A stretch of 40,740 nt of DNA from Pedobacter sp. (GCA_050253415.1 JBFWJC010000009.1:1-40740), one strand, 5' to 3'; shown: positions 1 through 40,740, counted from the first letter of the stretch. Notes: a model not told the origin generated them from the sequence alone. Program-made: numbers and translations.

Positions 1-84
1 TGCCGCAGTTCGAGCGGTTGTCCCTGCAACAAACAGTTCTATTAACTTACTTTGCTTGTACCAACTGAGTCTACTTTTTCTCAT
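1..84 (-). CDS. IS1016-like transposase, N-terminus (truncated by window edge)
   Basis: Not in ORF track; ATG at 84 translates MRKSRLSWYKQSKLIELFVAGTTARTAA, matching IS1016 transposase N-termini. Confidence 0.85.
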   Translation of the reverse strand, partial: MRKSRLSWYKQSKLIELFVAGTTARTAA

Positions 85-124
85 TGTGCCATCTTAGATA
101 ATTTTAGTTATCTAGGACAGCCCC
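1..124 (-). mobile_element. IS1595-family (IS1016-like) insertion sequence, one end (runs off window)
   Basis: Minus strand from 124 reads GGGGCTGTCCTAGATAACTA, resembling the IS1016 terminal IR, followed 40 bp later by a transposase start. Confidence 0.85.
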
Positions 125-179
125 TTAATCTTTTATGCTGGTTTAGCATTGCCAACACTTTTTGCAACTAGATTTTCTT

Positions 180-1226
180 TTATCCTTGACTTTGAATATA
201 GTCAAGATATTGATTTCGTTTCTGATATTCCATATTCATCATATATTGCCTCATATATTCAAAATCAGGGCTTCCATCCTCTTTGATGGGGAGCATGACC
301 TTATCCCTTGAAATGCGCTTGTCGTTAATCTCCCTGTTAAAGTTGTATTTATCCGACAATCTGTTCGTTAAAGTCGCTATGAATAGATAAATATAGCGGT
401 CAAAATTATCATTTTGTAAATGGGTTACATGGTCACTTGCGACAAATTTGTACGGGTGATAAAAGCTTGAGCCAACGCTACCACTGTTTGCAATTGTTAT
501 ACAATTTGAAAATATACGAACATCATCTTCATTCCCTATAAAGTTATCTACTCCATTGCTTGATGCTGTTGACGAAACATAAGGATGCATTCCTTCTGTT
601 TGGTTTGCTTTAGTGAGGCGCTTACCACGCTGAACAAATTTAAAAATGTCTTTTAAAAAAAACTCATGCCATTCTTTATCCTCAAATGGCACAATCTTTT
701 TAGGCTTTAGTTTTTCCAACTCTTTACGGCAAAAATCAATGTACTTAGCCTTTTTCTTCTCCATTAAGGCTTTTGTATAGCTTTCCATTAATTGCCAGTT
801 TGGTTTGTTTTCATTCAACGATGGGAGCATGATTTTTTGGCGTTTAAGCCTACCAGTTCCCATTTTGTAACCGTAACTGTACTTTTGGCGTTGCGAGGTT
901 ATTTGGTTAGATAAGAAAAAAGCAACATAATCAGACTTCACTTTAGGTCGAAGCTTTCGACAATCGTTAGAATAAAGCCCTTGATAAGGATGATAAAATG
1001 AATAGCCTACTGAGCCGTTTCGATTAACTGAAAGACAATTACGCTCCAAAGTATTATTATTGTTACCAACAAAATGACCAATCCCATTATTTTTAGCTGT
1101 GGAGGAAATATAAGGAACTTTCCCCTGAAATCTTTCTGCATCATAAATATCTCTACCAGAAATGATTTCTGCAATATCTTCAATAAAAAACTCATGCCAT
1201 TCAGCATCCGCAAGATTCACCGACAT
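180..1226 (-). CDS. Restriction-modification specificity subunit (BcgI beta/HsdS-like, two TRD repeats)
   Basis: Two repeated units beginning EWHEFF, each with PYxSSTA..NG, GSVG.SFYHPY; GGAGG RBS before ATG 1226; directly downstream of MTase-endonuclease. Confidence 0.88.
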   Translation of the reverse strand: MSVNLADAEWHEFFIEDIAEIISGRDIYDAERFQGKVPYISSTAKNNGIGHFVGNNNNTLERNCLSVNRNGSVGYSFYHPYQGLYSNDCRKLRPKVKSDYVAFFLSNQITSQRQKYSYGYKMGTGRLKRQKIMLPSLNENKPNWQLMESYTKALMEKKKAKYIDFCRKELEKLKPKKIVPFEDKEWHEFFLKDIFKFVQRGKRLTKANQTEGMHPYVSSTASSNGVDNFIGNEDDVRIFSNCITIANSGSVGSSFYHPYKFVASDHVTHLQNDNFDRYIYLFIATLTNRLSDKYNFNREINDKRISRDKVMLPIKEDGSPDFEYMRQYMMNMEYQKRNQYLDYIQSQG

Positions 1227-1227
1227 A

Positions 1228-3144
1228 TCAAACCTCCTTTGGATCATCTGATTCAAAAAGATATTCTCGGTTTTGCATAATCATCGAAAACTCAAATGTC
1301 AGGTAATCGCCGATAGTTTTTTCAAAGTCAGCATCACTTGGCAGTTCGTCATTGAAGTAATAAAAGCTATGAAGCCATTCATCATCGGCTTCAACTGTTG
1401 TTTTTACACAGAACTTACTTTCCGCTTCGATACGGTCAAACCACACATCTAAAAGGTGCTGTTTTCTATCTTTAGCCTGTTCTGTTTCAATTAATCCAAC
1501 ATGAGGACTTACTTTAAAGCCATCTTCTCTAAAATCAATGAACTTACATTCCTTGTCTTCTGGATGTGGCTCACCAGCCGTAAAAATGGCAATACATGGA
1601 ATGGTTCCTACGCCATAAAAGGTGTCCTTGTTAAGCGAGATGACGCCTTCTAGTGTGTGGTTTTTAAGGATGTTCGCCTTTATTGCTTTTTCTTCCTTTG
1701 ACTTCCCTGTTAAAGAGGATTGCGGAATAATCACAATTGCCCGACCACCTTCTACTAATGAATCTAGCAAGTGCTCTGTAAAAGCAATCTCATATAAATC
1801 TGGATTTTTCTTTGAGCCTTGTGAATATGGCGGATTCATCATCCCAACAGTTGCCCCTTTTAATTGGAGCTTGTTTGAGTCTTCGTTTAGAAAATTGTGA
1901 TTAATTAGATTGCTTTTTCCATCGCCTCGCAAAATCATATTGGTTGTGGCAATGGTGAACATGTAGGGTTGCAACTCAAAACCATGTAATTGTTTCTGAC
2001 GGATGTTTTTCTTGGTATTTTCATTATCTGTTTGTGCAAGCATATGGTGCATAGCGGCTATTAAAAATCCTGCTGTTCCCGCACAAGGGTCAATTACCGT
2101 GTCATCTGGCTTAATATCAACTAAATCACAGAATAGATCGGTAATATGCTTAGGTGTCAATACAATTCCAAGGGTCTGTCCATCACCGCCAGAATAGGAC
2201 ATAAACTCGCCATAAAAGCGCCCTAAATAGTCTTCAGAAGAGCTTGTGTATTTGATGCTTTTGTAAATTTTGTCATGCAAAAATTCAGAGAAATGCTTAA
2301 GAGGGGTTTTGTTCAGAGTAGTGCTTATCTCATTTAAGATTTGTGTATCTTTAATAATCGAAAACTGGCTAAGAATCTTATCCCTTTTGACATCTGGAGC
2401 TACTTTTGAACGCTTAAGGTTTTTTTCGATAGCGCTATATATTTTGTCGCCATCTGTATCAATCTCATCTCCAGTTAAGTGATTGACATCAAAACCACCG
2501 AATTCAGCCTCTCTAAGGGCTAATAAAATACCCGAAACAATTAGTGGTTTATCAATATCTTTTAGATTTCCGTAATTCCTTAAATCTTCGTGCAGTTCTG
2601 AAGCATCACGTAAGATTTCAGCGAGTTCTTTTTCTTGGTCGGTATCCTCTTGCAGAACTTCTCTTGTATAGTATTCAATAATGTTATTTTCATTGAATGA
2701 GATGAAAGACTCTACCTCTGGTAGCTCACGGTAATACTCTGTTTCATCAATAAAGTATGGGCTAATTTTGTGTTTCTTTTCATCGCCAGAAATACCAAAG
2801 GCGATAACTTTCTTGTAAGACGTGTTTTGAGCTAAATGCTGGCCATAAAAAAGAGCGCCGTTAACAGCAAAATCCTTAACATCCTTAACCGTTCCGCTAA
2901 TCAAGCCTTTTGAATCAAGCTTTACGTGTTTAGCAACATCAGCTTTATTCTCTATAACAAGAATAAAATCTTTCACAACGCCAACAAATTCAGGAAAACC
3001 TACTTTTCCAGAGCCACTTTTGGAAGCTGTTTTTAAGGCATTATCAATTTCAAGAATAGTGCTACCTTGTGGTTCAAGTTCAATGCTTGCTTCTTTTAGT
3101 AAGCCATGAACCCATAAATCTGTTTTTGCTTCTTTCTTCGCCAT
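1228..3144 (-). CDS. Type IIB (BcgI alpha-like) fused endonuclease / N6-adenine methyltransferase
   Basis: 638 aa; PE..ENK nuclease motif, DPCAGTAGFL (motif I), NPPY (motif IV); KTASKSGSG and HEDLRNYG segments and size resemble BcgIA. Confidence 0.88.
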   Translation of the reverse strand: MAKKEAKTDLWVHGLLKEASIELEPQGSTILEIDNALKTASKSGSGKVGFPEFVGVVKDFILVIENKADVAKHVKLDSKGLISGTVKDVKDFAVNGALFYGQHLAQNTSYKKVIAFGISGDEKKHKISPYFIDETEYYRELPEVESFISFNENNIIEYYTREVLQEDTDQEKELAEILRDASELHEDLRNYGNLKDIDKPLIVSGILLALREAEFGGFDVNHLTGDEIDTDGDKIYSAIEKNLKRSKVAPDVKRDKILSQFSIIKDTQILNEISTTLNKTPLKHFSEFLHDKIYKSIKYTSSSEDYLGRFYGEFMSYSGGDGQTLGIVLTPKHITDLFCDLVDIKPDDTVIDPCAGTAGFLIAAMHHMLAQTDNENTKKNIRQKQLHGFELQPYMFTIATTNMILRGDGKSNLINHNFLNEDSNKLQLKGATVGMMNPPYSQGSKKNPDLYEIAFTEHLLDSLVEGGRAIVIIPQSSLTGKSKEEKAIKANILKNHTLEGVISLNKDTFYGVGTIPCIAIFTAGEPHPEDKECKFIDFREDGFKVSPHVGLIETEQAKDRKQHLLDVWFDRIEAESKFCVKTTVEADDEWLHSFYYFNDELPSDADFEKTIGDYLTFEFSMIMQNREYLFESDDPKEV

Positions 3145-3261
3145 TTTTATTTTCCATTACCTTGTATAAAGCGAAGTATATCATAAGCCTTTTCACTGAC
3201 TATTTTTCTCAAAAACGTTTTATTTCAGGTCATAAAAACATGTTGCTCTGTTAATGGCATT

Positions 3262-5271
3262 CTACAATTTAACTTTATCCGTAGACACCAACCAGGGATT
3301 TTTCTCTTTAAGATTAAACCCGAGTTTTGTGTCCGGATTCGGTATCAATAGTCCCTTGATTTTTTTTCGTTGATTTCGGCCACTGGCCGACACGATATCA
3401 TATTCAAAAATATTTTGGCCAGTCTGTGTCTTTAGGTTGATCTTCTTTTTTTGCAACTCTCGCTGTGACCGGTCCCACTTGATACCGGTATCGCGCTCAC
3501 AGGCCCGGAAGATGGCAGGGGAGACCAAAAACAGTCCTTCTTCGACACGGTGGACCATGTTCGCTGGCTGGTTGGCCGGTATCTTTCCTTCCTTCAAGCC
3601 TGTAATGAGCCACTTTATAAAGAGAGCACCAGCCGAGTCAGGATCATCGAACACGACCGGTGCCTCTGCGTTCTCAATAACAAAGGCATTGTGTTTTGCC
3701 ACCTCACTTGATTTGGCTGTCGATGCTTTATGGTATATCTCGGCCATAATCTTTTTGTGTTCGTCCTCAGAAGTGTCCGATTCAGCCTCTGGTGGTGCAT
3801 TTACTTCTGAATAGGTATCAGTCTCAACCGGTGCATCAGTGTCTTCATAGTCGTATTCAGTATCGATACTGTCATCAAAACCGGACAAATCTTCATCCGG
3901 AACAGGTTCGCCAACGCCTGGACCAATCAGCTCATCGAGCGGGCCGATCTCGTCCTCGATTGCAACTTCGGTTTCTGGTTTGGGAGGGCTGGTCGGTGAG
4001 TGGTCAGTATCTTTAGGCTCCGTACTGACTTTCTTTTCGGGTAATGATTTTGCTTCAGGCTTGGTTTTAACTGGTTCTGGATCAGTAGTTTTTGGAGCAT
4101 CTTTTTTCGGTTTAGGCTTATCCTTGATCGGGTCACCATTCACGTCGACCAATTCGACGGATAAGCTTTCGACCGGTGTCGGTCTATTTTCAATGTCAGG
4201 CCAAATCTTAGCTGCTGGGACTTTGAGCATTGAAAGATTTGAGTTCCATTCATCCAACGTAACTTTGACTTTCCAAATGGCCTTGTCGTCATTCGGAACA
4301 ATCACCTCAAACTGCTGTAGTTCATCCATCATCCGGACATTATCGTTTGGTACCGATTGGCCTTCCGACCGCATACGCTCTTTGATTACATCGAGGGTTC
4401 GCTTAGATGCAAAATACGCCCAATCTCCGTCGACAAACCCTGCTGCACCTTTGCGGTTGACAGGAAGGGCGTTTTCCTTCACAAGAGTGCGCCACGCGCG
4501 AAGAATTCGCTCTGAAAGCGGTAGCTGGGCTGGCTTCGCATTAATTGATTGAATGTTGCCGCCCAGGTTGGCCACGACGGATGCTTGGTCTGCTTTCTGA
4601 ACGATCGGACTGATGACAGATTCCGCATAGTCTCCGACCATGAAATGGATTAACGCCCCGAAAGCTTCTTCATCCTGCATAATCCATTTCATGGTACTGG
4701 GCGATAAAAACTCATGAAGAACAAACGCGGGCAGCCGTTCGTGAAATTTATGTTTTCGGTTGGGATTAAACTTAATCTGATAATTTTCCGGCGGCTGGCC
4801 GGGCGACATTAAATGCCATTGTCTTCCTGTACTTGGATCCACTTGTCGGATATCGGTTACGATTTTGCCGGAGTCATGCAACAGAGCAGAAATATAAACA
4901 ACGTATGTCCACACGTCCTTTCTTTGCTCGATCTCTTCTGGCGTTACGCCGGGAGGTAGGATGACTCCACGGCGTAACCGCAACGCATTGATGACAATCT
5001 CGATCGTGTGCTGCAACATGCCGCCACGAGTCGAGTGGTGATGTGCTTCAGATGCCGGTACCTGCTGCATGTACTCGGCGTACTTTTGCAGCGGCTCCAG
5101 GTATAGGTGGTCAAAATGATTTTTTGAAAGCCCGGCCAGCTCGTAAATTTCCCGGAGTGCGGATTCGTAAGGACATAGCAGCTTATCGTGCGACAGTCGA
5201 GCGAAAGTGTTTTTGCTTTGTTGCTTCGGCTCGCTCTGCTTGCCGAAGATATTTTTAAGGATTGACAGCAT
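3262..5271 (-). CDS. traI: MOBH-family relaxase (TraI_2, TIGR03760-like)
   Basis: PASEAHHHS..GG.L.H and ALLHDSGK (HD) motifs; C-terminal N...MVHRVEEGLFLVSPAIF domain; start taken at ATG 5271 (MLSILKNIFG). Confidence 0.92.
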   Translation of the reverse strand: MLSILKNIFGKQSEPKQQSKNTFARLSHDKLLCPYESALREIYELAGLSKNHFDHLYLEPLQKYAEYMQQVPASEAHHHSTRGGMLQHTIEIVINALRLRRGVILPPGVTPEEIEQRKDVWTYVVYISALLHDSGKIVTDIRQVDPSTGRQWHLMSPGQPPENYQIKFNPNRKHKFHERLPAFVLHEFLSPSTMKWIMQDEEAFGALIHFMVGDYAESVISPIVQKADQASVVANLGGNIQSINAKPAQLPLSERILRAWRTLVKENALPVNRKGAAGFVDGDWAYFASKRTLDVIKERMRSEGQSVPNDNVRMMDELQQFEVIVPNDDKAIWKVKVTLDEWNSNLSMLKVPAAKIWPDIENRPTPVESLSVELVDVNGDPIKDKPKPKKDAPKTTDPEPVKTKPEAKSLPEKKVSTEPKDTDHSPTSPPKPETEVAIEDEIGPLDELIGPGVGEPVPDEDLSGFDDSIDTEYDYEDTDAPVETDTYSEVNAPPEAESDTSEDEHKKIMAEIYHKASTAKSSEVAKHNAFVIENAEAPVVFDDPDSAGALFIKWLITGLKEGKIPANQPANMVHRVEEGLFLVSPAIFRACERDTGIKWDRSQRELQKKKINLKTQTGQNIFEYDIVSASGRNQRKKIKGLLIPNPDTKLGFNLKEKNPWLVSTDKVKL

Positions 5272-5278
5272 CGGCAAC

Positions 5279-5653
5279 TCACTTAAAAAAGCCGTCAAGC
5301 CATTGCTTGACTTGGTATAGATCAGGTGTGGAGAATTGTGCCTGGTAGACACTCACTTTGTTGTGATTGCGTGACCAGGTGTCGAATCGCTCTTCGAGCG
5401 GATTCCATTTTGCTTTCGGTGAGCGGGCGTAGGCGCGGATTTCGAACAGGCCTGTTTCGATTAATCGTTCGGCCAAGTTGGCTGTTAACCCTATCCCGCT
5501 TGTTGGATCTGGATTAGACCAATCCAGGCCGTCCAAATCTTCCAAGCCAGGCATCTTGATTTCGACGTAAGCATCAAGCCCGGTAAACCGTGATGCCAAC
5601 AACTCAAGTGCAGCCTTAGCGGCAGAACAATTACTCGCTTCAATCGGCGTCAC
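5279..5653 (-). CDS. Hypothetical protein upstream of relaxase
   Basis: ORF 5279..5674; likely GTG start at 5653 overlapping upstream stop (GTGA); ends 8 bp before relaxase start. Confidence 0.6.
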   Translation of the reverse strand: MTPIEASNCSAAKAALELLASRFTGLDAYVEIKMPGLEDLDGLDWSNPDPTSGIGLTANLAERLIETGLFEIRAYARSPKAKWNPLEERFDTWSRNHNKVSVYQAQFSTPDLYQVKQWLDGFFK

Positions 5654-5994
5654 AGAACATCCTCTCTTTCGCACTGAAATTTATTTGTTTGGGATAGCCA
5701 TATCCATTGCTGATCAGTCGCGGCACATGCCACCTTAAAATCTTCAGCCTTGGGTGTTACTCGATTGCGGGATTCTAGTTCGCGGATTCGGCCAATGCCG
5801 ATATTGATTTGGTCAGTATTGAGCCCGCTTAGATAAAAACCAAACTGGTCAATCGCATTCTCGCCAGAGGTGATTATGGCGTAGTATTCGGACGGCCCAA
5901 ATTCATAGAGTTCGTCCAAGAAATCAATCACACGGTGGACGTGGCCAGAAAACGGAACTGGCCCGTCATCATTCAAATTTTGTGCTGTATTCAT
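5650..5994 (-). CDS. Hypothetical protein, first gene of relaxase operon
   Basis: 114 aa ORF downstream of the conserved 27-bp box at 6087. Confidence 0.65.
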   Translation of the reverse strand: MNTAQNLNDDGPVPFSGHVHRVIDFLDELYEFGPSEYYAIITSGENAIDQFGFYLSGLNTDQINIGIGRIRELESRNRVTPKAEDFKVACAATDQQWIWLSQTNKFQCEREDVL

Positions 5995-6086
5995 TTTAAC
6001 AATGCTTCCAATATTATTGGCTCTGGAACATTGGCCATTCGGCCTTTGGAAGCATTATTGCAAAAAGAGGATTAAGATTTCTTGGT

Positions 6087-6113
6087 TAGGAATGACAAGC
6101 GGGTGTGATTTGA
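6087..6113 (-). promoter_or_regulatory. Conserved 27-bp putative transfer-activator box, copy 1
   Basis: TAGGAATGACAAGCGGGTGTGATTTGA (+ strand); TGC-AATAAT -10-like element 27 bp downstream on minus strand. Confidence 0.75.
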
Positions 6114-6282
6114 ATAATTAAGTGGTTTCGGTAGCGCTTTTCTTCATTTTTAAGATAGACCTTAAAAAGTCATCTTCTTGTACATACACCTGGCCAGGCT
6201 TGGGTGGCGTATCCCTGCCTGTATCCTGTTATTTTGAATTTTGTTACAATAATTATCCGTAACTTCCGGAAGAAATTGTCAC

Positions 6283-7632
6283 ATGCCTATTTTCGCTTTA
6301 ATTGATGGTAACAGCTTTTATGCGTCCTGTCAGATAGCCTTTGAACCAGCTCTACGTCATCGACCGGTCGTTGTTTTATCGAACAACGATGGCTGCATCG
6401 TTGCAGCCAATGCAATCGCCAAATCGTTGAACCAAGAATTAATGGCCAAAGTTAAAAATTTGGGGCAGGGAGGGTATCGTTCGGCCAATCCGACCAATAT
6501 GATGTTCCAACCATATTTCAAAGTGAAATGGTTGCTGGACAAACACCGGGCGGCGGTGTTCAGTTCGAACTATGAACTCTACGCGGATATGTCGTCCAGG
6601 ATGCACAGCATCATAGGGGAGTTTGCTCCAAACCAAGAGGTCTACTCGATCGATGAAAGTTTCATCGATCTAACCGGGCTGTCTCATTTGAATTTGACGC
6701 ATTATGGCCAAGAGATAAAACAGTCTGTTTTACGATCGCTTGGCTTGCCGGTCGCGGTTGGAATTGGCCCATCCAAGACCTTGGCCAAGCTTGCCAACCA
6801 TCTGGCCAAAAAACACGCTGGCTATGACGGCGTGTTGGATTTGACAGCGCTTCCGGAGTCGGTAGTCGACTCTTTGCTGGGTCACGTCGACGTGGGCGAC
6901 ATTTGGGGTATAGGACGGCGGCTTTCAAGCCGACTGAATGCAGAGGGCATACAATCGGCCTTCGACTTGAAGCATGCCAATACCAAACGGATCCGGAAAA
7001 CATACGGCGTTGTTGTCGAGCGCACCGTCCAGGAGCTTAATGGTATTTCATGTTTGAGCCTCGAAGAGGTGTACGCAGACAAGAAGCAAATCATTTCATC
7101 CCGATCGTTTGGAAAGCCGGTTGCAGATTATCTCCAGCTTGAACAAGCAGTGATATCGTATGTCAGCCGGGCCGCTGAAAAATTACGTCGACAGAAAGGG
7201 GTGTGCTCGATGGTTTCGGTTCACATTACAACGAATCGGTTTAAGCCCGGCCACTATACCAACACCCGAACCATCCCTTTGATTTATCCATCGGACAATT
7301 CCATCTTGTTGGCCAAGCATGCCAGGCGAGCATTGAAATCGATTTGGGTACCAGGCCTGGCTTATCATAAGGCTGGTGTAGTCTTATCGGAAATCATGCC
7401 TAAAGGCCCACTTCAGGAGGACATATTTGCGCCAGGCCCGACCTTCTCCGGAAACCCGAAACAAGATAGACTTATGAGTGTTTTGGACCAGGTCAATCAA
7501 AAGGAAGGGCGGGGCAGTTTGTTCTTGGCGTCGACGGGGATTCCAAAGAAAAACACCTGGTCGATGCAGCGGAACTTAATGTCACCGCGCTACACGACCA
7601 GGTGGGATGAGATGCTGAGGGTTGGGGGCTAG
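6283..7632 (+). CDS. umuC: Y-family DNA polymerase V catalytic subunit (UmuC/RumB-like)
   Basis: LIDGNSFYASC, VVVLSNNDGC, SSNYELYADMS, YSIDES, C-terminal W.MQRNLMSPRYTTRW. Confidence 0.95.
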   Translation: MPIFALIDGNSFYASCQIAFEPALRHRPVVVLSNNDGCIVAANAIAKSLNQELMAKVKNLGQGGYRSANPTNMMFQPYFKVKWLLDKHRAAVFSSNYELYADMSSRMHSIIGEFAPNQEVYSIDESFIDLTGLSHLNLTHYGQEIKQSVLRSLGLPVAVGIGPSKTLAKLANHLAKKHAGYDGVLDLTALPESVVDSLLGHVDVGDIWGIGRRLSSRLNAEGIQSAFDLKHANTKRIRKTYGVVVERTVQELNGISCLSLEEVYADKKQIISSRSFGKPVADYLQLEQAVISYVSRAAEKLRRQKGVCSMVSVHITTNRFKPGHYTNTRTIPLIYPSDNSILLAKHARRALKSIWVPGLAYHKAGVVLSEIMPKGPLQEDIFAPGPTFSGNPKQDRLMSVLDQVNQKEGRGSLFLASTGIPKKNTWSMQRNLMSPRYTTRWDEMLRVGG

Positions 7633-7643
7633 ATACTCATATT

Positions 7644-8333
7644 CTATTTTTTGGGTTTTTTGGGTTTTGGCCAACCAGAAGTTAAACCATCAATGTGTTC
7701 ATAAAGATCTGGGTTTATGTGGTTCCACATAGCATCCAATACAAAATCGATACCTTCACGCCTAGCCAATTTAGCTGCTGGAACAAAATCACTATCACCG
7801 GCAACCAAGATTATTTGGTCAACTCGCTCCTTTAAAGCTAAAGCAGCAATATCTGTCCCAATCATCATATCAACACCTTTTTGCTTAACTTCAAGCCGAA
7901 CATCGTTCTCTGACAAGTCTTCGATGGTTATAGTTCGGTTAAGCAGTGCTTTAGACACATCAGGCTTTATTACCCACTCTTTTCCACCCTCAAGACGTCC
8001 AAGTCGCAGAGCCACTTTTCTCTGCTTACGCAACTCCTGATGGAGTTCATTTCTAAAAATAGCAGAATCGGTATCTTTTAGAGATATACCTTTCTTAGTT
8101 ACTGGGTTCTGTACTCGCTTATCAAGCGGAATGCAATCATAAAAAATGATTCGATAGATGGATTTGTGATTAACGTTTTTTCCATTCGTTTTATTGACTT
8201 GTCTGACAGCTTGTAAACTAGCGGCAACAATCTTTCGCGCCATTTCAACCGGCGCAAGGAGCGCACCATAAAGAGAATTATAACGCTTTACCAAATAAGC
8301 CCCATCAATAAGAATGACAACCTTGTTATCCAT
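7644..8333 (-). CDS. NYN-domain (LabA/DUF88, PIN-fold) ribonuclease
   Basis: ILIDGAY, IIFYDC, QKGVDMMIGTD, LVAGDSDFVPAAKLARREG; GGAGA RBS before ATG 8333. Confidence 0.92.
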   Translation of the reverse strand: MDNKVVILIDGAYLVKRYNSLYGALLAPVEMARKIVAASLQAVRQVNKTNGKNVNHKSIYRIIFYDCIPLDKRVQNPVTKKGISLKDTDSAIFRNELHQELRKQRKVALRLGRLEGGKEWVIKPDVSKALLNRTITIEDLSENDVRLEVKQKGVDMMIGTDIAALALKERVDQIILVAGDSDFVPAAKLARREGIDFVLDAMWNHINPDLYEHIDGLTSGWPKPKKPKK

Positions 8334-8349
8334 TAAATCATCTCCCAGA

Positions 8350-8418
8350 AACAAAAAAGCCCCAGATTTCGGCAGCCAATTATTGCTTAGGCTAGCTACT
8401 CTCTGAGGCACTATGGTG
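8350..8418 (-). ncRNA. Putative structured small RNA / attenuator upstream of NYN gene
   Basis: Nested stems GCCUCAGA/UCUGGGGC and GUAGCUA/UGGCUGC followed by U6, between promoter and RBS. Confidence 0.55.
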
Positions 8419-8421
8419 GCA

Positions 8422-8450
8422 AGAATATAAAATATTTTTACATTTGTCAA
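8422..8450 (-). promoter_or_regulatory. Sigma70 promoter for sRNA-NYN unit
   Basis: TTGACA-N17-TATTCT. Confidence 0.75.
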
Positions 8451-8476
8451 ATTCGAACCAGCAAGAAATGGAGAAA

Positions 8477-8815
8477 CACACTTTAAGTGTGATTCGGTTC
8501 AGCCCTTAAAGACGCACGGCCAGCCAGGGCCGGGCGTCGCCCGTAGCCCTTAAGCTGCCCACCATGTTGGGGCAGGCCCTTACGGATAAGGCCTTTCCCC
8601 GTAAGGCCTCCCGTCCAGTATTTCCTTTCCTTTGAACCATTCCCGTTTTCCCTTCCCTTGGTGGCCGCCCACGGCCACCGGCCATTACGCCCTTATCCAA
8701 ATCGCAGCGAGTTGTCATTCCTAATCGAGTTTTGGGGCAACTTGATGATGTTAAATGGATCTGAAATTATCCACAAATTCTGTGAACAACTCTTTCTAAG
8801 TTGGGGCAGGCCATG
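8477..8815. other. Non-coding hairpin/repeat cluster, candidate oriT and/or oriV
   Basis: IRs at 8477-8491, 8555-8575, 8578-8606, 8660-8679; pyrimidine tract; 13-bp direct repeat GTTGGGGCAGGCC (8566, 8800); DnaA box TTATCCACA 8767-8775. Confidence 0.5.
8697..8723 (+). promoter_or_regulatory. Conserved 27-bp putative transfer-activator box, copy 2 (opposite orientation)
   Basis: CCAAATCGCAGCGAGTTGTCATTCCTA, reverse complement of the motif; faces the + strand ORFs at 8863. Confidence 0.7.
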
Positions 8816-8862
8816 TGGTAATTCACTGATTATTCTTTATCTTTTACAGGAGTGATTAAAAA

Positions 8863-9177
8863 ATGAGCAACGATAATGGTGTTTGGGGCAAGCATTCGGA
8901 GTTTGTACGCGAACAATATGGTATTGGAGCAGAGTGGGAGATTTGTTGGATGGGTATCGACATTGATGCTCTTCCTGACGGCCCGGAAGAGCTTGAGGTG
9001 GATGTTGGTTTTCTAGGACCACATGAGGCGATAGAAAAGCACCTTCAACTATTTAAGGCCCCGGCAGGCTGGCTTTTATGCGGTCTTTACAATTCGGATA
9101 CTGAATCCTGGTTTATGGCCATGATCCGATCGGAAGATTACCAGAGGATCAATGACGAAGAGAAGGGCGCAGCATGA
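8863..9177 (+). CDS. Hypothetical acidic protein
   Basis: 104 aa, AGGAG RBS upstream, ATGA overlap with next gene. Confidence 0.75.
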   Translation: MSNDNGVWGKHSEFVREQYGIGAEWEICWMGIDIDALPDGPEELEVDVGFLGPHEAIEKHLQLFKAPAGWLLCGLYNSDTESWFMAMIRSEDYQRINDEEKGAA

Positions 9178-9437
9178 GCGCCAGTTTATTGAGCGGCCAT
9201 CGAGCATCTCTACTGGTGGCCTTGGAGCTTATCGGATCCGGTTGCGGGATCCTTGGGGCATTACTGATGGCGATTAACCCTGGGGAGTTTGCCGCAATCG
9301 CTTTTCCGATTTGGCTGATCAGTTCGCTGCTCTTGTCGGTATTTGCTTACCTGTCACGGCTGAAATACTTACTAGGCTTACAACTGACATTCACTGTTAT
9401 CAACGTTATGGGTGTAATTAACAGCTTTGGGGGATAA
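9174..9437 (+). CDS. Small hypothetical membrane protein (about 3 TM)
   Basis: 87 aa hydrophobic, translationally coupled to upstream ORF. Confidence 0.75.
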   Translation: MSASLLSGHRASLLVALELIGSGCGILGALLMAINPGEFAAIAFPIWLISSLLLSVFAYLSRLKYLLGLQLTFTVINVMGVINSFGG

Positions 9438-9438
9438 G

Positions 9439-9461
9439 AAAAAGGCTCCAAATGGAGCCTT
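9439..9461. terminator. Intrinsic terminator between convergent operons
   Basis: AAGGCTCCA-AA-TGGAGCCTT stem with A-run on left (U tail for minus strand). Confidence 0.75.
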
Positions 9462-9471
9462 AGGTGGTTTT

Positions 9472-9588
9472 TTAACTGTGCTTGTGGTTTTGCTTGTGCT
9501 TGTGGTGTAGAGCGATACCCAAGGCACCGGCACCAATAACAATTACCGTAGCAAATCCGACAAGCTGCATTAGCATTTCAGTAGTCAT
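9472..9588 (-). CDS. 38-aa single-TM peptide with His/Lys tail
   Basis: AGGAGG RBS, ATGA overlap with upstream stop; MTTEMLMQLVGFATVIVIGAGALGIALHHKHKQNHKHS. Confidence 0.7.
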   Translation of the reverse strand: MTTEMLMQLVGFATVIVIGAGALGIALHHKHKQNHKHS

Positions 9589-9776
9589 TTGGCACCTCCT
9601 GTGTTTATTGAAAGTATACCATAAACAGAAACCAGCAACATTAAAAGAAGCAAACAAGCAACTATAAACCCAAACCAGTCACCATTCTGGAATGCAGGAT
9701 AGCCAAATGCTCCAAATTGACCAAATGCTGTAATTTCTACAGCCCTAGCCAGAAAAGTTTTTTGTTCTTTATTCAA
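9585..9776 (-). CDS. 63-aa membrane protein
   Basis: AAGGAGGAG RBS then TTG at 9776; MNKEQKTFLARAVEITAFGQFGAFGY...hydrophobic C-half. Confidence 0.7.
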   Translation of the reverse strand: MNKEQKTFLARAVEITAFGQFGAFGYPAFQNGDWFGFIVACLLLLMLLVSVYGILSINTGGAK

Positions 9777-9779
9777 GGC

Positions 9780-9944
9780 ACTCCTCCTTCGTGAAAGAGA
9801 TACACCTTGTCCTACTAGGAAGGCGTATCCCAGTAGGGTTAAAAACAAAAAGCATTACTTATTTTAAAACGCGCAACTACGTTTTTTTAAGGGTGCTGTC
9901 ATTTGACAGCAAGGGCTTCGTTCAGGATGGAACGATACATATTT
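9780..9944 (-). repeat. Structured leader repeat, copy A
   Basis: 28-bp identity (9917-9944) with 12599-12626 plus covarying hairpins shared with copy B. Confidence 0.8.
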
Positions 9945-9980
9945 ACCCTTCAATAATAACGATTGAACAAATGATTTTCC

Positions 9981-10009
9981 AGTATAAATTAACCGTTGTG
10001 ACTGAACAA
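9981..10009 (-). promoter_or_regulatory. Putative sigma70 promoter for leader A
   Basis: TTGTTC-N17-TATACT. Confidence 0.5.
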
Positions 10010-10561
10010 TTTGTTTAACGCCCTGAATACGGTAGCCCTAGACACACCATAATCTCGCCCAATATCTTCGACACTTCTTTCGTTTTCCGGGGAGTCCAGA
10101 ATCATTTTGATTGATTTCGCCTGTGCTGTCGACAGCTTTGGTTTTCGACCGCCTTTTCTTCCTCTTGCACGGGCTGCCTTAAGGCCCGCTGACGTTCTTT
10201 CGCGAATGATATTCCTTTCGAACTCGGCCAAGGCGCTGAAAATATGAAATATCAACTTTCCGGATGGCGTGGATGTCTCAATGTTGTCGGTAATTGATAC
10301 AAATTGAATACCGCGTTCGCTTAGATCGTTGACGATGTTGATCAGGTCTTTAATTGACCGGCTAAGCCGGTCAAGTTTCCAAACGACCAACGTGTCTCCA
10401 GAGCGCAGCGCCTTGAGCACATTCAATAATTCGGGGCGGTCATTCTTTGCACCGGACCCGGTTTCTTCGTAGATCGTCTCACAACCAAACTCTTCAAGGG
10501 CATCCTTTTGCAGAGCCAGGTCTTGCTTGTGTGTCGAAACTCTTGCGTAGCCGATTCGCAT
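9989..10561 (-). CDS. Serine recombinase (resolvase/invertase family)
   Basis: MRIGYARVST, GDTLVVWKLDRLSRS, RERT.AGL.AARARGRKGGR, C-terminal HTH (GVSRATVFR). Confidence 0.95.
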   Translation of the reverse strand: MRIGYARVSTHKQDLALQKDALEEFGCETIYEETGSGAKNDRPELLNVLKALRSGDTLVVWKLDRLSRSIKDLINIVNDLSERGIQFVSITDNIETSTPSGKLIFHIFSALAEFERNIIRERTSAGLKAARARGRKGGRKPKLSTAQAKSIKMILDSPENERSVEDIGRDYGVSRATVFRALNKLFSHNG

Positions 10562-10562
10562 A

Positions 10563-11063
10563 TTACAACCTTACAATTTCATCAAGGTCATTACGTGCCT
10601 GTGATTCTCGCTCTTTAATTCTTTCTTCTACCAGAACCCATCGAACACCTTGATATTCTGCCAATACAGGAGGGCGGTGCAAAGTCTCAAAATAAGAGCG
10701 CAATCTTTCGCTCACGGTGCAGCCTTTTTTGATAGCAGCGATTTCCTTTGAATTTTTCGACGGTGTAAGTTCAGTTAAGTCTTGAATTTTGGCTTCATGC
10801 TCATTTATTTTTCGTATAACCTTAGCCCATAAAACCCCCATTACATTGCCCAAAATGCCAAGAATTCCTACAAAAATCACAAAAACGGGGTTTAAAAAAT
10901 AAACATACAATACCGCGTTCAATATAGCTAAAAATAAAATGCCTAAGGTGAAGCTATTGTATTTTTGATACTCTTCTTCATTGGTTTGGAGCTGTTTTTT
11001 TCGGGTGAGTAACTCTTTTTCAATTTCTTCATGGGTCGGCGGGACTTTCATATCAAACAACAT
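10563..11063 (-). CDS. Hypothetical 2-TM membrane protein
   Basis: 166 aa, coiled-coil-like N-terminus, two hydrophobic segments, GGAGA RBS, abuts resolvase. Confidence 0.75.
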   Translation of the reverse strand: MLFDMKVPPTHEEIEKELLTRKKQLQTNEEEYQKYNSFTLGILFLAILNAVLYVYFLNPVFVIFVGILGILGNVMGVLWAKVIRKINEHEAKIQDLTELTPSKNSKEIAAIKKGCTVSERLRSYFETLHRPPVLAEYQGVRWVLVEERIKERESQARNDLDEIVRL

Positions 11064-11153
11064 AGTCTTCTCCGAGATTTATCGTCACTACCTTAAGTAA
11101 TATCATTCAATACTATTATCTGGAATACTCTTTTCCAGAACCGGCCAATCAAT

Positions 11154-11399
11154 TTAAAAGTTTTGATGGTAGCGTGTAAAGACTCCGAACAAATAATCAA
11201 CTTCGAAAATTTCTAGGTCATAGAGCTTTTGAAACATTTCTTCGATACAAGCGGATGGCTTTTTTCCCGGAAAATGGAAAGTCATCTCGCCATGCTTGAA
11301 TGACGTCATGTAATTCGAACGCAATTCTTCAGGTTCATTGGAATCATTATTGACGATGTGAATTAGGATGTTTTCGTATTCAGACATAAATAGTCTCAT
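11154..11399 (-). CDS. Hypothetical protein
   Basis: 81 aa ORF (alternative start 11387). Confidence 0.5.
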   Translation of the reverse strand: MRLFMSEYENILIHIVNNDSNEPEELRSNYMTSFKHGEMTFHFPGKKPSACIEEMFQKLYDLEIFEVDYLFGVFTRYHQNF

Positions 11400-11525
11400 A
11401 TCTTAATGTTGTTATTAGTTTTTGAACCTTTGATTATGATACCTAATTATGAAACTGATTTTTAAAAAATAAAGTGATTTTCTGAATACTTCTTTTGGAG
11501 TATCATAAATATACGTTTGTGAGAC
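11393..11525. other. Putative res site for the serine recombinase
   Basis: Repeated GTNTCATA / TATGANAC half sites; dyad GTATCATA-N10-TGTGAGAC at 11500-11525; AT-rich, upstream of resolvase operon. Confidence 0.5.
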
Positions 11526-11538
11526 TCTTATGGGCAAT

Positions 11539-11563
11539 AAAAAAGGCCGCATTTGCGGCCTTT
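11539..11563 (-). terminator. Intrinsic terminator
   Basis: AAAGGCCGCA-TT-TGCGGCCTTT stem with A6 run. Confidence 0.8.
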
Positions 11564-11572
11564 GTGTAAAGC

Positions 11573-11689
11573 TTAATGAGCTTCTTTAAGTTTTTGTCTG
11601 CGCTTTAATTCTTTGTCGATTCTCAGGCCAATATAAAATAGCCCTGAACCAAACAGGAAAGCAGCGAACAATAAAATGTAAGTCAACAT
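11573..11689 (-). CDS. 38-aa single-TM peptide with basic tail
   Basis: Not in ORF track; AAGGAG RBS; MLTYILLFAAFLFGSGLFYIGLRIDKELKRRQKLKEAH; followed by terminator. Confidence 0.7.
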   Translation of the reverse strand: MLTYILLFAAFLFGSGLFYIGLRIDKELKRRQKLKEAH

Positions 11690-11703
11690 TTGGTACTCCT
11701 TCC

Positions 11704-11985
11704 TTATAGTCCAGTTTTAATTAATTTAATTCCCATTATAGCAAATATACTGGCCAGTACAATTCTGGCTAATATTTCTAGTTCCGGGGAGCCTGCGTTT
11801 ACGCCGACTAACAAACCAAAAAATCCTGAACCGATTATGACAAACCCAAGGCTCTCTTTTAAAGATTTCAATTTTATTTCTTCAGCATCTGCTAAATGAT
11901 TGAAGAAGTCCTCAAGAGAATCTCGCAAAAGAAAGAAAATAATTGTAAAAAGCCAAAAAAGGCCAATGAACTTAAGAACAATCAT
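11704..11985 (-). CDS. Hypothetical membrane protein (about 3 TM)
   Basis: 93 aa hydrophobic, GAGGGG RBS. Confidence 0.75.
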   Translation of the reverse strand: MIVLKFIGLFWLFTIIFFLLRDSLEDFFNHLADAEEIKLKSLKESLGFVIIGSGFFGLLVGVNAGSPELEILARIVLASIFAIMGIKLIKTGL

Positions 11986-11997
11986 CTTCGTACCCCT

Positions 11998-12429
11998 CTA
12001 GGCCAAAGCCCAAATTTTCTTTTCTTTCTGGAAGCGATAACCGGTTTGTTTTACGATTGCCACTTTCCATTTGAAAAGTTCATCCTTAAACTGGATTTCG
12101 ACATATTTGGCCATTGCTTTTGAGCGATGCCACTTTCGAGCATCATTCACAAATGGCTTCAGGCCGATCTGGTTTAAGAACTGACGTTGAGCATCTGAAG
12201 GGTGGTCGTATAACTCGAACACCTCCAGTTGACGCTTAAGATTATTCGCTTGAACCTTTTCGTTACTTGCAGAACTTCTGCTCGTTGAGCTTTGGCCGTT
12301 GTTTTCGGCCTTGTCGCCAAAAAACAATTTGGCCAAATTAACTTCCGCGCCCGTGAATAAGACGATTGGAAGCAAACAAATAACGCAAGCAAGCTTAAAA
12401 ATGTTGAATAGAATTTTGAATAGTCTCAT
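11998..12429 (-). CDS. Hypothetical protein with N-terminal membrane anchor
   Basis: 143 aa, AGGAGA RBS, first gene behind leader B. Confidence 0.75.
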   Translation of the reverse strand: MRLFKILFNIFKLACVICLLPIVLFTGAEVNLAKLFFGDKAENNGQSSTSRSSASNEKVQANNLKRQLEVFELYDHPSDAQRQFLNQIGLKPFVNDARKWHRSKAMAKYVEIQFKDELFKWKVAIVKQTGYRFQKEKKIWALA

Positions 12430-12626
12430 GGTGTATCTCCTGATTTAGAAATAAAAAAGGGGATACACCAAGCCCCATCGGGGAAGGAATATCCCCAATG
12501 GGTTTAAGAAAAGTTTTAAGCAAGACCTCCGATCAATGATCGTTGTCGGCAAGTGAGGTCGAAGGCCGACTAAGGGTACCGTCAAGCGACGGCAAGGGTT
12601 CGTTCAGGATGGAACGATACATATTT
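12430..12626 (-). repeat. Structured leader repeat, copy B
   Basis: Homologous to 9780-9944; GGTGTATCCCC can pair with upstream GGGGATAT or with RBS GGAGATACACC. Confidence 0.8.
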
Positions 12627-12640
12627 TCAAATCAAAGTTG

Positions 12641-12669
12641 ATTCTAAATTATCCTTCTTTCACTGACAA
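12641..12669 (-). promoter_or_regulatory. Putative sigma70 promoter for leader B
   Basis: TTGTCA-N17-TAGAAT. Confidence 0.6.
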
Positions 12670-12670
12670 G

Positions 12671-13942
12671 TTATTTAAAAGAGATTACTTTTTGTTTTGG
12701 TCGAATCAGTTTATCAGTTAATTTAACGCTATTTGCTTTTTGTCGTGAGCCACCATCCTTTGTTTTAATTCCTAACTCACCATATTGAGATAAGTCAAAT
12801 AGTGCTTTTTGGAAGTGATTCAACCCCGCAGGAGTTGCTGTTTGAATTGCATCTTGAATAAAGCTTTGGACACTTATAATTTCTTGATTATAAGAATGGA
12901 ATTTATCTAAGAGTTCTGTTTGTAAAGCTTCTACGGTAAGACTACCTGATTGATCATCAAAGGTGAAGTCAAAACCAGATTGAATATCATTTTCAGGATC
13001 ATATTCAAACATACTGATGCCATGCCCGGCATCTTGTACAATTTCATTAGAGGTTTCCCAAAACACTTGATTCATTTCTTCACGAGCCCTGAAATTGTTT
13101 GATAGATGTAGATAAAGATAGGCTCGGTTACTTTTTTGTGACCTAATGAATAATGAATTACCCCAAGTAGCTCCAGATTCCTTATGATATGCACTTGCAA
13201 TCGTGTATTGAATAGCGATTCTTTCCAGTTTTTTATTTAGTCCAGGTGCACTCCTAAACTGTTCAATGACTTCGTCGGTAATGATATGATCAATACCTGC
13301 ATTTTTAAGGGCTGTTTTATATCTGGGATCTTCGCTAATATAGGAAATAATATTATCTGTTGAAAGTGTCAAAATTACTTCAGCGCGGTTGCCGAGTGTT
13401 GAAAATATCTGTTTTATATGAGCTAGAGTAGCGTCTTTATAGCCATATTGATCCAACAAAAAAATAACTTTACATCTTTTCTGATTTAGTTTTTTTAAAA
13501 GAATTGGAAGCGCATCATGAAATGTATTTTGAATGACATGGATGTCTTGATCGATTCTTGAACGGTAGCCATAGCTGTCTAAGGTTTGATTTAAGCTTTG
13601 AATCGCATATTTACAGCTGTCAATGAAGTATTTATCACCAATTACTTGAAAGTCCTTCACCTTGTGCATATCTTTTCTATATGCAGTGCAAGCAGCTTCA
13701 GCTTCTTTAAGACTTTCTAGAATAATCAAAGGTGACCCCAAGTGCAGATTGCCTGAAGAGGTATTATAAATGCCACCACCAGAAAAACCATCCACAATAT
13801 CTAAGTTGATTTTCTCTTGCATGGGATTTGGAGATAATGCTTTAACGAATCGAATGAGGTACTCTCTGAGAGCTTCATGTTTTGCAAGACTATGATCTTC
13901 AATTATTGAACCATCTTCCCATTCATATTCTTTTTTTGGCAT
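12671..13942 (-). CDS. tcmP: Three-Cys-motif partner protein (TcmP-like, methyltransferase-fold)
   Basis: HSLAKH, IVDGFSGGG, GSPL, FLLDQYGY motifs; adjacent to DUF5131. Confidence 0.85.
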   Translation of the reverse strand: MPKKEYEWEDGSIIEDHSLAKHEALREYLIRFVKALSPNPMQEKINLDIVDGFSGGGIYNTSSGNLHLGSPLIILESLKEAEAACTAYRKDMHKVKDFQVIGDKYFIDSCKYAIQSLNQTLDSYGYRSRIDQDIHVIQNTFHDALPILLKKLNQKRCKVIFLLDQYGYKDATLAHIKQIFSTLGNRAEVILTLSTDNIISYISEDPRYKTALKNAGIDHIITDEVIEQFRSAPGLNKKLERIAIQYTIASAYHKESGATWGNSLFIRSQKSNRAYLYLHLSNNFRAREEMNQVFWETSNEIVQDAGHGISMFEYDPENDIQSGFDFTFDDQSGSLTVEALQTELLDKFHSYNQEIISVQSFIQDAIQTATPAGLNHFQKALFDLSQYGELGIKTKDGGSRQKANSVKLTDKLIRPKQKVISFK

Positions 13943-13959
13943 TAATCCATATTCCTTAT

Positions 13960-14727
13960 TTATCGAAGCTCAACATTGATACCTTGTATAGTTGGTTTCT
14001 GATAATCGGGCATATCATCCCAATATTTTCCTTTTAACATCCGACCGTTTTCTTTTTTAGAGCGTTTTTTTCCATCTGCCCCCCAGCCTCCCCATTGTTT
14101 AAAGAAGAAGCTAACATCGGCTTTTTCACATTGTTCTTGGATGTTTTCCGCCCATTCACCTTTCATGGGTCTTGCTTTAGGACCGGATTCTCCACCGACA
14201 ATTACCCAGTCAATGCCTTCAAGATTTATTCGACCTAAATCTTCCAATAAAGGTTCTACTGACAGAAAGCGAATAGTGGCATCAATTGTTCTTAGATGAT
14301 CGATTCTTCGAAGCCCTTGTTTCTGATTCTCGACCGTTACTCCAATCCAAGCATTACTTGGTGGAGTGCGTTCCTGAAAATAGTCCGCCATTCTTTGCGA
14401 ACGCTTCGTAAGGATTTGATAAATATGATGTGGCGTTTCATCAATAACATTGAAAATACGATCAATAAATTCAAATGGTACCTTTTCATGGAATAGATCA
14501 CTCATTGAGTTTACAAAGTATTTTGTCGGTTTTTTCTTTCTGAGAGGTTGTTCAAGGCGGTTCCCCATCATGCTCACTTCAAAACCGTTTTCATAGCCAG
14601 GTGTATTCATTGCTTTAAGGCGTTTTGCCATAGCTTCAGCATAGCAATGTTTACAACCATCTGATACTTTGTCACACCCAGTTACAGGATTCCAAGTTTC
14701 TTCAGTCCATTCAATTTTTGAGCCCAT
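13960..14727 (-). CDS. DUF5131 (phage Gp37/Gp68) radical-SAM-like protein
   Basis: SKIEWT..TWNPVTGCDKVSDGCKHCYA (CX6CX2C), FVNSMSDLFH, WVIVGGESG, FFFKQWGG. Confidence 0.93.
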   Translation of the reverse strand: MGSKIEWTEETWNPVTGCDKVSDGCKHCYAEAMAKRLKAMNTPGYENGFEVSMMGNRLEQPLRKKKPTKYFVNSMSDLFHEKVPFEFIDRIFNVIDETPHHIYQILTKRSQRMADYFQERTPPSNAWIGVTVENQKQGLRRIDHLRTIDATIRFLSVEPLLEDLGRINLEGIDWVIVGGESGPKARPMKGEWAENIQEQCEKADVSFFFKQWGGWGADGKKRSKKENGRMLKGKYWDDMPDYQKPTIQGINVELR

Positions 14728-14853
14728 AACAAACTCCAAAATAAAAATAAAAACCTATTTTACAATAATACAGTCTAGAGGAAAGTGAATTGACCTTGTT
14801 CATGCGTTTATTTCCAAGGTGCATCTTGACAAGGGAATCGGATTTGTCACACT

Positions 14854-15438
14854 CTAAACCGTGGCCTCAGTCAAGCCTTGTAACATTAATTCAACTTTTC
14901 TTTTAATCTGTTCACTTGAACGAATATCGTCTTTTGAAAAACTCACATAATTAATACCAGCAGATCGGCATATTTGTTTGATGATTTCGTCTCTTTTCTG
15001 AACATTTTCATTACTGGAAGAGCCTCTTGCCCGGGCACCATAGACTTCAACAATACAAACCGGATTCATGTTCCGGTCTGTTAGGAGCATATCAACCCTG
15101 TTTCCACCAATCAAATGCTTGATGTTTTCGCTATAAACAATAAACTCTCCAACGCATACTTGCGGATAACAATAGAGGCCTGCTTTTAATTTAGATAGAG
15201 AGGCTAAAATTTCAAAAAATACCTTTTTTTCGCCGGGATTCAGTAATGCGTTCTTGTGTAATTTAGGGGCAGAACGAATCAGTTCAATATCTTGTTGATG
15301 TGAAGAAATTTCAGTTTCTTCAACTGTTGTCTTGGAATCTTCTTTAAAACCTCTGGGGTTAGGCTCCTTTTTATTTTTCAGGAACAAAACGAGAAGTACC
15401 ACAAAAATTAAAAGTATAAATAATGCTTCAATCGTCAT
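14854..15438 (-). CDS. DUF2726-domain protein with N-terminal TM
   Basis: LLNPGEK, PQV, RVDMLL, IVEV, KRDEIIKQIC..AGI pattern. Confidence 0.75.
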   Translation of the reverse strand: MTIEALFILLIFVVLLVLFLKNKKEPNPRGFKEDSKTTVEETEISSHQQDIELIRSAPKLHKNALLNPGEKKVFFEILASLSKLKAGLYCYPQVCVGEFIVYSENIKHLIGGNRVDMLLTDRNMNPVCIVEVYGARARGSSSNENVQKRDEIIKQICRSAGINYVSFSKDDIRSSEQIKRKVELMLQGLTEATV

Positions 15439-15556
15439 AATATTCAAATACGTATAATAAACTAGAGATATGGATTTTGCCTCATCGTCCATAAATACGC
15501 AAATTTGGTATCAATTTGCCTCAATTCAAAAATAATTTAAACCGGTATAAAAAGGA

Positions 15557-15599
15557 GTGCTTGCTTGCCAAGCACGAGTTTTGTAAGCACGAAGTGCTT
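15557..15599. repeat. Cluster of GTGCTT/AAGCAC hexamers (putative operator or centromere-like site)
   Basis: GTGCTT-N7-AAGCAC-N9-AAGCAC-N3-GTGCTT in divergent intergenic region. Confidence 0.5.
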
Positions 15600-15709
15600 A
15601 TTAAAGATATTGAATTTGTCCCAACATCTTAATCCCAAATTGAAACAGTTCTATAATGTTGAAACAATATAAAGCGTTGATTTTAAAAGAAAAATATTAA
15701 AAATAATTG

Positions 15710-15737
15710 TTGACAGACTCGATTAAACCCGTAAAAT
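15710..15737 (+). promoter_or_regulatory. Putative sigma70 promoter
   Basis: TTGACA-N16-TAAAAT upstream of 15773 ORF. Confidence 0.6.
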
Positions 15738-15772
15738 GGGAACCAAGAACGAACGAAATTGAGGATACTACA

Positions 15773-16054
15773 ATGAACAACACTGAACATAAAAGCCCTT
15801 GGAACAGCGATGCCGCCACTGCTGGCAAACTGGCTCCTAAATGGTTCGATAACGCTGTGTTCCGCGCGCTAGGATTCATGGCAGGCAAATTGTTTGCGCT
15901 GGCCGCTGGTCTGTTAGCCTTGTTGACGCTTGGGTTGATTAGAGGTGTGGCAGAAGCTGACTTTAAGGCTCCAGACAACGATGGCTGGGCAGGCGAAACG
16001 ACCTCTGAAAGTGATGAACGTGAGCGCTGGGCAGGAAGAGGTCGAAACTTTTAA
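15773..16054 (+). CDS. Small membrane protein, candidate entry-exclusion factor
   Basis: GAGGA RBS, central TM, acidic C-tail, own promoter and terminator, convergent with traG. Confidence 0.65.
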   Translation: MNNTEHKSPWNSDAATAGKLAPKWFDNAVFRALGFMAGKLFALAAGLLALLTLGLIRGVAEADFKAPDNDGWAGETTSESDERERWAGRGRNF

Positions 16055-16082
16055 ACTCTATCAGTATGCGGAATATAGAAAT

Positions 16083-16106
16083 AAGGGGGCAATAAGCCCC
16101 CTTTTT
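16083..16106 (+). terminator. Intrinsic terminator
   Basis: AAGGGGGC-AATAA-GCCCCCTTTTT. Confidence 0.85.
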
Positions 16107-16165
16107 CATTTGTAAATAACCCGCTAGAATGTAACTTTTGAAGCATGGTACTTAGTGATTAGCCG

Positions 16166-16750
16166 ATGGAATTTTCAAATATTGTTAAAGGTCAAGTAAC
16201 TCAAACTCTTGTTAAAACGCTTTTTGAGGAATCTGGCTATCGTGTTGAACGGCTTGGGATTGAAGAACTCATAAGGGATGTAAAAAAGCTTGATAAAGAA
16301 TCTTATAAAGCCTTAAGTTTGCCAAATAGCTTGCGAAAGATTCCCGATTTATTCATAACGGATGCCTGTATGGATAATGCTTGGTTAGTTGAAGTTAAAT
16401 ATCGACGACGACTGGATAAACGCAACACTCAATCCTTATGCAAGGTTTTACAAAACCAATATGCTTTTTGGCCTGATACCTATGTCATATTGATCAATGG
16501 CGACAGCATTGATGAAAAGAAGCATCAAGATATTATCCGCGTGGTTACACCATCGTCATTTGAAAAAATGCCAAATCAACTCAAATATAAGCGTCCAAGT
16601 TTTTATTGGTATTCAGAGCCTTTACACAAAGTCTTTTCCGAATTTGAATGGCGAAACAGTAACGGCCACAAAAACTCGATCAATGCAGATAGCATTGCGG
16701 TATCAGTAGTAAAATATCTTACATCTCTTGATGAAGTCTCAAGTTTTTAA
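16166..16750 (+). CDS. Putative PD-(D/E)XK nuclease-fold protein
   Basis: LFEESGYRVERLGIE, IPDLFI...LVEVKYR. Confidence 0.65.
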   Translation: MEFSNIVKGQVTQTLVKTLFEESGYRVERLGIEELIRDVKKLDKESYKALSLPNSLRKIPDLFITDACMDNAWLVEVKYRRRLDKRNTQSLCKVLQNQYAFWPDTYVILINGDSIDEKKHQDIIRVVTPSSFEKMPNQLKYKRPSFYWYSEPLHKVFSEFEWRNSNGHKNSINADSIAVSVVKYLTSLDEVSSF

Positions 16751-16755
16751 ATGTT

Positions 16756-18435
16756 TCATTTTTTGAGTCTTTTTACTCCTGATGAGGCCATTCCTGCACC
16801 TGTAGATCCAGCACTTGATAAACCATCCATTTCGCCCTTTGTCATTTCAAACGCTTCAAACCCTGCAACGGCTATCATCTTACCGAAATATACCGGTATC
16901 CCAAGATAGAAAAAAAACACTGACATAAGAAATAGAAAGGTGTTTATCGCTTCGTCAGGATTTTTAATATCGCCTAAACTTAAACTTGGAAATAGAAGGC
17001 TGACAAGGCCTTCATCTATCATCCCTGCAATTGCCCACCAGAGTGATAACAACATGGCTCCCATCAAGTAAACAACCAGAGCGGCAAGCGCACCCGGCTT
17101 GAACGAAGCGAACGGTAGAATGACTGCCATTAGCATGATTATGGTCATGATAATGCCAGCCTGAACCATCAATAAGCCAGGTTTTAGCAACTCCAGTACA
17201 ATACCCAGCGTAAAGGAAGCTGCTCCCGCGCCAGCTGTCGCAAAAACCCCTTGAAACCAATCCCACATATCTTGTCCGATAGATTGGTTTTGAAGGGATG
17301 GTGTATCTCGCTTAGCAAGCAAATTCGGTTGGTCTGACTTTAATAGTCTTTGAACAAGGACATCCTCAGCATCCTGTTCTCCAAATGTATTATTTGCCCA
17401 TTGCCAAATATTGGAAAGACCGGCACTTAACGTGCCGGTACCGACATCATCAAGCATCTTTTGGGAAGCCAATTGAATGGCTGCATGGTCTGCTAAACGT
17501 TCCTCTAGACCATCTCTATCATATTCTCCATACATAGAATAGCCGTTGGTATCACGATTGCCAGTCCACCACATATAGCATGATGGTGACGTGGCAAACT
17601 GCACTGTTTCACCGTTGGCATTCGGTTTATCCAAGATAAATGTAGTCTGAAGACCATATTGTTCAGCGGTGTCGTATGGCATTCTTTCCGCCGTACCGTA
17701 ACAACTGCCGGTTGATTTTTGAGTTGATGAACATGACAAATAATACCCCGGAGTATTAAGGAAAAGCTTATTGCCGACGTAATTCAGGTCATCGCTTTCA
17801 TCTGGCTCAGGCAGAGGCTGTTTCGTTTCATTCTGATAACGATACAAAGTTGGCAAATAACAGGACGAGTAAAAGTCATTAACTTCCGCTTTAAGTTGGC
17901 TATCTTTAATTTTCATTGTTGTGAAAGCTGTTAATAAACTTTTGAGGTGCGGAGTGTCTAATGATTCGATCCATTCAGTCATTTGGTTAGTGAAGGCTTT
18001 CGTACTCATCGTGACAAACCATAGACCAGGCGGAATAGGGATGCTCCCATATTGTTTCGTTTGTTGGGTTGCATTCAGTACGATGTTAGATTCACTTTGT
18101 GCTTCTTGCGATTCAAGTTGATTTTTCTCCATTTTAATTTGTATCGCATTAACATATTCTGAAGCATCAAATGTTGTGTTTGGGTTTGGAATCCAAAACA
18201 ATAGAATCACAATCATCATACTGTAGATGTCTATGTAATTTCGACGCCATTCAACGATGGAAGCAAGTCCCGCTTCTTGGCTCTTTCGTGTATCAGCCCA
18301 ATTGGAAACCATCACCCAAACAAAAGGGATATAGTGCAAGTTTAACGTGTAGATGAACAGGAAAAACTTGGTATAGATATCCCAACCTGTTGCAGTTAAG
18401 GCGACTTCGATATAATTATCGGAATAAAGCATCAT
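16756..18435 (-). CDS. traG: TraG N-terminal domain protein (MPF-G mating pair stabilisation)
   Basis: LYSDNYIE..L.GW start, EVNDFYSSCY, SCYMWW, C-terminal TM bundle; synteny. Confidence 0.85.
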   Translation of the reverse strand: MMLYSDNYIEVALTATGWDIYTKFFLFIYTLNLHYIPFVWVMVSNWADTRKSQEAGLASIVEWRRNYIDIYSMMIVILLFWIPNPNTTFDASEYVNAIQIKMEKNQLESQEAQSESNIVLNATQQTKQYGSIPIPPGLWFVTMSTKAFTNQMTEWIESLDTPHLKSLLTAFTTMKIKDSQLKAEVNDFYSSCYLPTLYRYQNETKQPLPEPDESDDLNYVGNKLFLNTPGYYLSCSSTQKSTGSCYGTAERMPYDTAEQYGLQTTFILDKPNANGETVQFATSPSCYMWWTGNRDTNGYSMYGEYDRDGLEERLADHAAIQLASQKMLDDVGTGTLSAGLSNIWQWANNTFGEQDAEDVLVQRLLKSDQPNLLAKRDTPSLQNQSIGQDMWDWFQGVFATAGAGAASFTLGIVLELLKPGLLMVQAGIIMTIIMLMAVILPFASFKPGALAALVVYLMGAMLLSLWWAIAGMIDEGLVSLLFPSLSLGDIKNPDEAINTFLFLMSVFFFYLGIPVYFGKMIAVAGFEAFEMTKGEMDGLSSAGSTGAGMASSGVKRLKK

Positions 18436-19856
18436 TTAACTCGCATTTGTGGCAGAGAACTTTCTTTTTGGCCAACGTTAGATTTTCTGCCAGGTTCCTG
18501 AATGGCTTGGCTTTCATAGATGGAGTTCGCTAGGTTCTTCACAAGCTTATGGCGAATATCGTACTCAAATGAAGTTTGTTGAATTTCTGCTTCGAGCAAT
18601 TTGATTTTATCTTCAATCGCATCTTTAGCGGGCTTAACAGCAGCGATGTTATGCTCTGACAGGCTCGAAATTAGAACCCTTCGAAGCAAAATGGCACGAT
18701 CTATAACAAGCCCAAGGGTAACTTCATCCGCTAAGGTTTGAATCATATTTTGGCTCATGTCGAATGCTTTGATTTTCTCGACGAGGTCCGAAGTAACGAT
18801 TGTGTTTCCGGGCATTTCGGACAACAAGAGAATTCGTTCTTCATCGTCCGTTTCTTCATAAGCTGCCATTAATTTTTCTTCAACTAGCGGGAGCATTCTC
18901 ATAGCTACCCCAGTGAGGCCAATACCAGATTGGCCTTTTGGAATCGCTTTAGGAGTTTTGGTTGTATAGATTTCCTGTTCGCCGAGTAACTCTACGGCCC
19001 AGTCACGCATGATTTCAGGGCTTGAAAAACTGGAGACCAGTTTAGTTTGGATCTGTGCGTCTTTAGTAGGCTTTGATAGAGTGGTCACATTTTCACGTTT
19101 CAGGATAATGTTATATCCTGTTACTGTGGCCATTGACACGATAGCGATTGGATCCTGGCCTTTGCCGCCTGCTTTAATGATACCTTTTCCGGGTATTGGG
19201 AGGTTAACTCCATCATCCCCGGCATTCTTTCCAACCTTTTCCATCGCGTCATTGACATCTGGGTTCGACTCGGACTCTTCGTCCAAGGTTGTCGCTTGCG
19301 CCATTTCTGTCCATTGCTTATAAGGGTTTTCACCGGCGGCAATCTGCCGCTCAATTTCTTCACAAGATGCCGCGTTGAATTTCATTTCTTCTTCAGCTCG
19401 AAACACATTAGTTTGAAGTAACTCATATAGGTCAGGTGAATTGCGGGATAGTGCCAATGCCGGAAGACCGGCAATGGCACTGCTTGCTGCTTGAGACATG
19501 GTATTCATTGCATCATCTACACCGTTTTGAATGTCGTTGAAAAAATTTTGCAAGCTTGCACTGGGGTCAAATTGGCCGCAACTATAACCGGCTCCAAATT
19601 TCGCTTTACCTTCCACCTTTAGGTTTGCATTGTGTGACGGCGGGACAGAAAGAGGTCTGGCTCCGCCCAGTTTGTAGTAGATTTCTGAATTCTTTTCCAG
19701 AGCACCCAATTCAGATGTGGAGAGTTTTTCCTTGTATACCTTTAGGCCTTCCTTGCCTAAAGAATCCAAATTTAAGTCTACGGCATATGCAGCTTGGGTG
19801 GTAATAGCCATCCAAATAGCGGAAACGATAAGAAGCTTTTTAGGTTGAAACGACAT
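18432..19856 (-). CDS. ICE protein PFL_4711/TIGR03755 family
   Basis: YYKLGGA, SCGQFD, PDLYELL, SCEEI; signal peptide; synteny. Confidence 0.85.
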   Translation of the reverse strand: MSFQPKKLLIVSAIWMAITTQAAYAVDLNLDSLGKEGLKVYKEKLSTSELGALEKNSEIYYKLGGARPLSVPPSHNANLKVEGKAKFGAGYSCGQFDPSASLQNFFNDIQNGVDDAMNTMSQAASSAIAGLPALALSRNSPDLYELLQTNVFRAEEEMKFNAASCEEIERQIAAGENPYKQWTEMAQATTLDEESESNPDVNDAMEKVGKNAGDDGVNLPIPGKGIIKAGGKGQDPIAIVSMATVTGYNIILKRENVTTLSKPTKDAQIQTKLVSSFSSPEIMRDWAVELLGEQEIYTTKTPKAIPKGQSGIGLTGVAMRMLPLVEEKLMAAYEETDDEERILLLSEMPGNTIVTSDLVEKIKAFDMSQNMIQTLADEVTLGLVIDRAILLRRVLISSLSEHNIAAVKPAKDAIEDKIKLLEAEIQQTSFEYDIRHKLVKNLANSIYESQAIQEPGRKSNVGQKESSLPQMRVK

Positions 19857-19920
19857 AGCATTACCTCAGTTATAGTTTGATAACGCTATCATCGCAAATG
19901 CATCTTTATAGAAAGGGCGG

Positions 19921-19947
19921 TAGGAATGACAAGTTGTTGCGATTTGA
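19921..19947 (-). promoter_or_regulatory. Conserved 27-bp putative transfer-activator box, copy 3
   Basis: TAGGAATGACAAGTTGTTGCGATTTGA; TGC-GATGAT 27 bp downstream on minus strand. Confidence 0.8.
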
Positions 19948-19982
19948 ATTTTTGGGTATCCGCATTTAGTGATTGATTTTGC

Positions 19983-21332
19983 TTAAAGCTCACCTTTTTC
20001 AATTTTCTCAATCAGAGTTGAAATGTCAGCTCCATAGTTGCCAATAACTTCTTTCTTTTCTGTTGTTGGCGGCCAAGCATCATCAAATGAATCCGTTGCC
20101 AAACACATCTTATTCATTGTTGCTGCTTGCTTACGTCTACGACGATCAAACTTAGGCTTTTTGTATTTATGTTTGTGAATGCCTTCGGAGAATAGAATCT
20201 TGGCTCTAAGAGCTTCAAAAGAGTACCCTCGCCCCAATCTATTCATAATGCGAATAAGGTTGTTTAACGACTCTGTATAAGCGTTAGTGACAGGGTGCTG
20301 AAAGTAATTCAGAATATAAGGCTGCCAGTTATCAAAAGCTCTAATTAAGTCGGCATAGGCATTGGCTATCTCAGGCTTAATCATTTCACGCCATTCATGA
20401 TATCGCTGATTTGCTTCTATCAAATTTTTAGCATCGTAGATTTCATAGAATGCTTCTTTAGTAGAGTAAGCCAAGGCTAGTTGCGGATAATTGTTTAACC
20501 AGCCGGACATAATAAATTCTTCCTGGTCGGATAGCTCATATCTACGTTTTAAAAGTATGAAACGATCATTTTTCAAGTGTCGTCTTTGCTTTGGCTCTAG
20601 TTCGGCTCTCAATGATTTACGAACCTTGTCTAATGCATCGTTCGCCATACGTACCACATGGAACTTGTCGATTACTATCATGGCGTTTGGCAACACCAAC
20701 TCAACTGCATCTTTATAAGGCCGCCACATATCCATCGCAACGTACTTAATACTATCCTTATTAGGCAGGTTACCAAGATAGTTAATCATCGTTTCTTTGT
20801 TGCGGTTTTGCAGTACCTCGACGACGGTATTGTTTTGGATGTTAGTGATAACGCCACGTGGCTTGATTAGATGAATTTCATCTATTCCCATCCATTGAGG
20901 TGTTTCAAATCGAACTGTCTTTTCAAGCTCATTGATGTAGTCATTGAAAACCGATTTAACTGTGCCTTCTGCCACCCCAATATCTTCTGCAATAGAGGCA
21001 AAAGTGTTTTTAATCGCTTTATGACCAATCCAATCCTTTAAACGAATGGTCATCTGGCGCTTGGAGTCGGTTTCAGGGATTGATTCGTAGAAGGTCTTAC
21101 GGCATGATTTACACTGATAGCGTTTTGTATCGACATAAATACCGACTCGCTTACCGTGAATGGGAAGATCACGAATTAGCTGCTCTCGCTTGCCAAATCC
21201 TACAATTTCAGTTGCTTGACAATGCGGGCATAATTCGGCTTGTTGTGTGGTTTCTGCTGTGATGTGGTAATCGTGTTCACTTTCTTCAACACTTAATACA
21301 TTGAAGCTTTTAAGATTCAAAATGTTGGCCAT
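19983..21332 (-). CDS. ISL3-family transposase
   Basis: CPHC..CKSC zinc finger, GIDE, VAMDMWRPY, IDKFHVV, TNAYTESLN. Confidence 0.95.
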   Translation of the reverse strand: MANILNLKSFNVLSVEESEHDYHITAETTQQAELCPHCQATEIVGFGKREQLIRDLPIHGKRVGIYVDTKRYQCKSCRKTFYESIPETDSKRQMTIRLKDWIGHKAIKNTFASIAEDIGVAEGTVKSVFNDYINELEKTVRFETPQWMGIDEIHLIKPRGVITNIQNNTVVEVLQNRNKETMINYLGNLPNKDSIKYVAMDMWRPYKDAVELVLPNAMIVIDKFHVVRMANDALDKVRKSLRAELEPKQRRHLKNDRFILLKRRYELSDQEEFIMSGWLNNYPQLALAYSTKEAFYEIYDAKNLIEANQRYHEWREMIKPEIANAYADLIRAFDNWQPYILNYFQHPVTNAYTESLNNLIRIMNRLGRGYSFEALRAKILFSEGIHKHKYKKPKFDRRRRKQAATMNKMCLATDSFDDAWPPTTEKKEVIGNYGADISTLIEKIEKGEL

Positions 21333-22421
21333 TTAAACCTCGTAAATATGGCCGGACATCTCTTGTTCATCGGCAGAGCTTTTATTGACTATCGTAGGCT
21401 TGATCCAAATGGGGCGCGTCTTGCCTTGCTCTTTTGAGCCGTATGGCTGTTTGCGCCAGTGTCCTCGTCGCCAATGTGAGGACACGCTTGAACCGGAGTT
21501 TTCGTGCTGGAAATACTGCTTTACGCTTCTGCCAACAAATTTGATTTTGGTATAACCTTGAGAGGCCAGTTTTGATTCGGCTCTCTTTGCCTCTTTACTA
21601 TTGGCACTTTTGGCTTTATTGACGAGCTTTTGTGGATAGCCGTCAGGGTAGTCCTCTTCTACATCTGAATCTTGACTGGTCAGGTATAGGATTGCGTTGA
21701 CAATTAAAGTTAATGCCTTTGTTGAAGCAACCTCCCAAACCTGCTTTTTAGTATCTGGCAGCCAATCTTTTTTTGCCTTATGCCAGTCAAAATCTTTACC
21801 TAAGACAGGATGTTTATTTTGTTTCTCGTTATCTAAATCATTCTCGAAAGGGTTTCGGAAAATGGTATCTTTAAATACATTTAGGACGTTATTTTTTGCA
21901 TCTTTGCGAACAAACCCGCCTTTGTCATGACAAGAGAGATATATTGGATAACTAAACCCCGAATCACTATATGCTTCCGGTACAAGTAAAAAATCAATCT
22001 CCTGACAATCGCCTAAATAGTCTCGCTGTAACTCTACAAACACACCCTCAACAAAAGCTCCGGTTTCCTCATTTAGCTCATCATTGTATGGCTCTGAATA
22101 TTCGCCAAAGTAATGTGGAGCCTTGATACCCGCAGCATCCCCGAAATGGAGGTAAAAGCTATCATAGGGAAGCGCTATATCCTCAAGGACTACATCATCA
22201 ATCTTTGTTTTATTGAACAGCCCAATGAGTTCAGGTTCCAGATGAAAGATATTCTTACCATTTTTCATAAAGCTACTTAGGAAGTAAGCGTACTCTTCTG
22301 AAAAGAGGGATTCATCCTCCAAAACATCAGGGTAGCCATGAGTTTCGGGGTCATAATCTTTTGGCAAACCGGTATCCATTATGACTATGCTTGGGTTATA
22401 GATAAGAGAATCATTGGACAT
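21333..22421 (-). CDS. Hypothetical protein with C-terminal HWRRGHWR motif
   Basis: ORF 21333..22475, likely start 22421; LPYDSFYLHFG and SHWRRGHWRKQPYG..IWIKP motifs. Confidence 0.75.
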   Translation of the reverse strand: MSNDSLIYNPSIVIMDTGLPKDYDPETHGYPDVLEDESLFSEEYAYFLSSFMKNGKNIFHLEPELIGLFNKTKIDDVVLEDIALPYDSFYLHFGDAAGIKAPHYFGEYSEPYNDELNEETGAFVEGVFVELQRDYLGDCQEIDFLLVPEAYSDSGFSYPIYLSCHDKGGFVRKDAKNNVLNVFKDTIFRNPFENDLDNEKQNKHPVLGKDFDWHKAKKDWLPDTKKQVWEVASTKALTLIVNAILYLTSQDSDVEEDYPDGYPQKLVNKAKSANSKEAKRAESKLASQGYTKIKFVGRSVKQYFQHENSGSSVSSHWRRGHWRKQPYGSKEQGKTRPIWIKPTIVNKSSADEQEMSGHIYEV

Positions 22422-22923
22422 AAAGCTTTGGTTCCGTATCTGATTTGATATAGAGAGGATGTTTGGGGTGTCCATTCTTTGTAATATCCAAGCACATTAA
22501 ACTATGTGTTTTCAGTAGCTCATAAACATGATGTTCTCTTGATAGGTGAGCGCCATGAATACCCCAAGCGCATACAATCAATCCGGCCTGTTTTGATAGT
22601 TCAAGCAATACATCATCATTGCCCAGCCCAACTGGTAACTTATGAGATTTCATCTCTGCGGGGTCAGTAGCGCGTAACGCAAATAGGTTTGCCATGTATA
22701 AACCACCATATCCCCAGCTACGTGCAAAGTTAATACAACGGCGAATGGTTGGATCATCTTCTCTTTCGTCTGCGGTGGAAGGGTTAAGCCCTATGAAAAG
22801 TACAAAAGGTTTGCTTGCATCCCAAATGCGCCATAGCGAATAGCGATATGTTCTATCGAGAGATAAGTCTGCACCTTTGGACATATCATCAAATAGACCA
22901 AATTGTGAAGCATCCTTCTGCAT
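22411..22923 (-). CDS. DUF1643-domain protein
   Basis: YRYSLWRIW, FIGLNPSTAD..DDPT..RC, NLFA.RATDP, CAWG, G.PKHPLY. Confidence 0.9.
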   Translation of the reverse strand: MQKDASQFGLFDDMSKGADLSLDRTYRYSLWRIWDASKPFVLFIGLNPSTADEREDDPTIRRCINFARSWGYGGLYMANLFALRATDPAEMKSHKLPVGLGNDDVLLELSKQAGLIVCAWGIHGAHLSREHHVYELLKTHSLMCLDITKNGHPKHPLYIKSDTEPKLYVQ

Positions 22924-23177
22924 CAGTTTAATACCCACTTGCCACTTTTTTGAATTTCCTCGTGCATAGCATCAGGGGCTAAGTCGAGTTCACCCGGCCA
23001 AGTCACAACACCATCAACTACCTTGACTTGACGAAACTCTTTGGGGTCTTTCAATTTCTCAAAAACCCCGTAAAAAAATGAGTTGGCAAACTCAACAGTT
23101 CCCTGTACTCCGTCCTTAAAACGAACGAAAAGCGTATTATCTGCTTTTACACTAACTTCAGTAACATCCCATTCCAT
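22923..23177 (-). CDS. DUF2442-domain protein (putative antitoxin)
   Basis: LFVRFKDG, GVFEKLKD..F, VTWPGELDLAPD. Confidence 0.85.
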   Translation of the reverse strand: MEWDVTEVSVKADNTLFVRFKDGVQGTVEFANSFFYGVFEKLKDPKEFRQVKVVDGVVTWPGELDLAPDAMHEEIQKSGKWVLN

Positions 23178-23180
23178 AAC

Positions 23181-23441
23181 TTACTCCAAAGGTGCAATAG
23201 GTTTTGGTGCTTGGTGATTTGAACAAAGCTCCCAATCTTCCATTAATTCAGACTGATGCAGTTCTACCCAGTCTAAAACCAAGTTGGCCGCTCTACGGGG
23301 TAACGAGCCTTTGATAATCTCCATTTTTTGAAAATCAACAACCGCCTCGTGACCACTGTACTTAACGTGGATATGAGGTGGCGCATGATCACCATAGAAC
23401 ATCTGAATAATGATTCCGTAGAATGTGCTTATAGTTGGCAT
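23181..23441 (-). CDS. DUF4160-domain protein (putative toxin)
   Basis: MPTISTFYGIIIQM..DHAPPHIH, W.ELHQ.EL..W, IAPLE. Confidence 0.9.
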   Translation of the reverse strand: MPTISTFYGIIIQMFYGDHAPPHIHVKYSGHEAVVDFQKMEIIKGSLPRRAANLVLDWVELHQSELMEDWELCSNHQAPKPIAPLE

Positions 23442-23597
23442 AACGAAAACCTTTATCAATCATAAAATATGGTTTTATTATTACATGACTATACAGTGAA
23501 AAACAATCATAAAATCATTTTTTAGATAAAGATGTAAGTTGCCTGTAAAATAAGAAATCAATCACAAAATGCGGATACCCGAATTTTTACGTCTCAA

Positions 23598-24758
23598 TCA
23601 ATCCTGGCCGGTACAGATAGGTTTGAAATTTGTGTGACCGATATAAACACCTTTGCCTGGTACACAACACTCATACCGACGCCAGTAATTCCATGCATAC
23701 TGGTGGCTTTCATCCGTACGACCTTTGGTCCAGGAAGGGTCATTATTACCAAAGGGTTCGCACTTATCGTCATTTTCCGGGGAAAACATTTGCCACTTGT
23801 CTGTTTGCTCGTTTGATGAACCTTGAGAACCATTTTCACCACCAATGGTACTATCTGAGCCTTCACCACTCTCACTTGATTGATCGGTAAACAATGGGCC
23901 TTGGTCTTCGTCAGAGTCTGAGGATTGGAAGTCACTGGAACCAGTATCACTTGAGTCACTACTTTCGCCACCAAACTGTTCTGAATCGAACTCTTTTTCC
24001 GAAGATCCGTTGATTGGAAGGTAGATATGAGGCTGGCGATCACGTGTAACGATATCAACAGCACGCTGTGCCATGACTGCAGCAGCTTTGGCATCATCAT
24101 GCTGTAACAGCTTACCAAATCGTGGATAAACGGAACCCCAGGTATTTCCGAGTAAGTTGCTGGTCGTTTTAGAACCAATCTCTCTTTGACCGGGAATCAA
24201 CGCCGCTGCCGTAAAACGGTCGGGAATACCCAGACGCCACCCCACATAATCAAAAGCGGACGAAAAGTATGGCATCCAAGGCGTCACTTCAGTTTCGCAC
24301 ACATAGTCGGAAATGCTTTCTTGTGTAATCAAGGCCAAAGGATGGCCAACAACGCTAACATCTTTGTACTTGATCGATGAATCCGGTTGCGCTTCCGGCG
24401 GCGTAAAGTCCCCGCCGGATAATTCCATGCCGGACATTTCATCGATGATACCTTTTTCCACGGCTTCTTCCGCATTCCCCATTAGCTCACGATAATCCTC
24501 CCAGGGGTTTTCCATCGGTTCGTCCATAACTGTTACGAATAAATCGGGCAAATAATGACTTATTCTGGCCGTCGTATCTATGTCACACCCGAAAGGGGTG
24601 CAAAGCAAGTAGTAACAGACACCGACCACGCAATAATTCACACAATCCATGTTCATTGTCTGCCCGGCCACCTCTGCTGAAGTGAATTCTTCAGCGGTGG
24701 CCATCGGTGTTTTCGTGAGAAAAACTGCAATCAAAAGAGGGAGGATAGTCTTATGCAT
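23598..24758 (-). CDS. traU: TraU / PFL_4710 (TIGR03756) family protein
   Basis: CVNYCVVGVCYYLLCTPFGC, PYFSS.FD, WGSVYPR.G, YAWNYWRRYECC. Confidence 0.9.
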   Translation of the reverse strand: MHKTILPLLIAVFLTKTPMATAEEFTSAEVAGQTMNMDCVNYCVVGVCYYLLCTPFGCDIDTTARISHYLPDLFVTVMDEPMENPWEDYRELMGNAEEAVEKGIIDEMSGMELSGGDFTPPEAQPDSSIKYKDVSVVGHPLALITQESISDYVCETEVTPWMPYFSSAFDYVGWRLGIPDRFTAAALIPGQREIGSKTTSNLLGNTWGSVYPRFGKLLQHDDAKAAAVMAQRAVDIVTRDRQPHIYLPINGSSEKEFDSEQFGGESSDSSDTGSSDFQSSDSDEDQGPLFTDQSSESGEGSDSTIGGENGSQGSSNEQTDKWQMFSPENDDKCEPFGNNDPSWTKGRTDESHQYAWNYWRRYECCVPGKGVYIGHTNFKPICTGQD

Positions 24759-24760
24759 AG

Positions 24761-25174
24761 TCAGTCCTCAACGTTTTCAGCCGCAGTTAAGATTCTGGTG
24801 ATATCGGTACTACCATATATCACGCCCTGCACATTGTTGATCACGGCAGCCGGTATGCGGCTAATACCCGCTTTTTTTGCCCTTAATGCAGGTAGGTAGG
24901 AGCGACCAACTCTTCGATTAAATTCCGGATCCTGAATACGCTGTTTTAGGATGCGGGCTGCATCTCCGGGATTGTTAGGCAAGCCGCGACTTATCTGAGC
25001 TTCCAGTTGTTCTACTGAATCGACATAATGTACATGCAAGTCGACGTCACGGGCGTAAGCCTTGTTCTGTATTTTCATGTCGGAATTTAAGAACAGGTCT
25101 ATTCGTTTAACGTCGACGGCATTGGCCAGGCTTGGTAAGACTTGAATCAATAACCCGAAAATTATGAATTTCAT
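24761..25174 (-). CDS. PFL_4709 / TIGR03757 (DUF1525) family protein
   Basis: Signal peptide, LE..IS.GLP.NP..A, GISRIPAAV, VIYG; synteny. Confidence 0.8.
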   Translation of the reverse strand: MKFIIFGLLIQVLPSLANAVDVKRIDLFLNSDMKIQNKAYARDVDLHVHYVDSVEQLEAQISRGLPNNPGDAARILKQRIQDPEFNRRVGRSYLPALRAKKAGISRIPAAVINNVQGVIYGSTDITRILTAAENVED

Positions 25175-25188
25175 CTCAGCTCTCCATT

Positions 25189-28026
25189 TTATGCTGCTTT
25201 ACGCATAGTTTTGCGGTTAGAGCGCATCTGCTCGGCGATCATATAAGCCGCTTCAAGTTCGCTGATGCCGTGTTCATCCATCAGTTTTTTTCGTTCTCGT
25301 TTTTCGTCACCTTCTGTTTGTGCCAAAGCCATAGCAATAGATGGTGGAACATTTCTGAACAGAGACAAAATCCTGTCCGACATCACAATACCTTCGGTAT
25401 ATTTACCAGGTTCTTTACGTGCAGCAAGAAGTAGTGCTTTTTGTTCTTCCGTCAGTTCTTTAAAACGAGATATCTGGTTTACTTCGTCTATACCTGTCGA
25501 CATGGTGACCCACCATTCGAAGTTTGAAAGCATCTTGGCTGATTCATCCTTGAAGTCTTTTAGGTTTTGAGTTGCCAGCCAGAACCACAAGTTCAGCTTA
25601 CGAGCCATCTTCGTCATACTGGTAACGATTGGGGCAATTAACGGGTTTGTTGTTGTCAAATGGCCCTCATCGGCGAGAGTAATAATTGGGCGACCTGAAT
25701 ATTGATCACGTTCAGCGATGGAAATGATTTTATTCAGCATGGACACGACGCTGACGCCCAACATATCGGCATATTCGCTGTTCACGAGCATGCCGACATC
25801 GAATATTGTGACATCGGCTTCCGGCCAGGCTTCCCCCTGACGGTTAAAAAACTTACCGCGAATCCCTTCACACCAAAACTGCATATTGTCCGCAAATTCT
25901 GTCAAACGTTCGCGACGACTATCACTCAATTCGGGACTCAAAGACGCTTCACGGAGAGCGTCACGAACATCTTCAGGTAAGGTGTAACCCTTAGCAATTG
26001 TGTTTTTCCCGGCCTGAACGATTGCTTTCATCAAATCAAAGCGTTCACGACGACGCAGTAGATCAAGCTCTTTTCTTTCTCCACCGGTGATCATCGTTAC
26101 TGCAGCCAATAGCATTTCGGCTAACTCATCTCGCTGATCATCCTCACTTTCGTCCTCGTCCGAGTCGGGTGAGACATATTCGTCGATTAAATCATGTTCG
26201 CCTTCGTTAATACCATCGTCTCCCAAGACTTCTGGGAGGTTGCAAGCATTGTTGAAGGGGTTTAATGAGATTGGTTTATCTGGGGTAACAACCACTTGAT
26301 GAACCTTGACACCGAATCTCTTAAGGAATCTCCCAAGCAGATAGAAGCTTTTACCTTTTTCGATTATGAAAAAACGCGCACCATAGAAGGCGACGTATTG
26401 CGCTATGATGAAGTTAAGCAGTGCCGATTTCCCGGAACCGGTTGGCCCAAGTATTAATGTAAAGGCATTTTTGGCCCTGTCGATCAGCGGGTCAAAACTG
26501 AACGGTTCTCCACCTCGATTCCAGAACGCAAACCCAGGGTTACCTGTACCTCGCGATCGACCATAGAAAGGTACAATTTTGGCGATCTGCTTGATAAAGT
26601 ATTTTCTCGCACGGCGTAGTGCAGGGTCACGGTCGTGCTTACGGTCAAAATTAAAAGGTAGTCCGCGAATAAAATAATCTTGAGCGACCAAGTCAAGTTG
26701 TGGCGGGATTGTTTTTAAACCTGCATTATCAAGCCAGGTCGAGGCAGTACGGACTTTGCGCTTCAGGTCCTTATCGTCTTCGCCGCGAACATAAACACCG
26801 GCAAAGCTTTTCAGAACAATGTTGTCCTTGGCGATTTCTTGTCTGATTTGTTTTATTTGGCCTCTCCGGAGTTTGGATTTTTCATCCTCACCCAAGAGGT
26901 CTTTTTCCATCTTTTCCAGCTCTGCATCAATGACGTCTTCATGCTCGAAAATAATTGTTTGGGAGTAAACGGTACCGATTGGCATTTTGTCCCACATGGC
27001 ATATCGCTGATCACCATTTTCAAGCTCTGACGAAATGCAACCGATTCTTGGTTCGCAGGAAGGCTGCTCCACTGAAATAAAGCGAACGGGCTTATTCTCA
27101 AAGTACCAATTTCCCCGGTCGTCCGAATAGGGGTATTGGCCATTGAGTGAATCTCTAACAATGTCTCCGCTGGCTCCGTCATTAAATACGCCTAATAACC
27201 TGAGCATCTCTTCATCATGATAGGGGGTATCCTTGGCTGTTGGCGCGAAGAAACGTCGCAACCAGTTACGCAATTCTGAAGCCGGTTGTTGTTTGATTTT
27301 GATGTCGGCTGCAGCGAAACGGCTTTTAATCTTATCTATTAGGTCTTCAAGCTGTTCGCCATGATCATTTTTGATGTGTGGGTCTTTGCGCCAGAGGTAT
27401 ATTCGAACTTTTCGATATCGGCCATACCAAATGCCGCCAGAGACCATTTGGTCTTCAAAGAGTCCATTGCTATCGGAAACATCGTCAATGTGCTCGTTTA
27501 GAATTCTCAACCATTCTTTCGCGAACTCCGGGTGACGAATAGGGGTACCTTTGTGTGCCTTTTCAGGGTACTTTTCAATGGTACTTTTAAAGGCATCCAT
27601 TGAGGTTTCGTCCTGCAATGTCACTTGCAACATCCAAGGGGAATCGATGTCACGTGGTATTGCTTCTTTGAGGATCCCTACGATTTTATCCTGGACATCC
27701 TTCAGATAAGATTCACTTCTTGCATCGGTAACGATAGGGGTTACATCAAAAACGGCTCCTACAGTAGACAGATCATCCATCAAAACATAGTCGCCAATAT
27801 CCATACGGGGTGAGATCAAGTCTGAAAAAGATTCCATGCTCTCAATGTCGGAAGCTTGTTTTTCGGTGGTCGTAATGGGTCTTAACCATTTTTGAATCGT
27901 GATCGGTAATTTACCGACGCCCGACCAGTGAGCCAGCTTAACGCCTTCTTCAACCTTTGGAGGTTCGCTGTCATCGAGGGGTTCCAGCTGCACCATGTTG
28001 CCCATGAGTTTATCAATCCACTTCAT
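25189..28026 (-). CDS. virB4: VirB4/TraC-like conjugative transfer ATPase (PFL_4706 family)
   Basis: Walker A GPTGSGKS, Walker B DEGH, WFWLATQN, FRNVPPS; start at ATG 28026. Confidence 0.93.
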   Translation of the reverse strand: MKWIDKLMGNMVQLEPLDDSEPPKVEEGVKLAHWSGVGKLPITIQKWLRPITTTEKQASDIESMESFSDLISPRMDIGDYVLMDDLSTVGAVFDVTPIVTDARSESYLKDVQDKIVGILKEAIPRDIDSPWMLQVTLQDETSMDAFKSTIEKYPEKAHKGTPIRHPEFAKEWLRILNEHIDDVSDSNGLFEDQMVSGGIWYGRYRKVRIYLWRKDPHIKNDHGEQLEDLIDKIKSRFAAADIKIKQQPASELRNWLRRFFAPTAKDTPYHDEEMLRLLGVFNDGASGDIVRDSLNGQYPYSDDRGNWYFENKPVRFISVEQPSCEPRIGCISSELENGDQRYAMWDKMPIGTVYSQTIIFEHEDVIDAELEKMEKDLLGEDEKSKLRRGQIKQIRQEIAKDNIVLKSFAGVYVRGEDDKDLKRKVRTASTWLDNAGLKTIPPQLDLVAQDYFIRGLPFNFDRKHDRDPALRRARKYFIKQIAKIVPFYGRSRGTGNPGFAFWNRGGEPFSFDPLIDRAKNAFTLILGPTGSGKSALLNFIIAQYVAFYGARFFIIEKGKSFYLLGRFLKRFGVKVHQVVVTPDKPISLNPFNNACNLPEVLGDDGINEGEHDLIDEYVSPDSDEDESEDDQRDELAEMLLAAVTMITGGERKELDLLRRRERFDLMKAIVQAGKNTIAKGYTLPEDVRDALREASLSPELSDSRRERLTEFADNMQFWCEGIRGKFFNRQGEAWPEADVTIFDVGMLVNSEYADMLGVSVVSMLNKIISIAERDQYSGRPIITLADEGHLTTTNPLIAPIVTSMTKMARKLNLWFWLATQNLKDFKDESAKMLSNFEWWVTMSTGIDEVNQISRFKELTEEQKALLLAARKEPGKYTEGIVMSDRILSLFRNVPPSIAMALAQTEGDEKRERKKLMDEHGISELEAAYMIAEQMRSNRKTMRKAA

Positions 28027-28027
28027 A

Positions 28028-28402
28028 CTATCTCTCACTGTAAGGAGTTTCGCCGGGCAATGCATATTGCACGGTGTCGTACATAGGAAAAGCCGTTGAA
28101 TACCCCGGAACCGGCACACCTGATGAGGCTAGATGAGGGTAGACATACATCACAAGAGTTGGGTTCGGTAGCCTTGGAAACAAACTCTTCAGTTCATTGT
28201 TTGCTGTACGGGTGTAATCGTTGTAATTGACGTCGTAAAGCTGTCTTGGGTGCCGTGTTGATAGGTTGGATGCTGAAACACTAGGTGCTTGTCGCATTAA
28301 TTCCGCGGTGGACGGTCCTTCCTGACTCAATTCTTTAAGCGGTGCATTGGTAGAGCAACCATTAATCAATAAAGCCGTTAGCAGCATCATAATGCGTGTC
28401 AT
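28028..28402 (-). CDS. Conjugative lipoprotein TIGR03751 family
   Basis: Lipobox INGC; YTRTANNE..LFPRLPNPTLVMYVYPHL..PVPGYST.F. Confidence 0.9.
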   Translation of the reverse strand: MTRIMMLLTALLINGCSTNAPLKELSQEGPSTAELMRQAPSVSASNLSTRHPRQLYDVNYNDYTRTANNELKSLFPRLPNPTLVMYVYPHLASSGVPVPGYSTAFPMYDTVQYALPGETPYSER

Positions 28403-29753
28403 ATTGAACTTTCCTTCCCATTCGGTCATAGTCAATTTTGATTTCTTCTTCGATATGGACATCGATGATTTTTCCAGCCGGGACATATATCACGTCGAAG
28501 TATTGTCCCAAGCGATCTGTTAAATACTGCTTAACATCTCCAATGCCTTCGGCCACACCAGTATATGCAGAGTTTTTTAGATGTGATCCAACTACCGTTT
28601 GCAGAGTAGATCCGTCGGTCGTTGTTGTCGTTTGTGTTTCGCCATCTGCGATGCCTTGAGAGGCTCCTTGCGCCACACCTAATACCCCCAATGTGGTGAT
28701 GACTTCTGGTGCATTGGTGATCAATCTTCCCTCGATGCACTGATTAGCATGTTCGTCCGTGATATACCCCATGCCGTCTTTCTTATTTTTGGCCTTGTGC
28801 GTGACAATACGACCGTCTGCGAAAATGAACGTCATCGTATCGATGCGGCCGGTCACGCATCGAAGGCTATAGTTCCCGATGGCCGTTCCTTGAATGATGG
28901 TTTTTTCTAGCCCCTCAAGTGTATGGTCATTGGCCATCAAGATATTGGGGCCGGTCGAAATTTTGAAGCGCCAAGGATCCTGAAGTTGACCGTTAACCGG
29001 AATTCTCCCTATGAAAGCCGTAACAGCCATAGAGTTCGGGATGACTGAACCATTTGCAATGGTCCAGCGCGGCTCTTTGCCAGTTTCAAGGCCCAGTTCA
29101 TTCTTGGCTTTTGAGCCTACTTCGTCCAAAAGCCCCTTTTCAGAGTTAGAGTCGCTGTACAAACTGGTTACATTTGACGATGCTCCAGTCGTACCTTTTC
29201 GTTTGTCTTGTACATAACCAGAGTCCAACGGCTGGATCCAAACGATTTGGTTTGGATCCACGACTTCTTTTCCCTTTTTCGTCGTCATAATGGGCTGCAC
29301 GATTGAGTTCAATAATGAATTGGACTCATCCTTTTCGGCTTTCGCGGGGTCGAAGGATTTTCCGAGTTCCTTCGGTTCTTGCGCTTTTTTGGGCTCAACT
29401 TGTTTGGGTGGAAGTAAATTATCTGTGATACTTTCAGCGCCACTTTTCAGCCCCTTGATTGTCGCCTCCTTAGCTTTGTTGTCAGCTTTCAATACCGACA
29501 CTGTGTCCGTCAACTTTTCCACTGTTTGTTGAACAGTTTGCAGGTCGTTAACGACCTTGGAAAACTCAGTTGGCAGCGTATCTTTATCAGCGCGTTCTTT
29601 TGCTTCCAAAGGTGGCTTGCGTTCTTCTTTTTCTTCATTGGTCCCTACAACCTTAATTTCAGGGCCATCCGACCAAGCCGCATAAATTAACCAAGCGGCG
29701 GCAGATACGATTAACAGGACAAGTATGTAAACCAAAGGATTACGGCCTTTCAT
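28362..29753 (-). CDS. PFL_4705 / TIGR03752 family (VirB10-like)
   Basis: N-terminal TM, coiled coil, TAFIGRIPVNG, F.VIYVPAG, IDYD..GRKV. Confidence 0.88.
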   Translation of the reverse strand: MKGRNPLVYILVLLIVSAAAWLIYAAWSDGPEIKVVGTNEEKEERKPPLEAKERADKDTLPTEFSKVVNDLQTVQQTVEKLTDTVSVLKADNKAKEATIKGLKSGAESITDNLLPPKQVEPKKAQEPKELGKSFDPAKAEKDESNSLLNSIVQPIMTTKKGKEVVDPNQIVWIQPLDSGYVQDKRKGTTGASSNVTSLYSDSNSEKGLLDEVGSKAKNELGLETGKEPRWTIANGSVIPNSMAVTAFIGRIPVNGQLQDPWRFKISTGPNILMANDHTLEGLEKTIIQGTAIGNYSLRCVTGRIDTMTFIFADGRIVTHKAKNKKDGMGYITDEHANQCIEGRLITNAPEVITTLGVLGVAQGASQGIADGETQTTTTTDGSTLQTVVGSHLKNSAYTGVAEGIGDVKQYLTDRLGQYFDVIYVPAGKIIDVHIEEEIKIDYDRMGRKVQYDTHYDAANGFID

Positions 29754-30568
29754 TATTGAAGCCCCCCGAACATCTCCCGAAGAGGCCGGGTATGAATGAC
29801 GATCATTACACTGCGGGCTTTATTGCCGTATGTTCTCGGCAATAAACGACCATGAATTGGAATGCTGGCGAGTAACGTTCCGGAACGGAGTGCTTTTACT
29901 AACCGGGGATCATTATCGACCGGATATCCGGAAATGTTTTCAACTTCAATTGCGCTGGCGTATAGCCGATTCGTTTTGAAGGATACAATCGGCTTAGAAA
30001 GCACACTGCTGCATGCTCTCGAACGTGCCGTACAGCGAAAGAAGGACTTGAAGGTTTTACCAGGCACCGATACACGTTGAATGCCATTTACGTTTTTTAC
30101 CAATCGTTCAGGTGCATAAAGCTGTTGAGCGACATACTGGCCAAGAAATCGATATGAATTGATTTGTGGTGAGGAGGCATCGTTTTTCGATTTTGAGGAT
30201 GCGGACGGCTCGTTATTGGACATCTTTTCGATGTGAATATTGACCACCGGGTCCAAATCATCTTGGGATGTTGTCGACAAATACAAAACGAAGGTAATAC
30301 CCGTTTCAGTGCCTTTTACAAGCACACGTTGTTTTTCAAAGGCAGCTAACGGCTCAATAAATACACGATTCCCAACACTGGTCAAGGTTGAGAATCTCGC
30401 TTTGGCCGACTGTGTGATTCCGATTTGTACAGGTTCAGGGAATACCAGCTGTCTTTCGGCACCTACGGCCAAAGATATATCGATAGGAGACTTGTCCCAA
30501 ACAATATGTTCGTCAGCCTGCACCGTTCCTACGGCCATAAGGATCACGAAGAATAGCCAACGGATCAT
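29753..30568 (-). CDS. PFL_4704 / TIGR03749 (DUF3438) family
   Basis: W...PI...L.VGAER...FP, YVAQQLYAPERL. Confidence 0.85.
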   Translation of the reverse strand: MIRWLFFVILMAVGTVQADEHIVWDKSPIDISLAVGAERQLVFPEPVQIGITQSAKARFSTLTSVGNRVFIEPLAAFEKQRVLVKGTETGITFVLYLSTTSQDDLDPVVNIHIEKMSNNEPSASSKSKNDASSPQINSYRFLGQYVAQQLYAPERLVKNVNGIQRVSVPGKTFKSFFRCTARSRACSSVLSKPIVSFKTNRLYASAIEVENISGYPVDNDPRLVKALRSGTLLASIPIHGRLLPRTYGNKARSVMIVIHTRPLREMFGGLQ

Positions 30569-31272
30569 TTTGTGCCTCCTTGAATATCGATTACGCGTAT
30601 TTCGTTCACGTACTCATAATCGATTTTGAGACCCCAAGGGTTATATTCTGTATTGGTATCTTCGTATATGACCAAGAAAGGAATTCTTAGACTTTTGTTT
30701 TTAAGCTCATAGGGCAAAGCATCTTCTGATGTTTTTTGCCACTCCCTCAAGTTGATATCAAGCCAGACCTTCCAGCGGTTTGCCCCGAGAGGTTTGACAC
30801 AACTTTCGTGATAATTACCGCAGTGGTCTTCTTCTGAATAAGCTCCGAGTGGTGTAATTGCTCTTTGGCGGTTTTTTAATTCCAAGCGATTTTTTTTCAG
30901 CTTATAGTCTTTATAAGCTTGAGTAATGAATCGCCCGGTAAAAAATGCTCTGTAGTCTTTGATATTTTTCAGATAATCTTCTTCCCCGTTTTCGATCCAA
31001 TAATTAAGTTGTTGGAACATAGCACCGGTGAAGCTGTATATCTCCCATGCATTAATTTGGCCAGTCGTTACTTGAGCACCATATTGAATCTGTGGCGGAA
31101 TGGACAATCTTTGCACTTCTGGCTCTTGAGATTGAACCCAGATAATAATCAAAGTTGTGCTTAAGCTGAGAACCAGCGCACCCACTATGAATCGCAAGGT
31201 ATTGATGTGAGAGCGATCATTTGCTCTTAAAAATTTATAAGGATTTTTTTTCATAACCTGTTGCCATGCCAA
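30565..31272 (-). CDS. PFL_4703 / TIGR03746 (DUF2895) family
   Basis: HINTLR, IPP, FQQLNYW..GE.DY, NPWGL. Confidence 0.85.
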   Translation of the reverse strand: MAWQQVMKKNPYKFLRANDRSHINTLRFIVGALVLSLSTTLIIIWVQSQEPEVQRLSIPPQIQYGAQVTTGQINAWEIYSFTGAMFQQLNYWIENGEEDYLKNIKDYRAFFTGRFITQAYKDYKLKKNRLELKNRQRAITPLGAYSEEDHCGNYHESCVKPLGANRWKVWLDINLREWQKTSEDALPYELKNKSLRIPFLVIYEDTNTEYNPWGLKIDYEYVNEIRVIDIQGGTK

Positions 31273-31607
31273 TAGCCATTTCGAGTGAGAAACTTTGAAG
31301 GTTTACCCATGAGTTTACTTGTGACCAAATTCATTCTTTGTAAAAAATAACCAGGTGCTTTTCCGCGCTTAAATTTTTTCAACCAGGAAGAGGTAAGCCA
31401 TACGCCTAACGCGGTACCAAAAATAAAAAAAACCAGGACAATAATGACAACCCACTCAAGGAAAAACAGGCCAATTAAAATCCCGATAATAAAATTGAAG
31501 ATACCAAGCAGCACTCCAAGTTGAAATAATTCCGGAAGCGTTGCGCCTCCAAGGACAGGCAACTCTTCATCGAGCTCTGACGGTAGAAGAACTTCGTCAT
31601 CTGCCAC
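31251..31607 (-). CDS. TIGR03750 (DUF3487) family membrane protein
   Basis: LPSELDEELPVLGG.T..EL, two TM, KRGKAPGY. Confidence 0.82.
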   Translation of the reverse strand: MADDEVLLPSELDEELPVLGGATLPELFQLGVLLGIFNFIIGILIGLFFLEWVVIIVLVFFIFGTALGVWLTSSWLKKFKRGKAPGYFLQRMNLVTSKLMGKPSKFLTRNGYWHGNRL

Positions 31608-31612
31608 TTAAC

Positions 31613-32005
31613 TTAAGCCCCACCACCCATAGTCGTTGCATATTTGTAGAGCAGGACACCAATTGGAATAGTAAATATCAATACCACAACACCAATAATC
31701 GCATGGGTGATAAGGTCTCCCATTGTGAAGTCCTTGTGTTTTTTGTCGTCTCTGACCTTGTCGAGACCGTTCCAAAGCGTGATGAAAAACGTCAACAAAA
31801 CCCCAGCAATCATGATTGCTGAAACACCTCGTAGGACCCAGCTCATAATTTTGACGAACTTCTTGTCTAGGCCATCTGAGTCATCGACAATCTCACCCAG
31901 GTTAACATCTGGCATGGTCGGCACCGCCGCCATACTTTCTGGCGCATGGCTTAGAAGCCACCCACCGAAAAGAACACTCAATATAAAATAGGTAATAGAT
32001 TTCAC
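31613..32005 (-). CDS. TIGR03745 family (pilin/VirB2-like) membrane protein
   Basis: Signal peptide ending AAVP, two TM; synteny. Confidence 0.7.
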   Translation of the reverse strand: MKSITYFILSVLFGGWLLSHAPESMAAVPTMPDVNLGEIVDDSDGLDKKFVKIMSWVLRGVSAIMIAGVLLTFFITLWNGLDKVRDDKKHKDFTMGDLITHAIIGVVVLIFTIPIGVLLYKYATTMGGGA

Positions 32006-32014
32006 GATTTACTC

Positions 32015-32251
32015 CTAAACGCTTTTCACAAAGGCCATAACGGCGATTAAAAATACAAACAACATGACCGAGTTCCAAAGAAAATCCTTAAACTTGATAT
32101 CTTCTTTTTGCACCAATCCGTATTGGTTATTGATTGTGGCCAAAATACGAATCAACACTATGCTGATAAACAGTCCTAACATTGCTGCCGCAATAACAGC
32201 AACCGAGTTAGAACCTGCAATAGATTCGAAAATATCGAAATTCAAATTCAT
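32015..32251 (-). CDS. TIGR03758 (DUF3262) family membrane protein
   Basis: 78 aa two TM, FESIAG; synteny after RAQPRD gene. Confidence 0.68.
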   Translation of the reverse strand: MNLNFDIFESIAGSNSVAVIAAAMLGLFISIVLIRILATINNQYGLVQKEDIKFKDFLWNSVMLFVFLIAVMAFVKSV

Positions 32252-32703
32252 CTCCGGTAATCACCCATTACCGGTTCGAAACTGCGCGGCTGCGACTCCG
32301 GGCTTGACAGATAATCAGAGATGCCGCGATTGATTTTGTAGATGTCTTTTCGCAGCCAGTCATAACGAAACTTGATACGCTGGTCAGGGTTTTGTTGCGA
32401 TTCAGCTGTCCGAATCAAAACATCAGCTTCCTGGAGGTGGGAAAGAATATCGAGCAGAGCTTTTCGCTCAGAAGAGGACATATCTGATGTCTCGTAGTTG
32501 TAATAGCTTGGTTTGACGGATACCGAATTGGCCTCGATTGCCGGGTAAGCAATGATTTCTGTTTCGGAAGTGGCCACTTCCTCAACCGGTACCGGCATTG
32601 CCTGCTCAGAAACACTGCTGTCCTTTGTTCCATTTGTTGCACAACCGGTCAAAGCGACTGAACCGAACAGTAATGAGATCAATAGTGCGTTTTTAGTTTT
32701 CAT
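32248..32703 (-). CDS. RAQPRD-family ICE protein with lipoprotein signal
   Basis: R.KFRY.WLRKDI..I..GI.DYLS.PESQPRS..P..GDY; lipobox LTGC. Confidence 0.85.
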   Translation of the reverse strand: MKTKNALLISLLFGSVALTGCATNGTKDSSVSEQAMPVPVEEVATSETEIIAYPAIEANSVSVKPSYYNYETSDMSSSERKALLDILSHLQEADVLIRTAESQQNPDQRIKFRYDWLRKDIYKINRGISDYLSSPESQPRSFEPVMGDYRR

Positions 32704-32772
32704 TCTGAATCCTGCAAGTTGATATTTGTTTGACGGGGTAATAATGGCATAAATCAAAACGCCAAAACCCGG

Positions 32773-33606
32773 CTAGGAATGACAAGTTGTTGCGATTTGA
32801 TTTTTCTTGTTGATTTCAAAGCCACCAATATCCGTCAAATCCTTGAGAGGCACTGGCTTACCGAAGTAGTACCCCTGGAAGTAATCGCAGCCTAAAATCT
32901 GCAACTGGGCAAACTGCTCACTGGTTTCAACCTTTTCGGCGGTGACCGTCTTGCCAAGCTCATGGGCAAGTTCAATTACGGTGGCCACGACTTTTTTGGT
33001 ACGCTGGCAATCGCAAACACGACTCACGAGGGATCCATCCAGTTTGATGTTTGTGTAGGGGTCATTGGTCAATTTTCGGACACAGGCATACCCGGAACCG
33101 AAATCATCTAACGACAGTCCAATGCCCGCCGCTCGGATACTGACCAGGTTGTCTTGATATTTGTTAACGGTCGACGGACAAATCCAGCTTTCAAGCACTT
33201 CCAGTTCAATCGTAATCAAACTGTGGTGTTCTCGGCGCACTATGGTGTCGACCAACGCCATAAACCGGTCATGCTTGCCAACGGTGACGGGACTGACGTT
33301 CAGCGAAACTATGACCGGCGTTATCAGCATGCTCTCCAATACTGGCCGCTCTTTGCGAAACCTCTCAAATACGAGTTGGTCGATCTGGATCATCGCATCG
33401 ATGTCGTTCTCGGCCCAGGTAATCAGCTGCTGCGGATCCTTGCCAACTTCGTCCATGTCATACCGTATCAGCACTTCGAATTTAATGATGTCTCCATTAA
33501 CGTCGACAATTGGCTGGTAGGCTAATTCAAGGCTTTGTTTGAGTTTTTCGATCATAGCAGGCCGTCCGGTTACAAATACTTTTTGAAGTACATCGCCGTA
33601 AGCCAT
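32773..33606 (-). CDS. Stand-alone EAL-domain c-di-GMP phosphodiesterase
   Basis: YQPIV, EVLIR, SLNVS, ELEVLES, LDDFGSGY, IKLD, AEKVET, QGYYF; start may be 33555. Confidence 0.9.
   Translation of the reverse strand: MAYGDVLQKVFVTGRPAMIEKLKQSLELAYQPIVDVNGDIIKFEVLIRYDMDEVGKDPQQLITWAENDIDAMIQIDQLVFERFRKERPVLESMLITPVIVSLNVSPVTVGKHDRFMALVDTIVRREHHSLITIELEVLESWICPSTVNKYQDNLVSIRAAGIGLSLDDFGSGYACVRKLTNDPYTNIKLDGSLVSRVCDCQRTKKVVATVIELAHELGKTVTAEKVETSEQFAQLQILGCDYFQGYYFGKPVPLKDLTDIGGFEINKKNQIATTCHS
32774..32800 (-). promoter_or_regulatory. Conserved 27-bp putative transfer-activator box, copy 4
   Basis: Identical to copy 3; TGC-CATTAT 27 bp downstream; overlaps last codons of EAL gene. Confidence 0.8.
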
Positions 33607-34241
33607 ATCGAATATGAGAAGGGCAAGGCGAAGAGAAGTACAAACAAGGATGGATGGACGCTTACTGGCGACGACAAGTAGACCACTATGGCCATATAAG
33701 CGGCTGGCAGCGCCCAGCGTTTTGCGTGGTGATATACGAATGAGGTTTCACGGCCGCCACTCCAGGTACGCACATCACGCTCATTCAGTCCATCAATAAG
33801 AGCGTACATACCAAATAACAGCAGGGCAGGCATGGACATTAAGATGACCGCCAGCCGGACTGCGTTCAGCTCGATGATATAGACGACAGCCAAAAAATAT
33901 GGCTCCACCACAGTACCTTTTAAGGCAACGACTAAACTCCCGAAGTAGGTCGCTTGAATAATGTATTCATAAAAAAAGGACAGGAAGGTAAAAGCCACAT
34001 CCACCGGTGCAACCATAAACTGTTTGAAATCCTCGTTCAGCCAACCTAACTCTGTTTCCAATGACATCTTGGCATGCTGCGCTCCAGGCAACTCCCACCA
34101 ATCCAATCCAATCCCAAGCAATTCAATGATGATTGAAAGCAGAAGTGAACCGATATAGGCACCTATCAAGGTGAAAACGATATGGATAGTTTGCCCAATC
34201 AAGCCGCGTTTTGAGTCTTCTGCTGAATCTGCTGTACTCAT
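33570..34241 (-). CDS. PFL_4697 / TIGR03747 (DUF4400) membrane protein
   Basis: SIIIE, HAK..L..EL, DGL..RD.R.W.GGRETSFVYHHAK. Confidence 0.88.
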   Translation of the reverse strand: MSTADSAEDSKRGLIGQTIHIVFTLIGAYIGSLLLSIIIELLGIGLDWWELPGAQHAKMSLETELGWLNEDFKQFMVAPVDVAFTFLSFFYEYIIQATYFGSLVVALKGTVVEPYFLAVVYIIELNAVRLAVILMSMPALLLFGMYALIDGLNERDVRTWSGGRETSFVYHHAKRWALPAAYMAIVVYLSSPVSVHPSLFVLLFALPFSYSIWLTAMYFKKYL

Positions 34242-36421
34242 GCGGCCACCTTGTCCATATCATCCATTAAATCCAACCAGACGTTATCATTTGTCATCAG
34301 GCCTTCGCCCGTCGTGTAGCGGGCTTTCATTTCGTCGTAAGCTTTTTTGAAGTCGGTGGTGATATTTGGATCATCTTCTTTTTCAGGCATCGGCATACGG
34401 ATTTTGTATAGGTTGCCACCTTCGATTAGCGCAAATGCCTGACCTTTTGGCAGCGAAATCACATTATTCGTACTGATCATTTCGACTTCGCGAGTCGAAA
34501 TACGGTCTTCATTCTTCGAGGTGAAGTCGACGCCACTGCCCGGATTCGAGCTGTCATTCGAACCGGACACTTGCATCAGTTCTGTTACACGGACTTTTGG
34601 CAGCTGTAGCGTTAAAACTTCAGCCGTTTTCGGCTCTTTAACGCGCAACATAATGAGGTTATTAAAGTTCCCCTGAATTTGTCCAGACTTCGCAGTCGAA
34701 CCAATTCTGGCCTCAATATCAGATACCGTTTGGGTGTAAGCGGTGATCTGGAAACCAGAACCACCCGCCTTGTTGACCATCGGGATAAACTGGTCACCTA
34801 CCAATTCATTAAATTCATCAGCATGAAGGGAGATTTTCAACTTTCCGGATTTGTAACGTTCAACCAGTTCCGGAGGCAACCCGAAGTCAATACCGTGCTT
34901 ATAGATGAACCCGGACACGGATGTTAAGTCCGCAAACATCGAGGCACCGACAGCACTGGCAATCGTGGTATCCGATAACGCATCCAGCCCAACATAAACT
35001 ACGGCCTCTTGTCTGATGACCGACATCCAATCAAAGATAGGCCGGTGGTCGGTCAGATCATCGTAATTCGGAGCAATCAAGTCGGCGACACGGCCGGTCG
35101 TCAGCTTCTCAAGAAGAGGGCCGAGAGACGATACGATCTTATCGAAATAGGAGCGGTCATATTTAAACGCAGACAGAAGTCCGTCAAGCACCGGGTCATA
35201 AAATTCCAGTTGCTCGACCGTCTTCAATAAAGCGATCGCTTCCGGGTTTCGGTCTTTGAGCGCGAACGGTAATGTTTTAGGATCCAGATTGTCCCGGATC
35301 TGGTTCATGGTCTTATCCCAACCTTCGGGGCCATTCCGGGACAAGACATCGCGGCCATATTCCATCAGCAATGGTTCGATGTTGTTGATGAATCGACGAA
35401 TGCGCTGGTAATGCGGGCGATTTCCGAGAGCGACCTCAGCCTGGATCACTATATTGGCAAAACGCCAACCGAACTCTTTAAACGCGGCGCTATTGCCTTC
35501 GGATGGCAACGCATCCGTTAGGCGTCCCGCCGGTTCGGTAATTTTTGAGAAATTGCCAACTCCGTTATAACGAGCACTTATTTCAGGGAACCCAAGATTA
35601 AAATTAAAGAACGGTCGTCCGGAACGCTCAGCTTCCATTTTGCATCGCATCATTAAGTCGGCATCGCCTTTTGGATCAAACACGATGGTTACATCGCCAC
35701 GGCGAATATCTTGTGTAATCAGTATCTCAGCCAACCGTGTCTTACCGACACGAGTTGTACCCATGACAAGTGTATGGCCTACACGCTCACCAAGTGGCAG
35801 GACAACAGGTGATTCACCTTCGAGCATACCGACAGCGTGGATGGCGGGTTTACCGCCAACGGGCGGCAATGGTGCAAGAATGCTTCGAAACCAAAAGGCA
35901 AGCCAGAGGTTTTTACCTTTTTTCTGAAGCTGTTTAAGCGGTTTGGAGTTATTCCCCAACCAAGCCACAGGCTTCACGAATAGTGCCTGATAAGGCCCAC
36001 TGTAATAAACCTCTTCCATAATTCGGCCAACGCGATACCCAATACCCGGTTCCAGGAATTTTTCATTCACCGGGTCCAGTGCATCTTCGAGGCGCTGTGT
36101 ATGTTTTTGAGTCCATTTAAACCCCATGCCTAGGAAAAGGTGTCGGTTAGACACCGGGATTTGGCGAGGCTTTAAACCGTAGTAGGGGAGCTTCACTAAG
36201 TTGCGGTGATATTGATAGATTGTGTAGCCCTGAAGAAATCGGCGCATCCCGATTAAAAGTAAAATAGCCGCTGAAACATAGGCCACACCCGGCGTCATCA
36301 TAATGACGCCGGGCATGTAAACTGAAATAACCGCAAGCGTCCATGCGGTCCACGCCGAATAAAGTTCGACTGGCGGGCGAAGCAGTGCTTCAATGGGGCA
36401 TTTGGGGCGACCTAACAACAT
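34238..36421 (-). CDS. traD: Type IV coupling protein TraD
   Basis: IEALLRPPVEL, Walker A GTTRVGKT, DPKGD, HADEFNE, AYTQT. Confidence 0.95.
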   Translation of the reverse strand: MLLGRPKCPIEALLRPPVELYSAWTAWTLAVISVYMPGVIMMTPGVAYVSAAILLLIGMRRFLQGYTIYQYHRNLVKLPYYGLKPRQIPVSNRHLFLGMGFKWTQKHTQRLEDALDPVNEKFLEPGIGYRVGRIMEEVYYSGPYQALFVKPVAWLGNNSKPLKQLQKKGKNLWLAFWFRSILAPLPPVGGKPAIHAVGMLEGESPVVLPLGERVGHTLVMGTTRVGKTRLAEILITQDIRRGDVTIVFDPKGDADLMMRCKMEAERSGRPFFNFNLGFPEISARYNGVGNFSKITEPAGRLTDALPSEGNSAAFKEFGWRFANIVIQAEVALGNRPHYQRIRRFINNIEPLLMEYGRDVLSRNGPEGWDKTMNQIRDNLDPKTLPFALKDRNPEAIALLKTVEQLEFYDPVLDGLLSAFKYDRSYFDKIVSSLGPLLEKLTTGRVADLIAPNYDDLTDHRPIFDWMSVIRQEAVVYVGLDALSDTTIASAVGASMFADLTSVSGFIYKHGIDFGLPPELVERYKSGKLKISLHADEFNELVGDQFIPMVNKAGGSGFQITAYTQTVSDIEARIGSTAKSGQIQGNFNNLIMLRVKEPKTAEVLTLQLPKVRVTELMQVSGSNDSSNPGSGVDFTSKNEDRISTREVEMISTNNVISLPKGQAFALIEGGNLYKIRMPMPEKEDDPNITTDFKKAYDEMKARYTTGEGLMTNDNVWLDLMDDMDKVAA

Positions 36422-36930
36422 TATTGAATGACCCAACCGTCATAGATCAATGCTGGATAGGATGTTACCTTAAAGTCACGAGCGATTTGTTCACCACTCA
36501 CCGGCTGAACCAGCACTCTACCGGCCACCTGCTTAATACGTTTGATTTGTTCTAGATTGTCTGCAGACATGATAAAACACACGGCATCAAAACGTTCCAG
36601 GGCGGATCGATTCTGTTCCAGCCAAGCCAACGAATAGTCGTCGTACCCCACAAGACAGAGCGGTTGGGTTACACGATTTGCGGTGGCCGACCGAAAACGC
36701 CCAAGATGGCCAGGCCGAATACTCGAACGAATTGGCAATGACCGGGCCACCATGTCCGCGTAAGAGAGAGCCGTAATTTTGGGAGGGACCGGCTTGTTTT
36801 GATTTTCGCCAAGCGGCGACACGAACGGAACCGTCGGTCCTAGCACTGCCCATGTTGGTGGTGCAGCGGCTACTGATCCAAACCATGCGAATAAAACCAG
36901 GTACATCAAAATTCTCATAACAGTCCTCAT
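36421..36930 (-). CDS. PFL_4695 / TIGR03765 (DUF2859) family
   Basis: LPIRS..PG, PLCLVG.D..S..WL, YPALI. Confidence 0.85.
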   Translation of the reverse strand: MRTVMRILMYLVLFAWFGSVAAAPPTWAVLGPTVPFVSPLGENQNKPVPPKITALSYADMVARSLPIRSSIRPGHLGRFRSATANRVTQPLCLVGYDDYSLAWLEQNRSALERFDAVCFIMSADNLEQIKRIKQVAGRVLVQPVSGEQIARDFKVTSYPALIYDGWVIQ

Positions 36931-37436
36931 TCCAATCCCTTAAGGCGTCCGACCACTTTTATCGCGTAGTCGTTTGCCGCCTTACGGCACCAGGCGACTT
37001 CGCCTGGACAATGATATTTTCCGATGGCATCAAAAAGACTATGTCTTCGAAGCAGTCCTTTCATAATGCCTGCCGCAACCTTTAAGTTTGTTTTCGGGTC
37101 AAATGCATCATCAATCGATTCGAATTTGTCTCCATGCCACTTAAGTGAAACTTGCATCAAGCCCACATCGACATTTTTAATCCCGGATTTTCGAGCGTAC
37201 ACAGCCGCTCGAATGGCTTCTTGTTTGGTATTGAACCAATAACTCTTACCGGCGATATTGACGGCCCAAGGCCAAGGTCGGTCATAACCGACAGGTGAGG
37301 ATTCGTGGAGGGACATGCCATACAAAACGATTGGCTTCACGCCGCTGGCCAGACCAATTTCATCGAACAATGAAATTGGTTTCGACCAGGCCTGGCCAGA
37401 AATCAAAATGACTATCAAACTAATCGTTCGGATCAT
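36927..37436 (-). CDS. Lytic transglycosylase (SLT)
   Basis: HES catalytic, PWPWAVN, DVGLMQV, AIGKYH. Confidence 0.92.
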   Translation of the reverse strand: MIRTISLIVILISGQAWSKPISLFDEIGLASGVKPIVLYGMSLHESSPVGYDRPWPWAVNIAGKSYWFNTKQEAIRAAVYARKSGIKNVDVGLMQVSLKWHGDKFESIDDAFDPKTNLKVAAGIMKGLLRRHSLFDAIGKYHCPGEVAWCRKAANDYAIKVVGRLKGLE

Positions 37437-38187
37437 GGTTTTCCAGAGGACCGTTGCCTCGTGAAATAAATGAAATCGGGACGACCAGGTTATGCTTTTT
37501 CACAAAGCCCTGGTCTTTGTTCAGGGTGATTTTCCCTTCAATCAGCTCATCTTTTGGCACATGCTTTTCTGCATACTTTTGAATGTCTTCAACAGTCGTT
37601 TTATTACCGACAAAGAAAACATCCAGTTTCATGCCATATAGACGAACTTGACGAATCAGTTTTCGTAGTTGGCTATCGCATTCATCGCAATCGAGTTTGG
37701 TGAAAAACTGGAGCCGATCATCAGTTGTGTAATCCTTGCCACGCAAAGCATTCATCTTGTTTGGATCCAAAATGGGCTTGTTGGCGTACATAACGCGATT
37801 CACTTCATTAACCGCGTGCTGCCAGGCAATGGTATTGCCAACGTACAAATCATGTTTTTTCGCAAACAGGGAGGCATACTTCCGGCGGTCGACGGGGTTG
37901 CTAGAAAAAATCCCTAGCATTTCCGGCGGTGTGGATGGCACGGCAGTCTTGCCCAGCTTTACCGCAATGGGTTTAATCTTTTCGTAAAGCGCCCATTCTT
38001 CATCAGTCAATCCCCAAAACTTCTGCTCAAATCGACTTTTTTCAAGCTCAGAAACTTCCAGGCCTGTTTCATCACTTTTAATGATTTCAGACTTTGATTC
38101 AGGCTGATTGGCATTGGCCACGGCATAGACACTTGGCGATACCGCCAAGATAGACACGGCAATAAAAACATAGCTTAAATACTTCAT
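37420..38187 (-). CDS. PFL_4693 / TIGR03759 family
   Basis: WGLT..EW..Y, LGI, RRKYA, C..C, ITLNKD.G. Confidence 0.85.
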   Translation of the reverse strand: MKYLSYVFIAVSILAVSPSVYAVANANQPESKSEIIKSDETGLEVSELEKSRFEQKFWGLTDEEWALYEKIKPIAVKLGKTAVPSTPPEMLGIFSSNPVDRRKYASLFAKKHDLYVGNTIAWQHAVNEVNRVMYANKPILDPNKMNALRGKDYTTDDRLQFFTKLDCDECDSQLRKLIRQVRLYGMKLDVFFVGNKTTVEDIQKYAEKHVPKDELIEGKITLNKDQGFVKKHNLVVPISFISRGNGPLENHDPND

Positions 38188-38196
38188 TGACTGCTC

Positions 38197-39171
38197 CTAT
38201 TCCCCGGATTTACGTTCAACCACTTGGCCGGTTTCGATGTTTTTATAAGTCACTTTTTCAATGTTTGATTTAATGTCCACGACCTTCCAGCCATCGACAT
38301 CGTCACCTGCGTACACCATTTTCAGTTTGCCCTTTGGGTATTCAACGTAAACGGTGTCACGTCCATTCCAAAGAGCGAATGAAAGTGGGGTAGGCGGTTG
38401 AGGCTTAGACAGCTGCGACTTCAACTTGGTTTTTGTTTGCTTACGCTGGATCAGTTTTGTCAGCTTGGCTACCTTGCTGTGCATCGACGCAATTTGTCGA
38501 TCGAGGTGAACCCGTTCGCTGGCCGATTCTTTAATCTGCTGGTCAAGCTTCAGAATCGCGCTGTGCAGAATATCAGTCATTTCTCGTTGCTCTTTTTCAA
38601 GCAGATCAATGCGGTTACTCAGTTCTTGATCACCGATGTATTTCGGTTCAGGTTTATCGCTTGAAGGAGCCGGTTCAGGCCGCTGTTCAGCTTCAGGAGT
38701 GCTCGATGAAGCTGCCTCACCGGTGCCGACATCTTTTAACAGATTGTTGTGTTCGGGTTGGGGTACATCAACTGTGGCCGATACGGGTACTGGCGAAACT
38801 GGCGGGGTGGCAGGAGCCGGAACCTTTGCTTTGTTCGGCACTGGAGGCACCTGAATACCTTGAGCAACTTGTAATGGATTAACGGGATTAACTCCCGATT
38901 TTTGGTCATCTGATGACAAATCAACCGCCGCCTGTTCATTCAAGAGGCTGTTGACATAAGAGGCCAACAGCAAGCCGCCGCCAGCCACAGACACCATTAA
39001 CAAGAAGATGATGACAAGTAATTTATTATTTTTCTTCTTTTTCTTTGATGGCTTTTCATCATTGTCTTCATCAGGAAGCGGCGGCAAGTTTTCTGCATCA
39101 TTCTTAGTTTCAGGCACATGGTCCACTGCAGTGTTCGTGTCATGTTCGGTGGTTTCCGTAGAATTACTCAT
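38197..39171 (-). CDS. Membrane-anchored Pro-rich/coiled-coil transfer protein
   Basis: Single TM after Lys run, Pro-rich linker, coiled coil, C-terminal GD..DGW; first gene of traD operon. Confidence 0.7.
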   Translation of the reverse strand: MSNSTETTEHDTNTAVDHVPETKNDAENLPPLPDEDNDEKPSKKKKKNNKLLVIIFLLMVSVAGGGLLLASYVNSLLNEQAAVDLSSDDQKSGVNPVNPLQVAQGIQVPPVPNKAKVPAPATPPVSPVPVSATVDVPQPEHNNLLKDVGTGEAASSSTPEAEQRPEPAPSSDKPEPKYIGDQELSNRIDLLEKEQREMTDILHSAILKLDQQIKESASERVHLDRQIASMHSKVAKLTKLIQRKQTKTKLKSQLSKPQPPTPLSFALWNGRDTVYVEYPKGKLKMVYAGDDVDGWKVVDIKSNIEKVTYKNIETGQVVERKSGE

Positions 39172-39235
39172 TACAATACCCGTTTGATTTTTACGTATGC
39201 ATATCATGCCAAAGAGGGCATAGCGAAAAGGGCAG

Positions 39236-39262
39236 TAGGAATGACAAGTCAGTGCGATTTGA
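39236..39262 (-). promoter_or_regulatory. Conserved 27-bp putative transfer-activator box, copy 5
   Basis: TAGGAATGACAAGTCAGTGCGATTTGA; TGG-CATGAT 27 bp downstream on minus strand. Confidence 0.8.
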
Positions 39263-39291
39263 CTTTTTTATAAGAAATTGAGGAACTCAGC

Positions 39292-40401
39292 TTGAAAAAT
39301 CCGGAACTAAAAACAGCTTTAATTCGATACATGAAAACGATATCGATACTCAAGAAAGGCTATGAACAAGAACGATATCGTATTCAATCACTATGCCAGG
39401 CCTGGCTTGGAAAAATGCGGGTCCGTTCAATACGATCGCATCATATCGCACAATACAGAGACGAACGGTTACAACAGGAAAATCCAAAGACGGGTCGTTC
39501 GATTTCGCCATCGACCGTAAGGCTCGAAATGTCCCTTCTCTCAAATTTTTTTGAGATTGCACGAATTGAGTGGGGAATCGTCGGAGAAAACCCGGTCAAA
39601 AATGTACGAAAACCAAAGCCTTCACCGGGGCGAACTCGCAGACTCAACCCGCGTGAAGAAAGCCAGATTATTCGATACTGTGAAAGGCACGATAATCAAG
39701 AACTGCTATCCATTTTTGAATTTGCACTGGAGTCGGCCATGCGTCAGGGTGAAATATTGTCGTTACGCTGGGAGCACATCAATTTAACCAGGCGGATTGC
39801 CCATCTGCCAACAACGAAAAACGGTACATCGCGTGATGTACCGCTTTCCGTAAAGGCTAAAGAATCACTACTTAGAATGGGTGCGAAGGGAACCGGCAGA
39901 ATATTTTCATATTCAAACTCCGGTATCAAAACCGCCTGGCGGGTTATGATGCATCGATTAACGATCGAGGATTTGAAATTTCACGATCTGCGTCACGAAG
40001 CGATATCGCGACTATTTGAAAAAAGCAGCCTGGACATTATGGAAATTGCGGCCATCTCTGGCCACAAATCCTTGGCCATGCTCAAACGCTATACCCATCT
40101 CAAAGCCCACAAATTGGTAAAAAAGCTTGATGGCAACAAGAACAAAGGCCGACAATACATGATGGATCAGCTCAATCCGTACCCGGCCTACATTGAAGAC
40201 ACACAGAATGCTGTTAGAATAACCGTCCCTGATCTCGATGTCTGCGTTTCGGATCCGGAACGTACAGCTGCAATAAATCGATCACAAGACCTTGTGTTGA
40301 GATTACTTGTATCAAGAATCAAGGCTCAGGAAAAGATCCCTCAGCCCGGACAATATTTATCGAGCTTCAACGGTGAGTTGATTTCAATAGAACCACTCTA
40401 A
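39292..40401 (+). CDS. rci: Shufflon-specific tyrosine recombinase Rci
   Basis: KKG..QE.YR, YRD.RL...NP.TG, TVRLE, AMRQGEIL, TKNG, FHDLRHEAISR, SGH, KRYTHL, plus the Rci-type C-terminal extension (PYPA...P.PG...I.PL); adjacent sfx sites. Confidence 0.92.
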   Translation: MKNPELKTALIRYMKTISILKKGYEQERYRIQSLCQAWLGKMRVRSIRSHHIAQYRDERLQQENPKTGRSISPSTVRLEMSLLSNFFEIARIEWGIVGENPVKNVRKPKPSPGRTRRLNPREESQIIRYCERHDNQELLSIFEFALESAMRQGEILSLRWEHINLTRRIAHLPTTKNGTSRDVPLSVKAKESLLRMGAKGTGRIFSYSNSGIKTAWRVMMHRLTIEDLKFHDLRHEAISRLFEKSSLDIMEIAAISGHKSLAMLKRYTHLKAHKLVKKLDGNKNKGRQYMMDQLNPYPAYIEDTQNAVRITVPDLDVCVSDPERTAAINRSQDLVLRLLVSRIKAQEKIPQPGQYLSSFNGELISIEPL

Positions 40402-40428
40402 AGACCGTACTTTCAATTAAGTATGTGA

Positions 40429-40447
40429 TTGCCAATCCGGTATGTGG
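40429..40447 (+). repeat. sfx-like shufflon recombination site 1
   Basis: TTGCCAATCCGGTATGTGG, close to R64 sfx GTGCCAATCCGGTNNGTGG. Confidence 0.9.
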
Positions 40448-40609
40448 AAACCCACTGGCAAAGAACCCAGCCTTGGGCCAAGACAATACATGCAAGTAAA
40501 AAAATATGGCGCTGCCTATGCGCCCGATGGCTGTGTGATAACAGGTACCTATTTTTGGATTGATGGCGATGATTCAATTGAAGGAGCCTATTACCAATGC
40601 TTTGAATGA
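40430..40609 (+). other. Silent PilV C-terminal adhesin cassette 1 (59 aa)
   Basis: Open frame from sfx: CQSGMWKPTGKEPSLGPRQYMQVKKYGAAYAPDGCVITGTYFWIDGDDSIEGAYYQCFE*. Confidence 0.85.
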
Positions 40610-40614
40610 CCACC

Positions 40615-40633
40615 TTGCCAATCCGGTACGTGG
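40615..40633 (+). repeat. sfx-like shufflon recombination site 2
   Basis: TTGCCAATCCGGTACGTGG, 18/19 identical to site 1, same orientation. Confidence 0.9.
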
Positions 40634-40740
40634 CAAGCACAAGCTAATTCAACAGATTCAGGTACGATTTGCGGAGTTGGCTTTGCATGGGGAGCCGCCT
40701 TATGTCTAGGGCATAACCCTGCCTATTCATGTCCCAGTGG
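40616..40740 (+). other. Silent PilV C-terminal adhesin cassette 2 (truncated by window)
   Basis: Open frame from sfx: CQSGTWQAQANSTDSGTICGVGFAWGAALCLGHNPAYSCPS... Confidence 0.8.

Follow-up and report, generated by a model that had tools for sequence, protein, structure and literature searches.

The window, that is, the whole 40,740-nt stretch of Pedobacter sp. DNA analyzed here, carries on its minus strand two small operons, each preceded by a highly folded leader with a sigma70-like promoter directly 5' of it and with the start codon of the first gene at its 3' end. These leaders, denoted A (9946..9774) and B (12628..12427), are homologous and 75% identical overall. The relevant features are the following:

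12641..12669, minus strand: promoter-like site B, TTGTCA-17-TAGAAT (10/12 matches)
12566..12628, minus strand: leader B 5' module (89.2 bits with the 5' model), consisting of hairpin P0 (12617..12600), CCCUU, hairpin P1 (12594..12577) and ACCCUUAG
12524..12570, minus strand: leader B pseudoknot domain (score reached by 0/200 shuffles), with helices P2 (GUCGGC/GCCGAC), P3 (CGAUC/GAUCG) and PK (GACCUC/GAGGUC)
12427..12508, minus strand: leader B 3' module (from the fold, the 3' model and covariation), consisting of P4 (12502..12474, containing the pseudo-SD GGGGAUA), anti-SD (12469..12458), U-run, SD region (12441..12430) and AUG (12429..12427)
11573..12429, minus strand: operon B, with ORFs of 143 aa (12429..11998), 93 aa (11985..11704) and 38 aa (11689..11573)
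11542..11563, minus strand: terminator-like hairpin at the end of operon B
9953..9981, minus strand: promoter-like site A, TGGAAA-17-TATTAT (9/12 matches)
9883..9946, minus strand: leader A 5' module (85.6 bits with the 5' model), consisting of P0 (9935..9918), CCCUU, P1 (9911..9894) and ACCCUUA, with the pseudoknot domain absent after it
9774..9844, minus strand: leader A 3' module (24.1 bits, E 0.0016), consisting of P4 (CCUACUGGGA/UCCUAGUAGG), anti-SD (GGUGUAUCUC), SD (AAGGAGGAG) and the TTG start (9776..9774)
9472..9776, minus strand: operon A, with a 63-aa ORF (TTG start, 9776..9585) and a 38-aa ORF (9588..9472)
9442..9461, minus strand: hairpin at the end of operon A, terminator-like on either strand
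8495..8725, no strand assigned: CCCTTA-rich conserved non-coding element, present in the same four ICEs

Both promoter-like sites place the transcription start where the conserved element begins; a search for RNA sequencing runs containing the stretch listed none. The products of operon B are small predicted membrane proteins that belong to no family, and operon A encodes predicted membrane peptides whose homologs in G201 and G017 follow a leader of this type. Above threshold, the small proteins of the window matched nothing in Pfam, NCBIfam or PHROG, and for the 93-aa protein only two relatives, both unnamed, were found.

An exact 26-mer is present in both leaders (9917-9942 and 12599-12624; expected number of such repeats in 100 shuffles, 0.00), and the 4.1-Mb genome contains no others. 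In the alignment of A and B, the identity around P0, including the loop and flank, extends to the 28 nt noted in the original prediction, which had described, from the sequence, two homologous minus-strand leaders with promoters, both containing CCCTT-hairpin-ACCCTTA with compensatory changes; all the described features are present and readable in both leaders.

Family members were collected with covariance models for the 5' module and the 3' module, yielding 28 examples of the former, from five genomes, and 33 distinct examples of the latter. All copies found reside in MPF_G/MOBH-type ICEs, with 5 to 11 copies per ICE, mostly distant from any recombinase. When the 3' model was run against the whole genome (E<=0.001), leader B was the only window copy to pass; the score of the leader A 3' module given above comes from a search of the collected loci. 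A pattern scan of genome contigs returned 115 matches, approximately the number expected by chance, among which only L107 proved to be a true copy after blast screening, whereas pattern scans of metagenome contigs and of viral contigs returned no matches, and a blastn search of leader B against plasmids gave no match. The R1 candidates G234 and G239, of which one carries the P0 sequence alone and the other is partial, were judged not to be members, and both were dropped in R2. Related copies precede genes for the ArdC anti-restriction protein (three copies) and for DUF3577 proteins (three copies), with a DUF3577-family gene carrying the window leader type in G201, G205 and G017, and the same type of leader is also found upstream of many unrelated, non-toxin genes. 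We also observed that copies adjoin establishment-type genes and are co-oriented.

In the alignment of 22 copies of the 5' module, fitted to the model and drawn from only five genomes with many paralogs, pairing holds in 99.2% of the 252 cells, and changes on both sides were seen in 11 of the 13 pairs. The observed value was reached by none of 500 shuffles on four of five measures and by 33 of 500 on the fifth, further pair types; in a sliding control, pairing fell to 27-47% when the 3' partner was displaced. Across the family, all six pairs of P0 changed on both sides while 98% of the cells remain paired, and outside the stems only CCCUU and RCCCUUAG are conserved. P1 contains 15 G.U and no A.C pairs in 154 cells on the coding-sense strand, and these wobbles assign the structure to the strand of mRNA sense. 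In other ICEs, three 5' modules stand at the start of a conserved ORF-free stretch of about 450 nt with a terminator-like hairpin at the end, so this domain is not coupled to translation. An upstream ORF within the 5' module (MYRSILNE...) was considered as a leader peptide and rejected, as it is not conserved among the other copies.

The segment next to the 5' module, taken in the original prediction for a variable spacer, is in leader B a pseudoknot domain; leader A lacks this domain. The H-type pseudoknot P2-P3-PK was identified in 16 of the 18 full leaders, with 0 of 200 shuffles reaching the score in each case, and is formed by at least seven different PK sequences.

The 3' module comprises three mutually exclusive helices, all of which covary: P4, a stable hairpin with a pseudo-SD within its 5' arm and loop; P5, in which the anti-SD holds the real SD and the spacer to the start codon; and ALT, formed between the pseudo-SD and the anti-SD. 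In a model-fitted alignment of 39 distinct rows, from the same small set of genomes with many paralogs, 96.2% of 798 cells are paired and all 22 pairs show changes on both sides, which none of 500 shuffles matched. When helix arms were re-paired among copies (33 of 42 rows kept), cognate combinations were more stable than non-cognate ones for ALT (-14.7 vs -10.8 kcal/mol; the cognate mean was reached in 0 of 10,000 re-pairings), P4 (-19.5 vs -13.5 kcal/mol) and P5 (-12.1 vs -8.8 kcal/mol), and the covariation of P5 extends as far as the start codon. Among 12 matches of the 3' model in annotated records (E<0.01), 10 stop exactly at the third base of the annotated start codon. This module also occurs alone before many genes, in the ICE family of the window, ICEHin1056, pUM505, pSbal02 and a Vibrio plasmid. 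The P4 hairpins, the alternative GGGATA/GGTGTATC pairing and the pairing with the RBS that were read from the window originally are all evident in the sequence and folds, and the covariation in the added copies supports the idea of a cis-acting leader family with a covarying switch able to mask the RBS.

Both leaders fold far better than shuffled sequences, B at -72.8 kcal/mol (z -6.94) and A at -57.4 kcal/mol (z -5.14), with 0 of 200 shuffles as good in either case. The MFE structure contains P4 and P5 in 17 of 18 platforms, and the cost of freeing the SD is 17.7 kcal/mol in B and 10.5 kcal/mol in A, so that folding predicts the OFF state both at equilibrium and in transcription order. We conclude that the leaders are real cis-regulatory RNAs in which P4 and P5 form the predicted ground state and translation is masked by default; such an OFF ground state calls for an activating input. 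Leader A has neither the pseudoknot nor the U-run; hence, not all features appear to be required.

No Rfam family matches the window copies, even at E<=10, and to that extent the switch is undescribed, as originally proposed; yet, the layout of its 5' domain is that of the radC RNA motif (RF01754), which occupies the same place upstream of a DUF3577 gene in the Pseudomonas plasmid pUM505. In the discovery paper, Weinberg et al. 2010, the table row for this motif reads "cis-reg? y, switch? ?" and names no mechanism, and the drawing shows a GRYC...GRYC element (PMC2864571); our search for literature on the radC RNA motif or RF01754 found only that paper and one methods paper. As a positive control, RF01754 detected two copies in pUM505 (96.9 and 76.9 bits), the first of which is followed by a match to our 3' module and then by the DUF3577-family gene. 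The same model found no match in the window at the gathering score (40 bits), none in 3.4 kb of the window or in 161 nt of leader B at E<=10, and none in the related loci and Thiomicrospira-type copies at E<=10; conversely, the 5' model of the window family found nothing in pUM505 or ICEHin1056. Because neither model recovers the other group, the kinship was judged by layout and position.

In MPF_G/MOBH ICEs and plasmids, the radC motif and the window family both serve as 5' leaders, and they have in common a P1 of the GCUGAC/GUCAGC type with C-run flanks and a following AG (CCC..AG), a 5-6-bp P2 hairpin with a loop complementary to the strand 3' of P3, and P3 itself. A pseudoknot of the GRYC/GRYC type, compared with the radC layout, was found in leader B and 15 others of the 18 leaders but not in A, and ICEHin1056 and the two radC copies of pUM505 contain units of the same kind (0/100 shuffles each). 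The two groups also differ: the outer helix of radC around P1 is absent in the window family, which has the CCCUU/RCCCUUAG flanks instead, and where the Rfam consensus continues with its 3' P4 domain, the window family has a linker rich in U and then the RBS gate. The window family has one pseudoknot unit (none in copy A), whereas in the pUM505 copies a strong unit falls within the 3' region shown as a hairpin by Rfam, and a further upstream unit is suggested by the consensus. Placement in the 5' UTRs of ICE or DNA-processing genes, typical of radC, applies to the relatives (ArdC, DUF3577); the window copies belong to the same type of ICE and lead into small membrane-protein operons. By layout and position, then, the leaders appear to be an unrecognized variant of the orphan radC motif, and the class itself seems to be wider than the Rfam model, given that both the Thiomicrospira-type variant and ICEHin1056 (read from sequence) escape RF01754. 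Overall, we consider it probable that leaders A and B are 5' UTRs transcribed from their own sigma70-type promoters and that they represent an ICE-borne structured class, typified by the radC motif, which combines a 5' domain with a 3' RBS gate.

In the mechanism we propose, the transcript would start with P0 and CCCUU-P1-RCCCUUAG, followed in B by P2-P3-PK, and would end with the gate of P4, P5 and ALT. Some input would open P4, whereupon ALT could capture the anti-SD, displace P5 and free the SD for expression; in B, ALT is followed by the U-run and resembles an intrinsic terminator. The unpaired CCCUU and RCCCUUAG, together with the pseudoknot, may be the docking site of a trans-acting protein or RNA of ICE or host origin, so that the leaders would couple a set of ICE genes, including ArdC and DUF3577 among the relatives and the small membrane peptides in the window, to one common signal. 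Riboswitch aptamers have strongly conserved ligand-binding nucleotides in their junctions, and here the conserved positions outside the stems are those of CCCUU and RCCCUUAG; with unrelated genes behind the 5 to 11 copies of each ICE, the partner would more likely be a protein or an RNA than a riboswitch ligand. Transient expression on arrival in a recipient, suggested in the original prediction, is conjectural, the one hint of it being the ArdC anti-restriction and DUF3577 genes behind related copies. In stand-alone modules, opening of P4 by an upstream ribosome was rejected, with stop codons 18-47 nt ahead of P4. The CCCTTA-rich element is possibly linked to the leaders; it shows a modest excess of pairing to RCCCUUAG, which is trivial given its motif content, and it was rejected as an antisense opener of P4, the flank complementarity being -13.8 kcal/mol, compared with -13.5 kcal/mol for the shuffled element. 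An obligatory role of the NYN RNase was likewise dismissed, the gene being present only in the window and G017, two of the ICEs.

In the 5' region of T4 gene 32, a pseudoknot and a U/A-rich stretch form the landing site of the ssDNA-binding protein. By analogy with T4 gp32, the ssDNA-binding protein of the element (SSB or DUF3577) might read an RNA code that MPF_G/MOBH-type ICEs would carry in two parts: a 5' tag resembling radC on each transcript and a three-helix gate before nearly every establishment gene. The free protein would keep the gates shut, and its titration by ssDNA undergoing transfer or replication would allow translation of the whole set. We regard this as a speculative and distinctly improbable extension; if true, translation of anti-restriction and establishment genes would sense single-stranded ICE DNA directly, and the orphan radC motif would gain a function.

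It is unlikely, in our estimate, that the leader is mainly a transcription attenuator and a source of small RNA, with ALT and the U-run as the terminator, P4 as the antiterminator, and a ~175-nt RNA with CCCUU seeds, released by premature termination, acting in trans. Consistent with attenuation, about 11 of 18 leaders, A and B among them, have the long ALT hairpin as the MFE of the nascent RNA ending one base before the SD, at least 5 T are found among the 8 nt 3' of the anti-SD in 24 of 33 modules (7 in B), and the ORF-free stretches under three 5' modules elsewhere end in a terminator-like fashion. However, the strong P4 is made before the anti-SD exists, which predicts read-through by default, leader A has no U-run (2 T of 8), and attenuation alone leaves the covariation of P5 up to the start codon unexplained.

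Slightly more doubtful is control at the DNA level, in which the P0 dyad TCGTTC-N6-GAACGA (roughly +10 to +27) would be an operator for an ICE repressor within a promoter-operator cassette similar to the CUP repeats of IncN plasmids (pKM101/R46). According to PMC6289460, the latter are duplex-DNA sites for the repressor ArdK, repeated upstream of leading-region genes, which they tie into one regulon; the window leaders resemble them in that a conserved unit is repeated before several leading-region or establishment genes. In favor of an operator, the 28-mer at P0 is identical between A and B despite the far lower overall identity, and the same P0 sequence is also present in G017 and G201, while G234 has it with the remainder of the module missing. 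Unlike the CUP operators, however, the window leaders conserve RNA-sense base pairing, including that of the SD, and no ArdK-family match was detected in a Pfam scan of the 44 ORFs of the window. Across the family, P0 varies in sequence while its pairing is kept, which argues against a fixed operator, with P0 of the window subtype as a possible exception, and P1, PK, P4, ALT and P5 downstream covary as single-stranded structure. An operator would be at most an extra layer in one subtype.

In the hok, tisB and zorO leaders, the SD or the standby site is masked in the full-length RNA, and refolding activates translation. The default-masked SD of the window leaders resembles this layout, each operon closes with a 38-aa peptide containing one hydrophobic segment and a basic tail, and there are holin-like matches among the small proteins, albeit only weak ones (Pfam E 6.6e-4; PHROG E 0.0057). 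Type I toxin-like control, whereby these peptides would be putative toxins encoded by an mRNA that remains inert under the leader until processed, is nevertheless distinctly unlikely: the leaders of hok, tisB and zorO serve toxin genes, whereas the same leader type as in the window precedes ArdC, DUF3577 and many unrelated genes, and a scan of the leaders found no antisense promoter or terminator.

The Frpo element, an ssDNA promoter of plasmid leading regions, is a single long hairpin in which the transferred template strand rebuilds the -35 and -10 boxes. That the leaders act as such a promoter, or as a priming site, on the transferred single strand, an option included in the original prediction, is very improbable, as the wobble pairs of P1 lie on the coding-sense strand and would be mismatches on the template strand, and one of the helices is the Shine-Dalgarno/start region itself. 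Moreover, in contrast to Frpo, the helices are short (5-12 bp), separate and without -35/-10 boxes, and ordinary duplex promoter-like sites lie upstream. What speaks for this option is the presence of several co-oriented copies per ICE beside establishment-type genes, a feature shared with the Frpo elements (PMC11541004, PMC9849209), which are also repeated, co-oriented and located upstream of anti-defense or establishment genes. It is extremely improbable that A and B are recombination sites, direct repeats at which the adjacent serine recombinase (10561..9989) excises the 2.7-kb segment between them: although copy A begins 43 nt past the recombinase stop codon and homologs of the recombinase (66-73% identity) are encoded within a few kilobases of a copy in G017, G201 and G205, most of the copies are distant from a recombinase, the P0 subtype is present as a single copy in G017, covariation of the RNA type runs throughout, and the sole joint in reads, a weak one (9863>11859, in one contig, with a 21-nt side), from the fragmentary contigs of four metagenome runs, lies off the repeats.

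The reading we favor, a radC-type leader with an RBS gate, bears on an RNA that has been an orphan since 2010. The window links this class to a readable platform of three exclusive, covarying helices at the SD, and the switch layout makes the radC motif easier to test, through concrete mutations and reporters. It may thus open up post-transcriptional control of establishment and anti-restriction genes in a widespread family of ICEs.

The window is the entire contig C9 (40,740 bp) of a 4.1-Mb genome, and its Pfam matches show an integrative conjugative element (ICE) of the MPF_G/MOBH type. The features concerned are as follows.

3262-5352: TraI_2 relaxase (Pfam)
39292-40401: integrase (Pfam)
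Within the window: TraG_N, TraU, TraC_F_IV and a TraD-type coupling protein (Pfam)
Within the window: DUF3438, DUF2895, DUF3487, RAQPRD, DUF4400 and DUF2859 (Pfam)
~12628 to AUG 12429..12427, minus strand: leader B, up to a 143-aa ORF
~9946 to TTG 9776..9774, minus strand: leader A, up to a 63-aa ORF
11563..11542: terminator-like hairpin closing operon B
9461..9442: terminator-like hairpin closing operon A

Both leaders are located in the cargo, in the interval from the relaxase to TraG_N, and their region adjoins a serine recombinase (10561..9989), a TcmP/DUF5131 pair, an NYN-domain gene and UmuC. Parts of the cargo (180-3144, 12671-14739, 14854-15492 and 7644-8450) look defence-like, with type I restriction-modification S and M subunits, the TcmP/DUF5131 pair, a DUF2726 protein and the NYN-domain protein. 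The UmuC-type polymerase gene has no recognisable adjoining UmuD gene, and an EAL-domain gene is found inside the transfer cluster (6283-7632 and 32773-33606 for the two genes jointly); a UmuD-like gene is present in the corresponding zone of genome G017, one of the richest in leader copies. The conjugation cluster also contains an ISL3-family transposase gene (19983-21332), flanked by two unassigned ORFs, one of 474 aa (18432-19856, downstream of TraG_N) and one of 380 aa preceding a DUF1643 gene.

Aligned, leaders A and B are 75% identical overall and share an identical stretch of 28 nt; a 26-mer occurs exactly twice in the window (0.00 expected). Promoter-like sites (10/12 and 9/12 matches) end 7-13 nt 5' of the conserved element. 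Both leaders fold far better than shuffled sequences (z = -6.94 for B, -5.14 for A), and all the pairings named in the original prediction are present in them. The 28-mer includes an AUG that lies ~8 nt into the predicted transcript on the minus strand and opens frames of 29 aa in B (12621..12532) and 13 aa in A (9939..9898); both begin MYRSILNE, and the frame is not kept in other members of the leader family. The last ORF of each operon (9472-9588 and 11573-11689, minus strand) encodes a peptide of 38 aa that has a single hydrophobic segment and a basic tail; its partner is a 60-93-aa membrane protein with two segments, and this pairing is seen again in genomes G017 and G201. The small operon peptides gave weak holin-like matches only.

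Scanning of genome contigs with a degenerate pattern yielded 115 matches, about the chance expectation, among which locus L107, from a Thiomicrospira sp. MAG, was a true third copy. Further copies were sought with R1, a covariance model for the 5' module, and with R2, its rebuilt version based on 22 hits. In the window's own 4.1-Mb genome, the 5'-module model found two copies, with none besides A and B. R1 detected no copy in 150 further genomes from the order of the window, nor did 5'-module searches in 150 further genomes each from its class and its phylum, and pattern scans of metagenome contigs (two) and viral contigs (one) gave no match. Of 99 genomes from the Thiomicrospira-like family or order, four carried copies: five in G017, nine in G201, 11 in G205 and one in G235. 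In the three richest genomes, they fall in two zones of a single ICE, namely, the cargo from integrase/TraI_2 to TraG_N, which matches the placement in the window, and a zone arranged as SSB-TopB-[leader]DUF3577-...-[leader]ArdC-...-pilus genes. In three other ICEs (L142 8748..8260, L143 6582..6100 and L144 7101..6640, minus strand), a leader-type 5' module heads a conserved stretch of ~450 nt that also has another CCCCUUAG motif; this stretch lacks an SD or ORF and has a terminator-like hairpin at its end, which makes a non-coding RNA gene probable. This type of stretch is absent from the window.

Covariation in additional copies, on which the original prediction depended, was found, with compensatory changes in every stem of L107 and in the 22-row alignment, which was fitted to the model and consists of paralogues from five genomes. 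In hairpins P0 and P1, 99.2% of 252 cells are paired (154/154 in P1) and 11 of 13 pairs show changes on both sides; the observed values were reached by 0/500 shuffles on four measures and by 33/500 on a fifth, "further pair types". When the 3' partner was slid along, pairing fell to 27-47%. Conservation outside the stems is limited to CCCUU on the 5' side of P1 and RCCCUUAG on its 3' side. Further downstream comes an H-type pseudoknot, in which hairpins P2 and P3 precede a strand able to pair with the P2 loop; 16 of 18 full-length leaders, B included, have it, and leader A and one G201 copy lack it. The score was reached by 0/200 shuffles in each of the 16, which carry at least seven different pseudoknot sequences.

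The 3' module is an "RBS gate" of mutually exclusive helices, P4, P5 (anti-SD with SD) and ALT, which joins the anti-SD to a pseudo-SD located in the 5' arm and loop of P4. Its covariance model (R3), built on two copies, gave 42 matches (39 distinct) in the loci searched; 96.2% of 798 P4 and P5 cells are paired and 22/22 pairs show changes on both sides, values reached by 0/500 shuffles. For 33 rows, obtained after removal of five opposite-strand echoes, one truncated row and exact duplicates, each module's own partner strands were compared with those of other modules. Cognate and non-cognate energies were -19.5 and -13.5 kcal/mol for P4, -12.1 and -8.8 for P5, and -14.7 and -10.8 for ALT, and each cognate mean was reached by 0/10,000 random re-pairings, so all three mutually exclusive helices are under selection. 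Covariation also links the P4 loop, dispensable for P4 itself, to the 5' portion of the anti-SD. The module is also found alone, between genes, in these ICEs.

In folding, P4+P5 was the MFE structure in 17 of 18 platforms, and freeing the SD cost 2.8-17.7 kcal/mol (17.7 in B, 10.5 in A). These results show mRNA leaders with the SD masked in the predicted ground state and unmasked in a conserved alternative. For RNA truncated immediately 5' of the SD, ~11 of 18 had the long ALT hairpin as the MFE structure, and 24 of 33 modules have at least five T in the 8 nt after the anti-SD (B seven, A two). Because ALT plus the U-run thus resembles a terminator in most copies, an attenuator or sRNA source remains a serious rival. 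The ssDNA switch that the original prediction also offered is weak, since 15 of the P1 pairs are G.U or U.G and none is A.C on the coding-sense strand, which is therefore the folded strand; control by an operator at the DNA level only and a role as recombination sites are weak readings, too.

The prediction of an undescribed family stands in part: Rfam gave no family match for the window leaders at the gathering score or E<=10, nor any for related loci, but the layout is that of the radC class (RF01754). In the radC consensus, a P1 of the GCUGAC/GUCAGC type between C-runs is followed by AG, a short hairpin with GAUC in its loop, another hairpin and a second GAUC, which is the P1, P2, P3 and pseudoknot layout of the window leader family; the published drawing marks GRYC...GRYC (PMC2864571). 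We compared four annotated plasmid and ICE records chosen via their DUF3577 gene, ICEHin1056 (L174), pUM505 (L175), pSbal02 and pVP157-1. In their 33 kb, R3 gave 12 matches (E<0.01), whose end coincides exactly with base 3 of an annotated start codon in ten and falls within 3-5 nt in two. Three-helix gates precede STY4534/DUF3577, DUF3560, radC and several hypothetical genes (L174-L177). In pUM505, RF01754 matches at 3705-3854 (96.9 bits) and 2627-2774 (76.9 bits), the former followed by an R3 match (3880-3961) that ends on the STY4534/DUF3577 start codon. The pseudoknot finder was matched by 0/100 shuffles in both pUM505 radC copies, ICEHin1056 and the Vibrio plasmid, and by 27/100 in pSbal02 (not significant). 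Upstream of its gate before STY4534, ICEHin1056 reads by eye as radC-like (P1, CUUUAAG, P2, P3, AUUCU/AGAAU pseudoknot), yet has no Rfam match at E<=0.01. Because R2 matches nothing in the four records, we place the window leaders in the radC class, as a divergent variant, and outside RF01754. Literature searches, with subscription journals outside their coverage, returned no description of such leaders under DUF3577, alone or with an RNA motif, or under ArdC/DUF3577/ICE and ICE structured leader/anti-restriction RNA, and for radC RNA only the 2010 discovery paper and a methods preprint; a search of the 2010 supplements yielded no text on function (PMC2864571). Such leaders may already have been described, for example, in subscription journals.

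Three candidate inputs were rejected: an upstream ribosome as P4 opener (its stops are too far away), the CCCTTA-rich element at 8495-8725 (its complementarity to the P4 flank is unremarkable) and the NYN gene as common partner (not in all these ICEs). The second of these is a conserved non-coding element of ~230 nt found in four ICEs (window 8495-8725, L123 11235-11475, L148 1420-1680 and L141 11425-11665), with four CCCTTA repeats on the plus strand (8503, 8547, 8577 and 8690), together with covarying hairpins and a tract rich in pyrimidines. The single-stranded motif of the leaders recurs in it on the opposite strand, and the element could be a decoy, antisense RNA, iterons or oriT. As for the leaders themselves, we propose that some input would open P4 and that a common factor may dock on the 5' domain.
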